The notes beneath the pieces are model-generated. The model was not told where the DNA came from. It saw only the letters and a program-made list of their open reading frames with translations, and did not search any database. The position numbers were made by a program, and so were the translations under genes. This document shows positions 1-64,000 of a stretch of 64,000 nucleotides of DNA, piece after piece. How positions within the stretch are numbered: the stretch's first letter is position 1; the number at the start of each line of letters is the position of its first letter. Source of the stretch: a virus (Duplodnaviria; Heunggongvirae; Uroviricota; Caudoviricetes); IMG/VR virus record IMGVR_UViG_3300020036_001703, one strand, 5' to 3'.

Positions 1-214
1 TTAATTAGAGATCATTTTCATAAAGGTCTTACATTAACAGAAGAGGATGTGACTCTTCATTTTCTTAGAACTCCCAAGATTGCAGGATCGGTTATTTCTG
101 AAGGTAGGATTGTTATTCCTATTTTAATTTCTGTAATGTCAGAGGTGTACTCTTAAAACAAGGTTACTTGTCCTTAACAAGTTTACTTATGTAATTTTAT
201 AATGGAGAAATAAT

Positions 215-1426
215 ATGGCTGTAGCAAAGGGTGTATCTAAAAAGGTTGCCTATAAGAAAGAAGGTAGTGGTTGGGGTACTATTGCAGGTGCTTCCGGTGC
301 TAAATATATTCGTCGTGTAACGTCGAACTTTAACCTTGTGAAAGACACTTACGAATCTGCTGAAATTCGTACTGACTTCCAGACTGCTGACATGCGTCAT
401 GGTATTCGTAGTGTTAATGGTACTATCAATGGTGAACTTTCACCTGGATCTTACTCAGATTTCATGCAATCTGTTCTAGCTCGTGATTTCACAGCAGTAA
501 CTGCAATTACAGGTCTTTCGGTTACTATTGCAACCTCGGGTGCTTTGTTTACCATTACTCGTAGTGCAGGTTCATGGTTAATTGATGGTATTATGGTTGG
601 TATGGTTCTTCGTTTGACTGGTGCTGGTCTTAACGTAGCTAACCAATCTAATAACTTCCTTGTTGCTTCTATGACAGCAACAGTTCTTACAGTTAAGGTA
701 TTGTCTTCAACAGCTTTTGTTGCTGAAGGTCCAATCGCTACTGTAACTGCAACAGTTCAGGGTAAGGTTACTTATGTTCCTCAATCTGGACATACTGATG
801 ATTCTTATACTGTTGAAGAATGGTATTCTGACATTGCTCAATCTGAAGTTTATACTGGTCTTAAAGTTGGTACAATGAATGTCCAGCTTCCTGCTACTGG
901 TCTTGTTACTACTGACTTTACTTTCCTTGGTAAGAATCTGGAACAAACTGGAACTTCACAATATTACACAACTCCAACTGTTGCTGGTACTAATGGTATT
1001 TTTGCTGCGGTTCAGGGTGTAATGCTTGTTGGTGGTGTTCCTGTTGCTCTGATTACTTCAATGGACTTTTCTGTTGAACGTGGTCTTGAATCAGCTAACG
1101 TTGTAGGTAGTAACTTTGCTGCTGACGTGTTCACTGGTCGTATCAAGGTTACTGGTAACTTCAGCACATACTTCCAAGATGGTACATATCGTGATTACTT
1201 CAATGCTGAAACTCCAATTTCACTTGTAGTAGCTCTTACCACTGATAGTACAAAGACAGGTAGTGTTCTTTCTTTCGTACTTCCTCGTGTTAAGATCGGT
1301 TCTGCTGATAAACAAGATGCTGAACTTGGTATTGTTCAACAACACAATTTTGTTGCATTACTTAATTCTGACACAAGTGCTGGACTTGTGAATAGTACAA
1401 TTCTTGTAAACGATACAACAATCTAA
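215..1426 (+). CDS. major tail (tube) protein, putative
   Basis: 403-aa ORF with RBS GGAG 8 nt upstream; immediately precedes the chaperone pair and tape measure (canonical siphovirus order); Thr/Val/Gly-rich beta-type sequence; intrinsic terminator directly downstream. Confidence 0.55.
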   Translation: MAVAKGVSKKVAYKKEGSGWGTIAGASGAKYIRRVTSNFNLVKDTYESAEIRTDFQTADMRHGIRSVNGTINGELSPGSYSDFMQSVLARDFTAVTAITGLSVTIATSGALFTITRSAGSWLIDGIMVGMVLRLTGAGLNVANQSNNFLVASMTATVLTVKVLSSTAFVAEGPIATVTATVQGKVTYVPQSGHTDDSYTVEEWYSDIAQSEVYTGLKVGTMNVQLPATGLVTTDFTFLGKNLEQTGTSQYYTTPTVAGTNGIFAAVQGVMLVGGVPVALITSMDFSVERGLESANVVGSNFAADVFTGRIKVTGNFSTYFQDGTYRDYFNAETPISLVVALTTDSTKTGSVLSFVLPRVKIGSADKQDAELGIVQQHNFVALLNSDTSAGLVNSTILVNDTTI

Positions 1427-1433
1427 TAATTAA

Positions 1434-1467
1434 CCTCCCTTGGCTAAAAACCTTGGGAGGTTTTTTA
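1434..1467 (+). terminator. rho-independent terminator after tail tube gene
   Basis: CCTCCC...GGGAGG stem followed by TTTTTTA. Confidence 0.6.
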
Positions 1468-1580
1468 TTGGTTAAAAATTATTCCAGAATCATTGACTTT
1501 GTATATTTCCTATGGCATAATTACAAATATGGACAGGTAATAAATTATTACCTTTTATTAACGTTTAAAAGGAGAACTAC

Positions 1581-1979
1581 ATGGGTTTTGATCTTAATAA
1601 GAAGAATCTTTCTGAAATTGCTGAAGTTGGATATGAATTCGAACTTCGTCTTCCAGGGTCTAATGAAAAGACTGGTGCTTTCATTAAGGTTCGTGGTGAT
1701 CAGTCTAAGGTTGTAAAAGCTTATATTCGTAAGAAGTTTGACGAAATCAATGTTCGAAATAATAGTAAGCGTAAGGGTAATGATGTTACTCTGGAAGAAG
1801 CTGAAGAAATGGCAGTTGAATCTGCTGTTGTTCGAATTATTGACTGGAAGGGTATTGAAGAAGATGGTAAGGCAGTTCCTTTCTCAAAGGAAAATGCTAC
1901 TCGCATTCTTTCTGAACATTCTTGGATTCGTGAACAGATTCAGGAGGAAGCTTCACAGCAATTAAACTTTCTTGGATGA
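1581..1979 (+). CDS. tail assembly chaperone (G-like)
   Basis: 132-aa acidic ORF between major tail protein and tape measure; RBS AAAGGAG. Confidence 0.5.
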   Translation: MGFDLNKKNLSEIAEVGYEFELRLPGSNEKTGAFIKVRGDQSKVVKAYIRKKFDEINVRNNSKRKGNDVTLEEAEEMAVESAVVRIIDWKGIEEDGKAVPFSKENATRILSEHSWIREQIQEEASQQLNFLG

Positions 1980-2370
1980 GGATTTAGAAAAAGCAATTGA
2001 GTTTGCTAAATATGAATTTTCAATGCAAGAAATACAACAGGATGGTAAAACACTGAGAGAACATTTGAAGAAGGTTTCTGAACAAGTAACCTCTTCATGG
2101 TTTGATAACACTTCTACTCCAAAAGAATTAGAAGAAGTTCCAGTTTTACCAACTGTGTTTGATTACTGTTGGCATGATTTTCTTCAATTGCATAACGCAA
2201 GACAAGCAGGTTTTTCATTAAATTCATTGTCGTATACTGAAATTAAAAACTATTTTGATTTAATGAGTGTTAAACCTGAACCTTGGCATGTGTCTATTAT
2301 TAAACTATTTGATAATTTATTCATGCAGGAATATTCTAGACAAGAAGAAAAGAAAAAGACTAAGAAATAA
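1972..2370 (+). CDS. tail assembly chaperone, overlapping second ORF (GT-like partner?)
   Basis: 132-aa ORF in the +1 frame overlapping the stop of the preceding ORF; no convincing ATG or RBS (the track start is TTG at 1972); position is analogous to lambda G/GT. Confidence 0.4.
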   Translation: MDEDLEKAIEFAKYEFSMQEIQQDGKTLREHLKKVSEQVTSSWFDNTSTPKELEEVPVLPTVFDYCWHDFLQLHNARQAGFSLNSLSYTEIKNYFDLMSVKPEPWHVSIIKLFDNLFMQEYSRQEEKKKTKK

Positions 2371-2473
2371 CTCAGATCCGGTGTAGAAATATATCGGATC
2401 TTTTTGCGTTTGATTGGATTATTCCTTTAGGGAATAAATATATTCTCTAAATGAATAACCTAAGGATAATAAT

Positions 2474-5400
2474 ATGACTCTAGAATTACAAAGTATTGGA
2501 TTCAAAGCAGAGACTGGAGAATTGCTTAAAGTTATTAAAGCAATGGAAGATATTGGGTCTTCTGCTGAAGCTGCATCTAAAAAAGTTGTATCTTCATTCT
2601 CGGATATTAAAAAGGGAGTTGACTCTTTATCAAATGAAAAAGTTGATGTAGGTATTGATGACAATGCAATCAACAAAGCTAAAGCCTATGTAGACCAGCT
2701 TAATAAGGCCGTAGAGGCTGTAACGAAGATGCCTAAGGGGGTAGGTAACCCTATTCAATCTGTAAGCCCTGTAGGTGATTCTGGAGCCTCTGGTGAGGCT
2801 AAGAAGTCTGTAGACTATACTGAAAGGCTGGTCTTAGCTACTAAGATGTTACGAGGCGAGTCAATTGCACTTGCTGATGGTTTAAAGATTCTTACAGATG
2901 GTTTTAGTAAATCTCAAGCTGCAGCCTTGGCTAATTTAATTCTGATGGGTAAATCTGTCGATGAGATTAATAAGGCTAAAGGGGCCTTTGAGGATCTTAA
3001 CAGAATGTCTGGTGTAAACACTTTTGATAAAAGTACATCTGGTGCATACAGATTAAAGAAACAAGTTGAAGAACTTATTCTTGTTAAGAAGCTAGAGGCT
3101 GAAGTTACTGATCTCAATCGTAAAGAAATTATTGACTACGCCCGTGATCTTGAGCGTGTAAATCAACAAGAGAGAGATGGTGTTATTACTGCTAAACAAG
3201 CATTAGTAGATAGAACAAAATTAGCTGAGACTTATAAATCAAATGCTTCTATTCTTAGAAAAATTGAAGCTGAATCCATTGCTAACGAATCAGCAGCTAA
3301 GACTAGAGGTAATACAGAGATCAGGAGAGCTAAGGAATTAGCAACTGCACAGGCTTATGTTTATGGAACTCTTGAAAAATTAAATTACCAAGTATCTCTT
3401 GTTGAAGAAGGTATGGGTAAAGGTGCAACTAATGCAGCTTTCCGTTTTGAACAAAGTTTGAAGAAACTTGGATTATCTGTATCTGAACAAGAAAGATTAC
3501 TTAAGCAATTTGGTGATGCTCAAACTACTTTAGCTGTAAAGCAGAATAAAGATAAAATGGATTATGTAGCAAGAGCAGTTGCACCTCAGATTACCGACAT
3601 TGTAGTTGGTCTGAGTACTGGACAATCTCCAATGACTGTCATGTTACAACAAGGTGGTCAATTGCGCGACATGTTTGGACAAATGGGTGTGGCTTCGCAA
3701 GACATGTCTAAAGTCATGCGTGAAAGTATGGTTCAAATGGCTGGAAGTGTAAAAGGTACTCTTCTTGGTATGTTTGGGCTGTTTCAGGGTTTCTTTATTG
3801 ACATGACAAAGGGTGCTGGAGCATCTGTAGGTAGGCTGGCAACAGATATGACCAAATCCTTTATTGGGTTTACTCAGGGTGCAAAAGCTGCGGAGAATTT
3901 TAAAAACAGTATTGAGGGTGCATCATCTGCAATGGGTCCAGTTGTACCGGGAGTTAACAAAATCTCTGCTGCTTTTACAGGCTTATTTGCTACTGGTCTT
4001 GCAGCGGCTGCTTCTTCTCTTATCTTAATTGCAATATCAATGAAAGATGTACTTTCACTGTCATCTGATTTGTCAAAAGCAATTAATACTACAGGTGCCT
4101 CTCTTGGTATGTCAACAGGTGCAGCTATTCAGTTTAGTAAGTCAATTGATGGTCTTAGTCAGACTCGTGGAATTGAAGTTCTCACTGAAATGGCCAAACA
4201 AGGTGGATTTACTAGAGAGCAGTTTGCTTTATCTGCAAAGGCAATTAGTGAGTACAGTAAGACTACTGGTACTTCCCTTTCTGATACTGTAAAAATGTTC
4301 AAGGAGCTTGAAAAAGATCCTGTCCAAGCTCTATATAAACTTAATTCTGCTATGGGAACAATTCCTTTGGCTGCTATTGCTCAAGTGAATGCTTTAAGAG
4401 AAGCTGGTAAAGCATATGAAGCAAACCTTCTGTCAACAGAGTTGCTTGCCAAGGGGCAAAGAGAAGTTGCAGACACAATCAAAAAGGAATGGGATGTTAT
4501 TGACAAGATTTGGGATAAGGCTAAAACGACTTGGGGAGAACTGAAGTCTGCACTTAACTCAGCGTTGATGCCTTCTGGAACAGACTCTTTTAAGGATTTA
4601 GAAAGAGCTACTGCAAATTTGAAAGATAGGCAGAGCGATTCGAAGAGATTCCCTAATAGTACAATGTACAAAAATGAAGTCATTAAGGCTGAACAAGATG
4701 TGCTGCGTGCTGTCACTAAGATTCGGGATGAGGCTGTTAAGAAAGAGCAGGAAAGAGAGCGTACACTATCTTCAGACTTAATTGCAAGGGGTCTTGCTGA
4801 AGTTCAAAGACAGAAGGACGTTACAAGAGCTAAAAGAGAAGAAACAATGTCTTTTGACGAGTTTTTCAAGGGTAGGATTGAAAAACAGTATGGTTTAGAA
4901 CTCAGCAGAATTCAGGCATTACCGGATGTGTATGCTCAAGCTATGCAACTTAAAGCAGGATATCTGATTGAATACGAGAAGATTCGTAAAAAGATAACTA
5001 AGGATGAAGGTTCTGAATCTTCTGACAAAGTTAAGACTCTTAAATCAGAGTTTGATGCTCAGTATCAGGTTCTTGATAAAGAATTACAAGCTCAATTAGA
5101 TCTGAATAAGAAATATCATGAAGCAGGTATTCTGAATGATCAGCAATATTTTGAAAATCAGAATATTCTATTATCTGAATATAACACTGAAAGAATCTTA
5201 TTAATTGCAGAATATTCAAAGAAAGCTTCTGCTGTTGGTTCTAAGAATGATGGTTTCCTTCAACAATTAGAAAAACAAAAGAACCTTCTTGGTGTAGATG
5301 CACTTAAAAATTATGGTTCTCAAATTGCTGAATCTACTAAGGCTTTAGATAGTTTTTACGAAAGTTTAAATAAAGTCTTCTTAGAAAATAAATTAATTGA

Positions 5401-8176
5401 AGATCAAATGAAGGGTCAATCTGATCTGAGAATTTCTATGATTGGTATGACACCAGATCAAGCTGCAGGTGCTAAAGCTCGGTTTGATATGCTTGAGAAA
5501 TTAAAGAACAAGCAAGGGGAATTAGATCAGAAATTTAAGGACGCCAAAAAGACTTATGAAGCTGCTGGTGTAGCTCGTTCTAAGGGAATGTTAGATCCTG
5601 CTGTTTCTAGTGATGCTCAGGCTCAACTTAATAAGACATATGAAGATGCTAAGGGTGTGTATGATAGAGCTTCCGAAGCTGTAAATCAACTTAATTCTCA
5701 ACAAGAGAGATTAGTTAAACTTGCTGGTGATACTGCACCAATTGATGCTCATATTGCTAAATTCCAAGAATTATCAAATACTGTAAATAGTATTAATCTT
5801 GGTCAAACTTTAGCATCGGGTTTTGATTCTGCTAGTAACTCTGTTGCTGGTTTAATTAACATGGTTGGAAAGCTTACTCAATCATATGAAGATTATCAGG
5901 CTGCTAAAGTTGGTAAGGATGAAAAAACTAAGCAGAAGCTTGATCTCCAATACGGTAAGAATATGGTTCATACTCTTGGTAATATGGCAGGTGCTGCTAA
6001 GGATTACTTTGCTGAACATACGGCTGGCCATAAAGTATTAAGTGCTTTCGAAGGTATTTTCAAAACAATGCAAATGGCTGAAGCTGCATATACTATTGCT
6101 AGTACTGCTGCCAGTGCTATTCGAGCTGCTGCTGCTGGTGTAGAAGCTCTTGCTGTATCTCTTACTGGTGCTCCACCACCCATTTCGTTTGGTATGTTTG
6201 CTGCGACTGCAGCATTACTTGCTGGTATTGGGATTATGGTTGCAGGTGCCGGTTCAGGTGGAGGTTCATTTGCAGCGACTAACACTGGTACCGGTACAGT
6301 AAAGGGTGATCCTACGGCTCAATCTGAATCTATTAAAAACAGCCTTGAAGAGTTAAATAAGATCGACACAATGACAATGAAGTATTCTGCAAAGATGCTT
6401 GTTGCGTTGAATCAGATTGAATACAATACTTCAGGATTGGCTGACTTGTTAGTGAGTTCTGGAATGATTCAGACTAATGCTAGTTCTGCTGGTATTCAGA
6501 CTGGGTTTAAGAGGGATGCTATCGGCAGTGCTTTTTCTGGGACTTATGGTGTTTATGCTAATCTCCAAAAATCTATTCCTTTTATTGGTAGTACACTTAG
6601 CGGCCTCACAAATGCTGTAGGTAACTTTATTGGTAACCTGTTTGGAACTAAAACAAGTATTCAAGGTCAAGGGTTTAACATTGGTTCTCAAGGTCTTGGT
6701 AATATCTTGAATGGTGGATTATCTGCCCAATACTATACTGATGTCGAAAAGAAAGAAAAATTTCTTGGTGTTACTACAAGTACTTCCAGAAAAACTTACT
6801 ATTCCGAAACCGACAAGTTGTTCAAGGATCAGATTAGCTTAATCTTTACAGGATTTGCTGATAGTATTAAAGCTGCTTCTCCTTTACTTGGAACTTCACT
6901 CCAATCTGTTACTGACAAGCTTAATAAATTTGTTGTAAACATTGGTAGAGTTGAAACTTCAGGTCTTTCACAAGAAGACTTGCAGAAGAGACTTAGTGCT
7001 GTATTTAGTGCATTGGGTGATAACATGGCTTCTGCCATTCTTCCTGGGTTTGAGAAATTCCAGAAAGTTGGTGAAGGTTATTACCAGACTATTGTAAGAG
7101 TAGCAACTGGTATAGAAGAGTCTAAGAACTTACTGGATAACTTCGGTATTGCAGTTATTGACGTTAACTCTGTTTTGAACAAACAAGGTGAAGTTGCTGC
7201 CGAAATTGTAAGAGACAGTATCCTTGCTGGTAGACCATTACAAGGTATTGCAGATATTATTGCTGCAATCTCAGGATCAGCAAGCGATATTGCACAAGCA
7301 TATTCTGCTTTAGTCGATGTTCGAGATATCCTTATCTCGATGGGTGTAAGTGCAAGTGCAACAACGAGTTCGTTACTTGCAGGCGCTGGCGGATTATCTA
7401 ATCTTCAGGATTCATTGTCAAGTTATCAAGAAAACTTCATGACTGAAAGTGAAAGACTCGCTGCAAAAACAGCTAAGTTACAAACTCAGTTTAGTGTTCT
7501 TGGTTTGCAAATGCCAACAACTGCACAAGGTTTCGTAGCGCTAGTAAAAGGTATTGATACATCAACTGAATCAGGTCAGAAATTACTTGGTAGAGTTCTC
7601 GGGTTATCGGAAGGTTTCTCGGAAATTACTACTTCGATTGATGATGCTGCGCAAGCAACAACTGATTTCATGAAGAGTATTCTTGATTACGTTAATCAAT
7701 TAGATGTTTCTAGCTCTAATGTAGCAGGTAATTTTGCGCAAGCTAAGGCTCTGTTTGCTGAACAATTCAATTTAGCTAAAGGTGGAGATTCTTCTGCTAG
7801 AGGTAACATTACTTCATACGCAGACAAGCTTCTTGAAGCTGCAAAGAATCAAGCGTCTTCCGCTGTTGAGTATCAAACTATTCTTGCAAGTGTAAAATCT
7901 GAATTACTTGGATTAACTACAGGAGTTTATTCTAATACAGTATTGACTTCCGATATTAATAGTTTACAATCTAGTAATAGTGTTTCTACTGCAACTCAAA
8001 TTGCAGACCAAGCTGAAACTACTCAGGAATTACTTACTGATATCCTTTCCAAGCTTACAGAAATGCAAGCTGAAGATAGGGCAGAAGGCCAGTCAAGTAT
8101 TACTAAACTTAGTACTATCGAAAAGATCTTTAAACGAATTGACAATGATGATTCTATCAGAGTTACTTCAGTTTAA
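2474..8176 (+). CDS. tail tape measure protein
   Basis: 1900-aa ORF; long alanine/glutamine-rich coiled-coil stretches; hydrophobic glycine-rich central segments; position after the chaperones. Confidence 0.85.
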   Translation: MTLELQSIGFKAETGELLKVIKAMEDIGSSAEAASKKVVSSFSDIKKGVDSLSNEKVDVGIDDNAINKAKAYVDQLNKAVEAVTKMPKGVGNPIQSVSPVGDSGASGEAKKSVDYTERLVLATKMLRGESIALADGLKILTDGFSKSQAAALANLILMGKSVDEINKAKGAFEDLNRMSGVNTFDKSTSGAYRLKKQVEELILVKKLEAEVTDLNRKEIIDYARDLERVNQQERDGVITAKQALVDRTKLAETYKSNASILRKIEAESIANESAAKTRGNTEIRRAKELATAQAYVYGTLEKLNYQVSLVEEGMGKGATNAAFRFEQSLKKLGLSVSEQERLLKQFGDAQTTLAVKQNKDKMDYVARAVAPQITDIVVGLSTGQSPMTVMLQQGGQLRDMFGQMGVASQDMSKVMRESMVQMAGSVKGTLLGMFGLFQGFFIDMTKGAGASVGRLATDMTKSFIGFTQGAKAAENFKNSIEGASSAMGPVVPGVNKISAAFTGLFATGLAAAASSLILIAISMKDVLSLSSDLSKAINTTGASLGMSTGAAIQFSKSIDGLSQTRGIEVLTEMAKQGGFTREQFALSAKAISEYSKTTGTSLSDTVKMFKELEKDPVQALYKLNSAMGTIPLAAIAQVNALREAGKAYEANLLSTELLAKGQREVADTIKKEWDVIDKIWDKAKTTWGELKSALNSALMPSGTDSFKDLERATANLKDRQSDSKRFPNSTMYKNEVIKAEQDVLRAVTKIRDEAVKKEQERERTLSSDLIARGLAEVQRQKDVTRAKREETMSFDEFFKGRIEKQYGLELSRIQALPDVYAQAMQLKAGYLIEYEKIRKKITKDEGSESSDKVKTLKSEFDAQYQVLDKELQAQLDLNKKYHEAGILNDQQYFENQNILLSEYNTERILLIAEYSKKASAVGSKNDGFLQQLEKQKNLLGVDALKNYGSQIAESTKALDSFYESLNKVFLENKLIEDQMKGQSDLRISMIGMTPDQAAGAKARFDMLEKLKNKQGELDQKFKDAKKTYEAAGVARSKGMLDPAVSSDAQAQLNKTYEDAKGVYDRASEAVNQLNSQQERLVKLAGDTAPIDAHIAKFQELSNTVNSINLGQTLASGFDSASNSVAGLINMVGKLTQSYEDYQAAKVGKDEKTKQKLDLQYGKNMVHTLGNMAGAAKDYFAEHTAGHKVLSAFEGIFKTMQMAEAAYTIASTAASAIRAAAAGVEALAVSLTGAPPPISFGMFAATAALLAGIGIMVAGAGSGGGSFAATNTGTGTVKGDPTAQSESIKNSLEELNKIDTMTMKYSAKMLVALNQIEYNTSGLADLLVSSGMIQTNASSAGIQTGFKRDAIGSAFSGTYGVYANLQKSIPFIGSTLSGLTNAVGNFIGNLFGTKTSIQGQGFNIGSQGLGNILNGGLSAQYYTDVEKKEKFLGVTTSTSRKTYYSETDKLFKDQISLIFTGFADSIKAASPLLGTSLQSVTDKLNKFVVNIGRVETSGLSQEDLQKRLSAVFSALGDNMASAILPGFEKFQKVGEGYYQTIVRVATGIEESKNLLDNFGIAVIDVNSVLNKQGEVAAEIVRDSILAGRPLQGIADIIAAISGSASDIAQAYSALVDVRDILISMGVSASATTSSLLAGAGGLSNLQDSLSSYQENFMTESERLAAKTAKLQTQFSVLGLQMPTTAQGFVALVKGIDTSTESGQKLLGRVLGLSEGFSEITTSIDDAAQATTDFMKSILDYVNQLDVSSSNVAGNFAQAKALFAEQFNLAKGGDSSARGNITSYADKLLEAAKNQASSAVEYQTILASVKSELLGLTTGVYSNTVLTSDINSLQSSNSVSTATQIADQAETTQELLTDILSKLTEMQAEDRAEGQSSITKLSTIEKIFKRIDNDDSIRVTSV

Positions 8177-8221
8177 TTCAAAAGGGAGGGTAATTCCTCC
8201 CTTTATTTATGGAGAAGAATA

Positions 8222-9148
8222 ATGACATCACCATTTATGGTAATTGTTCCTAAAGATATTACTGATTCAAATTTAGTTAGTTCAACGATTACTGAAACTG
8301 GATCAGAAGCTGCTCAAGGAATTTGGAATTCTGCAACAAGTTATAATTTAAATGATGTAGTTATTGTAACAACAGGTGTTCATCGAAAGTATAAAGCACT
8401 TACTGGTTCATCAAATTTAAATAAATATCCGCCAACAAATCCAACATATTGGGTAGATATTGGCCCAACTAATAAGTTTGCAATGTTTGACCAAACTGGT
8501 GGAACGGTTACCTCAAGTTCATCTGGAACATTAGAGTTTGTATTTACTGCAGACAGAATTAACTCAATGGGGTTTCTAGATGTGAATGCATCTACTATTC
8601 GTATCAGAGCTAATGATGGAGTTTCTACTTATTTTGATGAAACTTTTAATTTACCTGATAGAGCTATTATTCAGAATTGGTATGACTATTTTTATACTGA
8701 TTCATTCAGAACTACCGAGTTAATTGTTAGAGATATTCCTGCTATTACTGGTAGTACCTATACAATTACAATTACTAATACAGCAGCTAATGTAAGTATT
8801 GGTACTTTTGTTTATGGGAACTTTACAGAAATTGGTAATACTCAATATGGTGCAAACGTAGGAATTGTTGACTATTCTAAAAAATCAGTAGATGAATTTG
8901 GAATTGCAACATTAGTAAAACGAACATTCAGTAAGAAAGTTGACGTAAGAGTTTATGTTGAAAACTCATCTGTAGATGCTGTTTGTTCAAAATTAAATTC
9001 ACTCAGAGCTACTAATTGCTTATGGTCTGGATCTACTGGAGTTTATGAATCATTGACTGTTTTTGGATTCTATAAAGACTATTCAATTGATATTTCATAT
9101 CCAACATATAGTATTCTTTCAATTCAGGTTGAAGGTTTAACAGAATAA
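8222..9148 (+). CDS. distal tail protein, putative
   Basis: 308-aa ORF immediately after the tape measure; beta-rich composition. Confidence 0.4.
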   Translation: MTSPFMVIVPKDITDSNLVSSTITETGSEAAQGIWNSATSYNLNDVVIVTTGVHRKYKALTGSSNLNKYPPTNPTYWVDIGPTNKFAMFDQTGGTVTSSSSGTLEFVFTADRINSMGFLDVNASTIRIRANDGVSTYFDETFNLPDRAIIQNWYDYFYTDSFRTTELIVRDIPAITGSTYTITITNTAANVSIGTFVYGNFTEIGNTQYGANVGIVDYSKKSVDEFGIATLVKRTFSKKVDVRVYVENSSVDAVCSKLNSLRATNCLWSGSTGVYESLTVFGFYKDYSIDISYPTYSILSIQVEGLTE

Positions 9149-9160
9149 TAAAGGAAGACA

Positions 9161-10222
9161 ATGTTACCTATTTTACCAAATGCTCCTTCAAGAACAGATC
9201 CTACTAACTTCTCTGCGGAAGCTGATGCTTGGATCGCTGCTTTACCAGAATGGACAACTGCAGCTAATAATTTAGAACTATCTTTACAGGCTAATAATTT
9301 AATTGGTACAAGCACTACTAGTTTATCAGTTGGTACAGGTTCAAAAGGATTCACAACTCAAGCTGGAAAAGTTTGGTTAGTTGGTTCTTACTTATATATT
9401 GTTGCATCTACTGACATCACAAAAGTAATGCAAGGAAAAATTACATCATATAATTCATCAACAGGTGCTCTTGTTGTTGATGTAAATATTGCTTCTGGAA
9501 GTGGTACATTTTCAAGTTGGAATATTGGTTCATCAAATCCAGGGTTAGGTGGTACAGCAGATCAAGCTGTATCTGGTAATTTTGGTGTAGGGGGTTTACC
9601 TTTTACTTGGGATAGTGGTTTCAGATCTTTTGATATTGGGTCTAGCGGTTTTATAAGTAGTTGGGTAAGTGGTACTTCATCTACTTCATCAGGTGATAAT
9701 GCATATTACAATTCCAGTGCCTGGAAACGTAAAATTGCTGGAAGTGCCAGTATGGTAAATCAAAATACTGGTGCTGTTGAGATTTACACTGCTGCTAATT
9801 CAACAGCAGGATCTACTATTTCTTGGGTGTTTTCAGCAGTATTTGATTCATCGTCTAATCTGTTGATGCGAGCAGGCGGCGGTCTTGGATATGGTCCAGG
9901 GTCTGGTGATTCAAAAATTCAGTCCACTTCAAAATCCACTGGAGTGACCATCAACAAACCTTCTGGTCAAATCACAATGAATGCTGCTCCTTTAGCTGCA
10001 AATACATCTGTCACCTTCTTAGTTACTAATAGTTCAGTATTGGGTAATGATAATGTGATTGTGAATCTAAAAGGTGGTTATGCAACCTATGGAACTTATG
10101 ATGTGAAAGCTGAAGGAATTGTTGCTGGCAGCTTTGTTATTACATTAAAGAATATTTCTGGTGGATCTTTATCTGAAGCTGTGATTCTAAGTTATTCTAT
10201 CATTAGAGGTTCAACAACATAA
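9161..10222 (+). CDS. tail fibre / receptor-binding protein paralogue A
   Basis: 353 aa; N-terminal ~120 aa (MLPILPNAPSRTDPTNFSAEADAW...) shared with the next ORF; Ser/Thr/Gly-rich. Confidence 0.5.
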   Translation: MLPILPNAPSRTDPTNFSAEADAWIAALPEWTTAANNLELSLQANNLIGTSTTSLSVGTGSKGFTTQAGKVWLVGSYLYIVASTDITKVMQGKITSYNSSTGALVVDVNIASGSGTFSSWNIGSSNPGLGGTADQAVSGNFGVGGLPFTWDSGFRSFDIGSSGFISSWVSGTSSTSSGDNAYYNSSAWKRKIAGSASMVNQNTGAVEIYTAANSTAGSTISWVFSAVFDSSSNLLMRAGGGLGYGPGSGDSKIQSTSKSTGVTINKPSGQITMNAAPLAANTSVTFLVTNSSVLGNDNVIVNLKGGYATYGTYDVKAEGIVAGSFVITLKNISGGSLSEAVILSYSIIRGSTT

Positions 10223-10237
10223 TAAAGGATAATAAAT

Positions 10238-11437
10238 ATGTTACCTATTTTACCGGATGCACCTAGTCGTACAGATCCGACCAATTTCTCAGCTAAGGCT
10301 GATGCCTGGGTAGCTGCTTTACCAGCTTGGACTGAAGCAGCTAATTTATTAGAACAGAGTTTACAACTAGTGTCAACTACTGGAACAAGTACAACAAGTA
10401 AAACTATTGCAAATGGTTCTTGGACTCTTGCAACTCAAGCTGGAAAGGCTTGGGTAGTTGGTTGTTATTTATATTTTGCAAGTTCATCAGATCCAACAAA
10501 GGTAATGACTGGACAAGTAACTTCATATAATTCAACGACAGGATCTCTTACTGTAAATATCACAGTTGTTAGAGGTTCAGGAACATATGCAGATTGGGTT
10601 ATTGGATTAGCTGTACCTGATCAAGCTGCACTGAATTTATCTGGAGGAGCAGGAGGAAGTATTCCTTATCAATCTGGAGCTAATACAACAAGTATGCTTG
10701 CGGCTGGTACTGCAGGTCAGATATTACAAAGTAATGGAAGTGGATCACCAAGCTGGATACCTAATAATGGTAAGCTGATTAACACCCAAATCTTTACATC
10801 AAGTGGTACATATACCCCTAGTGTTGGTACTAGCTTCATAATTGTAGAGATGGTTGCAGGCGGTGGTGGAGGTGGTTCTATCAATGGGACAAGTGCAACT
10901 AATCCAGGTGCTGCTGGTGGTGGTGGATCAGGAGTATATCAGAAGTTTCATGCGTCTGGTGTTGGTTCAGTTGCTGTAACTGTAGGTACAGGAGGTGCTG
11001 GTGCCAGCACGTCACAATCAATTGGAGTGGCAGGTACACATTCACAATTCGGTACGATTGGGTTAGTTCATGGTGGATATCCTGGTAAATCAAGTGATTG
11101 TACTTTGACAGCACCTATCATTGCTTTTGGTGGAAACACATACACTTATCTTGCTACATGCACAGCAACTCTTCTTTCCAGGACAGGTTCTCCTGGTCAA
11201 CCCGGTATGGCTTTGAGTAATTATTCAGATGGAATTCAACACTGTAATCAAAAAGGCGGTGACGGAGGATCAAACCCATTAGGTCAAGGTGGTCTTGGTG
11301 GCTACAACAGTCAAGGCTCTGCTGGACAAGGATATGGCGCTGGCGGCGGCGGATCTAGTACAAATAACTCACCAAGCACTCTTCGATCTGGTGGCAGTGG
11401 ATCTAATGGAATCGTAATTGTTTACGAATATACCTAA
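10238..11437 (+). CDS. tail fibre / receptor-binding protein paralogue B (glycine-rich C-terminus)
   Basis: 399 aa; shares the N-terminus with 9161..10222 then diverges; poly-Gly tracts (GGGGGGS, AGGGGSG). Confidence 0.5.
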   Translation: MLPILPDAPSRTDPTNFSAKADAWVAALPAWTEAANLLEQSLQLVSTTGTSTTSKTIANGSWTLATQAGKAWVVGCYLYFASSSDPTKVMTGQVTSYNSTTGSLTVNITVVRGSGTYADWVIGLAVPDQAALNLSGGAGGSIPYQSGANTTSMLAAGTAGQILQSNGSGSPSWIPNNGKLINTQIFTSSGTYTPSVGTSFIIVEMVAGGGGGGSINGTSATNPGAAGGGGSGVYQKFHASGVGSVAVTVGTGGAGASTSQSIGVAGTHSQFGTIGLVHGGYPGKSSDCTLTAPIIAFGGNTYTYLATCTATLLSRTGSPGQPGMALSNYSDGIQHCNQKGGDGGSNPLGQGGLGGYNSQGSAGQGYGAGGGGSSTNNSPSTLRSGGSGSNGIVIVYEYT

Positions 11438-11464
11438 TTAAAGTCTAAAAATCTAGGAAGTAAT

Positions 11465-11827
11465 ATGGACGAAAATACTAAAGAAAATATTCATCTTCAA
11501 ATTGTAGCAGAAAGAATTACATCTTTGCATTCTGATGTGAATGATTTGAAGGATTCTGTGAGGGATTCTATGAAAGAAGTTGCTGCTGCTGTAACAAAAT
11601 TAGTTCATATGGAAGAGAGACAATTTCAAAGTAGTCAAGCTATTGAGAGAGCTTTCAAAGCATCTGAAGATAATCAGAAAGATGTAAGAGAATTAAATAA
11701 ACGAATCACTGATCTTGAACGAGAAGTTCCTCGAAATAAAGAAACTTCAGAATGGATTAGGGGGATTATGTACGGTGCTGTAGGTTTATGTGCAATGTTT
11801 ATTGCTAAAAAAGTTGGATTAATTTAA
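11465..11827 (+). CDS. coiled-coil protein with C-terminal transmembrane anchor (lysis-associated?)
   Basis: 120 aa; charged coiled coil then hydrophobic C-terminus IMYGAVGLCAMFIA. Confidence 0.4.
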   Translation: MDENTKENIHLQIVAERITSLHSDVNDLKDSVRDSMKEVAAAVTKLVHMEERQFQSSQAIERAFKASEDNQKDVRELNKRITDLEREVPRNKETSEWIRGIMYGAVGLCAMFIAKKVGLI

Positions 11828-11836
11828 GGGAACAAC

Positions 11837-12346
11837 ATGCTTCCAATCCTCGCTGGTATCGTATCTACTCTAATAAGTAATAACCTTCCTAAAGTAGCTC
11901 AAATTGTAGTAGATAAAGGAGTTGATTATGTTTCAGATAAATTAGGTGTAGAACTTAAACCTGACATGTCTACCGAAGATATTCAGAAGATTGCAGAAGC
12001 TGCTCAAAAGCATGAAGAATTCTGTATTGAGCAGGCTTATAAAGATACTGCAGATGCAAGAGATATGCAGAAAGAAGCTCTAAAACAAACTGATGTTTGG
12101 TCTAAAAGATTTATCTATATCTTTGCAGGCGCTTGGTCATTGTTTGCAATGGTTTTTATTTTTGCAATTTCATTTGGACATATTCAACCTGAATCGGTTA
12201 GGTTTGTTGACACTATTTTAGGATTTCTTTTAGGTACTGTAGTTAGTACAGTAATTCAGTTCTTCTTTGGTAGTAGTGTTTCTTCTAGAAAGAAAACTGA
12301 TGAACTTGTGGAAGGATTAAAAGATGCTCGAAAATCTAACAATTGA
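11837..12346 (+). CDS. putative holin-like membrane protein
   Basis: 169 aa with two hydrophobic helices in the C-terminal half; upstream of the endolysin. Confidence 0.35.
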   Translation: MLPILAGIVSTLISNNLPKVAQIVVDKGVDYVSDKLGVELKPDMSTEDIQKIAEAAQKHEEFCIEQAYKDTADARDMQKEALKQTDVWSKRFIYIFAGAWSLFAMVFIFAISFGHIQPESVRFVDTILGFLLGTVVSTVIQFFFGSSVSSRKKTDELVEGLKDARKSNN

Positions 12347-13244
12347 ACAACTTCAAGTTTGTAATATTAAAAGGGAATTTCTACAGGTAATGTGGAGTAT
12401 TTCATCAAAGAACAAATATTCTAAATGGTACATAGGTATCATATTAAACATAATACACCGTGGACACCTTGACAAAAAGAAAGCTAAACTTGCTCTTGGA
12501 TATGTTGAAGGTCACCACATCATACCTGTAAGTTTTGATAAGAGCCTTTCAAAAGATAAGAATAATGTAATATTCTGTACAGCAAGAGAACATTTTCTAA
12601 TTCACCTCTTAATGACTAAGATGTTTTCAAATCCAAAATTAGCTGGGCTGAGTAAGTCTGCAATTAGAGGGTTTACCATGAAAAATTCCAGTCAGAACAG
12701 AAACATCAATTCAAGATCATTTGAAATTATCAGGAAGTTGTGTTCTGAATCAACTATTGGAAACACGTATGGGAGTAAGACAAAAGGGTATATTTGTTAT
12801 ACAAATGGTACTAATTGCAAATTTCTTCCTGCTGGAAAGTCACCTCCCCCTGGGTACTTTATGGGTAGTAACCTCAAAGGTAAAATACGGATCACAAATG
12901 GTGAAAGCCAGAGATCTATAAATAATATTGATGAAATACCCAATGGGTGGTGGACTGGTTCAGCAAAGAGGGAAAAGCCGAACTCAAATAAAGGTAAGAA
13001 AAGAGCACCAAGGAAGGACGATCATCTGATATACTTAAAGGTGTCAGAATCTTGCAAGAATCTAATATGGATTACTGACGGCAAGGTTAATGTTCGATTG
13101 AATATTAATGATGCTATACCTGAGGGATGGGTGCGTGGCAGAAGCGGAATAAACTTCAGGAAAGAGGCTTGCGTGCACTGTGGAAGAATCTTGGACATTG
13201 GTAACCTAAGCCGCCACCAATCTGTTTGTAAGGAGAAAAAATGA
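12324..13244 (+). CDS. HNH homing endonuclease
   Basis: GHHIIPVS...NVIFCTAREHFLIH HNH core; repeated IPNGWW/IPEGWVRG DNA-binding-type motifs; lysine-rich; sits inside the lysis cassette. Confidence 0.65.
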   Translation: MLENLTIEQLQVCNIKREFLQVMWSISSKNKYSKWYIGIILNIIHRGHLDKKKAKLALGYVEGHHIIPVSFDKSLSKDKNNVIFCTAREHFLIHLLMTKMFSNPKLAGLSKSAIRGFTMKNSSQNRNINSRSFEIIRKLCSESTIGNTYGSKTKGYICYTNGTNCKFLPAGKSPPPGYFMGSNLKGKIRITNGESQRSINNIDEIPNGWWTGSAKREKPNSNKGKKRAPRKDDHLIYLKVSESCKNLIWITDGKVNVRLNINDAIPEGWVRGRSGINFRKEACVHCGRILDIGNLSRHQSVCKEKK

Positions 13245-13729
13245 ATATAGAAAACTCTAAAGAACTATGTGTTTTAAAACTACTCATACCATTTGAAGGT
13301 ACTGGGCCAGTTAAGGACGGATTGTTTTTGGCTTACAAAGATCCAGCATCTAAAACGGGGTTACCTATTACGATTGCCTGGGGGTTAACATATGATGAGG
13401 CTGGTTTGCCAATAAAATTAGGTGACACTTGGACATTAGAAAAAGCCAAAAAGGTTAAGTTATCAGTGTTGGATGATTTATGCAAGAGAATATTAAAGTC
13501 GTGTCCAGTCTTAGAAAAAAGTAGTGATGAAAAATTTGCTGCTGTTTTATCTTTCTGTTACAACGTTGGAATGGCAAACTTCAATTCAAGTACATTACGC
13601 AAGAAAATTTTAATGGAAGACTGGCAAGGTGCTTCAAAAGAATTCCTAAAGTGGGATAAAGCGGGAGGTAAAACAATGAAAGGATTAACCCGTAGAAGAT
13701 TAGCAGAGTCACTTCTATTCTCAGAATGA
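13241..13729 (+). CDS. endolysin, GH24 lysozyme family
   Basis: 162 aa; start ATGA-overlaps the preceding stop; T4/lambda-lysozyme-like C-terminal region ...GLTRRRLAESLLF. Confidence 0.7.
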   Translation: MNIENSKELCVLKLLIPFEGTGPVKDGLFLAYKDPASKTGLPITIAWGLTYDEAGLPIKLGDTWTLEKAKKVKLSVLDDLCKRILKSCPVLEKSSDEKFAAVLSFCYNVGMANFNSSTLRKKILMEDWQGASKEFLKWDKAGGKTMKGLTRRRLAESLLFSE

Positions 13730-13836
13730 ATGCAACTAAAGGTCTTACTAAAAGAATCAATGGTGGATTAATTGGTATTGAAAAACGTAAAGCTTTGTAT
13801 TCCAAAGCTATTGGAATTTTATCTTAAAAATAAATA

Positions 13837-13896
13837 AAGCCCCTAGAGGACTTCAAGGACTAATAATCCAAGAGGTTCCCTAGGGGCTTTTTCTTT
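13837..13896. terminator. bidirectional intrinsic terminator between convergent genes
   Basis: AAGCCCCTAGAGGA...TCCCTAGGGGCTT stem with T-runs on both strands. Confidence 0.6.
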
Positions 13897-13967
13897 GTCA
13901 AATTGGATTCAAGAAGAATAGACCAATAAGATTAAACCAAATAATAATCCATCCCATATATTACTCC

Positions 13968-14507
13968 TTATCGTTGTTTCTTAAGACCTTTTTGAATCAA
14001 TCGAAGTTCACGAAGTTGTTTCTCTAGATCAGTAATCTTAGCTGCATTCTTAGAAATCAAACTTTGAACAACTTGTTGATCTGTTGTTTGATTAACTTTC
14101 TTTGGAATTTCTTTAACTGCCTTTTCATTACTAAATGGTTCATTTTTGGTGTAATCAGTTCCTAACTTATTAATCCAATATTTTGCACCATCAATCAGGT
14201 TGCTAGAAAGCTCCAGATCATCAATAAAATCTTTCACACAAACAGTATCTTCAAGAGTTTTAAAAGAAGCTACAGTCATTCGATAGTCTTTACCTTTGCC
14301 CTGACTATAGAAAGGACTTCCAATCTGAGGTGCTCCTTCTAATGATCGCATGATACACTTGTTGTCTAATCCAAGAATACAACCTTTCCAGACTTCACCA
14401 ATAACCTTCTTATTACGCTCATAATACTCTACTTCAAGTACAACGTGGTATAAACCTTTAGGAAGGTCTTCAGCCCAATATGTACCATACACCTTTTCAA
14501 ATTCCAT
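13968..14507 (-). CDS. hypothetical protein
   Basis: 179-aa ORF, basic C-terminus. Confidence 0.5.
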   Translation of the reverse strand: MEFEKVYGTYWAEDLPKGLYHVVLEVEYYERNKKVIGEVWKGCILGLDNKCIMRSLEGAPQIGSPFYSQGKGKDYRMTVASFKTLEDTVCVKDFIDDLELSSNLIDGAKYWINKLGTDYTKNEPFSNEKAVKEIPKKVNQTTDQQVVQSLISKNAAKITDLEKQLRELRLIQKGLKKQR

Positions 14508-14611
14508 TTCAATTCTCCTTTTTGAAATTAAACTTATCCATGAACTCCAACCAATACAAGTGAAGTTTAATACAAATCTTCAAATATGCAGTCTTGATCT
14601 TTTCAATTCTC

Positions 14612-14863
14612 TTAATCATTTTCAATCCTTTCTTTGAGTTGTTGAAGTGTAGCAAGAGTTTGAGAACCTGTCAATCGTTGGATTTCAAATCCGTTGTTGT
14701 CTAACAACACCATAGTTGGGAGAGTCCTGACTTCATACTTCTTAAATGTTTGAGAGTGCAAGTCGATGTCAAAGTCTTCTGTTTCAATCAATAGATTCTT
14801 CAGGTTTGATTTCAGTGACTTGCAACCTGAGCACCAGTCACTTCCGAATGTTAATAGTTTCAT
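14612..14863 (-). CDS. thioredoxin/glutaredoxin-like redoxin (RNR-associated)
   Basis: WCSGC active-site motif; start re-assigned to the internal ATG with AAGGA RBS (the longer track ORF 14612..15001 would overlap nrdA). Confidence 0.55.
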   Translation of the reverse strand: MKLLTFGSDWCSGCKSLKSNLKNLLIETEDFDIDLHSQTFKKYEVRTLPTMVLLDNNGFEIQRLTGSQTLATLQQLKERIEND

Positions 14864-14906
14864 TTTTATTCCTTTAATGAAACCCTGCCCGAAGGCAGGG
14901 AGTTTG

Positions 14907-16643
14907 TTATTGACACATCTGGCAACTTTCAACACGAGTGATACTACCACTACCGCGCATTGAATAGATATAATACAGACTAAGAATGTTCTCATCTTCA
15001 AATGCTAACTTATGAATTTTACTAATATATTCTTCAGAATCATTTGATGTAAAGTATGTGTTTATCGACTGAGCTTGGTCAATCTCTTTTTGTCGTTGAG
15101 AGCATAATTGAAGATAAGCCTCCATTGGAGTTTCAAATGCTGTTCGGAATACAGCCTTTTCTCTATCTGTTAACCAATCAGCTTGTTGGACACTACCTTT
15201 GTTATCAACCATTGCACGAATGTTCTGTTCAGAGTAGACACCTTTAGACTTCATTAGTTCAAGTAGAACTTTGTTGATTCGAAAGAACTCTCCACCAGCA
15301 GATTGTTTAGTAAAAGCCATTGCTGTATCAAGTCCAATACCTTCACTGGCTCCTGCCATGATTTCACAAGTACTTTTTGTTGGAGGCATCATGAGTCTAG
15401 TAGCATTCCTGATCCCAAAACCCTTGCACCCATCAGGCTCACCTAAAACAGAAGCCAACCATTGAGTTGTTTCTTTACTCTCTTTATTCAACCTCTTGAA
15501 TATCTCACCATTGAGAAGATAGCATTCCATTTCTCCAATCACTAAACCTTCTCTTTGCATCAAAGTGTGCCAACCCAGAACACCACTACCAAGTGCTCGA
15601 AACTCCTTAGTAAACTTGTAGATACGCTTCATAGCCTGCTTATCGAGTGAACTCATTTCATCCATAGTTTCAAGATATTCAGATACATTACAATCTGACA
15701 TGATTTGACCAATCCAAACGATATGCTCAGGCCATGAACGATATAGTTCAAGATTGTAATTGAGAATCACGCAGCTAAAAGTATATTCCTCATTTGAAGG
15801 TAGACATGTCTCCTGGCAAAGATTACTTGCACGGACACTTAAGCCTTTCACCTTAAAAGGTTCAGCTAAATGCCTATTCATTTTAGAAATGAAAGTAAAA
15901 TAGCCTTTACCCCTTGGCATCTTGACACCAAGAATTCTCTGAAGCTTCTTTTTATAATCGCTTCGTTCAGAAAGATTCTTCACAAAGTCATCGTCAATCA
16001 ACCACCCTACATTGTTAGATTCTGAATTTTCATATAGATAATCAAGAACCTTGTCAAAATCCCCATGTTGAGGGCGAATACTGTATGCAAGGCTTCCTCT
16101 CCGAGAACCTTGAGTAACTTCATTCATCGTGTTAATGAAATCTCTAATCAAAGGCATTACACCAAGACTATTACCACCTCTAGGGAGTTTAGCACCCTCG
16201 TGAGGCCAATCATCAATACAATAACTTGTACCATGACTGTGCTTTGTTAGGATAGCTGCTTCAGTAATTGCGTTGTACCGATCAAATAAATTCTCACCTA
16301 CGTTACCACCTGCACAACTAACTGTAGTTCCTCGTTTACGAAGTCCGCCATTGGCAAGCAAAGGAGTACTCGCACTAATGAAACCTTCCCACATTGAATT
16401 GAAGAATACTTCTTCATACGTCTTACCTTTAGTAAACGGGTCATCCTTCCACCAACTTGGGTACTCTTTCGGGGCGTGTTGTGCAAGTGCTTTTGAAATA
16501 GTATTAAAGCGGCTTCGGACTGTCTCTCCTTTAAATGAGTACTTCTCATAAAACAACTGTGTTCCTGCGGTCGTGAACCAATCAGGGATTTCATTTTCTT
16601 TTTGTAAATTCTTTCTCAGTGTCGAATAGTCAATCATTCCCAT
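14907..16643 (-). CDS. nrdA: ribonucleotide reductase large subunit (class I, no ATP cone)
   Basis: Catalytic SNLCQE motif (Cys/Glu); C-terminal CxxC redox pair (ESCQMCQ); 578 aa. Confidence 0.85.
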   Translation of the reverse strand: MGMIDYSTLRKNLQKENEIPDWFTTAGTQLFYEKYSFKGETVRSRFNTISKALAQHAPKEYPSWWKDDPFTKGKTYEEVFFNSMWEGFISASTPLLANGGLRKRGTTVSCAGGNVGENLFDRYNAITEAAILTKHSHGTSYCIDDWPHEGAKLPRGGNSLGVMPLIRDFINTMNEVTQGSRRGSLAYSIRPQHGDFDKVLDYLYENSESNNVGWLIDDDFVKNLSERSDYKKKLQRILGVKMPRGKGYFTFISKMNRHLAEPFKVKGLSVRASNLCQETCLPSNEEYTFSCVILNYNLELYRSWPEHIVWIGQIMSDCNVSEYLETMDEMSSLDKQAMKRIYKFTKEFRALGSGVLGWHTLMQREGLVIGEMECYLLNGEIFKRLNKESKETTQWLASVLGEPDGCKGFGIRNATRLMMPPTKSTCEIMAGASEGIGLDTAMAFTKQSAGGEFFRINKVLLELMKSKGVYSEQNIRAMVDNKGSVQQADWLTDREKAVFRTAFETPMEAYLQLCSQRQKEIDQAQSINTYFTSNDSEEYISKIHKLAFEDENILSLYYIYSMRGSGSITRVESCQMCQ

Positions 16644-17647
16644 GCCTTTGTAAAACTTGTTTCATCCCAAGCTGTTTCATATTCCATACCCATACCTGGA
16701 GTAAAGAAGTCAACAACCTTATAAGCGTATGTGTTTTTCTCAAACCAATCAATAATACTGCACTCACCAATCTCAAAGATCGGGTCAAGCCCAAGTCGTT
16801 CAGCAAACACATTGAATCTGTGTTTTACCATTTCTTTAAACTCTTGTTTCTTAACTCCATTCAAACTTTCATCTGGAATAGCCATGTCAATAATTCGGCA
16901 TTCGTGCATGTACGCATATTGAATAGCGGATAAAACACTGTCTACTCTCCTTGTATCCTCTTTCAGTGAAGACCCTATTTCTTGGTAATATGTGTTAATG
17001 ATCTCTGCCGATACTTGTCCATGTAAATCCTCGTCAATTGCTGACTGATTTGTACCTCGGACTGTGACCGGAATCAGGTTGCACCCATTACTTTGAAAAC
17101 TTTTCAAGATTGCAAAAGAACTAAAGAGTAAGCAAGTCTCTGTCATTGAAAAAATAATTGTAGCTAGTACCTTATCTTCATGATTGAGAACTGCATTTAA
17201 CCAGCTAACCCGTTCAGCAAGTTCAGTGTCTTTTGTATAAGCAACATAATGCTCATCAGTATCCAAACCTAGTTGAATGTTTAGTTGATTATAGAATTCT
17301 GCATGGACTGCACGTTCAATAGCATCAATTACACTAGACACTAACTTAACCTCAGGTCGCGGAAATGTCTTAGCTACAGTATCTTTCCAAAAGTCGCCAA
17401 CCATCAGTTCATACTTTAGGAATAAATTCAAAACAAATTTAATAGCGTGCAACTGTTGTGGGCTAAGAACATATAGCATTTGCATACGATCTAGCTCAAC
17501 TTTCATTTCTGTGCTCGTCCAGAACTGCTTATCAAGTTGTTGATTAGCTAACTCAACAATTCTAGGGTAGTGCCGAACATATGAGTCTGTTGGTTGCATT
17601 ATACGAGGTAAAGTTTCTCTCATAGTATTATTATTACTCCACATCAA
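16634..17647 (-). CDS. nrdB: ribonucleotide reductase small subunit
   Basis: 337-aa ORF overlapping the nrdA start; helical ferritin-like composition with E/H motifs (ERAVHAEFY); operon context. Confidence 0.65.
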   Translation of the reverse strand: MMWSNNNTMRETLPRIMQPTDSYVRHYPRIVELANQQLDKQFWTSTEMKVELDRMQMLYVLSPQQLHAIKFVLNLFLKYELMVGDFWKDTVAKTFPRPEVKLVSSVIDAIERAVHAEFYNQLNIQLGLDTDEHYVAYTKDTELAERVSWLNAVLNHEDKVLATIIFSMTETCLLFSSFAILKSFQSNGCNLIPVTVRGTNQSAIDEDLHGQVSAEIINTYYQEIGSSLKEDTRRVDSVLSAIQYAYMHECRIIDMAIPDESLNGVKKQEFKEMVKHRFNVFAERLGLDPIFEIGECSIIDWFEKNTYAYKVVDFFTPGMGMEYETAWDETSFTKAWE

Positions 17648-17975
17648 CTTGACCTTTCAAACGGTAAAGATCAATAACCAATTTATTACCCTTTGATTTA
17701 TCTTTAGCTTCGATACTTGCATGACCAGATTCTAACCAGTCCGCATCTTGACGTTCATTACCAACTACACGATCTGAAATAACAACTTCATTGAAATAAT
17801 TTCTATGTTGGATATTTTCTTGATATTCATACGGCACTGCCGTATCTACACCAAGTTCAAATAGAATCTTATTGAATTCTTCTAGATTCTTGTCAATCCA
17901 ATTCTTATTTACTTCTGGACGAATCTTATTGATTTCAGAAAGAGAAATGTAACGCAGTGCTACGATATTAAGCAT
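17634..17975 (-). CDS. hypothetical protein
   Basis: 113-aa ORF overlapping the nrdB start. Confidence 0.45.
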   Translation of the reverse strand: MLNIVALRYISLSEINKIRPEVNKNWIDKNLEEFNKILFELGVDTAVPYEYQENIQHRNYFNEVVISDRVVGNERQDADWLESGHASIEAKDKSKGNKLVIDLYRLKGQVDVE

Positions 17976-18057
17976 TTATAACTCCTTTATAGGAGACATG
18001 CTACTTTAAATACTCAAAGGAGTACAGATTATAGCATGTCATTGTATGTTTTTCTAG

Positions 18058-18720
18058 TTAAATCTTAAACACCTTAGCTACTGCTTCTGCGATAGCTTTA
18101 GCCAGTTCTTGATGTTCTTTTTGTGTGCCATCTGCAGTGCGAAGTTCAATGTAATGGATAAAACTACGAAGAGTGCCTTGTACATACAATCGAGAAACAG
18201 TATTACCTTCAGGAAGGATAGCTCTTGCTTGCTCTTTTGCGAGACCACAACCGATTGCCCAATTATAGTGTTCAGTAACCAAGTCTAATACTTCTTGTTG
18301 CCTTCGATTCCAGTCTGCAATAATGAACCTGTTATCCTCGTCATCTTCATCAAGTTGAATACTACTCTGTCGATTCTTCAGATCCTGCATACGAGCTTCA
18401 CGAAGAACAAACCCAAGATCCTTTGTAGGATCAGCGTACCTTTGACTAAACTCTTGGAAAGTGAAACTTCGATGGCGAAGAAGTTGTCTTGCGATGTCTC
18501 GTGTAGTTTCTACTTCTACAGTAATTGAAGCCATTTCAAAAGGAGAAAAATGCTTATGTTTCAGAAGATATCCAATTAACTTATCAGATGTTTCTGTATT
18601 AAATTGATTACTCGGATTAGAAACTCTTGCACAATACGCGACTAAATCTTTAATATCTGTAAAACTATCTTTGAATTCTTCAGATGCCTGTGTATATCCT
18701 ACTAACTTTGCTTTTTGCAT
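18058..18720 (-). CDS. thyX: flavin-dependent thymidylate synthase
   Basis: RHRSFTFQEFSQRY matches the ThyX RHR...S.RY signature; 220 aa. Confidence 0.8.
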   Translation of the reverse strand: MQKAKLVGYTQASEEFKDSFTDIKDLVAYCARVSNPSNQFNTETSDKLIGYLLKHKHFSPFEMASITVEVETTRDIARQLLRHRSFTFQEFSQRYADPTKDLGFVLREARMQDLKNRQSSIQLDEDDEDNRFIIADWNRRQQEVLDLVTEHYNWAIGCGLAKEQARAILPEGNTVSRLYVQGTLRSFIHYIELRTADGTQKEHQELAKAIAEAVAKVFKI

Positions 18721-18728
18721 AATTCTCC

Positions 18729-19034
18729 TTATTGTACTGTCACATACACTTTCTTAACTTCAACAACTTCTTCAATCCTAACTCGATACATAATATCATT
18801 AGGATACTCACTTTCACCAGATCCATAATGGCTTTCATAGCTATCCCAATCTAGCGCATAAATATCTCCAGAACTTACTTCTGTAAAATAACTTGTAGCT
18901 GAAGCCATGTCTTTATATAAAGTACCGTAATCAATAATAGTTTCTATGTGTTCATATTCAGCAGATCCTTCCCAAGCAATTTCTCTTGGTTCAGATACTT
19001 TAACTTTATTTTCATCAATTCTAATAAATTCCAT
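18729..19034 (-). CDS. hypothetical protein
   Basis: 101-aa acidic ORF. Confidence 0.45.
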   Translation of the reverse strand: MEFIRIDENKVKVSEPREIAWEGSAEYEHIETIIDYGTLYKDMASATSYFTEVSSGDIYALDWDSYESHYGSGESEYPNDIMYRVRIEEVVEVKKVYVTVQ

Positions 19035-19036
19035 AA

Positions 19037-19465
19037 TTACTCCTTTATCTCTTTCAAATTAGGATTGAGATCAAACTCAACCAATGCCATAAGATTAAAA
19101 ATAACACAAGTCAGCTCATGCAGATCAGGTTCCAAACCATTCGGATCATACTTATTACCCTTCATGTAACTTTGAAGGTGTCGATGGGCTGCTTTAAGAT
19201 ATTCAAATTTAGCATTAGGAACTTTCTTCCAGTTGTCACGATCAGGATACTTTCTCAAACCTACAGTATAATGTCTTGCTAATTCTTCAAGAGCATATGG
19301 CGGAATCAAAGTATAGTCTAGTTTATCCTTACTGTACTTCTTTCCTTTTGATGTGTCTTCAGTGATTTTATCAATTTCAACTTTTGTTGAAACAACCATT
19401 GGAGTTGAAAGTGCTTGATTGTATTCAAAATCACCAACGCAATGTGGAGGTGTTCTACTCATCAT
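19037..19465 (-). CDS. hypothetical protein
   Basis: 142-aa ORF. Confidence 0.45.
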   Translation of the reverse strand: MMSRTPPHCVGDFEYNQALSTPMVVSTKVEIDKITEDTSKGKKYSKDKLDYTLIPPYALEELARHYTVGLRKYPDRDNWKKVPNAKFEYLKAAHRHLQSYMKGNKYDPNGLEPDLHELTCVIFNLMALVEFDLNPNLKEIKE

Positions 19466-19472
19466 AATCCCC

Positions 19473-19985
19473 TTAGTTTAACTTAGGAAAGCAAACTGAA
19501 AGATCTACAGCTTTAAATCCTACAGGTTTCTTAACCTTTCCAGTAGCCTTATCTCTAATTACATAAACTTGATAATCTTCGTTATATGAAACATAAGTTT
19601 CAGTTCCCTTTTGTTTATAGAACTCTACAGTTTGTTCAGCGATTGAACGATCTTTTGGATACTTACTGAGATTATTTTCTGCAATAAGATCCATTGCATG
19701 AGCAATATTTGCTCCAGTTGTGTATTGCATCTTCTGCATATAACCCATAAGAGTTACCAGACAGTCAACTAACCCATCAAGAGTTTTAATATTATCGTTT
19801 GTCAAAACTCCATGCTTAAACTCATTAAATTCTTCTTCAATAAAATCAAGTTGACTAATGAAGCTTTCATCCGAAGTTTCCTGAATGGCTCCTGAAATAG
19901 AATTGAATGAGTAAGTATCACACCACAGATTACCAACAGTCGCATAATTAGAGTGATGTTTTAAATGTTCATTATCTGTTGTCAT
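19473..19985 (-). CDS. MazG-like nucleotide pyrophosphohydrolase, putative
   Basis: EEEFNEF ... DGLVDCLV acidic helix pairs reminiscent of the MazG EExxE/D motifs. Confidence 0.4.
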   Translation of the reverse strand: MTTDNEHLKHHSNYATVGNLWCDTYSFNSISGAIQETSDESFISQLDFIEEEFNEFKHGVLTNDNIKTLDGLVDCLVTLMGYMQKMQYTTGANIAHAMDLIAENNLSKYPKDRSIAEQTVEFYKQKGTETYVSYNEDYQVYVIRDKATGKVKKPVGFKAVDLSVCFPKLN

Positions 19986-20005
19986 GAATTTCCTTTCATT
20001 TGTTT

Positions 20006-20194
20006 TTAAATTATCTTAGCGTCTGACTTATCTACAAAGTTCAAACTTTGCCAAGAATCTTTTTCTCTTGTCCAATAAACATCAGGAGATTCTTTTATTA
20101 CTACAAAAGTTTCTCCTATGTGCTTACTATACCATAGTAATGGATCTCTACAAGAGATAATTTCAATCTTCTTTGGTGGATTTAACAACTGCAT
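20006..20194 (-). CDS. hypothetical protein
   Basis: 62-aa ORF. Confidence 0.3.
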   Translation of the reverse strand: MQLLNPPKKIEIISCRDPLLWYSKHIGETFVVIKESPDVYWTREKDSWQSLNFVDKSDAKII

Positions 20195-20711
20195 CTTGTT
20201 CTTTCAAAGTTAGTATCAGTTCTTTAAGATATTCATAAGAATATTTACGACTTAATACAAGTTTTTTAAACACTTCTTTTCTTTGTTTAGAGTTTGATCC
20301 AGTTTCCTGAAGTGCTTGAAGTATAGCTTCTTTCTGCTTTTCTGTCAAGGTATTGAATATTGAACAGATTTTCTTGATATGTCCTGGGTGTCTAAACCTT
20401 GAATCTGATTCTTGTTCTAAATATGCAGCACACTGTCGTAAGAAGTCAGACAACTTCCCAGGATACCAATAACTTAAGTATCGTACATGCAGATTTTCAA
20501 TCTTTCCAAGGGCTGCATTAGCTTGTCTATGTGCTACCCCTCGGACGTATTGATTAGCGTCATGTGAATGATCCAAACAGTGTTGCTTGGGTGGAATTTC
20601 AAGGCCAGTGATAGCACATCTATTCTCTTGTTCTTCAGTCAGAAGATCTCTAACTCTTTTGACATCTTTAATTGTATATAAATCTTCAGTCATTATTCTC
20701 CTTACAACCAT
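20163..20711 (-). CDS. endonuclease VII-like nuclease
   Basis: CAITG...HCLDHSHDANQYVRGVAHRQANAALG matches the recombination endonuclease VII zinc/HNH core. Confidence 0.6.
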   Translation of the reverse strand: MVVRRIMTEDLYTIKDVKRVRDLLTEEQENRCAITGLEIPPKQHCLDHSHDANQYVRGVAHRQANAALGKIENLHVRYLSYWYPGKLSDFLRQCAAYLEQESDSRFRHPGHIKKICSIFNTLTEKQKEAILQALQETGSNSKQRKEVFKKLVLSRKYSYEYLKELILTLKEQDAVVKSTKED

Positions 20712-21016
20712 GAGTAGTTATTAATTATCCAATCAGCAAAATTTAGTAGCTGTTCTGGAGTAGCATTAGATTTCATTGTATTAGCTAGATGACTAATAAC
20801 TTGAACATTACCTTTAACATATCCTTTAGTCGGATCAATCCTGTCTAAACTAGGAGAATTAGGCCCAACCTTGATCCCTTGTTTGTTTAGTTCAATTTGC
20901 AAAACAGGACAGTAATATGGAATTTGTAAATCCCTATATGTAATATCAAAATCTAAACCTTTCTTTTCTGCTCTATATTTTGCTTCCCTTACTAATTTTT
21001 TAAGATGAGCCTGCAT
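20702..21016 (-). CDS. HNH endonuclease
   Basis: SLDRIDPTKGYVKGNVQVISHLANTMK (HNH_3-type motif). Confidence 0.55.
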   Translation of the reverse strand: MQAHLKKLVREAKYRAEKKGLDFDITYRDLQIPYYCPVLQIELNKQGIKVGPNSPSLDRIDPTKGYVKGNVQVISHLANTMKSNATPEQLLNFADWIINNYSWL

Positions 21017-21169
21017 CTATTCATGCCAATCATTTCCACAATCGTCACAATGGTAATAAACTCTGATTACTTCACTACCATCTTCCAACAGGATAGTTTC
21101 ATCAAATGATGAAAGGTTGTAATGCTGGCAATGTTCAAAATCTTCTTCGTTATCTGCGTACTCATTCAT
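21017..21169 (-). CDS. small zinc-ribbon protein (not in ORF track)
   Basis: 50-aa ORF with GGAG RBS; HC...H...CDDC cluster. Confidence 0.3.
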   Translation of the reverse strand: MNEYADNEEDFEHCQHYNLSSFDETILLEDGSEVIRVYYHCDDCGNDWHE

Positions 21170-21189
21170 ATATTCTCCAATTCTGTAGA

Positions 21190-22185
21190 TCATTCATACA
21201 ATACTCCATATTTATTAAATAATTCTTTAGGATCTGAAGGATCGTCAATCCTTCGTTTCATCCAGCAGCATTTAAAATACAAATCAAGCATGAATTTCCA
21301 ATCTGCTTTAATTACTTTTTCATCCCAAGAAGTATATTCAAAAGGTTCAGGATACCATTCTTTATACTTTTGAATGACAATCTCAAGGCATTCTTTTACA
21401 GATTGAACATCGACTAAAAGATCGTATGCAGATTTAGCTCCAAAGACTGTATTAGCTAACTGATAGCCATGATAGTTATCTGAAGAATCTCCCCATAACC
21501 ATTGGAAGCATAAGAATTTAAGTCCATCACCTTTTACTGTAGGTGCCTTATATCTAAGCGAGCCAAGCTCGGGAACTTCTACAACTTTAGGTTTATCATC
21601 ATCAAAATTGTAGATAGAAAGTTTATCTCCTTGATAAGCATCTTTGTCTATAGTACTCACAATTGGAATATTACCTTTTGCAAGTTCTTCATACCCTCTA
21701 ATGCTTAAAGTGTCATCAGTTTCATGCCCTGAAGACTTTTTAGATCCGTGAACACGCTTCAAATAATCTTTAGCATCAGAAAGAAGTAAAGGGCGCATCA
21801 TAGTTTCACGTTGACCCTTATATCGACCTTTTGAGGGAACATCCTTAGCACTAGGTAAAGGTAAATCTAATCTGAAATTGTTTTCATCTTCAGCATAGAC
21901 TTCAAATTCATCAGCTTTAGTTTCTCTAACAATCTTTTCGATCTTCTGTCGAATAACTTTGAAACAGAATGCAGGAGATTCAGCTTCTTGTTGATCTTCA
22001 ATTGTGTAGTCTTCAGTAATTTCTTTATTCTTTTCTTTCATTACTTTCTTGAATGCTGTTCTAGTTTTGAAGCTTTTAGTAATTCCAGTTGGTTGATGAG
22101 TAACCAGAATACTTCTTTCTTCAGCAGCAGCAGCACACAAATAAGCAATAATGTCTCCATCAATTAATAGTATTCTTTTATTCAA
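21190..22185 (-). CDS. 5'-3' exonuclease / flap endonuclease (FEN, RNase H-like)
   Basis: N-terminal ILLIDGD..AY and STIDKDAYQ acidic motifs typical of T5 D15 / T4 RNase H family nucleases. Confidence 0.5.
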   Translation of the reverse strand: MNKRILLIDGDIIAYLCAAAAEERSILVTHQPTGITKSFKTRTAFKKVMKEKNKEITEDYTIEDQQEAESPAFCFKVIRQKIEKIVRETKADEFEVYAEDENNFRLDLPLPSAKDVPSKGRYKGQRETMMRPLLLSDAKDYLKRVHGSKKSSGHETDDTLSIRGYEELAKGNIPIVSTIDKDAYQGDKLSIYNFDDDKPKVVEVPELGSLRYKAPTVKGDGLKFLCFQWLWGDSSDNYHGYQLANTVFGAKSAYDLLVDVQSVKECLEIVIQKYKEWYPEPFEYTSWDEKVIKADWKFMLDLYFKCCWMKRRIDDPSDPKELFNKYGVLYE

Positions 22186-22585
22186 GATATTTCCTCCAAT
22201 CTAAATGAAATCTACAATTATTTGAAGCAAATTTAAATAATGGTGCAATCTCTGAATCAGAATATCCAGCTAAACCACAACCAATCTTGGTAACAACAAA
22301 AATAGCTTCAGGATTAGATCTAGCATAATGCAGAAAATCATCAACATAGTTTGAAATTTTACCAATCCCTAAAGTTTCAATATATCTGTCTTTAGTTGGG
22401 ATTGCATAAGATTGTTTATATGGGCCTACTCCAACTCCATATTGAGCACCAAAATATCGAAGTGCAACCTTTGCAGCACCTGCTCCATGTCTTCCAGCTT
22501 CATTAGATCCAAATACAAATATTTCATTTTCAGAAAGACTTGTAATATTCTCTTTATCGTAGTATTCAAACATTTGAACCTCCAA
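22178..22585 (-). CDS. hypothetical protein, possible LOG/SLOG-like Rossmann domain
   Basis: FVFGSNEAGRHGAGAAKVA...GVGVGP glycine-rich nucleotide-binding-type motifs. Confidence 0.4.
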   Translation of the reverse strand: MEVQMFEYYDKENITSLSENEIFVFGSNEAGRHGAGAAKVALRYFGAQYGVGVGPYKQSYAIPTKDRYIETLGIGKISNYVDDFLHYARSNPEAIFVVTKIGCGLAGYSDSEIAPLFKFASNNCRFHLDWRKYLE

Positions 22586-22611
22586 TGAGAAAAAGCCCCG
22601 AAGGGCTTTTA

Positions 22612-22863
22612 TTAACCAGCAAGATCTTGAATCTTCTGTAACTGAGCCTTAGCCTTATCCTCAAGGTCAGAGATCTTGTTATAAGCTTTAGCTTTGGCAA
22701 TTGTCTTGATCAAAGAAACATCTTCAACTTCATCTTCCTTAGCTTGGTCAATCAAATCCTTAATATCTTGGTCAAGTTCCCAAGTTTCATTGAAAATCTT
22801 AACGAGCTTCTCAAACAGAGTTTCTTCTGTCAACTTTTCCTTAACTTCTGTAGTTTCTGTCAT
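22612..22863 (-). CDS. hypothetical acidic coiled-coil protein
   Basis: 83 aa, terminator-like hairpin downstream. Confidence 0.4.
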   Translation of the reverse strand: MTETTEVKEKLTEETLFEKLVKIFNETWELDQDIKDLIDQAKEDEVEDVSLIKTIAKAKAYNKISDLEDKAKAQLQKIQDLAG

Positions 22864-22864
22864 A

Positions 22865-23059
22865 TTAATCCTTATTACGTTTCACATTACTTGCAAATAC
22901 CCACATCAGAAATGCAGACGCCAGCCATTCAAAGATACCATACTTAATTGCCAATACTGGGAACAACGTATTAAGACTTGCAATCAAAGCCAAAGGCCAA
23001 GCCACAATTAGAACAGCAACCAACAGAATAGTAATTAAACTAACAATAATATTTTGCAT
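22865..23059 (-). CDS. small membrane protein
   Basis: 64 aa, two hydrophobic helices. Confidence 0.35.
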   Translation of the reverse strand: MQNIIVSLITILLVAVLIVAWPLALIASLNTLFPVLAIKYGIFEWLASAFLMWVFASNVKRNKD

Positions 23060-23140
23060 ATTTTCCTTTTAAATTTCAGGTTAGGTAGGGCTTGGTATCA
23101 CCCTGCCTATTTAAATTGATCCTAGAGCGTTTCAGAGGCT

Positions 23141-24091
23141 TTAGAACGGCGAATCTGTGTCATCAACAGGTGTCTTTTCAGGAAGGCTTGCAGACTTCAC
23201 AGGCTTAGACTCAGGAACAGGCTTTGGAGTTTCATCTTGAGAACCTGTACCTTCAAGTTGCTTTTGAATTTCACTACCTTCGTAGTTCTTAGCACGCTTG
23301 ATTGTATTAATGACATGGTTGCGGAGATTGTGCAGAGATTCTTCCGAATTTGGCGCAGTGAACTGAACACAGAATGGAGGGTTGACAATCTCTGGAGTTG
23401 ACTGACCACGACCCAAACCACCATTGAACTTGATATATTCAGTCAAATACTTCTTGCCCTTAACTTCTTTGAAGTAGATTTGAGTCTCAAACTGAAAAGC
23501 CTTACCAAGCAATTGATCAATATCACGAGGCTTGAAAACCTCATCAGATTTAATCAGTTTACAGGCAACAGCCATCTTGTGAAACAAGTGCTTCTTGTCA
23601 AAAGACCAAGCACCAAGAGAGGTGTTTTCCTTAAGAGGTGTAGGACGACCAACAACCATACCTACATCATGAATAAAGAATTGACCACCAAGCCACAGTC
23701 GAAGAGGTTGAGGATTAGATTCACCAAAGAATTGACCCTTGTCAATGATGATATCAGGGAAGTCTACAGATACTGCAACGGATTGAATAGGCTTTTGAGG
23801 CCAGCACTTCAGTCGAACAGGCTTCTTAGTTTCTTCATCAATACCATCCTTAAAATAAGTCAAAGGATGCTTTTCGATTGCTGCCGCTTCATCGGCTTCA
23901 TCACCATTGAACACAATTTCTGCATCATCTTGTTCTTGTTCACCAAGATCAACAATACCAGAAATATAGCCCGCCAAAACTTCCTTAGTTTCCAAACCAG
24001 CAGTCTCAACAAGATACTGATTCATCTTTTCATAATCAACCTTAGGCTGATCTGATTCACTACGAGTTGCTGCTGTAACATTAAATGCCAT
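23141..24091 (-). CDS. ssb: single-stranded DNA-binding protein, putative
   Basis: 316 aa ending in acidic tail ...DDTDSPF (compare bacterial SSB DDDIPF). Confidence 0.5.
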   Translation of the reverse strand: MAFNVTAATRSESDQPKVDYEKMNQYLVETAGLETKEVLAGYISGIVDLGEQEQDDAEIVFNGDEADEAAAIEKHPLTYFKDGIDEETKKPVRLKCWPQKPIQSVAVSVDFPDIIIDKGQFFGESNPQPLRLWLGGQFFIHDVGMVVGRPTPLKENTSLGAWSFDKKHLFHKMAVACKLIKSDEVFKPRDIDQLLGKAFQFETQIYFKEVKGKKYLTEYIKFNGGLGRGQSTPEIVNPPFCVQFTAPNSEESLHNLRNHVINTIKRAKNYEGSEIQKQLEGTGSQDETPKPVPESKPVKSASLPEKTPVDDTDSPF

Positions 24092-24270
24092 AAATATTCT
24101 CCATTAAAATTAATAAACTATTACGCTAGTTTAGGGCTTATATATTCCAGCTTACTCAAAGCTGGCCAATTTATTGTCCTGCTTACTATACTACAGGGTC
24201 AGTGCCCCCCGGCTAGGTCCAGGGCTTAGTATGCTTTCACATACTCTGACAGATCAAGCTTAATTATAAC

Positions 24271-26001
24271 TTACTTTGGAAGATTAGACAATAGTTCAGC
24301 ACGAATGTCATCCAAAGTATATTCAGTTACAATATGTCCACTATCGAAATAAGTTACAAAACAATCGTTATCTTGATCTGCTTCCGTAGCTTGTTCCTTC
24401 AAATAGAAACCTTTTTCATTCTTAAATACTGCAACCAAGCCCTTTGCACTCTTCTTTTCTCGGCTACCAGTCTTAGGATCTTTGTAAAGATCAACTGAAT
24501 AATCGTTGGCATCTTCATCGTAGAAAGTAGCATGAGTTGCTTTAATTGCCATGCTGAAGGTGTCACGAGTGTTGAATTGGTATGTGAAAGAACCTACACC
24601 AAAAATAACGTTCGTTGATGCAAAACCATTTTCCTTAAGGCGACTCAGAATTTCTTCCAGATTACGCATTGTAATAGAATCTCCATAAATCAGACCAATC
24701 TTAGAATCTAACTGCTTATAACCCTTAGCTGTTTCAGTACCTCCAAAAATATCCCAAAGAGTTTGAATAGAGCCTACAGCAACGTGTTTTGGAATTTCTT
24801 CGACAAGATCATATCCATAGCAGAAACCATCCCATGTATCATAGTGAGGTTCAATAATATGATATTTACCATCGACAATCACTACTTCATACTCATCTGC
24901 AATTTCAGCGTTAGTTAAACCTTGGGGATCTTTATCAGTGTCATAAATCTTATAACCAGCAATGATATGCAAAGGATTACCAGAATCAGGACGAATAACC
25001 AAACGAGTAGGAACAGGACTATCAGTTTCCTTACGAGACAACACAACATCTTTGATACGAGGAAGAATACTTGTCAGAACACCCCAATAATCAAAGGTAT
25101 CAGTAACGTAAGAGAAAATACCAGTTGGGAAAACCTTTGTAATCATCTTTACGATGAAGATTTGTTCAGCCTGTTCCAACAGCGGAATACTTTCATCCCT
25201 TGCAGTATCTTCATACTTACCAAATTTTTCCAGTTGATAAGAGATATTCAAGATATTAGAACTTGCAACACTGTGTTCAGTTGCTGGAACAGAACCAGCG
25301 ATGTAACCTTGTGGACTATAATACTTCTTTGCATAGGCAATAGTAGGAATATTATCTGAACCAATTGCAGACAGCAAGTGACCAAAGTTCACATTACCAT
25401 TTCGACCATCCAGCAAACCACGCAGAGAAAAGTCATGCATTTGATAACCAACAACAAATGGATTTGCTTCACCAACAGTTTCCAATGCATAAGCTTCCAA
25501 AACCTTACGGAATTCAAAAGCAACAGTTGCATTAGTAATCATAGGCCACAGATAATTACTGATCAGAGTTTCAAGATAATTGGTCAACCAACCAAAACCT
25601 GGAACAGTATTCTTGACTCGAATAAAAGGAACACCCATTGGAACCAAAGAACCTTCTGGTAGTGCTTGAACCTTGATTGGGAGATATTGCAAATTGTGCA
25701 GGCGAGTAATGTGATCAACTGAAATAACACCAGGACCAAAAATACCATCCATCATTTCAACATATTCATCTACAACTTCAGTCAAAGGACGAGAGAAGAA
25801 ATTACGATTAAAGCTATCAATCAAGTATTCCTTTGTCAAACCTTGGAAACCAGTAGCAACTACTTTACCATTATATGTACTCGTTCCCTTGAATCGTGAA
25901 TCGCTTCGCGCTGTCATATTACTTTCAAGAGTGTGCATAAGAGGATCGTACATAAAAGGGTGCCCAATCTTGTAGCAATCCGTGATAAACATTGGATTCA
26001 T
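24271..26001 (-). CDS. nadV: nicotinamide phosphoribosyltransferase-like (NAMPT/NadV or Namat)
   Basis: N-terminus MNPMFITDCYKIGHPFMY matches the NAMPT N-terminal signature (NadV MNPILNTDSYK...); 576 aa. Confidence 0.8.
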   Translation of the reverse strand: MNPMFITDCYKIGHPFMYDPLMHTLESNMTARSDSRFKGTSTYNGKVVATGFQGLTKEYLIDSFNRNFFSRPLTEVVDEYVEMMDGIFGPGVISVDHITRLHNLQYLPIKVQALPEGSLVPMGVPFIRVKNTVPGFGWLTNYLETLISNYLWPMITNATVAFEFRKVLEAYALETVGEANPFVVGYQMHDFSLRGLLDGRNGNVNFGHLLSAIGSDNIPTIAYAKKYYSPQGYIAGSVPATEHSVASSNILNISYQLEKFGKYEDTARDESIPLLEQAEQIFIVKMITKVFPTGIFSYVTDTFDYWGVLTSILPRIKDVVLSRKETDSPVPTRLVIRPDSGNPLHIIAGYKIYDTDKDPQGLTNAEIADEYEVVIVDGKYHIIEPHYDTWDGFCYGYDLVEEIPKHVAVGSIQTLWDIFGGTETAKGYKQLDSKIGLIYGDSITMRNLEEILSRLKENGFASTNVIFGVGSFTYQFNTRDTFSMAIKATHATFYDEDANDYSVDLYKDPKTGSREKKSAKGLVAVFKNEKGFYLKEQATEADQDNDCFVTYFDSGHIVTEYTLDDIRAELLSNLPK

Positions 26002-26817
26002 TTAAATTTCCTTTACAAAGTTAATTACATCAATGTCTTTTGACATTAAATTACAGACATAGATATTATCGAAATTTTCCTTCAGCTTGTCAATACCTGC
26101 TGTAAAGAAGCCATGTGTAATATACAACGATAATTCAGTAAGATTTGGTTGAGTTCTTCGAAGCATTTTAGCACAAGCTAAGAATGTTCCTCCGCCATCA
26201 CATAAGTCATCTACAATACAAGCACTTCCTTTAATCGTATTATATTCATAATCCATATATTTGATTGTAGAACCAATACGTTGCTTGTTTAAAGTCACCA
26301 GATTACTATCATCTAGTGTCACTTGGGCTATATATTTTGCTTTACCATGAGACCCTTTATCTGGAGCAATTAGGTAATCAAATACTGGAATTTTAGTCCA
26401 GATACATTCATATTGAGGAACATTTTGAAGTGTTGGAATTTCTTGCATTGCAACTTCACTATGCACATCCAAAGTATCAATTGATACTCCAGTAGTATTT
26501 AGAATACTTGCAAAAACTTGTAGTGCAAAAGATTCCCCAGGATGACATACACGATCTTGCCTTGAATATGGAAGGTAAGGAAGTCTAAGAACAATCCTCC
26601 CTTCTTCAATTCCAAGAATCTTTAAAGCATCAACTGCTTGAAGGGCAGCAAAGATATCATCATTAGATTCAAACTTACAATTTACTTCATAAGTAGCACC
26701 ACTTGGTTTAATCTTTTTAGGCTCAAGAAACTTAAATCCAACTTCACCTGTAGGAAATTTCCAAACCTTAATTGGAACTTCCTCGATGTGTACTGAAAAT
26801 TTCCTAACTTCAATCAT
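26002..26817 (-). CDS. ribose-phosphate pyrophosphokinase-like (Prs/Adps-like)
   Basis: PRPP-binding-type loop ACIVDDLCDGGGTF; abuts the NAMPT-like gene with no gap. Confidence 0.75.
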   Translation of the reverse strand: MIEVRKFSVHIEEVPIKVWKFPTGEVGFKFLEPKKIKPSGATYEVNCKFESNDDIFAALQAVDALKILGIEEGRIVLRLPYLPYSRQDRVCHPGESFALQVFASILNTTGVSIDTLDVHSEVAMQEIPTLQNVPQYECIWTKIPVFDYLIAPDKGSHGKAKYIAQVTLDDSNLVTLNKQRIGSTIKYMDYEYNTIKGSACIVDDLCDGGGTFLACAKMLRRTQPNLTELSLYITHGFFTAGIDKLKENFDNIYVCNLMSKDIDVINFVKEI

Positions 26818-26992
26818 TCTTTTTCACCCAGATAATTTTTGGAAGACAGCACTTATAAACTTCTTGAGAAGAATTACAACCTTCTTCAATCGGTTTATCG
26901 AAAAATTCACAACCTTCACAACTTCCAATTTCTGGAGTAAGAAGTGCAGCAGGTTGTGTCACATAAGTTACATCTTTAAATTTGAATTCCAT
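26810..26992 (-). CDS. small Cys-rich protein
   Basis: 60 aa, AAAGGAAAT RBS, CEGCE...C...CC. Confidence 0.4.
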   Translation of the reverse strand: MEFKFKDVTYVTQPAALLTPEIGSCEGCEFFDKPIEEGCNSSQEVYKCCLPKIIWVKKND

Positions 26993-27073
26993 CGTATTTC
27001 CTTTCGATTATTATCGAACCTGCAGAGTTAATGTAGGAGAGTGTACCAATAACTTGTGAGTGTGTCAATAACC

Positions 27074-29191
27074 TTAGTGGACATCTTTCCAACTGCCATT
27101 AAAAGCAATCTTACCTTCACCTGCAAGGGGTAGGCTCAACTTCAGAAACTCACCAGCTTTCACAATTGCCTTGACACTGTGCTCTTTAACCCAGTCCTGA
27201 GATCCCTCCTCACATTCCCATGAGTACTCGTCATGCACCATTGAGATACGCTTTACCTTCTTGCCGTTGATAAGGTAATAAGGCCTACCAAGGTCATCAA
27301 GGTACATATCACCTAACCATGTGTCCATCAAGCAAGCTGCGTAGGACATGCTGATAGCACCAAGGCCTTGCCCTAGACAGGATAGTAGCACATTCTTTCC
27401 TCTAACAGAGACTAATCGCCCATCAATAGCAGGAATGTGCTTCTTTTTACCTGTTGTTTCAAAGTAACTCTCAACTGCTTTCTTCAATGCACCGAGCCCT
27501 TTGTTCTTTTCCCAGTAGTTATCAAAAGCTTTTTGACCGTCAACTTTTGACAGACCTAAACTACTTGCAAGTTTAGGGGCACCACCACCGAAGGCTAGTA
27601 AATACGCACCCGTCTTCGCCTTATTTCTCCATGTCTTAAACTTAGGATCTTCCTTGTTTTCAGGATTATTTATATCAAACTCTTTATGCAAGTGTGGAAA
27701 GAATGCGAAGGCATTGAAACTATGTGGATCACCTTCTGTTTGCATTCTAGCAAATGCACCGCCATCATATTTGAAAGTATAGTGGCTAAGTGTTCGATTC
27801 TCTAGGGCCGCCGCGTCAGTACCAGCATACCAATTACCTTCATCAACAACAAACAAATCCCGCATTTCAGAACCAAGCAAAACCTTTGGGTCAGCTTTAG
27901 GGCAATTTACCACTGTCTTATGCTTCACCCTAGAAGTAGGGGCGTAGCCGCTAATCTCTGCACTTAGTCTACCATCAAAACTGATTCTCCAATTATTAAG
28001 CCAGCCTGTAACAACACCAAGGCGATTCCTATATGAAAGAAACTTAACAACCTTTGCTGGAATCTCTCCGTTAAGCTTCAACAAGTTAGGGCAGAGTTGT
28101 CCAGCGTGATTAATTTTAGGGGTTGTTTTAATAAACTTCCCTTTCTCATCACGGATATTCTTACCATCAGACCCTTTCTTAAAATTCCAGTGATCTTCCG
28201 AAGGTTCCCATCCGTGTTGAATAAAATAGTCCTTCATTTCTACACTATCGTCAATCTCCATAGGGAGCTTAACTGGGAAAACTGCATTTGCTTCAAGTGT
28301 AGCAGACAGACCATAAGCGTAGATAATGCCGTCAATGAGCTTTGCTTGGTGCTTATCCAACCACTTCTGCATATTCGCACTAAGATCACCAGCTTTAGTA
28401 TAAGGTTTTGCTGGCATCTTATACAAGGCTTGTTCAGCAGTCTTCAGTTCACGCTTAGGGAGAAGAGGGTCAACCTCATCTTTTAGAATCTGCATTTTTT
28501 CTTGGATATGTGCCTGTAGAGCTTTAGCCCTTTCTGTATGGAACTTGACACCAGTGTATGCTTGTGCAGAGTAAAGCCAATAGTCCTTCTGCATTTGTCT
28601 AAATGATGGGTGAACCCACTCGGAGTACAAAGCCTGAGCTTCTTTCCATAGTTTTTTTACTTCCCTAATTGCACTATCAGTATCTCGATCACAGTAAGGA
28701 ATCATAAGCTCATGCCAAAAAGAAAACTCATGTCCTTTAGGATCGGAGTCTTGCATAGCTCCAGCACGAATCAAACTATTTCTATAGTTGATCTTACCAT
28801 CCTCGTTCTCTTCGCCACCTGACACATACTCCAATGAGTGTTTTGGTGAATTAGGGTGTAGAAACATACTAAGAACAAAACCATCTACAAACTGTACTTG
28901 TTTATCTCCTAAGAAGTCCTTCCCATTCTTTCCGACTTTTGGTTTGATATCAAAGAACTTCCAAAGCATCCAAAGATCATACCCAAGGGTGTTCCACCCT
29001 ACAACTTCTCCACCATCTTCAAAAGAGTTAATCCATTTCAGTAATTTTTGTTTAGTAGAGTCTTTACCATCCCTAAAAGGGAATAGGCTGAGTTCTCTTG
29101 TACCATCACAAGATTTCAGCCGAATATACCAAATCTTCTTAGAAAGAAGATAAAGGTTATCAGCCTCGATGTCAAATCCCCATCCTTTCAT
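27074..29191 (-). CDS. DNA polymerase, family A (T7-like)
   Basis: Exo I GFDIEAD at the N-terminus; motif C ...MVHDEY...; 705 aa. Confidence 0.8.
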   Translation of the reverse strand: MKGWGFDIEADNLYLLSKKIWYIRLKSCDGTRELSLFPFRDGKDSTKQKLLKWINSFEDGGEVVGWNTLGYDLWMLWKFFDIKPKVGKNGKDFLGDKQVQFVDGFVLSMFLHPNSPKHSLEYVSGGEENEDGKINYRNSLIRAGAMQDSDPKGHEFSFWHELMIPYCDRDTDSAIREVKKLWKEAQALYSEWVHPSFRQMQKDYWLYSAQAYTGVKFHTERAKALQAHIQEKMQILKDEVDPLLPKRELKTAEQALYKMPAKPYTKAGDLSANMQKWLDKHQAKLIDGIIYAYGLSATLEANAVFPVKLPMEIDDSVEMKDYFIQHGWEPSEDHWNFKKGSDGKNIRDEKGKFIKTTPKINHAGQLCPNLLKLNGEIPAKVVKFLSYRNRLGVVTGWLNNWRISFDGRLSAEISGYAPTSRVKHKTVVNCPKADPKVLLGSEMRDLFVVDEGNWYAGTDAAALENRTLSHYTFKYDGGAFARMQTEGDPHSFNAFAFFPHLHKEFDINNPENKEDPKFKTWRNKAKTGAYLLAFGGGAPKLASSLGLSKVDGQKAFDNYWEKNKGLGALKKAVESYFETTGKKKHIPAIDGRLVSVRGKNVLLSCLGQGLGAISMSYAACLMDTWLGDMYLDDLGRPYYLINGKKVKRISMVHDEYSWECEEGSQDWVKEHSVKAIVKAGEFLKLSLPLAGEGKIAFNGSWKDVH

Positions 29192-29202
29192 AACTTCCTT
29201 TC

Positions 29203-30849
29203 TTAGAAACTCTCACCCTCCTGTGACAAAACTACTTCCCATGTCTCAGGATCTAACGTAAACACATCTGCAATACCTAGGGAGTCACCAAATCGTGTCT
29301 TAAGTACTTTGATTCTAATACGACCTCTGGAGAAGTCAGGAAGAATTTCAGGCTCAAGAGCTAAAATATTCCAACTACATTGCTCAAGTGCTGCAGAACC
29401 TCTAGCAGACTCTTTACGAACATTTACCCAGAAAGGCTCACCTTCTTTACCCTTTGGAGGTAGGAACTGATGAGAGTCTGAGCGATTGATGTGACAAACT
29501 ACTAGCAAGTGTACATCATTAGCAGCACAAAAACTAGCCAAAGCTGTCATAACAATATCTAAATCTTTACGTTCGTTATCTGACTCATTCCCACTCACAA
29601 CCATCGACAAGTGATCAAGCACGATAAACTTACAACCTTCCACTAGAACCATATGGCGAACCTTCTGCATCAGAGTAGATGTAGGCATACTTCCAAAATG
29701 ATCCAGCAAAATAAGCTTATCATTATTCACAATGTCGTTGTAGACACAGCTAATAGCTTCTTCACTCGCAACTGATAAAGGATTCCGCTTGAACTTGAGG
29801 TAATTTACCTTCAGTTTTGAAGCAATGAGCCGTTGAATAGTCTCCTTGTTACCTTCTTCCAAGAAAATCATCCCAAGCTTATAACCAGCATCCATACAAG
29901 CAGAAGCCAGGATTGAACACACAGTTGTTTTACCCACGTTTGAGGGGGCAAGCAGAAGAGTGAGTTCCTTGTCTCTAAGTCCATGTAACCTTTGCATAAG
30001 TTTAGGAAAACAAGGTACTAGCACACCTTGAGGTTGTGGAGCAATAATCTGTTGTAAAGAAACACTGCTAGCCTTAACAACTTTCTCAGTAGAGAATGGT
30101 TGTTTACCAAAAGATACAAGCTTTGCTAGTTCTGGGCTCTTACCTGCCTGCATGTAATCTGACGCATCTTTAAAACCATCTGATGGCAGAAGAGTCATTA
30201 GACTAATCCCTGTACCAACAAATGCTGCTGCAACAGCTTCACGGGCCTCGTGACCCTTCATGATGCCCTTCTTAATCTCAGCAGGGGTACTATAGTCATC
30301 ATCAAAGAAAATTGTCAGAGCTTCGTATGACTTTGTAAACTGCTCATTATGCAGAACAGCTTCAACAGCATTCTTAGTCCCCATAGGGATAGAAACTACA
30401 GTAGGTTCAATACCTTCATAGCGTGTGCCCTTAACGCTGTCAACACAAGATTGGTAAACGCTAAGAGAATCCCATTCACCTTCAGTGATGATGAGGTTAG
30501 TTCGCTTACGATTAAGTTCTTCAACAACCTGCTGACCGAATAACTTATTACTGATGCTGACAGAGCCTACAGTTGTCCAGTGATACTCGTGTGACTTATC
30601 TACAGTAATATCCTGCTTCTTATACCCTACAACCTTACCTTTCTGGTTATATGATGGAAAGTAGTAAGCCTCAATTGTCTTACCATCTTTCTCTGACACA
30701 CCCGCTTTAACTCCAAACCTCTTGCAAGTTTCTTCAGAAATACCTCGTTCTTGGCAAGCCTTGAAAGGGTACTTCTCTACATCAGAAACGGACTCAACCT
30801 TCTTATTTGGATTAAAACTCGTGAATACTCTTTGTTTCTTTTCATACAT
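29203..30849 (-). CDS. primase-helicase (T7 gp4-like)
   Basis: Walker A LLAPSNVGKTT; RecA/DnaB-like C-terminal half; Cys-containing N-terminal region. Confidence 0.8.
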   Translation of the reverse strand: MYEKKQRVFTSFNPNKKVESVSDVEKYPFKACQERGISEETCKRFGVKAGVSEKDGKTIEAYYFPSYNQKGKVVGYKKQDITVDKSHEYHWTTVGSVSISNKLFGQQVVEELNRKRTNLIITEGEWDSLSVYQSCVDSVKGTRYEGIEPTVVSIPMGTKNAVEAVLHNEQFTKSYEALTIFFDDDYSTPAEIKKGIMKGHEAREAVAAAFVGTGISLMTLLPSDGFKDASDYMQAGKSPELAKLVSFGKQPFSTEKVVKASSVSLQQIIAPQPQGVLVPCFPKLMQRLHGLRDKELTLLLAPSNVGKTTVCSILASACMDAGYKLGMIFLEEGNKETIQRLIASKLKVNYLKFKRNPLSVASEEAISCVYNDIVNNDKLILLDHFGSMPTSTLMQKVRHMVLVEGCKFIVLDHLSMVVSGNESDNERKDLDIVMTALASFCAANDVHLLVVCHINRSDSHQFLPPKGKEGEPFWVNVRKESARGSAALEQCSWNILALEPEILPDFSRGRIRIKVLKTRFGDSLGIADVFTLDPETWEVVLSQEGESF

Positions 30850-30894
30850 AAATTAACTCCACTTCATGCCTAATGAAATCTGCCATAGTTCTCC

Positions 30895-31191
30895 TTAACA
30901 CTCAGGTTCTTCAAGATCTTCTTCTTCAATATAATCAAAAGGATTGTAACCTGAGATTGTTCCGTCACCCATAATTTCAATAAACTTTGAAATGAAATCT
31001 TGATCTGTTGATTTGATTACAAAATCTTCAGAAGAGATTGTACCAGAAACTTCAGAGTGCTTCCCAAGAATCTCACCAAAGTAAATATCTCTACCAATGA
31101 TTTTATTCAGGTCTTCTTCTTCACAAATAAATAAACCTGAAACTTCTCCACTTCTACCAAAATCCCAAAAGAATTCTACAATTGCTTTCAT
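30895..31191 (-). CDS. hypothetical acidic protein
   Basis: 98 aa. Confidence 0.45.
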   Translation of the reverse strand: MKAIVEFFWDFGRSGEVSGLFICEEEDLNKIIGRDIYFGEILGKHSEVSGTISSEDFVIKSTDQDFISKFIEIMGDGTISGYNPFDYIEEEDLEEPEC

Positions 31192-31193
31192 GT

Positions 31194-31409
31194 TTACTCC
31201 TTATGTTCAGGGAACTCTAATGCATGTACCTTCCATTCAACAAGTTTCCCAGGTGAAGCCTCAATGGAAAGATAATCAACAGTAGTAGGGAAATCAGGAT
31301 CAAACTTCTTACATAATTCAATAAACTCCAAATAAAAACTTGAAATTGGACTAAGTAATTTGGGTGATCTCACCTCGTATGTAAAATGCTGTATAAAGTT
31401 CTCCGACAT
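31194..31409 (-). CDS. hypothetical protein
   Basis: Start moved to the internal ATG with GGAG RBS to remove a 95-nt overlap. Confidence 0.4.
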   Translation of the reverse strand: MSENFIQHFTYEVRSPKLLSPISSFYLEFIELCKKFDPDFPTTVDYLSIEASPGKLVEWKVHALEFPEHKE

Positions 31410-31410
31410 A

Positions 31411-31728
31411 TTAATCTCCATAATAGTCATAGTAAACACTCCCTGTAATTTCCCACAATCTGTCAAAGAAAGACTCAACTTCCTTGATTGTTGAAGTTGA
31501 TTCAAGAATCAAGTCAGAATTGACGGTAAATCTATCTATTGTCCGAAACTGAATATCGGGTGCAAAAGATATATGGTCATGGTATTCATAGACATATACA
31601 ATGATAAAGTACCTTACTCCACTTGAGTCAGTAATCTTCTTCTGAAGACCATAACTTGCATATGGTCTAACATGCTTTACATCTGAAAATTTAGTATACC
31701 CTGCATCAGTCCAATCTTGCAAATTCAT
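31411..31728 (-). CDS. hypothetical protein
   Basis: Start moved to MNLQDW with AAGGA RBS. Confidence 0.4.
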   Translation of the reverse strand: MNLQDWTDAGYTKFSDVKHVRPYASYGLQKKITDSSGVRYFIIVYVYEYHDHISFAPDIQFRTIDRFTVNSDLILESTSTIKEVESFFDRLWEITGSVYYDYYGD

Positions 31729-31738
31729 ATTTTGATCC

Positions 31739-32014
31739 TTAATAAAAACTAAGAGTAAGATGAATCTTTGGTTCTTGAGCAAGAACATTCCTGAAAGTGT
31801 CTTTAATCTTCTCAATTCCAAATACGATTAGCCCATTATCAACAATCTCTTGACTGCCTTTGTAGAGTGCAAATCCTACAATCGGGTCAGGATCATCATC
31901 TTGCTCATGATATACATTGACAGTATCTTTATCAATTAACTCATAAATGTTTTCATGAGTAATTTCTGACAAAGGAAGTCCAATCACAATTACTGGATTA
32001 TAGGTAGTTCCCAT
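31739..32014 (-). CDS. hypothetical protein
   Basis: 91 aa, AAGGA RBS. Confidence 0.4.
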   Translation of the reverse strand: MGTTYNPVIVIGLPLSEITHENIYELIDKDTVNVYHEQDDDPDPIVGFALYKGSQEIVDNGLIVFGIEKIKDTFRNVLAQEPKIHLTLSFY

Positions 32015-32192
32015 CTAAAATTTCCTTAATAGTTTGTTCAACAAGATCTTGATATTTCATCAAGACAATATCTGCATTCTTCCATTGACTTTGATATTCT
32101 GAGTCAGAGTACATCCAATGATTTTCACCTAAACAGAAAGCACGAGATAAAGCCTTACGAAGTTTTTCTTCTTTAGTCATTTCTTCTCCCAA
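31998..32192 (-). CDS. hypothetical protein
   Basis: 64 aa. Confidence 0.35.
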   Translation of the reverse strand: MGEEMTKEEKLRKALSRAFCLGENHWMYSDSEYQSQWKNADIVLMKYQDLVEQTIKEILDGNYL

Positions 32193-32407
32193 ATCTTGTA
32201 AGTAAATACTTTCTCAAATGGTACTTCCTCAACAAAATGAAGGACGAATAGCATAGTATTTACAAAAGGTAAAAATACAAGGAAAGTACTCCAAACGATT
32301 GTTTCTAATGAAACATAGCCTGCTTCTTTGTGCCAGACAACAGTAGGCCAAATCATACCGATGCAGCTCAAGACATAAATAATCTTACAAAACAAAATCA
32401 AAGTCAT
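32177..32407 (-). CDS. small membrane protein
   Basis: 76 aa, three hydrophobic segments. Confidence 0.4.
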   Translation of the reverse strand: MTLILFCKIIYVLSCIGMIWPTVVWHKEAGYVSLETIVWSTFLVFLPFVNTMLFVLHFVEEVPFEKVFTYKIWEKK

Positions 32408-32416
32408 AGAACACCT

Positions 32417-33367
32417 TTACATATCATTTTCATTACGAATGCACTGGAACTGTGCAAACCTTGGTTTATCTTTAGTACCTTTTGGAAAGAGTTTAAACTT
32501 ACCAATTTTCATCAGAATTTCATGTTGGTTCTCAAAGTAGTATTTACGTTCATCATGATTCATTTTACCAGGAGCAACGTCAATTTTCAAACCTGCTTTT
32601 AACAAGACTTCTTCAGTCTGAGGGTCTACGATGTCTTTTAAGAGAGTTCCACGAAGAGTACCTACCATACCATTAGGCTGCATATTTTCTTGCAATGTAG
32701 AGCGTTCTGTACGACCCAAGAGGTTAACCTTCGCTTCATTAGCATTGTGCTTACCTTCAATAATTTCTTCAATCAAGAATTCACCATCAATGAACCGTTT
32801 AATTCTCCAAGCACCCATGAAAGTTTTACCACATCGACCGTACTTATACAGAGCATAAGGATCACGAATGATAGCACCTTCATAACCTTCTTCAAGGTAT
32901 GCACCCTCAATCTCTAAAAGTTCCTGCATATTATGCACAATTAGGGATTCAACAAACTTAATCTTGTCTGCGAGATAACAAGGAACCTTACTGAAATGAA
33001 TTTCCTTTGCAATCTTCATGCGTTCAAGATAAGGAAGATTCTTAGTATCATCTGTGCAATAATCAAAAATCCACCAATGAATATCTGGTTCACCTTCATG
33101 ACGGCGAAGATCCCCTGATGTAAACCTGCATAAATCATTTCCTGTTGGATCTGATCCAGAAGTCATTTCACCACAAAAACCATGTAGTTCAGGAATAGAC
33201 CAAGTTTTAGTAGTGAACTTATTCTCATGAGATTTTAGAGAACGACCAACAAGTTTACCATGTCGATTGTAACTAGCAACACCATCTATCTTTACTTGAG
33301 AAATACATGGAAACTTAACCCTGTCTTCATGCCAATCACAAGGTTGCATACTCTTAAAATTGTCCAT
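32417..33367 (-). CDS. ATP-dependent DNA ligase
   Basis: Adenylation motif I KIDGV near the N-terminus; 316 aa; T7-like replication context. Confidence 0.75.
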   Translation of the reverse strand: MDNFKSMQPCDWHEDRVKFPCISQVKIDGVASYNRHGKLVGRSLKSHENKFTTKTWSIPELHGFCGEMTSGSDPTGNDLCRFTSGDLRRHEGEPDIHWWIFDYCTDDTKNLPYLERMKIAKEIHFSKVPCYLADKIKFVESLIVHNMQELLEIEGAYLEEGYEGAIIRDPYALYKYGRCGKTFMGAWRIKRFIDGEFLIEEIIEGKHNANEAKVNLLGRTERSTLQENMQPNGMVGTLRGTLLKDIVDPQTEEVLLKAGLKIDVAPGKMNHDERKYYFENQHEILMKIGKFKLFPKGTKDKPRFAQFQCIRNENDM

Positions 33368-33376
33368 AATATCCCC

Positions 33377-33613
33377 TTACAATGGAATTACAGTATATCC
33401 AGAAATTTCTAGAAGTTTTAAAATTGAACTCTTTGTTGTATCGTGACCTTCATATGAAGAATAGAAAATAATATCCTTACTTAGATCTTGTAAGTATACA
33501 TTACATTCAATATTATCGTGACACCAATTTTCTCTGAAATTACAGTACTTCTTATTTAATCTAGCATCAAATAAGTTCATTACTTTCCTTTCGATGTTCT
33601 TGAAGCATTTCAT
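33377..33613 (-). CDS. hypothetical protein
   Basis: 78 aa. Confidence 0.35.
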   Translation of the reverse strand: MKCFKNIERKVMNLFDARLNKKYCNFRENWCHDNIECNVYLQDLSKDIIFYSSYEGHDTTKSSILKLLEISGYTVIPL

Positions 33614-33758
33614 GCATTTTCTCTACACAATCTAAACAGAAATGAATATTCTGTCCACGATTTCTGTAGGAATACATTGAAAGCATATTGGTTTTAGGTT
33701 TAATCTTTTTATCACATCCTCTACAGAATGCGGTTCTTTCAGCTTGTCTAATTTTCAT
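33567..33758 (-). CDS. zinc-finger protein
   Basis: CRGCDKK...CLDC. Confidence 0.4.
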   Translation of the reverse strand: MKIRQAERTAFCRGCDKKIKPKTNMLSMYSYRNRGQNIHFCLDCVEKMHEMLQEHRKESNELI

Positions 33759-33900
33759 TGAATATTTCCATTCAAAACTGCAAGCAGAATGTTTACTGAC
33801 TGAATTACAGCATCTTGTTGATGTCGTGTCAAGTCATTCCATGCTCTGGAATCACCACAAGCAACACAGATCTTAGACCAGTAGGTTTCAATAGGTGATC

Positions 33901-34245
33901 TCATTTCACATCCTTTTCAATAATTTCAATAGAGGTAATCTTACCATCCAAATAACTTGTCTTTGCAACTTTTCCTGTAAAAGTAATTAGTATAGATTCC
34001 GAATGAGTATCAACATTAGACAAGAAATAGGAACCAGTTTTACTTACAAACTCCATACCTTCTTTATGAGAAAAGATTGGAAAGAAATAGTATTCTTCTT
34101 TTGGTTTGATTCGGTAGTTACAGATTTCAGACCATCCTGGGGCAGATTCACAATCTTCCCAAGTTTTACTAAAAGTATCAAAAACTTGAATTTGCGAACC
34201 ATTAGCCCAAGCAATAATCAAATCAGCATGTTTACGACGAGTCAT
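33901..34245 (-). CDS. hypothetical protein
   Basis: 114 aa. Confidence 0.45.
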   Translation of the reverse strand: MTRRKHADLIIAWANGSQIQVFDTFSKTWEDCESAPGWSEICNYRIKPKEEYYFFPIFSHKEGMEFVSKTGSYFLSNVDTHSESILITFTGKVAKTSYLDGKITSIEIIEKDVK

Positions 34246-34421
34246 ACATTTCCTTTATAAATAAAATAAATACCTACAGCAATCCCAGCATACAAAATAT
34301 ATTGCAACAACTTACCATAACCAAACTTCTTTTCTTGAATATCCAAAGCACAAGCATATTCACATGTGTTAGGAAATGCAATAGAAGAATTTGTATGAAA
34401 CTTACGAAATTGATTTTGCAT
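34242..34421 (-). CDS. small membrane protein (not in ORF track)
   Basis: 59-aa ORF whose TGA overlaps the next ATG (ATGA coupling); C-terminal hydrophobic helix. Confidence 0.3.
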   Translation of the reverse strand: MQNQFRKFHTNSSIAFPNTCEYACALDIQEKKFGYGKLLQYILYAGIAVGIYFIYKGNV

Positions 34422-34429
34422 ATAAATCC

Positions 34430-34615
34430 TTATTCATCATTCTCAAGGTAAACAATTTTACATGTATCATCTACAGTATAGCCTGTAACAGATTCCACTT
34501 CAAAAGAATCACAGTTGAATGTAAGAACATCAAAATCAGGGTCAAGATCTTCAAGAATCTGAATCAGTTGTTTGACTTTCATATCTTCCTTTCGGTTCAA
34601 GTTTTTAAGATGCAT
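34430..34615 (-). CDS. hypothetical acidic protein
   Basis: 61 aa. Confidence 0.4.
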   Translation of the reverse strand: MHLKNLNRKEDMKVKQLIQILEDLDPDFDVLTFNCDSFEVESVTGYTVDDTCKIVYLENDE

Positions 34616-34620
34616 GAATC

Positions 34621-34836
34621 CTAGTCTCTAAACTTCATTCTGTCAATGCTTGTTGCAGAAATACAACAGTCTTGATATCTTTGATAATTTTTCATTGAAG
34701 TCTGTAGGCAGAAGATCAAGATGAGTAAGACTGAAAAGATTACAAGAATGTTTACTTTCTTTTTCTTACAATCTTTCTCTTCATGCTGTGTGCTTCCACA
34801 GTACTTACATTTCATGTGCATGATTATTCCTTTCAA
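34621..34836 (-). CDS. Cys-rich membrane protein
   Basis: CKYCGS...C then a hydrophobic helix. Confidence 0.4.
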   Translation of the reverse strand: MKGIIMHMKCKYCGSTQHEEKDCKKKKVNILVIFSVLLILIFCLQTSMKNYQRYQDCCISATSIDRMKFRD

Positions 34837-35191
34837 TGCTTCTAGAACGTGTTAAAACGATCTCTGTTGAATTATTTATCACTGGTTGATGGAGACATAC
34901 CCTGAATGATTTAAACTCATCTGAGGGCTTCTATCTTTGTTTGTTGAACTTTAGCTTTAGTCTACTAAATTGTCAAGATGATAGAGTAGTCTATAAACAA
35001 CAAAACCCAGAAGAAATTAATCCTCTGGGTTAATAGTAGTTAAAACTGAATAGTTTATTAAATAATAAAGATCTGAAAAGATCTGAATGAGTCTGACTTG
35101 AGCATCCTTGGCACCCTGCACCCAATTGGGATTTTACATTACAAAGAAATTTTGTCAATAGTTTTGTTACGTTTGTTACATTGTGCAGTTG

Positions 35192-35205
35192 TTGTAAATT
35201 TACAA
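35192..35205. promoter_or_regulatory. perfect 14-bp palindrome TTGTAAATTTACAA (candidate operator)
   Basis: Read directly; lies 2 bp upstream of the -35 element; two TTTGTTAC repeats just upstream. Confidence 0.4.
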
Positions 35206-35206
35206 C

Positions 35207-35235
35207 TTGACTAAGACTCTGAAGTTGGTTAAAGT
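35207..35235 (+). promoter_or_regulatory. sigma70-like promoter of the plus-strand early block
   Basis: TTGACT, 17-bp spacer, TAAAGT; ~25 nt upstream of the AAAGGAG RBS of the first gene. Confidence 0.45.
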
Positions 35236-35261
35236 TTAGGCATTGAAACAAAGGAGAAGAT

Positions 35262-35525
35262 ATGACTACATGCAAAGTAACAGAACGAGTCTTGAATCTT
35301 GAAGAGTTGGCGAGGAAGGCAAATCTCGCCCAAATGAATAACGCGCCTGAAGGCGTATTCATCGTAGACGCTCAGGCTCTTTCCCTCTTCGCCGCGCTGG
35401 TGCTTGAGAAGGCAGCGGATCTGGCGGATAGCCGTGGCCATCACTGGTCTGGCGAACCATCAAACGCATTCTTCAGCCTGGCCGACGAACTGCGCGCCAT
35501 GTCCGGTTCATGTCTGCATCCTTGA
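35262..35525 (+). CDS. hypothetical protein, GC-rich foreign-looking gene
   Basis: 87 aa; codons dominated by GCC/GCG/CTG/CGC unlike the flanks; first gene after the promoter. Confidence 0.45.
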   Translation: MTTCKVTERVLNLEELARKANLAQMNNAPEGVFIVDAQALSLFAALVLEKAADLADSRGHHWSGEPSNAFFSLADELRAMSGSCLHP

Positions 35526-35600
35526 AAAACATGTCCGCCATCGCAGCCTTGTTAGCTATAATCGCCATCGTGTTTAAATACCTTGAAGAAAGGAATAAAG

Positions 35601-35765
35601 ATGACTGAGACTGTCTACAAGTGCGTGCGCACTCAATCTGGAGAGGTGTACTACTCCGCCTTTGAGCAAGACCCAGATGAGATTGCGTTCGACTATCTCA
35701 ACGTAACAGAAGTGCCCATTAGTGAGGTTCCGCCATTTGGAATTGTTCAATTATCTGAAGAATGA
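35601..35765 (+). CDS. hypothetical protein (GC-rich)
   Basis: Start at the internal ATG with GAAAGGA RBS; 54 aa. Confidence 0.4.
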   Translation: MTETVYKCVRTQSGEVYYSAFEQDPDEIAFDYLNVTEVPISEVPPFGIVQLSEE

Positions 35766-35779
35766 GGTAAAGGATTAAT

Positions 35780-36631
35780 ATGTTTGATAAAATGAAAGAA
35801 GTTCATACTTTGAATACAAAGGGTATGGACTATGTTTTTACAGATTTGCATGGTAATTTTGATTTGTTTCAGAAGGCTTTGGACATTCTTCAGTTTGATC
35901 CTTCTAAAGATCGTGTTACTATTGCTGGAGATTTGTGTGATCGAGGCCCAGAAAGTCTTCGTTGTTTGAAGCTGTTGCTTGAAGATTGGGTAATTGCTGT
36001 TCCTGGCAATCATGAACAAATGTTTGTTGAATACGTTAAGAATCCAAATTCTCCATATGGTAGAGCTTTCATGTACAACGGTGGACAATGGATTTATGAT
36101 TATCCACCTTTCATGTGGGAAGAAGCTGGTATCAATGAAGTGACTGAGAAGATTCAAACTCTTCCTCGTATGCTTACATTCAAGGATACTGACAATAAAA
36201 TCAAATGTCATGTTCTACATGCTGAATTAAATGTTGGATCTATTGAACATCAAATCACAAATGCAGACATTGAAGATGAAGCCACTCTGAAACAAATGCT
36301 TACTCTATCTTCACTTGATGGTGAGTATAGTTTTTGGGGACGAGCAGTATTTTGTGATTTTTATAATCATCCAGTACCTGACTATAGTATGCTTTCTCAA
36401 AAGGGTATTGATCGTCTTAAAAAGTTTTCTCATCCTGATCTCAGTTTGATTATTTCTGGTCATACTATTATGCAGAAACCATTGTGCTTTGGTAACTTGT
36501 TAAATCTTGATACCGGAGCATTTAGAGGTTCTTTGTCTGGATACTGTATTCAAACTAATACGGTATTCACTTTGAATGAAAATGCTTCAGACTTTGTGTA
36601 TGAAGTAAATGAAATTAACCTAAATGACTAA
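35780..36631 (+). CDS. Ser/Thr protein phosphatase-type metallophosphoesterase (lambda PPase-like)
   Basis: TDLHGN...IAGDLCDRGPES...VPGNHEQ calcineurin-like motifs I-III. Confidence 0.8.
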   Translation: MFDKMKEVHTLNTKGMDYVFTDLHGNFDLFQKALDILQFDPSKDRVTIAGDLCDRGPESLRCLKLLLEDWVIAVPGNHEQMFVEYVKNPNSPYGRAFMYNGGQWIYDYPPFMWEEAGINEVTEKIQTLPRMLTFKDTDNKIKCHVLHAELNVGSIEHQITNADIEDEATLKQMLTLSSLDGEYSFWGRAVFCDFYNHPVPDYSMLSQKGIDRLKKFSHPDLSLIISGHTIMQKPLCFGNLLNLDTGAFRGSLSGYCIQTNTVFTLNENASDFVYEVNEINLND

Positions 36632-36641
36632 AGGAAATAAA

Positions 36642-36956
36642 ATGACACAAAAAGTACCTGCTATTCTAAAAAGCAAAAAGAAGATTAAGATCCAAGAAGT
36701 TAAACCTAGCTTTACTCATGCTGAAATTCAGCGGATTCACTCCTTTATGCGAAAAAATCTGCGAGATTTGAACTTCTTTATTCGTATTGCAAAGGGTGAA
36801 ATCACTGAAGCATGGGATTGTGCTATTCCTGGTACAATTGAAGGTGAATTTGCTTATGAACGCTTGAACGGTCTTCGTGAAGCTTTGCGCAGTATGAAAA
36901 CGGAAGAACAAAATATGATTCAGATCCAGCGTAAGCTGAAAAAGATGATGTCCTAA
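36642..36956 (+). CDS. hypothetical protein
   Basis: 104 aa, AAAGGAAAT RBS. Confidence 0.45.
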   Translation: MTQKVPAILKSKKKIKIQEVKPSFTHAEIQRIHSFMRKNLRDLNFFIRIAKGEITEAWDCAIPGTIEGEFAYERLNGLREALRSMKTEEQNMIQIQRKLKKMMS

Positions 36957-36957
36957 A

Positions 36958-37158
36958 ATGAAAGACAAACAAGGGAAAGCTCTTGAAGTAAAAGACAATG
37001 TCAAGTTCTGTACTAGGTTTGGTGAAGTTGTCGGATTTATACAACATATTTCCGACAATTTTGCTAAGGTTTGTTTGCAAGTTCCTGGGTTTGGAAGTTA
37101 TACTTGGAACAAGTCAAGTAAAGAGCTTGAGAAGATTAACGAATGGTGTAAAGTTTAA
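36958..37158 (+). CDS. hypothetical protein
   Basis: 66 aa. Confidence 0.4.
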   Translation: MKDKQGKALEVKDNVKFCTRFGEVVGFIQHISDNFAKVCLQVPGFGSYTWNKSSKELEKINEWCKV

Positions 37159-37167
37159 GGAGATACG

Positions 37168-38190
37168 ATGGAACGTAAGATGGCTACTGTTCGTAGGATT
37201 GATGACATTCAACCTATCATTGGTGCAGACTTGATTGAAGCTGTAAAAATTGGTGGTTGGAATGTTGTTGCTCAGAAAAGCATGGGATACAAGGCAGGTG
37301 ATCTCGTAATTTATTGTGAAATTGATTCTTTCATTCCCAATGAAATTGCACCCTTCTTGACCCAAGGAGGTAAAGAGCCAAAGGAATACAAAGGAGTCAA
37401 GGGTGAACGACTACGAACTAAAAAGCTGAAGGGTGTTGTATCTCAAGGGCTGCTGCTACCATTGAGTGTTGTGTTTGAACTAGATCCTCAAACAAGTGTA
37501 GATATCGTTGGTACAAATGTTTCAGAAATTCTTGGTGTCCAAAAATATGAACCTCCTGCGGAATTCCTAGCTGCTAACGCAAAGGGTTCTTTCCCTTATT
37601 TCATCCCCAAGACTGATCAAGAACGAATTCAAAACCTCAAGAATAAATACAATGATTGGTATGTTGAGAGTAACACTTGGGAAGTAACTGAAAAGTTACA
37701 TGGAAGTAGTATGACGGTTTATTTCAAGGATGGAGAAGTTGGTGTATGTTCTCGTAATCTTGAATTGAAGGAAGACTTGGATAATACATTCTGGAAGACT
37801 GCACATTCTTCAGGTGCTGTTGAAGCTTTGAAATCTCTTGGCAAGAACATGGCAGTTCAAGGTGAATTAATTGGTCCTGGGATCAATGACAATATTTATA
37901 AGTTGACTGATTTCAAGTTCTATGTATTTAATATCTTCGACATTGATAAACAACAATATTTCGTTCCTTCTCACTGTAGAAGTGTTGTAGAAAAACTACA
38001 GCTTCTGCATGTTCCTGTGTTATACTCTGAAGTATTGCAACAAGACAACATTGAAGATGTGCTTTCGTATGCAGAAGGTAAGTCTCAACTAAATATCACA
38101 ACCGAAAGAGAAGGTCTTGTGTTTAAGAAGTTTGATGCAAGTGAAAGTTTTAAGGCAATTTCGAATCGTTGGCTCATCAAGCATGAATGA
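37168..38190 (+). CDS. ATP-dependent RNA ligase, Rnl5/DraRnl-like (N-terminal OB plus nucleotidyltransferase)
   Basis: Motif I EKLHGSS (adenylated Lys); motif IV EREGLVFKK; terminal lysines ...KAISNRWLIKHE; N-terminal OB-like domain; 340 aa. Confidence 0.6.
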   Translation: MERKMATVRRIDDIQPIIGADLIEAVKIGGWNVVAQKSMGYKAGDLVIYCEIDSFIPNEIAPFLTQGGKEPKEYKGVKGERLRTKKLKGVVSQGLLLPLSVVFELDPQTSVDIVGTNVSEILGVQKYEPPAEFLAANAKGSFPYFIPKTDQERIQNLKNKYNDWYVESNTWEVTEKLHGSSMTVYFKDGEVGVCSRNLELKEDLDNTFWKTAHSSGAVEALKSLGKNMAVQGELIGPGINDNIYKLTDFKFYVFNIFDIDKQQYFVPSHCRSVVEKLQLLHVPVLYSEVLQQDNIEDVLSYAEGKSQLNITTEREGLVFKKFDASESFKAISNRWLIKHE

Positions 38191-38199
38191 AGGATTATT

Positions 38200-38415
38200 A
38201 TGAAAGTCAAAGAACTAATTGAAAAGCTCCAAGAATGTGATCCTGATGCTATCGTAGTTAAATCAGAAGACTTTGAATATTTTGTAATTGGAACTGTTTC
38301 TTCAATCTGGCTTACTGAAATCGAATACCAAGAAGAGTATGGTACTGAAGTTCAATTAGAAGATTGTGAAGAAGGTGATACTGGATCATTTCCTGCTGTT
38401 TATCTAGGATTTTAA
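38200..38415 (+). CDS. hypothetical acidic protein
   Basis: 71 aa. Confidence 0.4.
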   Translation: MKVKELIEKLQECDPDAIVVKSEDFEYFVIGTVSSIWLTEIEYQEEYGTEVQLEDCEEGDTGSFPAVYLGF

Positions 38416-38419
38416 ATTA

Positions 38420-38758
38420 ATGTCTAAAGTTAGATATCTGATTATTGCTAAAGCTTATGACCGAAAAGGTAGACTTATCTCTGTAGGTCATAATCAATAC
38501 AATAAATCTCATCCATTGCAGAAGTCTTATGCACAAAGAGTCAATCTTGAGTGCAAGGATAAGCTTCATGCTGAGATTCAATGTTTGATCCGTAGTGGTG
38601 ATAAAGTTGTGTATCGTTTAACAGTAGAAAGGTATCTAAAGGATTCAACAATGGCTATGGCTAAACCTTGCCCAATTTGTCAAGAAGCTATTAAGGATTT
38701 TGGAGTTAAGATTGTTGAATATACAACTGAAAATGGTTGGATAAAGGAGAAAGTATGA
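38420..38758 (+). CDS. cytidine/deoxycytidylate deaminase-fold protein (small)
   Basis: HAE ... PCPIC zinc-binding signature; 112 aa. Confidence 0.6.
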   Translation: MSKVRYLIIAKAYDRKGRLISVGHNQYNKSHPLQKSYAQRVNLECKDKLHAEIQCLIRSGDKVVYRLTVERYLKDSTMAMAKPCPICQEAIKDFGVKIVEYTTENGWIKEKV

Positions 38759-38982
38759 TTCATTCACAATATGGTATTGATCTTGAAGATTTGCAATTAT
38801 TGTGTAAAGGTAAAATTCAGTGGAGAAAATGCCCAGATTGTGATGTGAATGGACTACAATATTGGGATGGTAAAACAGGTGAAGGAGTTAATACCAGTCC
38901 TTCTGGTATTGATCCTGAATGGCTTGAACGTGGTGGTTGTGAAACTTGTCTTGGTCTTAGTTATCAACTATTTTATGTTTAA
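38755..38982 (+). CDS. small zinc-binding protein
   Basis: ATGA-coupled start; CPDC...C.TC. Confidence 0.4.
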   Translation: MIHSQYGIDLEDLQLLCKGKIQWRKCPDCDVNGLQYWDGKTGEGVNTSPSGIDPEWLERGGCETCLGLSYQLFYV

Positions 38983-38993
38983 GGGAAGTATAA

Positions 38994-39437
38994 ATGGCTA
39001 GTCAAGAATCTTTAGATTATGTTTATATGCAAACAGCATTACTTCATTCTAAGTTGTCTTACGCAAAGCGTACAAAAGTTGGCGCCTGCTTAGTTACTAG
39101 AACAGGTATTATTGTCCCTGGTGTAAATGGTTTACCTAAAGAACTTGGTAATGAGTTAGAATACTCAGAATATTTCTTTGATACAAAAGAAACTAAACTT
39201 ATTACCAAGCCAGAAGTAGTGCATGCTGAACAAGCTTGCCTCAACAAAAGTGCAAGAGAAGGTGTATCTGTGGAAGGAAGTACTCTTTACACAACGCTTT
39301 CTCCTTGTGCGCAATGTGCAAGTAACATGACCTGGCTTAAAGTTCAAAGAGTTGTTTATCTACAACAGTACAGAGATACAAGAGGTCTTGACTTGTTGAA
39401 TCAAGCTGGTATCATTGTGTCTAAGTTAGATTTTTAA
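38994..39437 (+). CDS. dCMP deaminase
   Basis: VHAEQACL ... SPCAQCA signature; 147 aa. Confidence 0.7.
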   Translation: MASQESLDYVYMQTALLHSKLSYAKRTKVGACLVTRTGIIVPGVNGLPKELGNELEYSEYFFDTKETKLITKPEVVHAEQACLNKSAREGVSVEGSTLYTTLSPCAQCASNMTWLKVQRVVYLQQYRDTRGLDLLNQAGIIVSKLDF

Positions 39438-39447
39438 GGAGAAAGAA

Positions 39448-39708
39448 ATGCCAGTGTTGACTTTGTGTATTGTATTCTTTATTTGTGTGTCAGTCATTTA
39501 TTTATATTGCAGACTCACATCGAAAGGAAGTAGAATGACTCGATTGGAACCGGGAGATATTGTAATGTGTATCCGTGAAGTTAAATTCATTGATGGTACA
39601 ATTCACACTCAAGGTCAGTTGATTGAAGTAACTCAATGGAATTTGGATTACTTTGATTGTTTCATCGGTTCTCAGTATCAATTTGTAAGGAAGAAAGATG
39701 AATATTAA
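39448..39708 (+). CDS. small membrane protein
   Basis: N-terminal hydrophobic helix. Confidence 0.4.
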   Translation: MPVLTLCIVFFICVSVIYLYCRLTSKGSRMTRLEPGDIVMCIREVKFIDGTIHTQGQLIEVTQWNLDYFDCFIGSQYQFVRKKDEY

Positions 39709-40018
39709 AGAAAAATTTATCAAGTTTGCAGATAACAAATGGGGGAAGTCTCGTGATGGTATTTGTCAAACTGAAAGGTTTAAATCTTATTATGAAGTTT
39801 GGTGTCTAGCAATTGCTAGTTATCTAATATTCGGTGATGTGGATGAAGAAACAACTCCTGTAATGAAAGATGGTAATATTGAAAACTTTACAATTAAAGG
39901 TTTTCGATGTAATTGTGGTTGTAACGTATTTCATAAGCCGGATGATAAGAATTTGAATCTATATCAATGCAACAGTTGTGATGCTAATTATTTAGGGGAA
40001 GACTGCAATGAAAGTTAA
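39698..40018 (+). CDS. Cys-rich protein
   Basis: CNCGCNVFH...CNSCDANY. Confidence 0.4.
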   Translation: MNIKEKFIKFADNKWGKSRDGICQTERFKSYYEVWCLAIASYLIFGDVDEETTPVMKDGNIENFTIKGFRCNCGCNVFHKPDDKNLNLYQCNSCDANYLGEDCNES

Positions 40019-40244
40019 ATATAATTTAGGTGATTCCATACCAGTTGGGTATAGAAATACAGAAAATAATATTACTGAATTATTTTCGACAACAGAACAT
40101 GCTTGGGGTTTGGTAGACAAGAAAACCAAAGTACTTAAATCAGTAAAACTTTTTCGTACTCGTAAAGAAGCTAGACACATGAAGAAATATTTTAAGTTGG
40201 ATCAATACGAAGTAATTAAAATAATTTTGAATTATGAGGTTTAA
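40008..40244 (+). CDS. hypothetical protein
   Basis: 78 aa. Confidence 0.35.
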   Translation: MKVKYNLGDSIPVGYRNTENNITELFSTTEHAWGLVDKKTKVLKSVKLFRTRKEARHMKKYFKLDQYEVIKIILNYEV

Positions 40245-40694
40245 ATGACTGCACTTGAATTGTGTAAGAACTTTAAAGAAAATACCTCTAAAGTTCAACT
40301 TTGGCTGAGTATGCTTGGAAAACAGTATTACGGTGGTGGTGGTGGTATTGGAAGAGTAGTTTGTTTCAGACCAGCAACAATTGAAATTTACTACCAATTC
40401 AATAATGGAGATACTAGCTATCATCCTGTTCCATCTGAGTTTAAAGAGCATATTCAAGAAGTTTTGCTTGAAAAGAGTGAAGAAATCCTAAAAGAAGCTT
40501 TTGCAAAAATGCAACAACGTCAAAAAGAACTTGCACAGAGGGCAGTCGAGGATTACAATTCAGTCATTGAAGACATTAAGAAAGAGGTTCTGGCTGTAGA
40601 TGATGCTACAATCAGAGTAGGAATGTATAAACAAGGCATTAAGTTGCAAGAGTTAAAGGAACAACGACATATGGAATTGTATGCTACAAAATGA
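40245..40694 (+). CDS. hypothetical protein
   Basis: 149 aa, GGGGG loop then coiled coil. Confidence 0.45.
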   Translation: MTALELCKNFKENTSKVQLWLSMLGKQYYGGGGGIGRVVCFRPATIEIYYQFNNGDTSYHPVPSEFKEHIQEVLLEKSEEILKEAFAKMQQRQKELAQRAVEDYNSVIEDIKKEVLAVDDATIRVGMYKQGIKLQELKEQRHMELYATK

Positions 40695-40977
40695 AACTCA
40701 ATCTTCTATTTCTGAATATACAAGCCTAAGACGTGGCAAATCAGAGATGCCTGACATGCTATATCTTTGGAATAAGATTAAGAAGGAAATCCCGACTGAT
40801 TCTATTCCAACTGTGACTAAAGAGGACCTTAATGAAATCTATGAAAAATATCGTGGAAGAGTAATTGATTTAGTTTGGTATGAAGAACAGGATAATCTTA
40901 CTGAAGAACCAAAGAAAAAGAATCTTCAACATGGTCCTCTTCAAAAGGGTAAAAAAGGTAAACTTAAAAGGTGGTAA
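40681..40977 (+). CDS. hypothetical protein
   Basis: 98 aa, basic C-terminus. Confidence 0.4.
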   Translation: MLQNETQSSISEYTSLRRGKSEMPDMLYLWNKIKKEIPTDSIPTVTKEDLNEIYEKYRGRVIDLVWYEEQDNLTEEPKKKNLQHGPLQKGKKGKLKRW

Positions 40978-40978
40978 T

Positions 40979-41185
40979 ATGAAACGAACTGGTCAAGTAG
41001 AATTCAGTCGGCACAAAGTTATTCTTATGGAATATGAACGTGGTTGGGGTTCTAAAGTTGATGAAATTATTTATTTTGAGAATGAACTCTATGCTAAAAC
41101 TTTTGTAATTGATTTCAACTCTGAAAATGATAAAGATTCAGTTCCTGATTGGTATATGACAGCAGAGTATCAAGTTATTGGTTAA
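40979..41185 (+). CDS. hypothetical protein
   Basis: Internal ATG with AAGGTGG RBS. Confidence 0.4.
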   Translation: MKRTGQVEFSRHKVILMEYERGWGSKVDEIIYFENELYAKTFVIDFNSENDKDSVPDWYMTAEYQVIG

Positions 41186-41199
41186 TTAAAGGAAATAAT

Positions 41200-41391
41200 A
41201 TGGTAAAAGTAGTAGGTCAAGATCCATCTACAGTTAAGAAAGCACTTTGCAAAAACTGTGGTGCCATTCTTGAGTATTATAAAATTGATGTAAAAGAATA
41301 TCACGGTGTTGATTATTCTGGAGGGTCTAGGGGTAAGGAATGGATTGATTGTCCACAATGTAGTAACGAAGTTATTTTGAAAGCATGGTAA
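41200..41391 (+). CDS. zinc-ribbon protein
   Basis: CKNCGA...CPQCSN; AAAGGAAAT RBS. Confidence 0.4.
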   Translation: MVKVVGQDPSTVKKALCKNCGAILEYYKIDVKEYHGVDYSGGSRGKEWIDCPQCSNEVILKAW

Positions 41392-41392
41392 T

Positions 41393-41962
41393 ATGAAAAG
41401 GTACTTCACATCAGACATCCACGCTTTTCATAAGAACATTTGCAAGTTCACTGATCGTAAGTTAGCAACTTCTCAAGAAAATCATGAACAATGGTTAGTT
41501 GACATTTGGAATTCGCAAATAGAGAATGAAGACCTTGTGTATATTCTTGGTGATATTTCATTTGGTAAGTATCAACAAACTGCTGATTTTCTTGAAAGTC
41601 TAAATGGGCAAAAGATTGTAATCAAAGGCAATCATGATAATGAACAGCACTTGAATCATCTTTTGCATGATAAGATGATCCTGTCTTGGAAGCTTTATGA
41701 TGAAATTGATATCCAAGGTGTGAAGGCTTGTCTGATGCACTTTCCTATTACATCCTGGCACAAGCAGAACTATGGCAGTTGGATGCTTTATGGGCATTGT
41801 CATGGTAAGATGCAAGGGCAAGGAAAGACTGTTGACGTAGGTATTGACTCAGCTTATAATGTGTTTGGTGAACATAGATTGTTCTCTGACGAAGACATTG
41901 TAGCTTTTATGCAACAAAGACAAATTTACATTGCAGACTTGCATAGAAAAGAAGTACAATAG
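41393..41962 (+). CDS. calcineurin-like metallophosphoesterase
   Basis: SDIHAFH ... ILGDISFG ... IKGNHDN ... HGHCHG. Confidence 0.7.
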   Translation: MKRYFTSDIHAFHKNICKFTDRKLATSQENHEQWLVDIWNSQIENEDLVYILGDISFGKYQQTADFLESLNGQKIVIKGNHDNEQHLNHLLHDKMILSWKLYDEIDIQGVKACLMHFPITSWHKQNYGSWMLYGHCHGKMQGQGKTVDVGIDSAYNVFGEHRLFSDEDIVAFMQQRQIYIADLHRKEVQ

Positions 41963-41993
41963 ACTCATCAAACAAGTTAACGAAAGGGAAATA

Positions 41994-42374
41994 ATGCAAC
42001 ACAAATTTAAAGTAGGTGACAAAGTTAAGATGTCAGAAGAAGGTATCAAATCTGATATTTGCACTTCTGTAAAAGCTGATGCTATTATGACAGTGAAGCG
42101 TTGTACAGATTGGAGACGTGACCCTGCTTATATTCTGGAGTTTGAAGGTCAATCAAAAGGCATTTTCGCGGAATGTGAAATTGAGCTAGTTAAACCAAAG
42201 AAAGAACCTAAAGTAATTGAGATTACAAAATGGGCTCTTGTAAATAAACTAGCTCCAGTTGTAATTGACCCTGAACTTTTCTATACAAGGGCTGCTGCTC
42301 GTGCAGCAAAGAAGATGGATGTTTTAGGTGCTTCCCTTAAAGTAGTCAAAGTCAAAATTCAATATGAGGTTTAA
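41994..42374 (+). CDS. hypothetical protein
   Basis: 126 aa; GAAAGGGAAAT RBS. Confidence 0.45.
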   Translation: MQHKFKVGDKVKMSEEGIKSDICTSVKADAIMTVKRCTDWRRDPAYILEFEGQSKGIFAECEIELVKPKKEPKVIEITKWALVNKLAPVVIDPELFYTRAAARAAKKMDVLGASLKVVKVKIQYEV

Positions 42375-42605
42375 ATGATTAATGAACATGACATCAAAGA
42401 TTTCCCTTATTCACCTTACGCCGATACAGTTCTTCTTTATGAACTAAAGAATGATTCTTATTTTAAGTTTCAGGATTGTAGTAAGGTTTATCATTTTGTA
42501 AAACCAGATGGAATGTATTCTATTTGTTATGATTTACAAGGGAATCTGTTTCATTTTGCTGTGTTTTCTAAGGTTATTGAAGTAAAGGAACCTACTAATG
42601 GTTGA
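42375..42605 (+). CDS. hypothetical protein
   Basis: 76 aa. Confidence 0.4.
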   Translation: MINEHDIKDFPYSPYADTVLLYELKNDSYFKFQDCSKVYHFVKPDGMYSICYDLQGNLFHFAVFSKVIEVKEPTNG

Positions 42606-42816
42606 AGAAATTCAAGGGTTTGAAGAACTTGTAAGTACTGAAGTTTCTGGTTATGATATCAGGCGAAGTACAGCAGATCTGAAGTTGTGTAATGTATTTG
42701 CTGTAAATTATATGAATCAAGTTCTATATCCAATTGTAGTTGATGTAAGTTTTGAAACTGCAGTACGATATAAAGATAGTTATGATAGTGAATTGAAGGT
42801 TGAAGATGCAAGTTAA
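42598..42816 (+). CDS. hypothetical protein
   Basis: 72 aa. Confidence 0.4.
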   Translation: MVEEIQGFEELVSTEVSGYDIRRSTADLKLCNVFAVNYMNQVLYPIVVDVSFETAVRYKDSYDSELKVEDAS

Positions 42817-42817
42817 T

Positions 42818-42976
42818 ATGTTCTCTGAAGAATCTGGTGGTTTTCAAAAGACTCGTAAACCTAAGCGATATGATTGGGATGAAAAACCAAGTAAAGATAA
42901 AAAGAAAAAGAAGGATTACACAGATCAGCGTAAGACAAAACGAGGGGAAATTGAGTACCAAACTGAAAAGTATTAA
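42818..42976 (+). CDS. small highly basic protein (not in ORF track)
   Basis: 52 aa, Lys-rich (KDKKKKKD); start 1 nt after the preceding stop. Confidence 0.3.
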   Translation: MFSEESGGFQKTRKPKRYDWDEKPSKDKKKKKDYTDQRKTKRGEIEYQTEKY

Positions 42977-43170
42977 CTAGCAAGAAAAGACCCGCTAAAC
43001 CTATGGACAATTTTCCCTAGTTGTTTATGTTCACTTCAGTGTAAAATGATACAAGCTGTTAAGGTTTGTACTTGTATCTGGTCACTCTAAAACCTGTAGA
43101 CTGTCGTCTACTCAAATTGAAGCCATGTGTGGTGGATAAGAGACAAGATGGTTTGAAGTCAATTTAGGGG

Positions 43171-43199
43171 TTGACAACAAACCTTAGAGGATTTAAGAT
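43171..43199 (+). promoter_or_regulatory. sigma70-like promoter in a 400-bp non-coding region
   Basis: TTGACA, 17-bp spacer, TAAGAT. Confidence 0.35.
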
Positions 43200-43372
43200 T
43201 TGGTCTTCTAAGGTTTGTAAGTGAACTTTATGTTCCCCGTAGCGTTTAGTGACGATTAAACTATTCCTAGAATGTGAGGGCATTCAAGGTGAGATAAGGG
43301 ACTAGCTCCGATACCTAGCTGCAACTAGGGTATGATTGGTACTTACAATTTAATTTTATGATGGAGAATTAA

Positions 43373-43552
43373 ATGACAGCATATTTCGAAGCAGGTAAGG
43401 GATCTATCCAACGTCCTGAAGACCATGCTAAGTTTTCTGATAATTTTGATCTTATCTTCGGTAAGAAAGACATAAAGATCTTGACAGAAGGCCAGAATGA
43501 AGATAAAATTCAACCTGAAGTACAAGATCACCCTCAACAGGCTAAGGACTAG
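43373..43552 (+). CDS. small conserved protein, paralogue A (AYFEAGKGSIQRPEDH family)
   Basis: 59 aa, GGAG RBS; ~30 N-terminal residues nearly identical to 44721..44909. Confidence 0.4.
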   Translation: MTAYFEAGKGSIQRPEDHAKFSDNFDLIFGKKDIKILTEGQNEDKIQPEVQDHPQQAKD

Positions 43553-43553
43553 T

Positions 43554-43907
43554 ATGCAAATCAAGAAGATTATCTCAGCAGCGTTTATTTCTCTTGCACT
43601 AAGCTCTAACGCTTTTGCATTTAAGACTTGCAATGACGACTGGAAGTTTCGAGAAGACAAGCAGCAACATGCTGCAGGTTCTGTAGTAATGGCTGGAGTT
43701 TTCAATGCTTTTACTGATGATCCCTGGAAAGCTTTTGGTGCTTCTGTTGCTGTTGGTGGTACTTACGAACTTGTTACAGGTTGTGCAAGTCTTGAAGATT
43801 TTGGTTATGATATCCTTGGTTCTGCAATTGGAGCTTATGTTGGATATAAGGTAAAGAATTTTATCATCACACCAAATAAGGTTGTGTATTCTGTTCAGTT
43901 TAATTGA
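43554..43907 (+). CDS. secreted protein with signal peptide
   Basis: MQIKKIISAAFISLALSSNAFA signal-like N-terminus; start set at the internal ATG after AAGGA. Confidence 0.45.
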   Translation: MQIKKIISAAFISLALSSNAFAFKTCNDDWKFREDKQQHAAGSVVMAGVFNAFTDDPWKAFGASVAVGGTYELVTGCASLEDFGYDILGSAIGAYVGYKVKNFIITPNKVVYSVQFN

Positions 43908-43920
43908 TGGAGGTCATTAG

Positions 43921-44085
43921 ATGAACATCTATATTGTTAAAGGTCATAACTTGGGTTGGGATGATGTTGTTGGTGTTTTCGATATGAAAGAAACATTTTA
44001 CGATGATCTTCTCAAAGAGTTTCCTCCTTCGTCATATTTTATAATTAATAGTAAGATTTCTACTCTTGATGAATTTCAAGAATAA
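43921..44085 (+). CDS. small hypothetical protein (not in ORF track)
   Basis: 54 aa, GGAGG RBS. Confidence 0.35.
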   Translation: MNIYIVKGHNLGWDDVVGVFDMKETFYDDLLKEFPPSSYFIINSKISTLDEFQE

Positions 44086-44174
44086 GTTTTACAGAGTAAG
44101 TAAGAAGAATGAAAGTAATAGCTTGTACATGCTATGAAATATCCTAAGGTACTAGGCTTACTTATTTCTGTATT

Positions 44175-44249
44175 GGGCTGTTAATTCAATGGTAAGAATA
44201 GGCGACTCATAATCGTTCAATATAGGTTCAATTCCTGTACAGCCTACCA
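44175..44249 (+). tRNA. tRNA-Met (anticodon CAT)
   Basis: Hand-folded cloverleaf: acceptor GGGCTGT/ACAGCCT, D stem ATTC/GAAT, anticodon loop CTCATAA, T stem ATAGG/CCTGT, discriminator A plus encoded CCA. Confidence 0.75.
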
Positions 44250-44344
44250 TCTATGCTGTTATGTCGCTCATAACTGATTTCAGCTTGGAATAAGAATGTA
44301 AGTTAATCGAGGTGCGAAACCTCGTCCATTTGCTTGAGTATTTA

Positions 44345-44423
44345 GTAGCACAGTACCACACTCGGCTTCTACCCGAGAGCAGTGTAACGGAGTCAATGCA
44401 GGTTCGAATCCTGTCTGTGCTAC
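44345..44423 (+). ncRNA. aberrant tRNA-like element (canonical acceptor and T-arm, non-canonical core)
   Basis: 9-bp terminal helix GTAGCACAG/CTGTGCTAC; perfect T-arm GCAGGTTCGAATCCTGT; internal hairpin CTCGG-CTTCTAC-CCGAG (loop would read anticodon TCT); no D-arm can be drawn and there is no CCA. Confidence 0.3.
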
Positions 44424-44458
44424 TAAGTATTCAACAATCTGAATAAAGGAGAAAATAA

Positions 44459-44707
44459 ATGTCGATAAAAATTGGTGATTCTGTTAGGCCTCGACGGACA
44501 ATTTACTTCATTGATGATACAGCACATTATAAAGAGCAGGAATACTTAGTAACATACGATAATGTTGACTACTTTAATATAAACTCCCACGATTATACTG
44601 TTGTAAAATCAGGGGCTCGGCCTCTTTGTGATTGCAACGGTTGGGGATGCTGGGGGTGTTGTACATCAGAACAGCAAATCAGGTCCGCTCAAGGAACATT
44701 CAGTTAA
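44459..44707 (+). CDS. hypothetical protein
   Basis: 82 aa, AAAGGAG RBS, CDCNGWGCWGCC. Confidence 0.45.
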   Translation: MSIKIGDSVRPRRTIYFIDDTAHYKEQEYLVTYDNVDYFNINSHDYTVVKSGARPLCDCNGWGCWGCCTSEQQIRSAQGTFS

Positions 44708-44720
44708 GGAGAAAATAAAA

Positions 44721-44909
44721 ATGCCAGCATACTTTGAAGCAGGTAAAGGTTCAATTCAACGTCCAGAAGATCATAAGAAGTTTTCAGATAACTATGATCT
44801 GATCTTCGGTAAAAAGAAAGATCCTGAACATGAAAAATTCATTGAAGAAGTTTTCAATGCTATTCCTGTAGTAAATATTCCTACTGTAATTAAAGAATCA
44901 GATGAATAA
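44721..44909 (+). CDS. small conserved protein, paralogue B
   Basis: MPAYFEAGKGSIQRPEDHKKFSDNYDLIFGKK; AAGGAG RBS. Confidence 0.45.
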   Translation: MPAYFEAGKGSIQRPEDHKKFSDNYDLIFGKKKDPEHEKFIEEVFNAIPVVNIPTVIKESDE

Positions 44910-45044
44910 TTAGGTTTAAGAAATGCCTAGAAAATTCAGATGTTCGATCAAACACTGTAACAAAAGCGATTCCAAAGAATTCTAGATACTTCAGGTTGGA
45001 TAACTTTTGCAGATAGTTTCTAGGTATTTCTTAAAATTAAAATC

Positions 45045-45527
45045 ATGAAATATATATTAATTCTTTTGTTGTTTTTTAGCAACATAACTTATGCAAATCA
45101 AGTTGAGATCAACTGTTTAGCTGCTACAATCTTCTTTGAAGCTAGAGGTGAGCAGATCAAAGGACAAGAAGCTGTAGCTCAAGTTGTAATGAACAGAGCT
45201 AAAGTAAAGACTTATCCCCCTTCAGTCTGTAAGGTTATTAAACAACCTTTTCAATTTAGCTGGTATAGTCCTGCAAACAGGACAACAAAGGTTGTAAACG
45301 TCTTAAAAGGCCGTTTAAGCGGTTTAAATGAAAAGGATATGGAAGCATACCAACAAGCTAAAGAAATCGCTCTGAAGGCCTATACAGGGCTAATAGAACC
45401 TAATCCTAAACTTGAGAATGCTTTGTACTTTGTTCATAAGAGTGTGACTTCAAAACAACAGCCTTGGTTGAAGAAGTTGAAGTTGTTAGCAATAATTGGT
45501 AATCATAAATTTTATGGACTAAAGTAG
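45045..45527 (+). CDS. secreted SleB-like cell wall hydrolase
   Basis: Signal peptide MKYILILLLFFSNITYA; then LAATIFFEARGEQIKGQEAVAQVVMNRA, typical of the SleB/Hydrolase_2 family. Confidence 0.6.
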   Translation: MKYILILLLFFSNITYANQVEINCLAATIFFEARGEQIKGQEAVAQVVMNRAKVKTYPPSVCKVIKQPFQFSWYSPANRTTKVVNVLKGRLSGLNEKDMEAYQQAKEIALKAYTGLIEPNPKLENALYFVHKSVTSKQQPWLKKLKLLAIIGNHKFYGLK

Positions 45528-45614
45528 CAAATAAACAACAGCCTGTTGAGATTCGTCTTGACATGCTTTTTCTTTGTCTGTATGATTCAATCATCTTAAC
45601 TAGAGGAGGATAGA

Positions 45615-45923
45615 ATGTATAAGATGTTCATTGACGATGAGAGATTTCCAGTAGACGACTCATTTGTAATTGTCAGAAGCAGTTCTGAGGCAATCGAGTA
45701 TGTGAAGATTCACGGAATTCCATCTTTTATTTCATTTGACCATGATCTTGGGGAAAATGATACCAGCATTATCTTCATCAATTGGTTGATAAATCGTATT
45801 TTGGATAATGAAATCACTCCTACTTTTGATTTTTATGTTCATTCACAAAATCCTATTGGCGTAGAAAATATCAAAGGTAAATTGAATCCGTTTTTGAATA
45901 TTTATAAAAGGACAAAATCATGA
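45615..45923 (+). CDS. hypothetical protein
   Basis: 102 aa, GGAGG RBS. Confidence 0.45.
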   Translation: MYKMFIDDERFPVDDSFVIVRSSSEAIEYVKIHGIPSFISFDHDLGENDTSIIFINWLINRILDNEITPTFDFYVHSQNPIGVENIKGKLNPFLNIYKRTKS

Positions 45924-46255
45924 ATTTTAAAAATCCAGTAATCAACCAAATCGCTCAAGATTGTGGTCTTCATATTGACTTTTCTAATCCTAAGGCTACA
46001 ATGCGTGAAATTGAATTCTTTGCTGAGAAGGTTTTAGAATTCAATCAATCTAACATCGTTAAAGAAAAAGATGGTTGGATTAAAACAAATGGACTGAAAC
46101 CAAATATTCCAAAAGATGTTAGAATCGAAGTTAAATTTCGAGATGATATAACTGATTTTGGACATGTAGATGACTGGATCAGATGCTGGAAAGACAATTC
46201 CAAAGCGTATGATATTATTGAATATCGAATTGAATACAATAATTTGGAGGATTAA
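45920..46255 (+). CDS. hypothetical protein
   Basis: 111 aa. Confidence 0.45.
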   Translation: MNFKNPVINQIAQDCGLHIDFSNPKATMREIEFFAEKVLEFNQSNIVKEKDGWIKTNGLKPNIPKDVRIEVKFRDDITDFGHVDDWIRCWKDNSKAYDIIEYRIEYNNLED

Positions 46256-46405
46256 ATGAAAAATACAATTACCATGATTTTCTTTATCATTGCTTGCTTG
46301 ATCATGTTGTCTGGGATCTTTGTACCCGATGGGAAAGGATTCTATGTATTTGTAACATCAATTATGTGTTTAGGTATTGGAGGGCATTATGCAAAGTCAA
46401 ACTGA
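46256..46405 (+). CDS. small membrane protein (not in ORF track)
   Basis: 49 aa, two hydrophobic helices, GGAGG RBS. Confidence 0.3.
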   Translation: MKNTITMIFFIIACLIMLSGIFVPDGKGFYVFVTSIMCLGIGGHYAKSN

Positions 46406-46655
46406 AAAGAACTGTTACAAATGTAAATACCGACAAAACGTTGTAGGATCTGCACATAGCTCTTGTGCATATCCAATTGATACAGCAAAAGCTACTATCA
46501 TGTTCATGTCTGGTGCAAAGAGTCTAGTGACTACTGACAAGTCTTTTAGGATTGAAGGTAATTCTCATGGGATTCGAAGTGGCTGGTTTATCTGGCCTAT
46601 CGACTTTGATCCAGTATGGGTTGAACAATGCACTGGATTTACTAAAGCTGAATAA
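46389..46655 (+). CDS. hypothetical Cys-containing protein
   Basis: CYKCKY...C; GGAGGG RBS at the internal ATG. Confidence 0.4.
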   Translation: MQSQTEKNCYKCKYRQNVVGSAHSSCAYPIDTAKATIMFMSGAKSLVTTDKSFRIEGNSHGIRSGWFIWPIDFDPVWVEQCTGFTKAE

Positions 46656-46748
46656 GGAAATAATATGGAAAAGTATGCATCTGTTTAGTAGTTGACTTTT
46701 ACTTTTCTAGTGATACACTCCTTGAATCGAAACGTTTTGGAGAACATT

Positions 46749-46952
46749 ATGAAACTTCGTTACACAGTATTGATGGTTCAAACTGACAACCAGATCTATC
46801 GGGTTATTGCTACTTTTGATGAACCGTTTCCGGCAGTTGAATATGCGGAAAAACGGCACAAACGAAATTCTACACAGGAAACTCAATGGAACATTTATGT
46901 GTTTGATGAAGAAACGAATCATGCAATTTTCACATTTTATTTTGGAGAATAA
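46749..46952 (+). CDS. hypothetical protein
   Basis: 67 aa, GGAG RBS. Confidence 0.4.
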   Translation: MKLRYTVLMVQTDNQIYRVIATFDEPFPAVEYAEKRHKRNSTQETQWNIYVFDEETNHAIFTFYFGE

Positions 46953-46954
46953 TC

Positions 46955-47413
46955 ATGAATGACATTTTGGTTACTACTGATAACTGCACACCAGAACGAT
47001 TGAAAATTCGCAAGTTGATTTATTGCGTATATGGGTCGGAAAAGAAGAATACAAATGTACCAACTGATGTTTTTGAAATTGACGTGACTACATGCACTCA
47101 TATCGAACTTTCCAATTTCTTTAGAAAAGTTTCCAAATTTTGTGGTAATATGAACATTGAACATTCTCAGTTCCATGCGATTCTTGATGATGGTCAAAGA
47201 ATGCCTATGAAGTGGTTCTGGATCGATGTGAACGGAATCACGATTTCACATGATTGTGCGTTTGACACAATTCTTGTTAAAAAAGGTCGTATTCCAATTT
47301 GTATTGGAAAGTTTTTTAGAAAACGTCTTGGTGATTCAAAGCACGCATACTCCAAGAATAAGCGAGATGCCTACAAGGTCATTGCAAATATGATCTTCAG
47401 GAAGAAAGGTTGA
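46955..47413 (+). CDS. hypothetical protein
   Basis: 152 aa. Confidence 0.45.
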   Translation: MNDILVTTDNCTPERLKIRKLIYCVYGSEKKNTNVPTDVFEIDVTTCTHIELSNFFRKVSKFCGNMNIEHSQFHAILDDGQRMPMKWFWIDVNGITISHDCAFDTILVKKGRIPICIGKFFRKRLGDSKHAYSKNKRDAYKVIANMIFRKKG

Positions 47414-47552
47414 GTTTGATGACTCTGATTTTTCGTGGTTTGTTGCAAGTGAACTCACAGAACTCAATTCATCTAATTTTGAATCTATTGGTTCAGCAAT
47501 CGATTACCTTACATCACAAGGTTATGAAGTAACTATTTCAAAGAAGTAAATC

Positions 47553-47762
47553 ATGCCGCTAGTATATCTAACTGAAGAAGAAATTCTATATATTGAAGAT
47601 AGACTTCAAATGAGTCTTTCAGAAGAATTATCTTCAATTGAGAATTCAACATATATTGGTCCTACATATTATGAAGGATGTTATCAAACTTTAGGCACTA
47701 ACAAAGATAAGTGCAGAGAACTCATTTTGAGAATGAAGGAGAATTTAGATGACAAAAGATGA
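47553..47762 (+). CDS. hypothetical protein
   Basis: 69 aa. Confidence 0.4.
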   Translation: MPLVYLTEEEILYIEDRLQMSLSEELSSIENSTYIGPTYYEGCYQTLGTNKDKCRELILRMKENLDDKR

Positions 47763-47970
47763 CCTACTGATTGTAGCAGGTTTGAAGTTTAGGGTGAAAC
47801 ATGACTCTTCAACAGATTATTATCTGTGGACTGATACCTTTGGGTCTGGTAAGATGCTAATCTGCTGGATTAATGAAGATAATATCCCTACTTCAATTGA
47901 TTACACTATTGACGAAGTTTTTGAGTATTTCAACAATGGTACATGGTTTGAAAATGAATCCCAAGATTAA
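47749..47970 (+). CDS. hypothetical protein
   Basis: 73 aa. Confidence 0.4.
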   Translation: MTKDDLLIVAGLKFRVKHDSSTDYYLWTDTFGSGKMLICWINEDNIPTSIDYTIDEVFEYFNNGTWFENESQD

Positions 47971-48244
47971 ATCTATTGAAGATCAAATTGCATTCTTCAA
48001 CAAACTAAAAGATCTAATGAAAGAATATTCAATGAGTTGTATTGAAGCTGAAGAAGATCATTATCAATATTCTACTCATGTATCTGGGGTTTGTTTTAAT
48101 TTTGACTGGGTATATGATTCAGAGAATGATGTAGTTAGATACGGTGGACAGCCTACACTTCCATCATATATTGACCAAAATGATATAAACATAGTTGTTA
48201 AAAAGCTACAACAAGAACTTGACGAAGAGTTAAAAGCTGGTTAG
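47954..48244 (+). CDS. hypothetical protein (start uncertain)
   Basis: Track ORF 47873..48244; shortened to the internal Met to reduce overlap. Confidence 0.3.
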   Translation: MNPKIKSIEDQIAFFNKLKDLMKEYSMSCIEAEEDHYQYSTHVSGVCFNFDWVYDSENDVVRYGGQPTLPSYIDQNDINIVVKKLQQELDEELKAG

Positions 48245-48276
48245 AATTCTTACATCTTGAACAACTAAGGATTTAC

Positions 48277-48675
48277 ATGAAGAAGATTCTGTTTGCTTTG
48301 GCAACTGGTTTGTTGATTGCTGCTTGTGATTGCAAGGCTGAAACAACCATTGGTTTGCATCTTGGTACATATCATTTTGATCGCAATGCAAACTATCGTG
48401 AATTCAACCCTGGTGTTTACATTGTGAAGGACTCTTTTACTGCTGGCATCTATGCGAACTCTGAACGTAAGACAAGTGCATATGTTGGTTATTCACTACA
48501 ACATGAAGGCTTAAGCTTGACTATTGGAGGTGTTACAGGCTACACTTCAGGTATTCGACCGATGGTTGTACCTTCTTACAAGATCCCTGGGACTTATATG
48601 CGAGTAGCTTACCTTCCTCAAGTTCCTAACGCAACTAAAAACACTCAAGGTTTGCATTTTTCTTTTGAATTCTAA
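48277..48675 (+). CDS. lipoprotein with OMP-like C-terminus (superinfection-exclusion candidate)
   Basis: Lipobox LLIAAC after a signal peptide; beta-strand-like alternating pattern; C-terminal Phe (...LHFSFEF). Confidence 0.5.
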   Translation: MKKILFALATGLLIAACDCKAETTIGLHLGTYHFDRNANYREFNPGVYIVKDSFTAGIYANSERKTSAYVGYSLQHEGLSLTIGGVTGYTSGIRPMVVPSYKIPGTYMRVAYLPQVPNATKNTQGLHFSFEF

Positions 48676-49071
48676 ATGACACGAATTCTTGACCGTATGC
48701 CAGAAAATCCTAAGTTTAATTATCGAGAAGAACCAACATACTATGAAGGTAATTACCGTTAAATCACCTAAAAAGCGTAATCCTCTTGTTGTCCCTACTA
48801 TCACTAAAACTGGTGCAGGTAAACATAAGGATAAAAAGAAAGAATCTAAAGATAAGCCTATTAAGGAATAATCATGAACGGAGCTAAGAAATTTCACAAA
48901 CCTACAGGGCCAGCCTTTCATGAACGCCAGCTTTGGGTTGCATACCAAATCCGTACCGCTGAAGACAAGTTGAAGGCTTACGAAGAAGCTTGATTGTTGT
49001 ACAAAAACAACTTTACAAGCTGATCAAAGTTAGATAGAATTCTTTATGTTGTGAACTTAAAAGGAAATCAA

Positions 49072-49368
49072 ATGAAGACTAAGTTTCAAGAACTTTTGGA
49101 AAATAATGCAGACATGTTTGAATGTAAGATTCGATCCTATTCTGGTCGAGGTATGTTTGGTAAGGAGTGCCTTGCAGTAACGGGTAGTTCTAGCTAAATC
49201 AAGGATCTTTTCAAAGAAGTGATTCTGGGTGCTGCTAATGAATTTGCAGATGATGGACTTGATTTGTATGCATTTCAAGATATTGTAGACTCATGTTTTG
49301 AATATAGCCAGGATTCAATGGGTTGTGATGTAGTTTACTACTGGCGTAATATTTCATTTGTTGAATAA
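49072..49368 (+). pseudogene. gene interrupted by an in-frame TAA (pseudogene or readthrough)
   Basis: ATG with AAAAGGAAAT RBS; in-frame TAA at 49195-49197; the same frame stays open to 49368 with no ATG downstream of the stop. Confidence 0.35.
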
Positions 49369-49394
49369 TCAAAGTTAATTTTTAAAGGAATCTA

Positions 49395-51407
49395 ATGTCT
49401 AATTTTAAGATTTTTGCAAAGCAAGTTAATTCTCGTCTGACTGCACTTCAGAAAAATGAAATGTATGCAACTGATGTAGATAGTGACGAACTGTGGTCTG
49501 TGTATCTGTCTGCATTCCCTGCAGATAGTGATCCAATTTACAAAACGAATACTACACATACTTGTTCTTGCTGCCGCAATTTCGTAAAGAATCTTGGTTC
49601 TGCAGTTGCGATTATTGATGGCAAGATTCAGACAGTTTGGGATAACTTTGATTCTCTCCCATATCCTTATAACATTGTGTCTGAGGCTATGTCTGATTAT
49701 CTGAAGACAAAGAAGGTTGTTTCTTTGTATCGTTCTTCTGAACCTCAATATGGTGCAGAAATTACTCGTCAGCAAATTGAAGATGGTTCTTTTATCAATT
49801 GGAATCACTTCTATGGTAAGGTGGATTCTAAGCACTTTACAAAGGCTCCAGATGCTGATCGTGGTCGATTCAATACTGATCTTGATGTATTTGTTCGAAG
49901 CCTGAATGAAATTACTCTTGAATCTTTGGATACAGTTCTTGATTTGATTCAATCCAATAATTTGTATCGTGGTCAGGAATTCAAGACTAAGGTTAGTAGT
50001 TTCCGTGATATCAAGGTGAAGTACGATAAGATTAAGTTTGAGTCTGAAAAGCGAATCTTTGCAATTACCAGCATGCATCAAAATATCTCGCACTTCAAGA
50101 ATGAAGTAATTGGTACTTTGGTATATGATCTGTCTACTGGTGTTGATATTGAAACTGCTGTTAAGATGTTTGAATCTAAGGTTGCTCCTGCAAACTATAA
50201 GCGCCCAACTGCTTTGATTACACCTAAGATGGTAGAATCTGCAATGGAGACAATCAAGGATCTGGATCTTGAAGATGCATTGCAACGTCGATTTGCTGTC
50301 ATTGAAGATGTGTCAGTGAACAATGTACTGTGGGTTGATAATGAAACCAAGTCTAAGATGAAGGGTGGACTTGAAGATCTTTTGATGGGTTCTGTCAAGA
50401 AAACCAAGGTCAAGGAAGATGCAGCAGTTGAAATGTCTATTGATGAGTTTGTTAAGGATATTCTACCTAAGGCTAGTTCTGTTGAATTGCTTGTGAAGAA
50501 TTCTCATGCAACTAATTTTGTAAGTCTGACTGCACCAGTTCATTCTGATGTTGCACGTCTGTTCAAGTGGAATAATGATTTTGCTTGGTCTTATAATGGT
50601 AATATTGCTGATTCTGATATCAAGGCAAAGGTTAAGAAAGCAGGCGGCAACATTGATGCAAAATTTCGAATCAGTCTTTCATGGTTTAATTATGATGACC
50701 TGGATCTTTATGTCGATACACCTACAGAAAAGATTTATTATTGTCATAAAATTTCCCGTATTCACAATGGTGGTTTGGATGTAGATATGAATGCCGGTGG
50801 TCGCCATGAAAGTCGAACTCCAGTTGAAAATGTAAGTATTAATACAATTCCTGATGGTGATTATGTGATTTCAGTAAATCAGTACAGTCGTCAGGAGACT
50901 TGTGATGTTGGATTTGTAATTGAAATTGAATGTGGAAATCAAATTCAACAATTTACTTATGAAAAATCTGTAACTGGGACTATTAAGGTTGCAACAGTTA
51001 CTATGAAAAATGGGAGTATTGCAGGTGTTAAACTCAACAATTCTTCGGTAACTGCAGAAGGGGTTTCTAAGGATATCTGGAATATTGAAACTGAATCTTT
51101 GGTTAAGGTTAACACTATCATGAACAGCCCAAACTATTGGGATGATAATGCTGTTGGCAATAAGCATTGGTTCTTTATTCTGGAAGGTTGTAATAACCCA
51201 GAAGAAACTCGTGGGATTTATAATGAATTCTTGCGAGGTGATCTTGAAGCACATCGAAAGGTGTTTGAAGTTCTTGGTAATAAGACAAAGTGCCCTGTTG
51301 CAGAAAAACAACTTTCTGGGCTCGGCTTCTCTTCTACTCAAAAGAACTCTTGTACTTTTGTAGTGAAGGGTGATAAGATCCGTAAGACCGTTACGGTTAA
51401 CTTTTAA
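49395..51407 (+). CDS. large hypothetical protein (670 aa)
   Basis: Long ORF with HTCSCC cluster near the N-terminus; no family recognised. Confidence 0.6.
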   Translation: MSNFKIFAKQVNSRLTALQKNEMYATDVDSDELWSVYLSAFPADSDPIYKTNTTHTCSCCRNFVKNLGSAVAIIDGKIQTVWDNFDSLPYPYNIVSEAMSDYLKTKKVVSLYRSSEPQYGAEITRQQIEDGSFINWNHFYGKVDSKHFTKAPDADRGRFNTDLDVFVRSLNEITLESLDTVLDLIQSNNLYRGQEFKTKVSSFRDIKVKYDKIKFESEKRIFAITSMHQNISHFKNEVIGTLVYDLSTGVDIETAVKMFESKVAPANYKRPTALITPKMVESAMETIKDLDLEDALQRRFAVIEDVSVNNVLWVDNETKSKMKGGLEDLLMGSVKKTKVKEDAAVEMSIDEFVKDILPKASSVELLVKNSHATNFVSLTAPVHSDVARLFKWNNDFAWSYNGNIADSDIKAKVKKAGGNIDAKFRISLSWFNYDDLDLYVDTPTEKIYYCHKISRIHNGGLDVDMNAGGRHESRTPVENVSINTIPDGDYVISVNQYSRQETCDVGFVIEIECGNQIQQFTYEKSVTGTIKVATVTMKNGSIAGVKLNNSSVTAEGVSKDIWNIETESLVKVNTIMNSPNYWDDNAVGNKHWFFILEGCNNPEETRGIYNEFLRGDLEAHRKVFEVLGNKTKCPVAEKQLSGLGFSSTQKNSCTFVVKGDKIRKTVTVNF

Positions 51408-51417
51408 AGGAGAAAAT

Positions 51418-51813
51418 ATGTTTGAAAAGGCAATTAAGCAAAAGCTGCGTTTTGATAGCATTCGTGGTCAACTGACAACCGAGGATCTGTGGGATCTGCC
51501 ATTGACTAGCCGAAATAGTTTTGATTTGGATACGATTGCTAAGGCTATTAATTTTAAAATCAAGGAGTCACAAGAAGAAAGCTTTGTGAAGGTTCGTTCG
51601 AACCCAGCACAAGATAAGCTGACTCTTCAACTGGATATTCTTAAGTACATCATTGCGGATAAGATGCAAGAAGCTGAAACTAAGGCTACAACTGTTGCTC
51701 GTCAACAACAACGTCAAAAGCTGGAAGAAGTTCTGGCTTCGAAGCAAGATGACGCACTGAAGGGTCTGTCTGTTGAAGAACTGCAAGCCCAAATCAATGC
51801 TCTGAAGGCATAA
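51418..51813 (+). CDS. hypothetical coiled-coil protein
   Basis: AAAGGAGAAAAT RBS; 131 aa. Confidence 0.5.
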   Translation: MFEKAIKQKLRFDSIRGQLTTEDLWDLPLTSRNSFDLDTIAKAINFKIKESQEESFVKVRSNPAQDKLTLQLDILKYIIADKMQEAETKATTVARQQQRQKLEEVLASKQDDALKGLSVEELQAQINALKA

Positions 51814-51823
51814 CCACACAAGA

Positions 51824-51863
51824 AGGTCAAGTATTAAAAAGGTACTTGACCTTTTTCTTTTTG
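51824..51863 (+). terminator. rho-independent terminator
   Basis: AGGTCAAGTA...TACTTGACCT perfect 10-bp stem plus TTTTCTTTTT. Confidence 0.7.
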
Positions 51864-51902
51864 TAGAAGATAATTCTTTCATCACAACAAAGAAGGTCCA
51901 AG

Positions 51903-52295
51903 ATGAAGACAAAGTTTGTAATCTATCAAGGTAAGAAAATTCAAGTTGAATATGGTTATGAAAACTACATGGAATATATTATTGTTGACGGTGCCAAGAA
52001 AGTAAGGACAACAACAGGAACTTTTGTTTATACAACTGAAGGTATTGATCGTGGTCCTTATATTGATTGTGTAGATCCTGTAGACAAGTATGGAAACCTC
52101 ATTGAAGTTAATGATTCTCTTTATGCTTGCGTAGATAAAACTGTAGTGCGTGTAAAAGTTAAAGCCATTGCAAATAAGCCATATCATCTTGGTTGTGATG
52201 TACATGCTCGAAAGATCACTGTGACTGATATTGATACAGATAGGACTTACGTTTTACCAGAAGGTGAGCGTTGTATCAAAGCAACACTGTATTGA
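51903..52295 (+). CDS. hypothetical protein
   Basis: 130 aa. Confidence 0.5.
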   Translation: MKTKFVIYQGKKIQVEYGYENYMEYIIVDGAKKVRTTTGTFVYTTEGIDRGPYIDCVDPVDKYGNLIEVNDSLYACVDKTVVRVKVKAIANKPYHLGCDVHARKITVTDIDTDRTYVLPEGERCIKATLY

Positions 52296-52348
52296 CAACA
52301 CTTATAAAAACTCATACAATTCTTTCATCTTAACTTTTAGGAAGAAAA

Positions 52349-52876
52349 ATGTTCAAGATTATTTCTAATCTTCAAAATAGAATTCGTTTGGTTAGTCTCC
52401 TGAAGAAAATTGGAGAAGAAGTAAATGAAAAAGTTGAATGCATTAATTTTGGTGGATGTTGTGTTTATGCATCAACTGTTGGAGACATGCTTGAAAAACT
52501 CGGTTTTGATGTTAGAATTCTTTCTGTTGACTGGAAGAATACAAATGAAAAGATTCCTAATGATGAAAAGATTTTGTGTCCTATTGAAGCTGAAGAGAAG
52601 CTCGGAGTAAACTTCCATCATGTTGGGATTGCTGTGAAGGTTAATGGCCGTTGGTATTCTCATGATACAAATACAACTTTCCGTGGTTTGAAGAAATTTG
52701 GTGCATCTGAATATCCTGCATCTAAAACATACTTGACAGTTAATCAAGCTGCACATTTTGCATCGAAGGCTAGTTTCTGGAATACAACATACAACCGCAA
52801 ACAAGGGAACCCTCTCATCCGAGAAATTGTTCAAAAATATCTTGAACCGTTGCAACAAAACAACATTCCTGCCTAA
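52349..52876 (+). CDS. hypothetical protein with Cys/His pair (possible peptidase-like)
   Basis: CINFGGCCVYA ... NFHHVGIAV. Confidence 0.5.
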   Translation: MFKIISNLQNRIRLVSLLKKIGEEVNEKVECINFGGCCVYASTVGDMLEKLGFDVRILSVDWKNTNEKIPNDEKILCPIEAEEKLGVNFHHVGIAVKVNGRWYSHDTNTTFRGLKKFGASEYPASKTYLTVNQAAHFASKASFWNTTYNRKQGNPLIREIVQKYLEPLQQNNIPA

Positions 52877-52922
52877 GAATTAGGTTATAATTCTTTCATC
52901 GTAAACAAATTGGAGAAATATC

Positions 52923-53870
52923 TTGGCTCACGAACTCACTCAGCGTAAGAATGGTTTCATTGAATTTGCTGCAACTGGTGATCGGAATGAAGTGTGGCAC
53001 AAACTCGGTCAGTATTTGCCAGAAGGCCAGTCAATTGAACAGTGGCAAGTTGCTGCTGGCATGGACTGGAGTATTTACGAAAGTACAATGCGTTACCAAA
53101 CTCCAGATGGAATTACTGCAGACCCAAGTCGAAAGGTCTTGTATCGTTCAGATGGTTATGATGTTTTGGGTGTAGTTTCTGATGAATATCATGTTGTACA
53201 ACCTAAAGAAGTTCTTGAATTCTTCCGAGAATTTACTGAACTTAATCAAATGAAGTTGTCTGCTGCAGGCACTCTGTTTGGTGGAAAGCGTTTTTGGGCT
53301 ATTGCTGAACTGGATAAGTCTGCTGAGATTGTTCCTGGTGATAAGATCAATGGTTATCTGCTGCTAACTACTTCTGCAGACGGCACACTTAGTACTCAAG
53401 CAAAGTTTACAAGTACTCGTGTAGTGTGTAACAATACTCTTACTGTAGCTTTGAATGAAAAAGGTAAGGTTGTTCGAAAGACTCATGCAAGTGAATTTGA
53501 TGCTCGTGAGTTTAAGGTTGATCTTGGTTTGATTGATTCAGGTTGGGATAGCTTTATTGGAAATCTGAAGAAGCTTGCTGAACAAAAAGTAACTGATGAT
53601 TTTGCTAAGGAATTCTTTGCCAAGTTGACTCAGCCTAAGGGTAAGACTACAATTGGTCAAGAACGAACTATTGACGCATTGATGCACTTCTACAGCAAGG
53701 GTACAGGATCTGAAATGCACTATGGTTCTAAGTGGGGTTTGCTGAATGCTGTGACAGAAATGCAAACTCATGGTACATTCCGTACTGTTCGTGATCGTCA
53801 ATTCGATAAGTCTGAATTCGGTACTGGTGATAAGTTGAAGACTCAAGCTTACTTTCAACTTGTTGCTTAA
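52923..53870 (+). CDS. DUF932-like phage/plasmid protein, putative
   Basis: TTG start after GGAG; N-terminal ...EVWHKLGQ...; 315 aa. Confidence 0.4.
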   Translation: MAHELTQRKNGFIEFAATGDRNEVWHKLGQYLPEGQSIEQWQVAAGMDWSIYESTMRYQTPDGITADPSRKVLYRSDGYDVLGVVSDEYHVVQPKEVLEFFREFTELNQMKLSAAGTLFGGKRFWAIAELDKSAEIVPGDKINGYLLLTTSADGTLSTQAKFTSTRVVCNNTLTVALNEKGKVVRKTHASEFDAREFKVDLGLIDSGWDSFIGNLKKLAEQKVTDDFAKEFFAKLTQPKGKTTIGQERTIDALMHFYSKGTGSEMHYGSKWGLLNAVTEMQTHGTFRTVRDRQFDKSEFGTGDKLKTQAYFQLVA

Positions 53871-53927
53871 AAACAACTTGACTAGGCTGAAATTTGAGAT
53901 AAAATAGAGCCTAGTTAAACAAATTAC

Positions 53928-54012
53928 GCCCCGATGGTGAAATTGGTAGTACACAGGAGACTTAAAATCTCCCGCTTATGGCGTGCCGGTTCGAATCCGG
54001 CTCGGGGCACCA
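53928..54012 (+). tRNA. tRNA-Leu (anticodon TAA), type II
   Basis: Acceptor GCCCCGA/TCGGGGC; Leu-type D loop AAATTGGTAG; anticodon stem GGAGA/TCTCC with loop CTTAAAA; long variable arm; T arm GCCGGTTCGAATCCGGC; ACCA end. Confidence 0.8.
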
Positions 54013-54016
54013 ATAT

Positions 54017-54091
54017 GGGATTGAAGCTTTAAGGTGAAGCAACGGACTTTTAATCCGTAGAATTGGGATCATTGGCCCAACAGTCCTACCA
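54017..54091 (+). tRNA. tRNA-Lys (anticodon TTT), with 8-nt T loop
   Basis: Acceptor GGGATTG/CAGTCCT (two GU pairs); D stem GCTT/AAGC; anticodon stem ACGGA/TCCGT with loop CTTTTAA; T stem TTGGG/CCCAA; ACCA end; 4 nt after tRNA-Leu. Confidence 0.55.
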
Positions 54092-54104
54092 AATAAGGAA
54101 CCAA

Positions 54105-54431
54105 ATGTTTGTCCGACAAAGTAAGTATGATGCACTTGAGACAGATTATAAGAAGGTTTTAAAAAATCTTGAAGCGCATCAAAGAAAGCTGATTGAAGTC
54201 AGTTCTAAGCTTGACAGGCTTTCAAATAGCTGGGGAAAGTTGGTTGATGAAATCAATTCAAAAGGTGGTCAAAGTTTTCTGGATGAAGCTGTAATGCCTA
54301 ATGAAATTCAAGGGTTGTCTCCAGATATGATCAAGAAAATGCTTCAACTTTGTCATCCTGATAAACATCAAGGTAAACAACTTGCAGTAGAAGTAACTCA
54401 AGTACTACTCAAGCTGAAAGGTAATAAATGA
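54105..54431 (+). CDS. hypothetical protein
   Basis: Start moved to the ATG after AAGGAACC so it does not overlap tRNA-Lys. Confidence 0.4.
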   Translation: MFVRQSKYDALETDYKKVLKNLEAHQRKLIEVSSKLDRLSNSWGKLVDEINSKGGQSFLDEAVMPNEIQGLSPDMIKKMLQLCHPDKHQGKQLAVEVTQVLLKLKGNK

Positions 54432-54772
54432 ATCAAAATATGTTCCAAATTGGTGATCAAAATGAATATGAAGTTAACATTCTTTTGGAATATTTGGTAG
54501 GAATCCAATATACTGGATTGTGCGGTTATTTGGCAGATTATTCTTCAATTTACGAATTTCTGAGGGATCAGGAAGTTTTTGAAACTGAGCAAGAATATCC
54601 AGTTGAACATCATATCCTTGTTCATGAAGGTTGTTCTCGTGTTGAAGCTGATAGACTTTTAACTGAATACAAAAATCAATGGGATAAATCAGACCCTGAT
54701 ACACCTTACGGGCAACTTCGTCATTGGTGGTGTTATAATCTTGCTGTTGCAATGAGTCAAGGAATGTGCTGA
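54428..54772 (+). CDS. hypothetical protein
   Basis: 114 aa. Confidence 0.45.
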   Translation: MNQNMFQIGDQNEYEVNILLEYLVGIQYTGLCGYLADYSSIYEFLRDQEVFETEQEYPVEHHILVHEGCSRVEADRLLTEYKNQWDKSDPDTPYGQLRHWWCYNLAVAMSQGMC

Positions 54773-54951
54773 TGTTGAAGATTTGCTTTGTTTTGGTTGT
54801 ATTGTCAAGCCTGTGGTATTTTTTCCACGAAACTTACAAACGGATGTCCTTCTATGATAAGATGCTTACATGGAAGGTTATTTGGAACCTTGTTGCAATC
54901 GTCTTCTTCTGTACAATTGGAGTAGATTTATATTTCTATTTCATGAAATAA
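54766..54951 (+). CDS. small membrane protein
   Basis: 61 aa, two hydrophobic helices. Confidence 0.35.
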   Translation: MLMLKICFVLVVLSSLWYFFHETYKRMSFYDKMLTWKVIWNLVAIVFFCTIGVDLYFYFMK

Positions 54952-54987
54952 TACACATCTAGGTTATCAAACAACGAAAGGAAAATC

Positions 54988-55890
54988 ATGTTTAAAAAGT
55001 TTATTAAGTTTTGTTCTATTGCTTTGATTGCAGTTTCTGCAATGTCTGTTACTGGTTGTGGTGAACGTGTTGAAGTTCCACCAGCCCGAATTGGTAAGAT
55101 CATGACAAATGATGGTTATCAAAAGAATACAATTCCTACATCTAAGTTCCGTTTGGATAGCTGTTGGAGTGTTTGTGATAAGCTAGTCACTCTGGATCAG
55201 TCTGACAAGACAGTTGTTGAAAAGGTTACAGTATTCATGCCAACAGACAAGCTTCAATTGGTGATTCCAGTTCAGACTACGCTCGCAGTGAATCCAACTA
55301 AGGTTGATTCTTTGTTTAATACTCTACCCCCTGAGGATGATGGTGATGATAATAAGCAAACCGCACAAATCAAGTGGGCAACCATTTATTACACATATGC
55401 ACAAAGCATTATTGCTGCTGAAACAACCAGTTTCATTAGTAAGTATTCGATTGCTGAATTGTCATCTAATTTGGAACAAATCAATGCAAATTTGCGAAAT
55501 CATTTGACTACTGTGATTGCCCAGCGAACACCTTTTAATGCTCGATATGTTGGTATTTCGCAGATTCAATATCCTGAGATTATTACTAAGGCTCAAGAGG
55601 GTGCTGCACAACGTCGAGAACAGATTCAAACTGAAGAAGCTCAACTTGAAATTAGTAAGGTTAAGCTGGAGCGTGAACTGCAAGAAGCACGTTTGACCCG
55701 TCAGATTGAAATTGAAAAGTCTCAAACTACTGCAGCAGCAAATCGAGTTCAATCTGAAACTATTACTACTGCAGTCCTTGAAAAGCAACGTCTTGATAAT
55801 CAAGCAGCTTGGATTGAAAAGTGGGATGGTCAACTTCCTGGTAATGTAACTGCTGATGTGTTTACTGGTTTTAATCGGAGTCCTAAGTAA
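54988..55890 (+). CDS. lipoprotein with SPFH/band-7-like coiled-coil domain, putative
   Basis: Signal peptide with lipobox VTGC; Gln/Glu-rich coiled-coil C-terminal half. Confidence 0.45.
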   Translation: MFKKFIKFCSIALIAVSAMSVTGCGERVEVPPARIGKIMTNDGYQKNTIPTSKFRLDSCWSVCDKLVTLDQSDKTVVEKVTVFMPTDKLQLVIPVQTTLAVNPTKVDSLFNTLPPEDDGDDNKQTAQIKWATIYYTYAQSIIAAETTSFISKYSIAELSSNLEQINANLRNHLTTVIAQRTPFNARYVGISQIQYPEIITKAQEGAAQRREQIQTEEAQLEISKVKLERELQEARLTRQIEIEKSQTTAAANRVQSETITTAVLEKQRLDNQAAWIEKWDGQLPGNVTADVFTGFNRSPK

Positions 55891-56234
55891 TGAACTTTAT
55901 CATTAACTTTATCCTTGCATTTCCTGCTGCTGGGTTAATCTTAATCTCAATTGCATTGATTGTGTATGCGATTAGTAAATCTAAGGTTGTTAGAGGACAT
56001 AGTTTAATGTTTGCACTAGGTTCTCTACTGATGAGTATAGTTCTTACTCTAAACTCACCTCTAGTCAAGCCTAAAACGAACGTAGAGCCGTTTAAACCTT
56101 CAGAGGTAGTAACCCATCAACTAGACGAAGAAACCGCTTCTAAGCCCTTTACAGACCGTTTGAGTAAGCCTAAGGAATCAAAGTTGAATGACTCCTTGAC
56201 CTTCAAACAAGAAGTGCAAAAATACAACAATTAA
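55890..56234 (+). CDS. membrane protein
   Basis: N-terminal two hydrophobic helices. Confidence 0.45.
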   Translation: MNFIINFILAFPAAGLILISIALIVYAISKSKVVRGHSLMFALGSLLMSIVLTLNSPLVKPKTNVEPFKPSEVVTHQLDEETASKPFTDRLSKPKESKLNDSLTFKQEVQKYNN

Positions 56235-56241
56235 CCAACTA

Positions 56242-56285
56242 AGGTCAAGGGTCTTTAATTAGTCTCTTGACCTTTTTCTTTTTCT
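56242..56285 (+). terminator. rho-independent terminator
   Basis: AGGTCAAG...CTTGACCT stem plus TTTTTCTTTTTCT; near-copy of the terminator at 51824. Confidence 0.6.
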
Positions 56286-56331
56286 GAAGCATACTTCGTA
56301 CATCGGTTCAACAAGCGCAAAGGAAAGTAAC

Positions 56332-56937
56332 ATGACTGCAAAGTTCGAAAACATTCACGACAACACCTTGGGTAACCGGAACACCTTGGGTAACTGGAAC
56401 ACCTTGGGTAACCGGAACACCTTGGGTAACTGGAACACCTTGGGTAACCGGAACACCTTGGGTAACTGGAACACCTTGGGTAACTGGAACACCTTGGGTA
56501 ACGACAACACCTTGGGTAACTACAACACCTTGGGTAACTACAACACCTTGGGTGACGGGAACACCTTGGGTGACGGGAACACCTTGGGTGACTGGAACAC
56601 CTTGGGTAACTACAACACCTTGGGTGACCGGAACACATTGGGTAACTACAACACCTTGGGTGATTCTCTTAAGTATGGAAAACGATTCTCCTGTGAGGGT
56701 GTGAAAGTAATTGCATTGATGACGATGGCCAATGTGGATGGCAGTGGTCGTAAGATCCACATTTATATTCACACAGAAGGAATTAAGATTGTAGCTGGGT
56801 GTTTCTCTGGTACACTGAATGAATTCTGTGAGAAAGCTATTTCCGAGAATAAAACCCGATATGCTAAGGTTGTAAAGGCTGCTGCTGAAGCTTTGGCTGA
56901 AGATGTGAAGGAAAAGGGTGAAACGAACGGCTGGTGA
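56332..56937 (+). CDS. hexapeptide-repeat protein (17 x NTLG[ND]x) with a C-terminal globular domain
   Basis: AAAGGAAAG RBS; 201 aa; repeats translate from near-identical 18-bp DNA units. Confidence 0.6.
56362..56667 (+). repeat. tandem array of 17 x 18-bp repeats (AACACCTTGGGT[AG]ACNNN)
   Basis: Read directly; variation is confined to the last codon of each unit and one A/G position. Confidence 0.9.
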
Positions 56938-56969
56938 CTTGAAGAAGGTTGATTAACAAGGAGATACAA

Positions 56970-57281
56970 ATGGAAAAGAAACTTGAGTTTTGGATTTACT
57001 CTCTTTACCGAAGAGAGTTTCAAGAGAATTGGAACAAAATTGATATTGATGGAAATCCTGTAATTGAAGTAGTTGATGTTCTTGTAGATGAAAGAATTAT
57101 AACCTATCCATCACATAACCTGTGTATTGGTGCTACTGGAATAGATGGTAAGTACTATCATTTTGATTCATATGAAGCATATTATGCTGCAAACTGGTTT
57201 GCTGAAAAAGAAAGTATTCATGGACTCAGGATTGAATCTGTAAAGGTTTCAGTTGATCGAAATAACCTGATTATTCTGTAA
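56970..57281 (+). CDS. hypothetical protein
   Basis: AAGGAGAT RBS; 103 aa. Confidence 0.45.
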   Translation: MEKKLEFWIYSLYRREFQENWNKIDIDGNPVIEVVDVLVDERIITYPSHNLCIGATGIDGKYYHFDSYEAYYAANWFAEKESIHGLRIESVKVSVDRNNLIIL

Positions 57282-57329
57282 AATTCAGATTTTAGATTTT
57301 GGGAATTAAGGAGGAAGGAATGGTTTCTA

Positions 57330-57596
57330 ATGCAGATCGAAAATTACCCAAGTAAAGAATTAAAAGAGTTTGGAGAACAATTATCCGAAGCCCTCATCAC
57401 AACGTCTATTCAATCATCAATGAAAGGGCTCGGAGGTTGCAAGACCTTTGATATTAATTCTTTCCAAGAAGAGTTTCATCCTTACCTGCTGGAGTACCTT
57501 AAAGGAAACCATGACTCTTTGGCAATCATTTATGCAGCCATGAAAACTAAAGAGCAAGAAATAAAGTTTAAATATGAAAATACACTTAATATCTGA
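57330..57596 (+). CDS. hypothetical protein
   Basis: 88 aa. Confidence 0.4.
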   Translation: MQIENYPSKELKEFGEQLSEALITTSIQSSMKGLGGCKTFDINSFQEEFHPYLLEYLKGNHDSLAIIYAAMKTKEQEIKFKYENTLNI

Positions 57597-58335
57597 TTTG
57601 CACTGTGACTTCTCTAAATATACTCAAGAATTCCCTGATTGTGACGTAGTTGTGATTGCAGGAGACATTGGAGAAGATCCTTTGCATCTTATTGACATTT
57701 GCAATTACAATCCAATGCACAAGATTATATTTGTGCCTGGAAATCATGATTTCTATGGTTCTTCTGTTGAACAAAGAATGCAAACTTTTTATGAAATTCA
57801 GACAGAGATTTGCAAGAATCTTATTGTGTTACAGAATGAGTTTGTAGAAGTTAATGGTGTTCTGTTTTACGGATGTACATTGTGGTCTGGATTAAACGCA
57901 TATGCAGGATATGCACATAAACTTAAATCATGGTACGAATACAATATAGCTGACACAAGGTACATTACTTCATGGTCTGCAGATTTGATGATTCAAGAGC
58001 ACTTCTATTCTCATTACAAAATGACAGAATTCTTTCAAAGGAATAAGGATAAGAAGAAAGTTGTAATTACGCATTTTGCACCTTCTCTGAAGTCTGTACA
58101 TGAAAGTTATTCAGGCAGTGTCCCATTTAACTCATACTGGTGTAATGGCTTTTCTGATGACTTTATTTCTAGTGCTGATCTCTGGTTACATGGTCATGTT
58201 CATAACTCTTTTGATTATAATGTAAATGAATACAGTGAAAAGCAATGTAGAGTAGTTTGTAACCCTAGAGGTTACATTACTTCTTATGGAGAAGAGAACT
58301 ATAATTTCAATCCTAACCTTATTCTAGAAATATGA
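57574..58335 (+). CDS. calcineurin-like metallophosphoesterase
   Basis: ISDLHCD ... IAGDIGED ... VPGNHDFYG ... HGHVH. Confidence 0.7.
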   Translation: MKIHLISDLHCDFSKYTQEFPDCDVVVIAGDIGEDPLHLIDICNYNPMHKIIFVPGNHDFYGSSVEQRMQTFYEIQTEICKNLIVLQNEFVEVNGVLFYGCTLWSGLNAYAGYAHKLKSWYEYNIADTRYITSWSADLMIQEHFYSHYKMTEFFQRNKDKKKVVITHFAPSLKSVHESYSGSVPFNSYWCNGFSDDFISSADLWLHGHVHNSFDYNVNEYSEKQCRVVCNPRGYITSYGEENYNFNPNLILEI

Positions 58336-58559
58336 ACATCCTAACTAGAAATGAAGTATTTGATTCGTATGTTGAAGCTGAAAAGTATGCTTCTAGTTTG
58401 CTGACTTTTGAACAAATTGTTGAAACCTACAGAGACATGTCTATTGCAGAAAAACAACAGTTTGTAGTGTATAAAGTACAAATCCTTGGAAGCTATGATA
58501 CAATGCTATTTATACGCTACGAAGTTGTTAAAACTGAAGACCAAACTGAAAGGAACTAA
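58332..58559 (+). CDS. hypothetical protein
   Basis: 75 aa. Confidence 0.4.
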   Translation: MNILTRNEVFDSYVEAEKYASSLLTFEQIVETYRDMSIAEKQQFVVYKVQILGSYDTMLFIRYEVVKTEDQTERN

Positions 58560-58560
58560 T

Positions 58561-58836
58561 ATGATTACAGTAATTGACAAGGGACAGAAAGTTAAAACAT
58601 TAAAGTGTGCAGATCTGGAAAAAGGTAAGGCTTATAGAATCGTAAATAGTAATTCAAGTATGAGTAAAGAATTCATTGGATCAATCGGAATTATTGGTTA
58701 CAGTACTTTATCTCAATTTACATTTACATTTACTAACATTACAGTTTCACCTGGACTGAATTGGACCATTGGCGAATGTAATAAATTTTCAGTTGAATTC
58801 TGTGAAGTAGATCTTGAAATTACAGTAAAGAATTGA
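58561..58836 (+). CDS. hypothetical protein
   Basis: Start at the internal ATG adjacent to the preceding stop. Confidence 0.4.
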   Translation: MITVIDKGQKVKTLKCADLEKGKAYRIVNSNSSMSKEFIGSIGIIGYSTLSQFTFTFTNITVSPGLNWTIGECNKFSVEFCEVDLEITVKN

Positions 58837-58950
58837 AATAATTTTGTCAAAAATCGTGTAGAATCCTAGAAATTATATAAGAAATTTCTATAGATTTTCT
58901 GGAATTATACTAGCAACAAACCAATACTTACAAAAGATAAAGGAATCAAT

Positions 58951-59535
58951 ATGCAAGAATATATTCGTAAAGATCGTAATGGTAATGAATTGAAGGTTGG
59001 GGATAAGGTTAACCGAATTGAAGGTAATGAAATTATTTGTTCAGGTGAAGTTAGTCTACCACAATATTATACAGAGTGGGCGAATAAAGAAGATACTATC
59101 TGGATCAAATTGGAAACTGCTCCTCGTGATTTTGAAGATAACATTGGCCAAATTTTGTGGACATACACTGAACACGTAGAGAAGATTGATACCAAACAAG
59201 AATTTAACAAGCCCACACCTCATCCTCATGCAGAACTGATTAAACTGTGGGCTGATGATCTTAGTATTAAGTTTCAGTACAAGTTTAAAGATTCTGTTGT
59301 TTGGAATGATCTAAATGCAGACCCAGTTTGGAATAAAACTTTAGAATATCGAGTCAAACCAAAAGAAAAGAAGTTTGTTGATAAGTATTATTATACATAT
59401 AAAAATGCTCGTGGGCAGTTTGTCACAACTACTAGGCTATTTTCAGATGAAGAATGGGGGAATTTCATCAATGACTTGGGTATTACTCAATATGTAAAAT
59501 TGCATTTCAGTCTTACCAAGTTAGAAATTAAATAA
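58951..59535 (+). CDS. hypothetical protein
   Basis: 194 aa, AAAGGAAT RBS. Confidence 0.5.
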   Translation: MQEYIRKDRNGNELKVGDKVNRIEGNEIICSGEVSLPQYYTEWANKEDTIWIKLETAPRDFEDNIGQILWTYTEHVEKIDTKQEFNKPTPHPHAELIKLWADDLSIKFQYKFKDSVVWNDLNADPVWNKTLEYRVKPKEKKFVDKYYYTYKNARGQFVTTTRLFSDEEWGNFINDLGITQYVKLHFSLTKLEIK

Positions 59536-59542
59536 GATTAAT

Positions 59543-59743
59543 ATGTATCACAAAACTCATCATGGAAATGCAATTGGTACTCTTGAACTAACTGCAGAAG
59601 AGGTGCGAGAACTATTGAAAGTACTGCATGTAGTTAATGGGAATATTGACAACAAAATCAATGGTGATCATATTCTCTGGAATGAAACTTTCTGGGACTT
59701 GAATTCTAACTTACATGAACTTCAGAAACAGCTAGTTGGTTAG
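59543..59743 (+). CDS. hypothetical protein
   Basis: 66 aa. Confidence 0.4.
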   Translation: MYHKTHHGNAIGTLELTAEEVRELLKVLHVVNGNIDNKINGDHILWNETFWDLNSNLHELQKQLVG

Positions 59744-59758
59744 GTTACAAATTAAGTC

Positions 59759-59806
59759 AAAAGCCCAGATTGAGATTAAGTTCTTAGCCTGGGCTTTATT
59801 CTTTTC
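59759..59806 (+). terminator. rho-independent terminator ending the AT-rich early block
   Basis: AAGCCCAG...CTGGGCTT stem (20-nt loop) plus TATTCTTTTCT. Confidence 0.5.
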
Positions 59807-60594
59807 TAGAACTCAATAGTAGAATCTCTAGCTTGAAAAGTTTTTTAACAAAAGCCCAGATCGAAAATGCCCTATCCTCAAAACGTAAATAACCCAGGAA
59901 CTTCTAAAATGCAAAACGATAATTATTTAACGCTATACATTAAATGCAAAACGATATCCGATAAATATCCATCGCTAAATGTTATACGTTCAATATCTAA
60001 TGTTAAACAAGGCATGCTACTTGATAAACAAATGCTATATAACGCTATTCGTTCTGAACCTCTAACCCGGCTAACCATAGCAAAATCCAGACCAACTAAC
60101 CGAGGGTTTCTACTTAGTTTTGATCAATCTAGGGTTTATCCTAACCTGGACTGATATTGTCATTAAATGACGAATCCCCAGGAAAGCCCTTAAAACGCTC
60201 TACAGTCGATTTTCACCCCTTAGACGTAGGCAGGTATCAAAAAATATAGTTCTCGCAACCTGGAGCTGTTCACAGGTTATTAACATGGGTTGTCATAGGG
60301 AAAAACTAGACTTATCCACATGTTGTAAAATAATAACAAAGTATTTTACTAGGGATTGTGTTTTGTGATATGCACATAGGCGTGTCTAGCTATACATCCA
60401 GGGAATCAATAGAGTTACAAATTATTACAGATTGTTGTAACCAAACAACGTTATTGTGTGCATAATGGGAACCAATGCAGCAACGCAGACAACACAGGAA
60501 AAACATGATCCTACGTCAAGCCCTCACACAAACCCGTCAAAATCAATCAGTCCCCGTCACTTTTAATCAACGTCCTCACTAAACAGATTACATC

Positions 60595-60897
60595 ATGTTG
60601 ACAATTGAACAATTGACTTCTGTCGAGTCTCAAATGACCCTCAAGGGGGCAGCGCTCACGGCTAAAATTCTAGCTGATGCGGTACGGCTCAAAATGCGGG
60701 CTGACATTGATAACCCGGCGGCATCCTGCCCACTACCTGGTTTTCTGCCCCTTGCCATAAATCTGCATTTTAACGAGTTGGCGGATAGTCTCGATAATAA
60801 TTGTCCGCACTACCCCGACGACGTGGACATAATCGACACATTGCGCGATCAGGTGGCACAGAATATGCGTGAACTGGGTTTTGATTTTGAGGCATAA
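60595..60897 (+). CDS. hypothetical protein (GC-richer right-end module)
   Basis: 100 aa; codon usage visibly GC-richer than the rest of the window. Confidence 0.45.
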   Translation: MLTIEQLTSVESQMTLKGAALTAKILADAVRLKMRADIDNPAASCPLPGFLPLAINLHFNELADSLDNNCPHYPDDVDIIDTLRDQVAQNMRELGFDFEA

Positions 60898-60898
60898 A

Positions 60899-61090
60899 AT
60901 GAAAAACGAACACGATTCAAATTTGAGCCTCATCCCTCAAACTGTCCCAAGCTGGATGCACCCCTCAAAACACGTTTACAAGCCCCGCAATGCTCAAACA
61001 AGGGGCCTGGAATACTTGGGGGTCATCTGCATTGGTTTGATTCTTGCATCCCCTTTTATCGTTCAAACAATCATCGATTACACAAAGTAA
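60899..61090 (+). CDS. small membrane protein
   Basis: Start 1 nt after the preceding stop; C-terminal hydrophobic helix. Confidence 0.35.
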   Translation: MKNEHDSNLSLIPQTVPSWMHPSKHVYKPRNAQTRGLEYLGVICIGLILASPFIVQTIIDYTK

Positions 61091-61099
61091 GGATGCAAA

Positions 61100-61306
61100 A
61101 TGCCCAAAATCAACATGCAACAAAATGATGCCGAGTTTATGGCGGGTGTCAATCAATCGTTGAAAAAGGTTCACAATAAAGCACTGCAAAATCGCAGGAG
61201 TTTCGAGGAACAATCCAAACCTGGCTATTGGCAGAATCAAAACATGCGCAAGAATAACCCGCGCTGTAAGTCTTACGATGCACTTACGGATTATGTCCTG
61301 ATCTGA
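61100..61306 (+). CDS. hypothetical protein
   Basis: 68 aa. Confidence 0.35.
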   Translation: MPKINMQQNDAEFMAGVNQSLKKVHNKALQNRRSFEEQSKPGYWQNQNMRKNNPRCKSYDALTDYVLI

Positions 61307-61335
61307 TTTTTAACCTATCACTGGAGAATCTAAAA

Positions 61336-61566
61336 ATGTCACGTCATTATCAAAAGACAATCGAAACTAGCGGCTGGTCAAATGACCAATTTAATAGTCT
61401 GCATCGCGGGCAGTGGGTAAGTAACTTCGGTGCGACTGGTCAATTCTTGGGGATCACTTCACGCGGCATAGTCTCAATCAATTACAAACAAACCGAGGAT
61501 AAGCGCAAGCAGTATGCGGCTAATAAACCCCTCCGGCAGTTTGTTAAATTGCATGGGGGAAAATAA
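61336..61566 (+). CDS. hypothetical protein
   Basis: 76 aa. Confidence 0.4.
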   Translation: MSRHYQKTIETSGWSNDQFNSLHRGQWVSNFGATGQFLGITSRGIVSINYKQTEDKRKQYAANKPLRQFVKLHGGK

Positions 61567-61810
61567 TGCTGACTCAAATCTACAGGGTGAACATGTACCC
61601 GGAAACTTGCCCTAGTGACATTTGTTCAATGGGGTGCTTTTATTCTGAATATGAAGCCGAGAAAGCTATTGAAAAATATAAAAAGGAATATTCAGATACA
61701 ATGGTATTTGAGATTGAAACCGATTATATCGGATAGGTTTTAATACCTAACCCGTTAGATATAGCGGGTTATAATTAGAATCTTTCAACGTCAACCAATA
61801 GGTTATTTTT

Positions 61811-62263
61811 ATGTCACATTTTACAGAATCCGAACTTCGTGCTATTACCAAAGCGAAAAATATCCTCTATCGGGCGCTGAAGACTGGGCCTGTTTTCAAT
61901 TCTCCGCAAGTAGTGAAAGATTATCTACAACTTCAAATAGGGCACCTGGAGCGTGAGGTTTTCGGGGTGCTATATTTGGATGCACAAAACCGACTGATTG
62001 ACTTTGTAATTGAGTTTAACGGCACCCTCACACAAACAAGCGTCTACCCGCGCGAAATTGTTAAACGGGCTATTTCACTCAACGCCGCCAGCACAATCCT
62101 GACACATAATCACCCTTCGGGCTTGTTGGAGCCATCACGGGCCGATGAGTTGCTGACTCAGACTCTAAAATCTAGCCTATCCCTTGTTGATGTAAGGGTT
62201 TTGGACCATTTGATTGTGGGGGTTTCGGGGGCGGTATCTTTTGCTGAATCGGGATATATTTAA
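61811..62263 (+). CDS. radC: RadC-like JAB/MPN domain protein
   Basis: [22 protein letters not shown] matches the RadC JAMM-like H.H...S..D core; 150 aa. Confidence 0.75.
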
Positions 62264-62264
62264 T

Positions 62265-62468
62265 ATGCAAGTCAAAGAGTACGAAACCGATTGTTTTGGC
62301 GTAACAGCTAGAATCTCAACAATCGGGGGAACTAAATATGTGGACATATGCAGTCGCATCCATGTCAAACCAGAATATAGGCTTCCGCATAGTTACGCCA
62401 TAACTTGGTCAGACTATCGGATTCTAAAAGACTCGGATTTTCTGAGATATCTAAGCCGCTACAGGTAA
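62265..62468 (+). CDS. hypothetical protein
   Basis: Starts 1 nt after the radC stop. Confidence 0.35.
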   Translation: MQVKEYETDCFGVTARISTIGGTKYVDICSRIHVKPEYRLPHSYAITWSDYRILKDSDFLRYLSRYR

Positions 62469-62685
62469 ACAAAAATGCAATATCGAGTAAATACAATTAG
62501 CACAGAATCTCATAATTGGAGATTGTCAAGAATGGATTCTGTAATTGTGCAGTTTACAGCACGCTAGAAGACCTACCCAAAACAGTAATGGACCTGGTGA
62601 AAACAGGCATCTAGCACCTACCCCTCACCCTCTTAAATTTAATCCAACATAGCCCCATCTAGGGGCCTTACCGAAGGTTTAACCA

Positions 62686-63459
62686 ATGCCTGGCTTCATC
62701 ATTTATCAAGGCCCATCACTCATTGACGGTAAGCCTATCGTCGTTATTTACTTGACAGGATCAGATAACGTTAAGACTGGGAATATGGCGCAGACCTATA
62801 TTCTCAGGTCTGATATTGACCCCATCACGGCGTCACGACATGGGGACGATTACTCAATATGTGGAGACTGCAAACATAGGGGCACACCTAATCCAAACAA
62901 GTCCAAGGGTTGGGCAGATGATAGGGCTTGTTATGTGAACCTCATACATGGCCCCAATCAGGTGTATAAGGCATTCAAGGCGGGAAAGTACCCCTCAGTT
63001 AGCATGTCACCTTATTCCCTGCCACAAACCCTTACAATCTTAGGGTGTGACCAGATCATCAGAATCGGATCTTATGGCGATCCTCTGGCTGTGCCGCATG
63101 ATGTATGGGCAAGCCTAACCCGTAAAGCTGAAACCTGGACAGGCTACACCCACCAATCAGAAACAAACCCCGATAATCGCACAATCAATTTGTGTATGAT
63201 CTCGGTCGATAACAAAGCCGAGTATCATCGAGCACAGTCTAAGGGTTTGAGAACCTTCCGCATTATCCCTTATCAGGAATATAAGGAATTTGGACATGAC
63301 AGTATCATGCCCAATGAGATACTATGTCCGGCTAGTAAAGAGGCTATTATCGAAAAGAGTATTACATGCTCAGAATGTAAACTGTGCAAGGGTCAAACTA
63401 TTAAGGCTAAGAGTATTGCAATAGTGGCGCATGGCGTAGGTCGTAAACATATTATTTAA
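62686..63459 (+). CDS. Cys-rich hypothetical protein (257 aa)
   Basis: CGDCKHRG ... CSECKLCKG clusters; no family recognised. Confidence 0.5.
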   Translation: MPGFIIYQGPSLIDGKPIVVIYLTGSDNVKTGNMAQTYILRSDIDPITASRHGDDYSICGDCKHRGTPNPNKSKGWADDRACYVNLIHGPNQVYKAFKAGKYPSVSMSPYSLPQTLTILGCDQIIRIGSYGDPLAVPHDVWASLTRKAETWTGYTHQSETNPDNRTINLCMISVDNKAEYHRAQSKGLRTFRIIPYQEYKEFGHDSIMPNEILCPASKEAIIEKSITCSECKLCKGQTIKAKSIAIVAHGVGRKHII

Positions 63460-63692
63460 GGCTGAAACCATTATATATATTAACTAATGAAGGAGAATAA
63501 CATATTAGATATTAAATATCTCCAATATAGAAAGAGATTCAAAGCACATGTAAATCTCATCAGGTTATATTCCTTGCTTCTATTCCATTGTATTGTACTA
63601 GGTACTCTGTGCATGGGGTGGGTATGGATAGCTGGGTGTGTGTTTAACGCTTCGCGTTAGGTGCAAATGTTCGTGGTGTTGACACCACCATG

Positions 63693-63725
63693 AAGCCTCC
63701 AGGTTAACAGCTTGGAGGCTTTTGT
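63693..63725 (+). terminator. intrinsic terminator-like hairpin in the terminal non-coding region
   Basis: AAGCCTCCA...TGGAGGCTT stem plus TTTGTCC; preceded by a GTGGTG..CACCAC hairpin. Confidence 0.4.
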
Positions 63726-64000
63726 CCTTGCTGTATTGTTTGCGCAAGGATTTTGGTTTGTGGTGCTTTTGTCTATTGTGATATTCAATATATTGTTTGT
63801 TAGTTCAAGTGCTGGAGGTGCTATATGTACCATTGGTCAATTAATGCACACATGTATATTATTTAACGCTTAACGTTATCCGTTATAGCTGCTAAAAATG
63901 TTTGCTTCGCAAATAAATAAACGAACCAGAGGCATTAGACTGAAACTAGAGTAGTTTGGAAGGTTATTTATTCTGTGATATTTTGAAATTGTTGGAGATG

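Follow-up and report, generated by a model that had tools for sequence, protein, structure and literature searches.

Whether two abutting genes of an uncultured phage rebuild NAD+ after host defences have depleted it, or serve ordinary nicotinamide salvage, is the question raised by a 64,000-nucleotide stretch of viral DNA (IMGVR_UViG_3300020036_001703), referred to here as the window. The phage counter-defence NARP1 is established and widespread, being present in about 4% of sequenced phages, and we consider, with a probability of roughly 0.87, that the abutting genes encode this NAD+ reconstitution pathway in the form of an Adps and a Namat. In the proposed pathway, a host defence of the SIR2, TIR or SEFIR type would split NAD+ into ADP-ribose (ADPR) and nicotinamide; the 271-aa Adps would then convert ADPR and ATP to ADPR-PP and AMP by moving the beta,gamma-pyrophosphate of ATP onto the distal ribose of ADP-ribose, and the 576-aa Namat would turn ADPR-PP and nicotinamide into NAD+ and PPi. 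NAD+ would be remade directly in this way, without an NMN intermediate and with no need of an NMNAT. While the gene structure, family membership, diagnostic motifs, phylogenetic and profile placement, conserved synteny and lack of an NMNAT in the window are direct observations, we infer the activities of the enzymes and their effect as a counter-defence by homology to the four experimentally studied systems of Bas63, SPbetaL1, FADO and ICP1.

Organization of the locus

The genes in question all lie on the minus strand. The Prs-like gene adps (26002..26817) encodes a 271-aa predicted ADP-ribose pyrophosphokinase that includes ACIVDDLCDGGGTF, and namat (24271..26001) encodes a 576-aa Nampt-like protein, MNPMFITDCYKIGHPF..., predicted to be a nicotinamide ADP-ribose transferase (both sequences from the ORF list). 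At the junction read from the DNA, the TAA of adps is followed directly by the ATG of namat, and the ORF list, this junction and the family matches given below confirmed the initial annotation of a 576-aa NAMPT-like and a 271-aa Prs-like gene with zero spacing. On the other side of adps, the TGA of a small Cys-rich ORF (26810..26992; 60 aa, five Cys) overlaps the adps ATG by 8 nt within ATGATTGA. Transcription of adps and namat is probably shared, and their translation is probably coupled.

Tail, DNA polymerase, primase-helicase and RNR genes give the window a phage context, the DNA polymerase being of the T7-like family A type with 705 aa. Along the minus strand the genes follow in the order DNA polymerase, 60-aa ORF, adps, namat, an SSB-like 316-aa gene and a 64-aa ORF; the adps-namat pair is an accessory cassette in the phage replication module, lying between the DNA polymerase gene and the SSB-like gene. 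Between the DNA polymerase gene and the small ORF, a consensus scan of the spacer yielded a candidate sigma-70-like promoter (27040..27068, minus strand; TTGACA-17-TACACT, preceded by an upstream TG). Since the region holds 14 sigma-70-like sites against a shuffle expectation of 12.7 +/- 3.4, that is, no excess, this promoter is a suggestion based on position rather than on functional evidence. In the same way, the scan for promoters and terminators gave counts no higher than in shuffled sequence, thus the boundaries of the transcription unit are a guess. The spacer after namat contains the repeat AAGCCCT[AG][AG]AC, of which the window holds no copy elsewhere.

Identification of the Namat-like protein

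The 576-aa protein matched Pfam NAPRTase (1.6e-23), PHROG 448 'nicotinamide phosphoribosyl transferase' (2.6e-162) and NCBIfam NF006629 (409.5 bits, cutoff 405). Its top matches in the PDB were 9W5X and 9W5W (9.6e-108, 364 bits), recognised through the data-availability statement of the structure paper as SPbetaL1 Namat, and human and rodent NAMPT reached about 160 bits and Xanthomonas Nampt 124 bits in the same search. Judged by these matches, the protein is much closer to a solved Namat than to NAMPT. Identity to the Namat proteins of SPbetaL1, FADO and Bas63 ranges from 37.6 to 38.1%.

A selectivity-clamp helix (SCH) with the Namat-specific consensus GS-X-Phi1-X-Phi2-X-Phi3-TRD, in which the X residues are aromatic, has been described as the adenine-stacking signature that gives these enzymes their preference for ADPR-PP (PMC12774641). 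The window protein carries GSFTYQFNTRD at residues 470-480 (24562..24594, minus strand), which fits this consensus with aromatics at motif positions 3, 5 and 7 and also matches our regular expression derived from it, where Met was allowed at Phi3 to admit Bas63. The Nampt control, Xanthomonas Nampt 7yqo taken from the PDB alignments, reads GGALLQKVDRD at this position.

The rest of the active site points in the same direction. Of 23 positions that contact ligand in SPbetaL1 Namat, 22 are identical or conservatively substituted in the window protein, and the catalytic core is present as F191, R194, D216, R337 and D339, equivalent to SPbetaL1 F189, R192, D215, R306 and D308, with R337 in the place of the essential R306. 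His243 in the ATEHSV motif (25273..25275, minus strand) is probably the phosphorylated catalytic His of Nampt-family enzymes, a reading that draws on its position in the motif and on the structure paper's statement that the catalytic His is conserved; TEHS is kept in the window protein, in all four reference Namat proteins and in three relatives. One feature counts against the NARP1 reading. In Namat, the residue that stacks on adenine comes from the selectivity-clamp loop (SCL) and is usually Arg, Lys or Tyr at its third position, and otherwise the fourth residue stacks. In the window protein the loop is S33-D34-S35-R36-F37, with Ser instead of the typical residue at the third position (Ser35 aligns with Arg40 of SPbetaL1) and Arg36 and Phe37 next to it; the loop is variable across the family.

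Placement of the Adps-like protein

The 271-aa protein matched Pfam Pribosyltran_N (2.5e-07), PHROG 619 'ribose-phosphate pyrophosphokinase' (2.4e-62) and TIGR01251 (4.7e-30). On TIGR01251, which has a cutoff of 113 bits, it scored 104.6 bits, compared with 96.5-138.5 for validated Adps proteins and 422.7 for E. coli Prs, and like validated Adps it falls far under the cutoff of every Prs equivalog model. The initial annotation had proposed to separate Adps from canonical Prs by HMM, and this comparison came out on the side of Adps: an HMM built from validated Adps alone gave 119.9 bits against 51.5 bits for a Prs HMM. The PP (donor-binding) loop DDLCDGGGTF (26182..26211, minus strand), aligned with validated Adps, is of the type seen in ICP1 (DDICDGAASF) and Bas63 (DDICDGGRTF), unlike DDMIDTGGTL in E. 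coli Prs. In a neighbour-joining tree rooted on Prs, an outgroup made up of gammaproteobacterial Prs at 80-99% identity and therefore narrow, 147 of 200 bootstrap replicates (74%) had the window lineage nested inside the clade that the four validated Adps span, and Prs was monophyletic in all 200. Taken together, sequence comparison places the protein in the Adps clade and apart from canonical Prs, with moderate support from the tree.

Lys178 (26284..26286, minus strand) stands in the aligned column of ICP1 K185 and SPbetaL1 K162, both shown by mutation to be essential (PMC13586617; bioRxiv 10.1101/2024.02.11.579819), and is the predicted catalytic Lys; R86, H119, D153, D203, D204 and D207 are conserved besides. 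Loss of the C-terminal alpha11-alpha12 module has been called a 'defining evolutionary signature' of Adps (PMC13586617). This module is missing in the window protein, where 35 residues follow TH[GAP] as against 64 in E. coli Prs, and the C-terminus coincides with the end of validated Adps. Among the adenine-anchoring positions of ICP1, R87 is kept as R86, and F18 and F92 are replaced by V9 and C91; the two Phe positions differ from ICP1 in the Adps proteins of Bas63, SPbetaL1 and FADO as well, thus these residues do not define the family. Like the two replaced Phe residues, divergence speaks against NARP1 here, as the window protein is at most 30% identical to any validated Adps. In the cultured-phage collection, its identity nowhere exceeds about 35%. 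In raw pairwise BLAST it even scored higher with E. coli Prs (75.5 bits) than with the Adps of SPbetaL1 (57 bits) or FADO (51 bits).

Comparison with characterized NARP1 systems

Bas63 (JohannRWettstein), like the window phage a lytic phage of the Gram-negative host type, carries NARP1 in genes 79-80 in the same order, adps then namat (bioRxiv 10.1101/2024.02.11.579819). Its Adps shares the DD[IL]CDG..TF form of the PP loop and is the best validated match (30% identity, 104 bits), and its validated Namat is long as well (593 aa versus 576), with the SCH motif and, behind the RPDSG motif, the large insertion also seen in the window protein. The two systems differ in that identity is only 30% for Adps and 38% for Namat, in a 45-nt spacer in Bas63 where the window has none, and in the genome backbone. 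The NARP1 of the Bacillus phage SPbetaL1, which has been biochemically reconstituted, provides the closest solved structure to the 576-aa protein (PMC12774641); its SCH, GSFTYQYNTRD, differs from that of the window by one conservative change and the ligand contacts are conserved, whereas its Namat, at 491 aa, has neither of the two insertions. After ATEHSV, 32 aa follow in the window protein, 21 residues in Bas63 and 6 in SPbetaL1. SPbetaL1 Adps is weakly similar to that of the window and has 'SS' in the PP loop where the window has 'CD'.

The Adps of Vibrio phage ICP1 (NrsA), known from an apo crystal structure and from cryo-EM structures with substrate and product (PMC13586617), shares with the window protein the PRPS-like fold family and the loss of alpha11-alpha12, and its R87, H121, D161, K185, D212, D213, C215, D216 and F221 are conserved in the window. 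It differs in overall identity (29%), in the F18 and F92 substitutions described above, in F223, which is Ala in the window, and in the PP loop, GAAS in ICP1 versus GGGT in the window. On this evidence the window pair is a divergent, otherwise typical copy of the NARP1 already described.

Every related contig examined has its genes for Adps and Namat side by side or overlapping, which fits the published association, in which a homolog of Namat lies no more than ten genes away from 97% of Adps-clade genes (Osterman et al., bioRxiv 10.1101/2024.02.11.579819). In vB_PsaM_M1, the cultured phage nearest in DNA polymerase, the backbone is the same and the cassette is missing; this marks the cassette as accessory. 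Searched at near identity against the DNA of phage genomes, the locus gave only matches of 38-41 nt, to nadV genes of Ounavirinae, thus there is no close cultured relative, and the lineage is uncultured and seen mostly in metagenome assemblies. While the locus leaves the picture of NARP1 unchanged, it is of worth as a data point: the range of NARP1 is widened to an uncultured phage lineage known mostly from metagenome assemblies, the published rules on SCH, PP loop and C-terminal truncation still classify such distant members correctly, and the cassette can be seen as an accessory insertion within an otherwise conserved replication module. A further prediction is that NAD+-depleting defences are present in the host population.

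Classical salvage and other NAD+ pathways

Pfam scans of the 49 other window ORFs of at least 120 aa, in which Pfam models served as the NMNAT controls, gave no match to a CTP_transf_like, NadR, PnuC, Nudix or Macro family, so that the statement of the initial annotation that the window holds no NMNAT stands. Related contigs carrying Adps are about 80-87 kb; the window is thus part of a genome, and the absence of an NMNAT holds for the window. NARP2 (Nampt and Nmnat in KVP40) is, like NARP3 and NARP1-AP, a phage route for restoring NAD+ in the face of defences that deplete it, needing an Nmnat and no Prs-like partner, and no such Nmnat of the NatV or NadM type occurs among window ORFs of at least 120 aa. 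NARP3, defined as a PnuC-like transporter plus a NadR-like bifunctional enzyme (PMC13464706), was rejected as an assignment, neither component having been detected in the window. NARP1-AP (Adps-Adpp-Namat) shares both core enzymes with the window pair and is recognised by a Macro-domain protein (PF14519, PF01661 or PF20016) within two genes of Adps-Namat; it too was rejected, as hmmscan found no such protein within that distance (the published screen for Macro used HHpred). NARP1-AP has a Macro phosphatase detectable by Pfam, whereas in the window the pair abuts and the sole macro-fold gene lies four genes away and belongs to another family.

It could be argued that the Prs-like protein makes PRPP, from which the Nampt-like protein would form NMN with nicotinamide, and that NMN is then converted to NAD+ by host NadR or NadD or by a phage NMNAT beyond the window, as in a NARP2-like route or a metabolic booster. 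Such classical salvage appears very improbable to us. Although the database names of the two proteins are Prs and Nampt, the SCH motif is Namat-specific and missing from true Nampt, and the Prs-like protein stays below every curated threshold for Prs, in just the way that validated Adps does. Its 75.5 bits with E. coli Prs are similar to what it scores against some validated Adps, but it lacks the alpha11-alpha12 module and has a remodelled PP loop, and the validated SPbetaL1 homolog yielded no product in a Prs-type assay. A point against the NARP1 reading is that Namat enzymes keep some PRPP-dependent synthesis of NMN in vitro when ADPR-PP is not supplied. Published surveys, however, found the phage NARP2-type Nampt together with an Nmnat in 94% of cases, not with a Prs-like gene, and no phage with both NARP1 and NARP2; in the window, which is smaller than the whole genome, no ORF of at least 120 aa matches an NMNAT family. 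The preference of the initial annotation for a NARP1-type pair over NadV salvage is therefore supported by the SCH motif, the closeness to solved Namat, PP loop, C-terminal truncation, catalytic Lys, tree, profiles, adjacency and the lack of an NMNAT in the window alike.

Candidate accessory genes near the cassette

A further question is whether NARP1 in this lineage has a third component, the small Cys-rich ORF having been put forward in the initial annotation as a tightly coupled one. This ORF is a real, fast-evolving, lineage-restricted accessory gene. It is conserved in position in the close relatives L095-L097 (95%), and its 8-nt overlap with adps is kept across all close relatives; in L010 and L011 identity has fallen to 42% with all five Cys retained, while the alignment of homologs shows that the Cys residues are in part not invariant. 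Close homologs number five in 5.8 billion proteins. No match was obtained in Pfam, PHROG or NCBIfam, a Pfam search at E up to 10 returned a chance-level Uteroglobin alone, the AF2 model was uninformative (pLDDT 44), and there is no relationship between the ORF and gene 78 of Bas63. As it is missing from the more distant relatives L012 and L014, both with Adps-Namat, it is no core part of the pathway.

The other candidate is the 135-aa ORF at 22178..22585, four genes downstream of the pair, which is modelled with confidence as a macrodomain fold and in structure comparison best matches DarG, TARG1 and Poa1p. Gene and cassette occur together in the window and in L010, L012 and L014. The gene belongs to the N4 gp14-like family, represented by 470 phage records in a spread sample, most of them from N4-like phages. 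N4-like phages are not known as carriers of NARP1. A role as Adpp was not adopted, given that the sampled family occurs mostly in N4-like phages and that its best fold match is DarG, and this modelled likeness suggests that the gene may act independently against DarTG.

An extended system, in which the pathway is fed or protected by the 60-aa or the macro-fold protein, much as Adpp or RyDEP would do, seems unlikely to us, though less so than classical salvage. It could take the form of a three-gene NARP1 variant with the translationally coupled 60-aa protein as a new add-on, such as an inhibitor of an NADase effector that binds zinc, or a protein that regulates or partners Adps, and/or with the macrodomain feeding ADPR to the pathway; as a non-orthologous equivalent of the Adpp of NARP1-AP, the N4 gp14-like macrodomain might supply ADPR from ADPR-1''-phosphate or from ADP-ribosylated targets, all of which we hold to be doubtful. 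Published NARP1 operons do often have add-ons that turn other ADPR derivatives into ADPR, 15% of NARP1 phages having a Macro phosphatase and RyDEP being another, and the conserved overlap and the Cys pattern kept at 42% identity would suit a functional link; against the small ORF stand its lack of a detectable family, its few homologs, its uninformative model, its partly variable Cys residues and its absence from relatives that keep Adps-Namat. The confident macrodomain fold and the joint occurrence of its gene with the cassette, gene and cassette both being missing from the syntenic region of vB_PsaM_M1, favour the second candidate, against which stand its distance beyond the published +/-2 genes, its wide presence in N4-like phages and its likeness to DarG. 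Beside the NARP1 pair, the small Cys-rich ORF and the macro-fold gene are candidates for further counter-defence factors related to NAD+ or ADPR.

Family assignment and the predicted Namat protein

Phage operons annotated as 'Prs + Nampt' have been reported to be misannotated, with Adps pyrophosphorylating ADP-ribose to ADPR-PP and Namat joining ADPR-PP with nicotinamide to give NAD+ (Osterman et al., bioRxiv 10.1101/2024.02.11.579819). According to the same study, this NARP1 pathway occurs in 859 phages (4.3%), a Namat homolog lies within 10 genes for 97% of Adps-clade genes, true phage Nampt (NARP2) is accompanied by Nmnat in 94% of cases, and NARP1 and NARP2 are found together in no phage. 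In the window, a Prs-like gene of 271 aa (26002..26817, minus strand) and a Nampt-like gene of 576 aa (24271..26001, minus strand) are preceded by a small ORF of 60 aa with five Cys (26810..26992, minus strand). Direct reading of the junctions showed that the TGA of the 60-aa ORF overlaps the ATG of the 271-aa gene inside ATGATTGA, and that the start ATG of the 576-aa gene occupies the three bases right after the TAA stop of the 271-aa gene. The 576-aa protein belongs to the Nampt family (Pfam NAPRTase, 1.6e-23; NCBIfam NF006629, 409.5 bits; PHROG 448, 2.6e-162) and the 271-aa protein to the Prs family (Pribosyltran_N, 2.5e-07; TIGR01251, 4.7e-30; PHROG 619, 2.4e-62), thus the initial annotation described the pair and the small ORF accurately in coordinates, junctions and families. 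Its suggestion that the pair is of NARP1 type is supported by the helix motif of the Nampt-like protein and by the PP loop, catalytic Lys, truncation, and tree and HMM placement of the Prs-like protein, and we regard the pair as a divergent but canonical Adps-Namat cassette, whose enzyme activity is predicted from homology and diagnostic motifs. While the pathway itself is already known, the pair adds a divergent member, which is of modest interest.

Among solved structures, the 576-aa protein matched best 9W5X and 9W5W (364 bits), both SPbetaL1 Namat, with human and rodent NAMPT at about 160 bits, and it shares 37.6-38.1% identity with the Namat proteins of SPbetaL1, FADO and Bas63 in alignments spanning most or all of its length. 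The selectivity clamp of Namat consists of a conserved helix motif, with consensus GS-X-Phi1-X-Phi2-X-Phi3-TRD (X aromatic), and a variable loop in which position shifts have been described (PMC12774641, a 2026 structural paper). Residues 470-480 of the 576-aa protein, GSFTYQFNTRD, satisfy this consensus, whereas Xanthomonas Nampt has GGALLQKVDRD at the same position. At 22 of the 23 ligand-contact positions of SPbetaL1 Namat, among them that of the essential R306, the residue is the same or a conservative replacement, and we take H243, which lies in a conserved ATEHSV motif, as the putative catalytic His. The exception lies in the variable loop, where R40 of SPbetaL1 aligned to S35, which is followed by R36 and F37; given the position shifts described for this loop, the Ser need not speak against Namat.

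The window Namat is 85 residues longer than that of SPbetaL1 owing to two insertions, both lacking in the SPbetaL1 and ICP1 proteins; the validated Bas63 Namat (593 aa) also has the larger of the two. The first (24775..24963, minus strand) adds about 50 residues after RPDSG, giving 63 residues versus 14 in SPbetaL1, and is longer still (83-91 residues) in Bas63 and at two loci on related contigs, L012 and L014. The second (25159..25254, minus strand) adds about 26 residues after ATEHSV, giving 32 versus 6; it is shorter in Bas63 (21 residues) and absent from L012, L014, ICP1 and FADO, and the 32-residue form is common to the window and one further related locus, L010, only. The Adps proteins of L012 and L014 are 49-54% identical to that of the window and the L012 SSB-like protein 64%, while their Namat proteins are just 38-40% identical, as distant as those of Bas63 or SPbetaL1; these sequence comparisons suggest mosaicism, with namat alleles exchanged or evolutionary rates very uneven. 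Two PDB entries named 'nicotinamide phosphoribosyltransferase', 9ke8 and 9keo (312 bits to the window Namat), have the intermediate motif GAQTYQRNTRD at the clamp position and therefore fit neither the Namat consensus nor typical Nampt; a paper describing these structures was not found.

Adps or canonical Prs

The 271-aa protein was more difficult to place, as Adps proteins are strongly divergent from each other. Raw BLAST scores were ambiguous: E. coli Prs (75.5 bits) ranked below the Adps of Bas63 (104) and ICP1 (85.5) but above the Adps proteins of the Bacillus phages (57 and 51). The protein falls far under the cutoff on all Prs equivalog models; on the curated model TIGR01251 (cutoff 113) it scored 104.6 bits, compared with 422.7 for E. 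coli Prs and 138.5, 106 and 96.5 for the Adps of Bas63, SPbetaL1 and FADO. Three features have been proposed to discriminate Adps: the PP loop is remodelled but conserved, a beta-hairpin carries the catalytic Lys, and the C-terminal alpha11-alpha12 module has been lost (PMC13586617, a 2026 structural paper). The donor-binding PP loop, DDLCDGGGTF, is similar to those of ICP1 and Bas63 Adps and unlike DDMIDTGGTL of E. coli Prs, and the C-terminal truncation is the same as in validated Adps. When residues of the ICP1 structure were mapped, K178 fell in the same column as ICP1 K185 and SPbetaL1 K162, and R86, H119, D153, D203, D204 and D207 were kept; the adenine-contacting aromatics F18 and F92 of ICP1 are not, and these vary among validated Adps too.

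The HMM comparison proposed in the initial annotation favours Adps over canonical Prs, with 119.9 bits on a model built from the four validated Adps only and 51.5 on the Prs model. In leave-one-out runs the Adps-minus-Prs difference was +89 to +218 for validated Adps and about -580 for true Prs, and it was positive in all 25 sampled lineage members. A neighbor-joining tree rooted on Prs recovered Prs as monophyletic in 200/200 replicates, and in 147/200 it nested the window lineage within the clade delimited by the four validated Adps. The outgroup was narrow, comprising gammaproteobacterial Prs only, thus we place the 271-aa protein in the Adps clade with moderate support.

The rival pathways would require other enzymes, Nmnat for NARP2, and PnuC with a NadR-like enzyme for NARP3 (PMC13464706). 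Among the other 49 window ORFs of at least 120 aa, Pfam scans detected none of the families CTP_transf_like/NMNAT, NadR, PnuC, Nudix and Macro, which rules out NARP2 and NARP3 within the window and bears out the earlier statement that it lacks an NMNAT, the window being part of a genome.

Accessory genes

The third ORF had been put forward as an extra component of the pair. In all close relatives it sits immediately before adps and overlaps it by the same 8 nt, and a relative with a 69% identical Adps has a homolog (42% identity) that keeps all five Cys, in the pattern SCEGC...GC...CC..KIIWV. Its evolution is much faster than that of its neighbours, since Adps is 70% and Namat 83% identical where the small ORF is 42%; a Cys is missing from one homolog and a segment from another. 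Just five close homologs were found in 5.8 billion proteins, no family matched in Pfam, NCBIfam or PHROG, and the AlphaFold2 model was uninformative. More distant Adps-Namat relatives lack it and hold unrelated small ORFs in its slot; we consider it a real, lineage-specific accessory gene and not a core part of the pathway. As accessory genes beside NARP1 have precedents in Adpp and RyDEP, a functional link would be possible, though unsupported.

Four genes downstream of namat, a 135-aa ORF (22178..22585, minus strand; PHROG 2072) without a Pfam match carries the motifs FVFGSNxxGxHGxGAA and IGCGLAG. Its confident structure model (pLDDT 95.4) has a macrodomain fold, and its top PDB matches are the ADP-ribose-binding proteins DarG, TARG1/C6orf130 (TM 0.70) and Poa1p. 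The family is that of N4 gp14-like early proteins, with 470 phage records (a spread sample, mostly N4-like phages). It accompanies the cassette in the window and in L010, L012 and L014, the relatives whose contigs reach the region, and both are missing from the syntenic region of vB_PsaM_M1. NARP1-AP is defined by a Macro phosphatase no more than two genes from the pair, therefore we did not count this ORF as Adpp. It seems no less likely to act against DarTG or in de-ADP-ribosylation of another kind, and it is a candidate counter-defence gene of an anti-DarTG or ADPR-processing type.

Genome context

The pair sits within the phage replication module, downstream of a primase-helicase (29203..30849) and an intact family A DNA polymerase gene (705 aa, 27074..29191) on the same, minus strand. 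Downstream of it lie genes for a 316-aa SSB-like protein, a putative 5'-3' exonuclease, endonuclease VII, a dGTP/dATP diphosphohydrolase-like protein, ThyX and RNR. Other parts of the window carry tail genes, an ATP-dependent DNA ligase, an RNA ligase (37168..38190, PHROG 968) and three tRNAs on the plus strand (Met-CAT, 44175..44249; Leu-TAA, 53928..54012; Lys-TTT, 54017..54091). From gene content, what the window mainly lacks appears to be the structural module that lies ahead of the tail tube gene.

No close relative was found among cultured phages, the best DNA polymerase match being 43.7% identical (Pseudomonas phage vB_PsaM_M1, 89 kb), and the Prs-like protein reaches at most about 35% identity to anything among 50,697 phage records. 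Metagenomic relatives are many, several on contigs of about 80-87 kb, and all related contigs that were examined have the two genes abutting or overlapping, always at the same site of the same syntenic backbone. vB_PsaM_M1 shares this backbone but lacks the pair, which is thus an accessory cassette.

The 316-aa protein (23141..24091, minus strand; PHROG 2544, function not assigned there) is kept at the same position in relatives and vB_PsaM_M1 (41% identity), and its acidic C-terminal tail, ending ...DDTDSPF, resembles those of SSB or T7 gp2.5; it is probably a phage single-stranded-DNA-binding protein. The 179-nt non-coding spacer between its gene and namat (24092..24270) contains a pair of short hairpins and, twice, the motif AAGCCCT[AG][AG]AC, which the rest of the window lacks; its coding strand shows no canonical intrinsic terminator, and the spacer may serve in regulation or processing. 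Three ORFs within 35780..63459 match Metallophos (calcineurin-like, Pfam PF00149), among them 35780..36631 (plus strand, 8.8e-15) and 57574..58335 (plus strand, PHROG 1649 'metallo-phosphoesterase'); phage phosphatases recently tied to NARP1 have the different, Macro fold. In a close relative (L095, Adps 92% identical), ORFs of 575, 177 and 162 aa (7278..9985) occupy the slot of the single DNA polymerase gene, and the middle one has an HNH_3 domain, which we read as a polymerase gene putatively split by an HNH homing endonuclease.

Follow-up and report, generated by a model that had tools for sequence, protein, structure and literature searches.

A probable horizontally acquired mosaic in the promoter-proximal slot of a phage early operon

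The control region and the first genes of the operon

We analyzed a stretch of 64,000 nucleotides of viral DNA (the window), focusing on a divergent control region and the first genes of the rightward operon that it serves. This operon opens with a chimeric 87-aa ORF and a gene for a very acidic 54-aa protein, both present as the preliminary description had listed them, followed by a gene for a NinI-like phosphatase; an RNA ligase also belongs to the operon context. The features of the region are as follows:

34948..34976, minus strand: leftward sigma-70-type promoter, TTGACA-17-TAAAGT, in the divergent control region (consensus match)
35163..35205, plus strand: possible operator, made up of TTTGTTAC as a direct repeat (at 35163 and 35172) and a perfect palindrome, TTGTAAATTTACAA, at 35192-35205
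35207..35235, plus strand: rightward sigma-70-type promoter, TTGACT-17-TAAAGT (consensus match)
35252..35256, plus strand: phage-native Shine-Dalgarno sequence AGGAG, 5 nt upstream of the ATG (identical in the relative L003)
35262..35525, plus strand: 87-aa ORF, chimeric, with 12-13 native leader codons and a complete domain of an uncharacterised helical family (ORF list, alignments, profile)
35262..35298, plus strand: 5' end of the first early gene, native and AT-rich (36% GC), equal to the start of the 133-aa gene of L003 (MTTYKVTERVLNL)
35299..35305, plus strand: left junction, TTG(A)AGA microhomology between native and foreign DNA, inside the first CTTGAAGA copy (35298-35305) (alignment)
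35299..35505, plus strand: foreign GC-rich gene fragment, ~207 bp, 58% GC, GC3 0.63 (alignments to contigs L003, L060 and L055)
35506..35587, plus strand: private stretch of mixed origin (repeats, a donor-type 12-mer, AT-rich DNA)
35510..35608, plus strand: putative 32-aa ORF with a hydrophobic stretch, 25 aa if read from its second ATG (35531) (ORF list)
35601..35765, plus strand: gene for the 54-aa very acidic protein, 46% GC, GC3 0.47, a module common to relatives L006-L010 and to L004/L005
35780..36631, plus strand: gene for a NinI-like Ser/Thr metallophosphatase, which follows in the operon (context)

The promoter at 35207 and the perfect palindrome and repeats upstream of it were all found as previously described, with TTGTAAATTTACAA abutting the -35 box. 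The pattern TTGACN-N16-18-TAAAGT occurs at only two sites in the 64-kb window, where 0.27 would be expected, and both sites lie in the divergent intergenic region. This region is 98% identical in L003, and the repeats and palindrome, which are conserved there, may serve as an operator. Counted in the window, neither the palindrome nor the TTTGTTAC octamer is commoner than chance, and on that ground we rejected the idea that they belong to a repeated operator family. A search of Rfam with positions 34600-35900 gave no match at E ≤ 1. Promoter and Shine-Dalgarno sequence stand ahead of the 87-aa ORF, and there is no convincing terminator before the phosphatase gene. We assume that the operon is early because its promoters are of host type, as judged from their match to the consensus.

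The 32-aa ORF, which the preliminary description had passed over, overlaps the stop of the 87-aa ORF and the start of the 54-aa gene. It has no homologue and no clear Shine-Dalgarno sequence, and we rejected it as a conserved gene: L006 shares only its last 13 nt, which are the ribosome-binding site of the next gene.

The phage is a virulent, long-tailed phage of ~77-80 kb and 37% GC. It is distantly related to Limnohabitans phage DC31, its nearest relative in culture: 24 of its 98 ORFs are common to DC31, at 25-70% amino-acid identity and in a largely conserved order. It carries genes for tRNA-Leu(TAA) and tRNA-Lys(TTT). The GC content of DC31 is 37.58% and that of its host 59.25% (PMC12195039), so that this kinship, in which the host is read from a distant relative, would support a higher-GC host or prophage as the source of foreign DNA.

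Composition and structure of the GC-rich island

The GC-rich stretch reported behind the early promoter is real: positions 35262-35770 contain 49.3% G+C against a window mean of 36.9%, with 30-36% in both flanks, and they hold the highest GC peak of the entire 64 kb at every scale tested (windows of 100, 150, 200, 264, 300 and 500 bp). The 200-bp maximum (35307-35506) is 59.0% (z = 4.8), and the peak of the island reaches 59-62%; in the sliding-window analysis that had been proposed as a check, composition is therefore not uniform and the island stands out. In its foreign part, the 87-aa ORF has a third-position GC content (GC3) of 0.63, compared with a mean of 0.279 (sd 0.083) for the 66 long ORFs of the window. 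Codon usage had been characterized as dominated by GCC, GCG, CTG and CGC. The enrichment holds for alanine (GCC and GCG make up 9 of 14 codons, versus 12% in reference genes) and for leucine (CTG in 5 of 12, versus 10%), but CGC was overstated, with a single occurrence.

The proposal of a two-gene insert did not survive: the strongly GC-rich piece is a gene fragment of ~207 bp fused to the native first gene, and the 54-aa gene is a separate module. The fragment joins the native ORF in frame at codon 13 and is itself composite. Its segment A (35296-35419) shares 98% identity with L003 and L060, whereas segment B (35424-35505) matches L055 at about 98%, and the switch from A to B falls in the conserved core GCGCTGGTGCTTGAGAAGGCGGCGGA. 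At the far end, the C-terminal tail of the family, ...AALQSGDRG, is replaced by GSCLHP. The private stretch that follows contains a second copy of CATGTCCG at 35530-35537 and a donor-type boundary 12-mer, GCCATCGCAGCC, at 35537-35548; its 3' part is AT-rich and ends in the second copy of CTTGAAGA (35582-35589), so that this 8-nt sequence forms a direct repeat at both borders of the private 284 bp.

The 54-aa protein has a charge of -9.5 and a pI of 4.05. Its gene is present in the five related contigs L006-L010 at 98% nucleotide identity and with the same composition, an observation that the preliminary description had itself named as telling against a recent insertion. Because relatives hold it with the same composition, the 54-aa gene is not a recent private acquisition. 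L004/L005, which share it, represent a 51% GC phage. Codon comparisons indicate that the gene is under purifying selection: 21 changes are synonymous and 6 non-synonymous relative to L004, and 3 are synonymous and none non-synonymous relative to L006-L010.

The donor family and the variability of the slot

The foreign domain belongs to a family of ~80-aa helical proteins from temperate-phage contigs of ~60% GC, recognizable by the motif LAREAG...FAALVLEEAA...GHxWSGxP...IRAM and comprising 79 representatives when clustered at 50% and 395 clusters at 90% (~400 members). The 87-aa chimera spans positions 2-81 of the 85-position family profile, indicating that the complete domain is kept, and its AF2 model shows two long antiparallel helices (pLDDT 84). 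The sampled donor contigs have 55-63% GC. In L018, the family member lies between a YqaJ exonuclease (1956-2564) and Exc plus an integrase (9651-10957); in L020 and L056, family members lie among P22-type and DUF551-type early genes. Near-identical linkers of 20-30 nt, such as GCCCAGGCCGCGCAGGGTGAGCC, ATGACTGACACCCCCGAGGCAGTGC and GCCATCGCAGCCAGCGGGAGGCAG, mark the module borders in these contigs. The donor pool thus consists of ~60% GC temperate phages.

When 47 family members were compared with Pfam and PHROG at E ≤ 0.01, no match was found apart from two spurious single ones, and neither the 87-aa nor the 54-aa protein had a match in Pfam, PHROGs, PADLOC or BFVD, or a usable one in the PDB. 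Among annotated families and solved structures, the only resemblance was to helical hairpins of a generic kind. A match to Csp3 in the PDB profile search (E = 4e-4) was judged spurious: it is a weak match between Ala-rich helices, Csp3 is defined by its Cys-rich character, and the family is not Cys-rich. A tblastn search of cultured phages gave no match for the 87-aa protein, the 54-aa protein, P0003 or a typical family member; the 87-aa protein had no match in IMG/VR and a single weak one (L017) in the genome collection. Enterobacterial prophages, against whose genes a search had been proposed earlier, find no support as a source, as positions 35000-36000 match none of 50,697 phage records, and we rejected this origin because the island matches none of 5,426 E. 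coli genomes.

Comparison with relatives shows that the site itself is variable. Between conserved flanks (87-98% identical) we found five different fillings. L003 carries GC-rich genes of 104, 109 and 158 aa around the native 133-aa gene; in L006 a GC-rich ORF precedes native genes of 69 and 131 aa; in L009/L010 a GC-rich piece is fused to the 131-aa gene; and in L014 a 63% GC insert replaces the 5' half of the phosphatase gene and is fused to its C-terminal 166 aa, with both the 87-aa and the 54-aa gene absent. Foreign pieces in these slots have GC3 values of 0.57-0.71 and native genes 0.30-0.37. All relatives that cover the slot carry different GC-rich DNA there, a statement that rests on a small sample, five variants in all; anchoring on the phosphatase and its neighbour recovered only one IMG/VR relative and one short metagenome contig. 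The junction of L003 follows ATGACT, that of L006 precedes the ribosome-binding site, the window has its junction at codon 13, and that of L014 lies within the phosphatase gene. The L014 insert is the only one to bring its own promoter-like sequences. No GC island is present in the corresponding early region of phage DC31.

These comparisons bear on the earlier suggestion of a recent horizontal acquisition from a higher-GC source. It stands for the 87-aa domain, which has homologues in 55-63% GC phage-like contigs and whose gene as such is absent from L003, L006-L010 and L014, where other DNA occupies the site; it does not extend to the 54-aa gene. The slot is a promoter-proximal hot spot of plasticity, most probably because insertions at this position are tolerated and come to expression at once; we consider a dedicated machinery for capture less likely.

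Origin, possible function and relation to known systems

Taken together, we consider it probable that the island is a horizontally acquired mosaic in a promoter-proximal accessory slot of the rightward early operon. In the simplest history, an ancestor resembling L003 would have carried the promoter, the native 133-aa gene and a complete GC-rich family gene, in that order. A deletion running from TTGTAGA in the native gene to TTGAAGA in the foreign one would have created the chimera, joining ~207 bp of foreign DNA in frame to the first 12-13 native codons through a microhomology of 3-7 nt, so that the native promoter, Shine-Dalgarno sequence and ATG would now drive the 87-aa ORF. Entry through microhomologies of 3-7 nt (ATGACT, TTGAAGA) points to illegitimate rather than homologous recombination; the CTTGAAGA border repeat is left unexplained by a simple deletion history. 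The 54-aa gene would be a second, older module from a moderate-GC phage. Both proteins would be made first after infection, by the host RNA polymerase, and we infer that they may act as dispensable, strain-variable small binders of host, prophage or defence targets, an even bet for the 54-aa protein and somewhat short of that for the chimera.

The 87-aa ORF might instead be a neutral recombination scar, its joint having stayed in frame by chance and its product being functionless in this phage. We regard this as unlikely but as the most serious alternative: the chimeric ORF combines a native leader with a foreign part whose C-terminus is truncated, its sequence is identical in all five of its contigs, which gives no measure, and so no sign, of selection, and the slot is clearly dispensable, L014 having lost even the catalytic half of the phosphatase. 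Yet a whole conserved domain is in frame with the native start and is confidently folded in the model, and the native/foreign fusions of the clade are in frame in 3 of 3 cases, which would have a probability of about p = 0.04 if they were neutral.

A dedicated role against restriction or other defence is slightly less probable still. Early anti-restriction DNA mimics, such as T7 Ocr (117 aa), ArdA and T4 Arn (92 aa), are small, very acidic proteins that are expressed first. The 54-aa protein is likewise small, very acidic and promoter-proximal, but it has no sequence or fold similarity to these mimics and is shorter than Ocr and Arn. On this reading, it would serve as a mimic of DNA or as an inhibitor, and the task of the 87-aa protein would be to block a host or prophage defence as infection begins. 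Both genes do come first behind a host-type promoter, the acidic protein is under purifying selection, the RNA ligase and phosphatase of the operon could constitute an RNA-repair counter-defence, and the L004 homologue of the 54-aa gene lies in a contig that encodes a Tad2-like protein. Acidity and position, however, are weak and non-specific indicators, charge by itself being non-diagnostic; the 87-aa protein is only mildly acidic (-4.2), neither protein matches a known anti-defence, PADLOC, Pfam, PHROG or PDB entry, and relatives do without the 87-aa gene, L014 without either. Operon position and the acidity of the 54-aa protein, and these two alone, would agree with an anti-restriction or host-takeover role.

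The 5' end of the first early gene could also be viewed as a recurrent gene trap, through which a virulent AT-rich lineage samples domain-sized exo-xis-type fragments from the GC-rich prophages of its host, fuses them in frame to early genes and uses them as decoys or inhibitors against prophage exclusion or defence, with capture favoured mechanistically at the site, for example through the CTTGAAGA border repeats and donor boundary sequences, and not by selection alone. We hold this to be improbable. Active site-specific capture of an integron-, transposon- or homing-like kind is more improbable again. Five GC-rich fillings within a few to a few hundred nt of the same ribosome-binding site and start, the border repeat and the conserved boundary sequences of the donor modules would fit it, but neither the slot nor the DNA beside it contains an integrase, transposase, HNH or GIY-YIG gene, an attC-like site or a terminal inverted repeat, the 8-nt repeat being the sole feature of such systems that was found; junction positions vary among the relatives, and the short microhomologies fit illegitimate recombination followed by selection. 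Finally, a native gene whose GC content is raised by its amino-acid composition, or a chimera of metagenome assembly, might be suggested by the abundance of Ala and Leu in the 87-aa protein and by the metagenomic origin of the sequence, but is contradicted by the results: the bias is synonymous, as third-position GC shows, 98% identical DNA lies in unrelated GC-rich contexts, the foreign DNA is absent from relatives, and an assembly artefact is ruled out because contigs from different, independent samples agree at 100% identity over the same 3.5 kb.

It is instructive to compare the probable mosaic with known systems of phage gene exchange. In temperate phages of the HK97/HK022 type, canonical morons (Juhala/Hendrix; reviewed in PMC3594210) form complete transcription units, each with a promoter and a terminator to itself. 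The island resembles them in being extra DNA relative to close relatives, accessory, dispensable and of sharply different GC content (58% in the fragment, 33-35% in the surrounding genes), but here a gene fragment that lacks any start, stop, promoter-like or terminator-like site has been joined to a native gene in a virulent phage and would be transcribed from the native early promoter. The hyperplastic early regions of T4-like phages are similar in that small early ORFs, mostly ORFans, are driven by host-type promoters (here consensus matches) and vary in content at the same locus among collinear relatives, as the five fillings do. These regions form part of a 'plastic periphery' reportedly described by Comeau et al. 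in 2007. In the present case, by contrast, the first gene of the operon is where the variability is concentrated, and an unusually sharp contrast in composition (GC3 of 0.6 versus 0.28) allows pieces, donor pools and junctions to be mapped to the nucleotide.

The donor family also recalls the lambdoid exo-xis (ead) region, whose genes are small, early and non-essential, with biochemical function unknown (PMC3824215, PMC8614690, PMC7093339). Its members are similarly small, early and non-essential, and the L018 homologue lies between the exonuclease and Exc/integrase, a placement that applies to the donor family and not to the copy in the window. Homology to lambda ea8.5, orf60a, orf61, orf63 or ea22 was not found through the Pfam/PHROG search of the 47 members, and here the domain resides in a virulent phage, for which a role in the lysis-lysogeny decision would make no sense. 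The 20-30-nt linkers of the donor pool further resemble those of lambdoid phages, where module exchange at conserved boundary sequences is said to have been described by Susskind and Botstein and, for HK620, by Clark et al. in 2001; unlike that exchange, entry into the AT-rich phage used 3-7-nt microhomologies only.

The finding amounts to a clear, if ordinary, instance of gene shuffling among phages, within known mosaicism, and would represent a new class of system only if an active capture mechanism or a specific anti-defence activity were shown. It provides two candidate early effectors, an 87-aa chimera that brings in a family of ~400 uncharacterised helical proteins and a 54-aa acidic protein. 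Donors and phage presumably encounter one another in a common high-GC host, a link that helps to assign a host to this uncultured clade. Because the GC contrast (37% versus about 60%) makes foreign pieces and junctions visible at nucleotide resolution, the locus is a clean case from nature in which genes have passed from temperate to virulent phages, leaving microhomology junctions and in-frame fusions behind.

A GC-rich island behind a predicted early promoter

The island at 35262-35770 contains 49.3% G+C, compared with a window mean of 36.9% and 30-36% in the flanks on either side, confirming it as the most extreme stretch of the window. It is the highest GC peak at window sizes of 100, 150, 200, 264, 300 and 500 bp, and the 200-bp maximum lies at 35307-35506 (59.0%, z = 4.8). 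The bias is synonymous: where the 87-aa ORF is foreign, its GC3 is 0.63, against an average of 0.279 (sd 0.083) across 66 long window ORFs. Of 14 Ala codons, 9 are GCC or GCG, compared with 12% in reference genes; of 12 Leu codons, 5 are CTG, compared with 10%. The preliminary description, which saw codon usage dominated by GCC, GCG, CTG and CGC, overstated the last, which is found only once. Both small ORFs that it named, of 87 aa (35262-35525, +) and 54 aa (35601-35765, +), exist. Five contigs carry the 87-aa protein, and two of these, which come from different samples, match the window at 100% identity across 3.5 kb; because the same sequence recurs in different samples, the island is not an assembly artefact.

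The control elements of this region are these:

35207-35235, +, rightward promoter TTGACT-17-TAAAGT, a consensus match
35252-35256, +, Shine-Dalgarno (SD) sequence AGGAG, upstream of the 87-aa ATG
35192-35205, palindrome
By the promoter, two copies of TTTGTTAC

Neither the palindrome nor the octamer alone is more frequent than chance within the window. TTGACN-N16-18-TAAAGT has two sites in 64 kb (0.27 expected), both in the same intergenic region in opposite orientations, and this region is 98% identical in L003, a related phage contig covering the same slot. The divergent intergenic region also holds a candidate small RNA at 34994-35158 (-), with a strong promoter match (TTGACA-16-TAAAAT, 35158->35131, 11/12), an intrinsic terminator ~100 nt further on (35031->35004, 11-bp stem and TTTTGTTGTTT tail), a fold z-score of -2.36 and a tandem AAAGATCTGA x2 at 35067-35086. 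The interval 35038-35180 is 100% identical in L003, and Rfam gave no match to the candidate.

An 87-aa chimera under native expression signals

The 87-aa protein has only five homologues in a large protein database, and these are mosaic, some matching it in the N-terminal half and others in the C-terminal half. The nucleotide-level structure of the island was resolved from their contigs:

35262-35298, +, native 5' end, 36% GC, the same as the start of a 133-aa, 39% GC gene of L003 (MTTYKVTERVLNL)
35299-35305, +, left junction TTG(A)AGA, switch to GC-rich DNA
35296-35419, +, segment A, 98% identical to a 109-aa gene of L003 and to L060, a 55% GC contig
Between segments A and B, inside the conserved core GCGCTGGTGCTTGAGAAGGCGGCGGA, switch to a second variant
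35424-35505, +, segment B, ~98% identical to L055 (59% GC) and 80% to L011-L013 (58-60% GC), all GC-rich contigs
35506-35587, +, private, phage-specific stretch: a second CATGTCCG, the 12-mer GCCATCGCAGCC, then AT-rich DNA

Past CATGTCCG, at 35505, the similarity to donors is lost, and the ORF stops six codons on. Judged from these junctions, mapped against relatives and donors, the strongly foreign DNA is a ~207-bp gene fragment without its own start or stop, whose reading would be driven by the native promoter, SD and ATG. The 12-mer GCCATCGCAGCC occurs once in the window (0.00 expected) and directly follows segment A in L060. Homology with the relatives L006-L010 restarts at 35588, 13 nt upstream of the 54-aa start. 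An 8-nt direct repeat, CTTGAAGA, lies at 35298-35305 and 35582-35589 in the same codon phase, and its copies fall exactly on the two borders, mapped independently, of the 284 bp that only this phage carries; the repeat may have arisen as a target duplication, as a microhomology that served twice, or by chance.

The 54-aa gene (46% GC, GC3 0.47) is a separate module, so that the two-gene cassette originally proposed gives way to a fused gene fragment beside a separate, older module. In five related contigs its protein is identical and its DNA 98% identical (3 synonymous, 0 non-synonymous differences); the homologue in L004/L005, phage contigs of 51% GC, is 88% identical, with 21 synonymous and 6 non-synonymous codon changes. 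This conservation and synonymous excess show it to be a real gene under purifying selection. The protein is strongly acidic (D+E 11, K+R 2; charge -9.5, pI 4.05), and no homologue of known function was detected. A 32-aa ORF at 35510-35608 (25 aa from its second ATG), encoding a hydrophobic helix (AIAALLAIIAIVF), overlaps the 87-aa stop and the 54-aa start (ATGA overlap); since it has no homologue found and no clear SD, we treat it as an unsupported gene.

A modular donor pool and a hypervariable slot

A profile of the family to which the foreign domain belongs, searched against 1.84 billion clusters of 50% identity, recovered 79 representatives; at 90% identity it recovered 395 clusters. Almost all members are 70-100 aa long, none is annotated, and they share the pattern LAREAG...FAALVLEEAA..AD..GHxWSGxPA..FF.LA..IRAM. 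The window protein spans profile positions 2-81 of 85, indicating that the domain is complete in the chimera. AlphaFold2 with the family alignment gave a model (pLDDT 84, pTM 0.71) with long antiparallel helices at 37-59 and 65-85, two short helices before them and a disordered native leader; fold and sequence searches with the family returned only generic helical hairpins.

The contigs that carry family members are phage-like, with about 60% GC. In L018 the member has a YqaJ exonuclease on one side and Exc plus integrase on the other, which is the position of the lambdoid exo-xis region; in L020 and L056 members occur among P22-type and DUF551-type early genes. The family thus matches lambdoid exo-xis accessory genes by position (PMC3824215, PMC8614690, PMC7093339), a likeness of position rather than of demonstrated homology. 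The GC-rich pieces of L003, L006, L009 and L014 have 21-29-nt linkers in common with donors, 92-100% identical (for example GCCCAGGCCGCGCAGGGTGAGCC, encoding ...AQAAQGEP..., and the gene start ATGACTGACACCCCCGAGGCAGTGC). These near-identical linkers and the donor gene settings point to a pool of modular temperate-phage early accessory genes that shuffle at conserved boundary sequences. L020, a temperate-phage contig of the donor type, also encodes, at 4873-5859, a 328-aa modular protein whose small domains are parted by the repeated linkers TQPAQAAQ, AQAAQGGPVA and AQGAGEVVA; the same 21-29-nt linker DNA occurs in three relatives' inserts (L006 1-300, L009 1-470, L014 5713-6063), and such linkers look like recombination-prone boundary sequences. 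Microhomology at entry into the AT-rich phage is just 3-7 nt (ATGACT in L003, TTGAAGA in the window), suggesting illegitimate recombination.

All relatives spanning the slot hold differing GC-rich DNA there (L003, L006, L009/L010, L014). L003 has promoter, RBS and ATGACT as in the window, followed in turn by a 104-aa gene of 60% GC, the native 133-aa gene and two GC-rich genes of 109 and 158 aa. The order in L006 is a GC-rich ORF, native 69-aa and 131-aa genes, the 54-aa gene and the phosphatase; L009/L010 have an in-frame fusion of a GC-rich piece with the C-terminal portion of the 131-aa gene. L014 (IMGVR_UViG_3300033121_000168), an 80 kb IMG/VR contig, has another divergent (back-to-back) promoter pair; behind it, at 5683-6492, the first 117 codons of the phosphatase have given way to a 63% GC insert, fused in frame to the remaining 166 residues. 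The missing codons cover the N-terminal part of the Metallophos domain, where the metal-binding motifs lie, and their replacement suggests that the NinI-like phosphatase is dispensable in this clade. Across slot variants GC3 is 0.57-0.71 in foreign pieces and 0.30-0.37 in native genes; the native 133-, 69- and 131-aa genes are absent from the window.

The window is part of a genome of ~77-80 kb and encodes a tail tube protein, a 1900-aa tape measure, PolA, DnaB, RNA ligase and dCMP deaminase, as well as three tRNAs:

44175-44249, tRNA-Met
53928-54012, tRNA-Leu(TAA)
54017-54091, tRNA-Lys(TTT)

No DNA-level relative was found among 50,697 phage records. Protein comparison matched 24 of 98 ORFs to Limnohabitans phage DC31, mostly collinearly and at 25-70% identity (tail tube 58%, ThyX 70%, RNA ligase 50%). 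DC31 is a long-tailed phage of 76.2 kb and 37.58% G+C whose host has 59.25% G+C (PMC12195039); its own divergent early region has no GC island. The tRNA-Leu(TAA) and tRNA-Lys(TTT) read AT-rich codons, consistent with an AT-rich phage in a GC-rich host, and from these tRNAs and the DC31 figures we infer that the phage probably infects a host of much higher GC. Further candidates for uptake from higher-GC sources are genes of raised GC at 56332-56937, 60595-60897, 61811-62263 and 62686-63459 (GC3 0.45-0.61 vs 0.28); their products include a RadC-like JAB domain protein, a DUF7227-like protein and one whose hexapeptide-repeat match is weak and below threshold.

Origin and possible roles of the island

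The locus consists of horizontally acquired mosaic DNA in a dispensable slot close to the promoter, and its 87-aa ORF is a chimera that places a whole foreign domain under native expression signals. Horizontal acquisition from a higher-GC source, as first suggested, is supported, the fragment coming from higher-GC donor phages; an enterobacterial origin is rejected, with no match among 5,426 E. coli genomes or the 50,697 phage records. The simplest history would start from an L003-like ancestor in which a deletion ran from the 5' end of the native 133-aa gene into the foreign gene downstream. Host RNA polymerase would transcribe the operon from the sigma-70-type promoter at the start of infection, and the 87-aa and 54-aa proteins would be made ahead of the phosphatase and RNA ligase. 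The operon past the island (35780-38190) holds the phosphatase, then an RNA ligase with an OB domain, and L006 adds at 3608-4619 an AAA_33 kinase-like protein beside a second metallophosphatase; these genes may form an RNA-repair module that counters host anticodon nucleases.

A role as a dispensable, strain-variable binding protein, directed against host, prophage or defence targets, is plausible for the 54-aa protein and somewhat more tentative for the 87-aa chimera. All three native/foreign fusions are in frame, with about p = 0.04 if neutral; that the 87-aa ORF is a tolerated scar seems unlikely. Slightly more doubtful is a specific anti-restriction or anti-defence role of the small proteins, to which operon position and acidity point, but by the available tests neither belongs to a known anti-defence family. 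An active capture mechanism, which the CTTGAAGA repeat at both borders might suggest, is highly improbable, because junction positions differ between relatives and neither a recombinase nor terminal repeats are present.

The island agrees with the plastic early regions seen in virulent phages, as in T4-like genomes. It shares with morons the character of extra DNA, deviant in GC and absent from relatives, but not the autonomous promoter-terminator unit that defines them (PMC3594210). The slot is best explained as a hot spot by tolerance plus immediate expression, and the island is a well-resolved instance of a known phenomenon.

Follow-up and report, generated by a model that had tools for sequence, protein, structure and literature searches.

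A lambda-type phosphatase gene and an RNA ligase gene share one rightward operon in an uncultured, Pakpunavirus-like phage of ~77 kb, of which a stretch of 64,000 nt (hereafter the window) was analyzed. In the ORF map, two ORFs precede the phosphatase gene on the rightward side of a divergent intergenic region, which separates a leftward replication and nucleotide module from the rightward operon and probably contains promoters; promoter-like hexamers occur on both of its strands, though in numbers not above shuffled expectation (Table 1). As described in a first-pass annotation of this DNA, two small ORFs lie between the phosphatase and ligase genes. Successive ORFs in this interval overlap or are spaced by less than 10 nt, and we found no convincing terminator-like site; the sole plus-strand hairpin (35800-35831) is weak and lies within the beginning of the phosphatase gene. 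The 110-aa product of the first small ORF has a counterpart with 97% identity in the close relative L023, and an orthologue also in L016.

Table 1. Coordinates, strand and supporting evidence for features of the analyzed locus
Feature	Position	Strand	Evidence
ATP-dependent DNA ligase, divergent replication module	32417..33367	-	phrog_114 E 1.3e-45; PF01068
Divergent intergenic region, leftward replication/nucleotide module vs rightward operon	34837..35261	.	ORF map; GC-skew strand switch ~34-36 kb
Lambda/NinI/PrpA-type binuclear metallophosphoesterase, 283 aa	35780..36631	+	Pfam, PHROG, PDB and NCBIfam models
Conserved protein, 110 aa, overlapping the phosphatase stop codon	36624..36956	+	No Pfam/PHROG family
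Conserved protein, 66 aa	36958..37158	+	No Pfam/PHROG family; orthologues in L016, L023
Rnl5 RNA ligase, 340 aa, full-length	37168..38190	+	PF21189, PF09414, TIGR02306, NgrRnl match
Cytidine/dCMP-deaminase-like zinc protein, 112 aa	38420..38758	+	Pfam E 4.6e-6
dCMP deaminase, 147 aa	38994..39437	+	Pfam E 9.5e-20; phrog_174 E 7.7e-38
MPE2, small metallophosphoesterase, phrog_547, 189 aa	41393..41962	+	Metallophos E 2.9e-7
tRNA-Met (CAT)	44175..44249	+	ARAGORN
cREC ('cyclic-phosphate processing receiver') protein, 102 aa	45615..45923	+	PF20274 E 1.2e-20; orthologue in L016
tRNA-Leu (TAA) and tRNA-Lys (TTT)	53928..54091	+	ARAGORN
MPE3, metallophosphoesterase, phrog_1649, 253 aa	57574..58335	+	Metallophos E 3.2e-12

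Further along the operon strand lie the two additional phosphoesterases (MPE2 and MPE3) and the phage-borne tRNAs that the first-pass annotation had reported. The 112-aa deaminase-like protein downstream of the ligase is a frequent neighbor of Rnl5 in related phages, with orthologues in L001, L005-7, L020, L021 and L023, and dCMP deaminase is a neighbor of Rnl5 in 11 of 73 clusters. A link between cREC proteins and RNA ligases has been predicted in print (PMC7824862); PDB sequence searches with both cREC and MPE3 returned no matches. On the opposite strand, the DNA ligase gene is located ~3.8 kb from the RNA ligase, across the divergent region, and has orthologues adjoining Rnl5 in L001, L018, L026 and others; the phage also encodes a flap-type exonuclease. 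Megablast of positions 35500-38500 against 50,697 phage records yielded no nucleotide match.

Family assignment of the ligase and the phosphatase

Judged by its sequence, the 340-aa product is a genuine Rnl5 ligase of the DraRnl/NgrRnl type, the architecture proposed for it initially. An OB-fold domain (PF21189, residues 5-99, E 4e-25) precedes a C-terminal nucleotidyltransferase domain (PF09414, residues 170-330, E 1.6e-30), with no C-terminal appendage. The alignment with NgrRnl (PDB 5cot; E 7.7e-78, 47.5% identity over 326 columns) extends end to end, pairing residues 3-340 with residues 5-338, and the equivalog model TIGR02306 (RNA_lig_DRB0094) is matched at 192.6 bits, above its cutoff of 151.15. 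Inspection of the motif I Lys, motif III Glu, motif IV Glu, motif V Lys, Arg149 and the OB-domain residues Arg4, Asp53 and Lys121 identified R3, D53, K126, R153, K176, E233, E315 and K329 as conserved in the phage protein, with Lys176 as the predicted AMP-accepting nucleophile.

Motif I of the ligase reads KLHGSS, and the only tested catalytic residue to differ is Asp172 of NgrRnl, replaced here by His178, a minority variant shared by seven homologues among the nearest 120. Motif I of T4 Rnl2 is likewise KxHG. The D172A mutant of NgrRnl keeps its activity (PMC7261155). On both counts, we rejected the reading of His178 as the sign of an inactive enzyme. Identity with the replicative DNA ligase of the phage was also discarded, given the presence of a separate ATP-dependent DNA ligase.

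The upstream gene encodes, as first annotated, a calcineurin-like phosphatase, matching Pfam Metallophos (E 8.8e-15) and phrog_246, 'NinI-like serine-threonine phosphatase' (E 9.6e-48), with lambda phosphatase (1g5b, E 1.3e-19) as its best solved relative. All metallophosphoesterase motifs are present (DLHG 22-25, GDLCDRG 50-56, GNHE 76-79, H144/H147 and GHT 227-229). Scores against the PrpA and PrpB equivalog models reach 86.5 and 73.6 bits, versus cutoffs of 326 and 332, and on this sequence evidence the protein is a divergent relative of PrpA/PrpB, not an orthologue. The match to the bacterial Pnkp model TIGR04075 amounts to 25.5 bits against a cutoff of 750, that to PDB 4j6o to only E 6e-5, and the protein stands alone, without kinase or ligase modules. 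Orthologues occur in the contig of P0002 and in L016, L018 and L026.

These affinities make it a serious possibility, if one still short of even, that the lambda-type enzyme acts on host targets, either as a protein Ser/Thr/Tyr phosphatase or by hydrolyzing nucleotide signals or Np4N caps, with no relation to nucleic-acid ends. By family it is closest to lambda phosphatase, PrpA, PrpB and ApaH, and homologues are widespread among lambdoid and T5-like phages which, to our knowledge, carry no RNA ligase. Such a role is nonetheless harder to reconcile with scores so far below the PrpA and PrpB equivalog cutoffs and with an insertion of ~60 aa relative to lambda phosphatase; we know of no established physiological role for NinI itself. 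A function of this kind would be compatible with either model of what the ligase does.

Genes that accompany Rnl5 in phages

Rnl5 genes are common in phages, occurring in 349 isolate records, mostly of Pseudomonas and Aeromonas phages, and in at least 588 IMG/VR contigs. IMG/VR relatives were gathered through alignment-based scans, single-sequence scans having returned distant ligase relatives and one phosphatase relative (L023). We surveyed the genes lying within ~8 kb of the ligase in 73 non-redundant Rnl5 loci, which are phylogenetically related, so that the resulting counts describe non-independent events. At least one metallophosphoesterase, AAA_33, Rnl1-like or Macro gene is found in 33 of the 73 loci, bearing out the expectation that RNA-end-processing genes accompany the ligase. 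MPE2 is present in 17, an AAA_33 P-loop kinase in 13, an Rnl1-like ligase in 11, Macro in six and MPE3 in five. These partners are encoded on the ligase strand in all gene orders examined, with gaps as small as -10 nt (L094/L095, in the order Rnl5-MPE2-Rnl1-like), 33 nt (L061/L062) and -3 nt (L091, where MPE3 overlaps the ligase stop codon).

The pairing seen in the window is far less frequent. Tight, co-operonic spacing of the lambda-type phosphatase and Rnl5 recurs in the contig of P0002, L016, L018, L026 and L045, yet the phosphatase lies near Rnl5 in three of the 73 ligase loci and in none of the 79 loci of a large ligase-selected scan, and Rnl5 lies near the phosphatase in two of 31 phosphatase-selected loci. 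Among isolates, the 1185 phosphatase records come mostly from Vibrio, Salmonella and Escherichia phages and have very little overlap with the Rnl5 records. The initial proposal that this phosphatase is the healing partner of the ligase is not supported by the survey: the recurring phosphoesterase partner of Rnl5 is the MPE2 family, which in phages is linked to Rnl5, AAA_33 kinase and Rnl1-like ligase genes more often than any other phosphoesterase family. Because MPE2 also appears in four of the 31 phosphatase-selected control loci and in 1562 phage records overall, its association with Rnl5 may in part reflect mere clustering of accessory genes. In the close relative L023, MPE2 persists while the ligase is gone together with the phosphatase's catalytic half, a single case that leans toward linking the ligase to the phosphatase and not to MPE2.

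MPE2 has eight invariant residues (D8, H10, D54, N80, H81, H116, H135 and H137) and a confidently predicted structure (pLDDT 94). The PDB fold nearest to this model is aq_1665 (1xm7), of unknown function; the fold search, which also returned MJ0936, LpxH and Mre11, retrieved generic metallophosphoesterases only and gave no functional clue. No fusion of MPE2 to a kinase or ligase domain was found among 74 homologues.

Replication genes are a second recurring element of Rnl5 neighborhoods, of roughly equal frequency, with DNA ligase in 14, DnaB in 13 and PolA in seven of the 73 loci, at gaps down to -97 nt; this tempers the weight of the repair-gene counts. Rnl5 could serve DNA replication or repair in concert with the DNA ligase, primase-helicase, PolA and 5'-3' exonuclease of the phage, sealing nicks that end 3' in a short stretch of ribonucleotides, such as ribo-patches or primer remnants, with the phosphoesterases as unrelated accessory genes. 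In support of such a role, the sealing activity of DraRnl protects D. radiodurans against ionizing radiation, for which closure of ribo-nicks in DNA has been proposed (PMC5397189), and Rnl5 directly abuts DNA ligase and/or primase-helicase in Limnohabitans phage DC31, L017, L018, L026, L082 and L021; the proximity of the two ligases in the window points the same way. However, the phage already possesses a DNA ligase and a flap-type exonuclease, RNA-end-processing neighbors of Rnl5 are at least as frequent as replication genes, and the ligase was dispensable as a cassette in L023. We regard a dedicated replication or repair function as rather unlikely.

A proposed reduced repair cluster and its possible functions

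Consistent with the first-pass annotation, no polynucleotide kinase was detected in the window, either by Pfam across its 109 ORFs or with a custom AAA_33 profile. An Rnl1-type ligase is likewise missing, with no PF09511 match and no result from phmmer and custom profile searches, and neither gene is found next to PRPP synthetase and NAMPT, where synteny would place it. These searches covered the 64-kb window; of the source contig (Ga0206652_1000035), all but ~6 kb was read. The complete set of AAA_33, MPE2 and Rnl1-like genes is found in relatives L019, L045, L058, L069, L079 and L093 and in the cultured Pakpunavirus vB_PaeM_ZGC, where the order is MPE2-x-x-x-Rnl1-like-AAA_33-PRPP synthetase-NAMPT-Macro-like. 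MPE2 alone of the three is present in the window.

The first-pass annotation had envisaged an analogue of T4 Pnkp and Rnl1, with the lambda-type phosphatase healing the 2',3'-cyclic-phosphate or 3'-phosphate ends of tRNAs cut by anticodon nucleases, Rnl5 resealing them and the phage tRNAs acting as backup. Several observations agree with it: the phage carries tRNA-Lys(UUU), the target of PrrC, the operon also includes a cREC gene, L023 lacks the ligase together with the phosphatase's catalytic half, and lambda phosphatase, which belongs to the same superfamily as the healing domain of CthPnkp, cleaves nucleoside 2',3'-cyclic phosphates in vitro (PMC2190708). Against it stand the rarity of the pairing in phage genomes, a Pnkp match far below cutoff in a protein that is nearest to the PrpA and PrpB families of protein phosphatases, the lack of a 5'-kinase in the window and the fact that relatives with a kinase also carry a separate Rnl1-like ligase to use with it. 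Moreover, the Rnl5 enzymes that have been characterized close nicks in duplexes with a 3'-OH RNA strand (PMC4408790, PMC5397189) and show feeble activity on RNA single strands, loop repair being attributed to Rnl1 and Rnl4 (PMC4408790); because of this preference, a T4-like role in anticodon-loop repair is not favored. What endures of the heal-and-seal reading is the identity of the enzyme families and the RNA-end-processing company of the ligase; the choice of partner does not, the T4-like role is weakly supported, and we consider tRNA healing by this pair improbable.

The explanation we prefer, tentatively and at slightly less than an even chance, is that Rnl5, MPE2 and associated genes constitute a reduced repair cluster in which Rnl5 contributes nick sealing and the lambda-type phosphatase is a clade-inherited neighbor. 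By homology, Rnl5 would be adenylylated on Lys176 and join the 3'-OH of a terminal ribonucleotide to the 5'-phosphate across a nick, in duplex RNA or in RNA:DNA. In related phages, Rnl5 lies among accessory, nucleotide-metabolism and replication genes, a region where a split heal-and-seal set resembling Pnkp is often found, composed of AAA_33, MPE2 and Rnl1-like ligase, sometimes with Macro. The window phage keeps a reduced version, made up of Rnl5 and MPE2; MPE3 and cREC follow at a distance on that strand, and a lineage-specific lambda-type phosphatase is present as well. Removal of 3'-phosphates or 2',3'-cyclic phosphates would fall to a metallophosphoesterase, for which MPE2 is the best-supported candidate, and such a pathway would by itself be unable to heal 5'-OH ends. 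The phosphatase accompanies Rnl5 in the nearest relatives only, suggesting a neighborhood inherited within one small clade instead of a conserved functional pair.

A kinase-independent route, in which the lambda-type phosphatase, possibly with MPE2 and cREC, turns 2',3'-cyclic-phosphate or 3'-phosphate RNA ends into a 3'-OH that Rnl5 joins to a 5'-phosphate, countering RNA-cutting defenses, is in our estimation a long shot. The sole hints of such a route are the joint loss in L023 and the order DNA ligase-phosphatase-Macro-x-x-Rnl5 that recurs in L018 and L026. If true, the lambda phosphatase family would gain its first physiological role on nucleic acids, and a phage Rnl5 its first biological substrate.

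Relation to known systems

Both enzymes come from well-populated families, and clusters of RNA ligases and phosphoesterases in phages have already been predicted by comparative genomics (PMC7824862, PMC9503650); the locus represents a gene of familiar type within a reduced repair cluster and does not amount to a novel system. It adds a divergent phage Rnl5 member with a motif I His variant. The survey, for its part, outlines the companions of phage Rnl5, with MPE2, AAA_33, Rnl1-like and Macro genes on one side and the replication module on the other, and directs attention to MPE2, not to the lambda-type phosphatase, as the Rnl5 partner. In cultured relatives, such as Pakpunavirus and Limnohabitans phage DC31, the RNA-repair and DNA-repair roles could be told apart.

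The ligase resembles DraRnl and NgrRnl in length, two-domain layout, nucleophile Lys, metal-binding Glu, motif V Lys, Arg149 and OB-domain ATP contacts, but it is phage-encoded and departs from them at the motif I Asp. The Rnl5-type 'RNA ligase' genes of cultured phages (Pakpunavirus, pf16, the Sinorhizobium phiM12 group and Limnohabitans phage DC31) are full-length homologues with 36-50% identity, none closer than 50%, in a similar setting among replication and nucleotide-metabolism genes; unlike the window, these isolates have no lambda-type phosphatase adjoining Rnl5 in the regions examined. The phosphatase shares its metallophosphoesterase motifs with lambda phosphatase (NinI) and E. coli PrpA/PrpB, its best sequence matches, but, with its ~60-aa insertion, is longer than the 221-aa lambda enzyme and is encoded in a virulent-type phage operon instead of a lambdoid nin region. 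Compared with bacterial Pnkp (kinase-metallophosphatase-ligase) and with T4 Pnkp plus Rnl1, the window lacks a kinase and an Rnl1- or Rnl4-type ligase and has a nick-sealing Rnl5 only, and the phosphatase of T4 belongs to the DxDxT enzymes and not to the calcineurin type. The resemblance to these systems lies in the relatives, which encode the three activities as separate AAA_33, MPE2 and Rnl1-like genes, and in the phosphoesterase that the window has kept.

Genome layout and gene content

The window is phage DNA for which no nucleotide-level match to phage records was found, and the identical ligase protein is also encoded on JGI metagenome contigs (up to about 77-79 kb). GC content rises from ~0.35 to 0.42 across positions 60000-64000 and, by coordinate offset, the sequence past ~61.3 kb overruns the end of a 76,975-bp JGI contig; either the window derives from another assembly or this end varies.

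Features of the window, with coordinates, strand and supporting match
Feature	Coordinates	Strand	Match
Tail tube, tape measure, lysis genes	1-13.7 kb		
Leftward module: RNR, ThyX, NAMPT, PRPP synthetase, PolA, DnaB-type helicase, ATP-dependent DNA ligase	14-35 kb	-	
ThyX	18058-18720		
MazZ-like dATP/dGTP diphosphohydrolase, N-terminal domain	19037-19465	-	PF18909, E 1.4e-23
Endonuclease VII	20163-20711		
Macro-like ORF, 135 aa	22178-22585	-	weak, E 4.8e-5
NAMPT	24271-26001	-	E 8e-123 to ZGC protein
PRPP synthetase	26002-26817	-	
Rightward operon	starts ~35.2 kb	+	
First ORF of rightward operon, 87 aa	35262-35525	+	
Calcineurin-like phosphoesterase, 283 aa	35780-36631	+	Pfam Metallophos, E 8.8e-15
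RNA ligase, 340 aa	37168-38190	+	PHA02142 OB-fold + RNA_ligase domain
Minimal cytidine-deaminase-like zinc protein, 112 aa	38420-38758	+	
dCMP deaminase, 147 aa	38994-39437		
Metallophosphoesterase MPE2	41393-41962		phrog_547
cREC domain protein	45615-45923	+	PF20274, E 1.2e-20
DUF932 protein	52923-53870	+	E 2.3e-50
201-aa protein	56332-56937	+	weak Hexapep
Metallophosphoesterase MPE3	57574-58335		phrog_1649
RadC-like JAB protein	61811-62263		E 4.9e-42
DUF7227	62686-63459		weak

The MazZ-like ORF adjoins ThyX and the endonuclease VII gene, with no PurZ-type gene among the Pfam matches listed. The deaminase-like gene is distinct from that of the dCMP deaminase and is conserved beside the ligase in several compared loci (L001, L005-7, L020, L021, L023). 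The DUF932 gene lies directly 5' of a tRNA-Leu/tRNA-Lys pair, a relative position kept in another, L016. The N-terminal 110 residues of the 201-aa protein consist of NTLGN-type repeats in tandem, each 5-6 residues long, and these also generate long spurious ORFs on the - strand (56255-56772). Judged by eye, the 87-aa ORF that opens the rightward operon seems much GC-richer than its surroundings; the head of the same operon in L023 carries a chimeric phosphatase ORF, in which an unrelated GC-rich segment stands in place of the N-terminal catalytic half.

The Rnl5-type ligase

Homology shows the 340-aa protein to be an ATP-dependent ligase with an intact active site of the Rnl5 (DraRnl/NgrRnl-type) family. 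The protein scores above the DRB0094 equivalog cutoff (192.6 vs 151.15 bits) and can be aligned over its full length with Naegleria NgrRnl (E 7.7e-78, 47.5% identity). Mapping of the NgrRnl active-site residues listed by Unciuleac et al. (PMC7261155) indicates that R3, D53, K126, R153, K176, E233, E315 and K329 are kept, the sole difference among mapped residues being the replacement of Asp172 by His178; NgrRnl tolerates D172A (PMC7261155). Of the 120 nearest homologues, only 7 carry the KLHGSS variant.

The Rnl5 family is established in the literature, which already lists members from Aeromonas, Caulobacter, Mycobacterium and Sinorhizobium phages (PMC4408790, PMC5397189). A tblastn search located it in 349 phage records, none above 50% identity, and Pseudomonas phages account for 219 of these; an alignment-based scan detected it in at least 588 IMG/VR contigs, and a large protein database holds >8000 relatives at E <= 1e-20. 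These enzymes join 3'-OH/5'-PO4 nicks in duplexes with RNA as the 3'-OH strand but show only feeble activity towards single-stranded RNA; the repair of loops is attributed to Rnl1 and Rnl4 (PMC4408790). DraRnl sealing activity aids recovery after radiation damage, with ribo-patch nicks as its proposed substrate (PMC5397189). In the phage, Rnl5 would seal RNA-terminated nicks.

The lambda-type phosphatase and its pairing with the ligase

The first-pass annotation had identified both the phosphatase and the Rnl5-type ligase correctly, as judged by Pfam, PHROG, NCBIfam and PDB matches, and the two further Metallophos proteins and the tRNAs it reported are present, the tRNAs numbering three. The 283-aa phosphatase matches phrog_246 ('NinI-like', E 9.6e-48), and its closest solved structure is lambda phosphatase (E 1.3e-19), ApaH being a much weaker match (1.8e-8) and the CthPnkp phosphatase domain a far weaker one (6e-5). 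PrpA/PrpB, the nearest NCBIfam models, score far under their cutoffs, and the NCBIfam Pnkp model yields 25.5 bits vs a cutoff of 750. Phosphatase and ligase are separated by two small, conserved ORFs of 110 and 66 aa, with neighbouring genes overlapping or spaced by <10 nt and no convincing terminator-like site in between; the single + strand hairpin (35800-35831) is weak and falls within the beginning of the phosphatase gene.

In an exact-protein look-up of the nearest ligases, the phosphatase-x-x-ligase order is kept in the protein P0002 locus (75% ligase identity), shuffled in L016 (73%), where a deaminase lies between the two genes, and found as DNA ligase-phosphatase-Macro-x-x-Rnl5-primase/helicase-PolA in L018 (61%) and L026. 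No lambda-type phosphatase lies near the ligase in L017 (66%), L019 (61%), L020 (58%) or L021 (56%), near Rnl5 in the four cultured phages examined, or in any of 79 further ligase-selected IMG/VR loci (median flanks ~6 kb) scanned with a profile of 36 phosphatase homologues. Conversely, Rnl5 occurs in 2 of 31 phosphatase-selected loci (L026, L045). Phosphatase homologues are found in 1185 phage records, mostly of Vibrio, Salmonella and Escherichia phages, a distribution that barely overlaps that of Rnl5.

L023, an 80-kb IMG/VR contig with 78-87% nucleotide identity over the region, constitutes a natural variant. Comparison of its positions 7683-9656 with window 35780-38190 reveals that two unrelated ORFs (136 and 72 aa) exactly replace the ligase between conserved 66-aa and 71-aa genes, so the ligase is a dispensable cassette. 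The phosphatase ORF retains residues 118-283 alone, after an unrelated N-terminus, and hence lacks motifs I-III. Genes flanking the replacement share 68-97% protein identity, and L023 still has MPE2, the two deaminases and a DNA ligase. As one anecdotal point, this joint loss favours a phosphatase-ligase link, and lambda phosphatase opens nucleoside 2',3'-cyclic phosphates in vitro (PMC2190708). The pairing is nonetheless lineage-specific, the phosphatase neighbouring the ligase in 3 of 73 clusters (ligases clustered at 90% identity), and the initial proposal that the two form a functional unit for anticodon-loop repair appears improbable.

Neighbours of phage Rnl5 and a proposed repair island

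Across the same 73 clusters, Rnl5 neighbours comprise MPE2 (17), DNA ligase (14), AAA_33 P-loop kinase (13), DnaB (13), Rnl1-like ligase (PF09511; 11), dCMP deaminase (11), PolA (7), Macro (6) and MPE3 (5), counts that are not independent events because the loci come from related phages. Partners share the ligase's strand in every gene order listed, and several of the arrangements are tight. Genes overlap in Rnl5-MPE2-Rnl1-like (L094/L095), 33 nt separate Rnl5 from MPE2 in L061/L062, and Rnl5 overlaps MPE3 in L091; Rnl1-like-AAA_33-MPE2 lies 5' of Rnl5 in L069 and L079, L019 carries AAA_33-Rnl1-like-x-MPE2, and the T4-like fragment L045 reads AAA_33-Rnl1-like-SegE-MPE2-lambda-type phosphatase-...-Rnl5.

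Replication genes and repair-type genes adjoin Rnl5 at similar frequencies, and the MPE2-Rnl5 linkage may partly reflect general accessory-gene clustering, since MPE2 is widespread (1562 phage records) and present in 4 of the 31 phosphatase-selected control loci. That Rnl5 acts in replication or DNA repair, with the phosphoesterases unrelated, seems rather unlikely. The association with MPE2, AAA_33 and Rnl1-like is more informative than the phosphatase pairing, and the phage has largely lost those genes. We tentatively favour a reduced repair island with a nick-sealing Rnl5, in which a metallophosphoesterase would carry out any 3'-end clean-up, with MPE2 as the best-supported candidate. The phage itself would be unable to phosphorylate 5'-OH ends; as first noted, no polynucleotide kinase is seen, and no kinase family appears in the 109 window ORFs.

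The cREC ('cyclic-phosphate processing receiver') gene, conserved also in L016, follows 7.4 kb downstream of the ligase gene and in the same orientation. Together with calcineurin-like enzymes, cREC proteins are predicted RNA-end clean-up factors tied to phage RNA ligases (PMC7824862, PMC9503650), and published predictions have the cREC family processing 2',3'-cyclic phosphate ends.

In the cultured Pakpunavirus vB_PaeM_ZGC, a Pseudomonas phage (L135 9001-15361), the order is MPE2-x-x-x-Rnl1-like-AAA_33-PRPP synthetase-x-NAMPT-x-Macro-like. Of these genes the window retains MPE2, PRPP synthetase, NAMPT and a weak Macro-like ORF; AAA_33 and Rnl1-like are absent from the whole window, including beside PRPP synthetase, their ZGC site. 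NAMPT and PRPP synthetase form an NAD+ salvage pair that adjoins PolA. The Macro-like ORF, matched weakly by a profile built from Rnl5-neighbouring genes in other phages and without a Pfam match, occupies the position of the ZGC Macro-like gene past NAMPT.

The flagged finding is thus real and correctly identified, and belongs to an already known kind. AAA_33, MPE2 and Rnl1-like recur as a same-strand island in ZGC and in seven other loci (L019, L045, L058, L069, L079, L093, L094), and bacterial Pnkp comprises the same three activities (kinase, calcineurin-type phosphoesterase and ligase) that the phage island distributes over separate genes.
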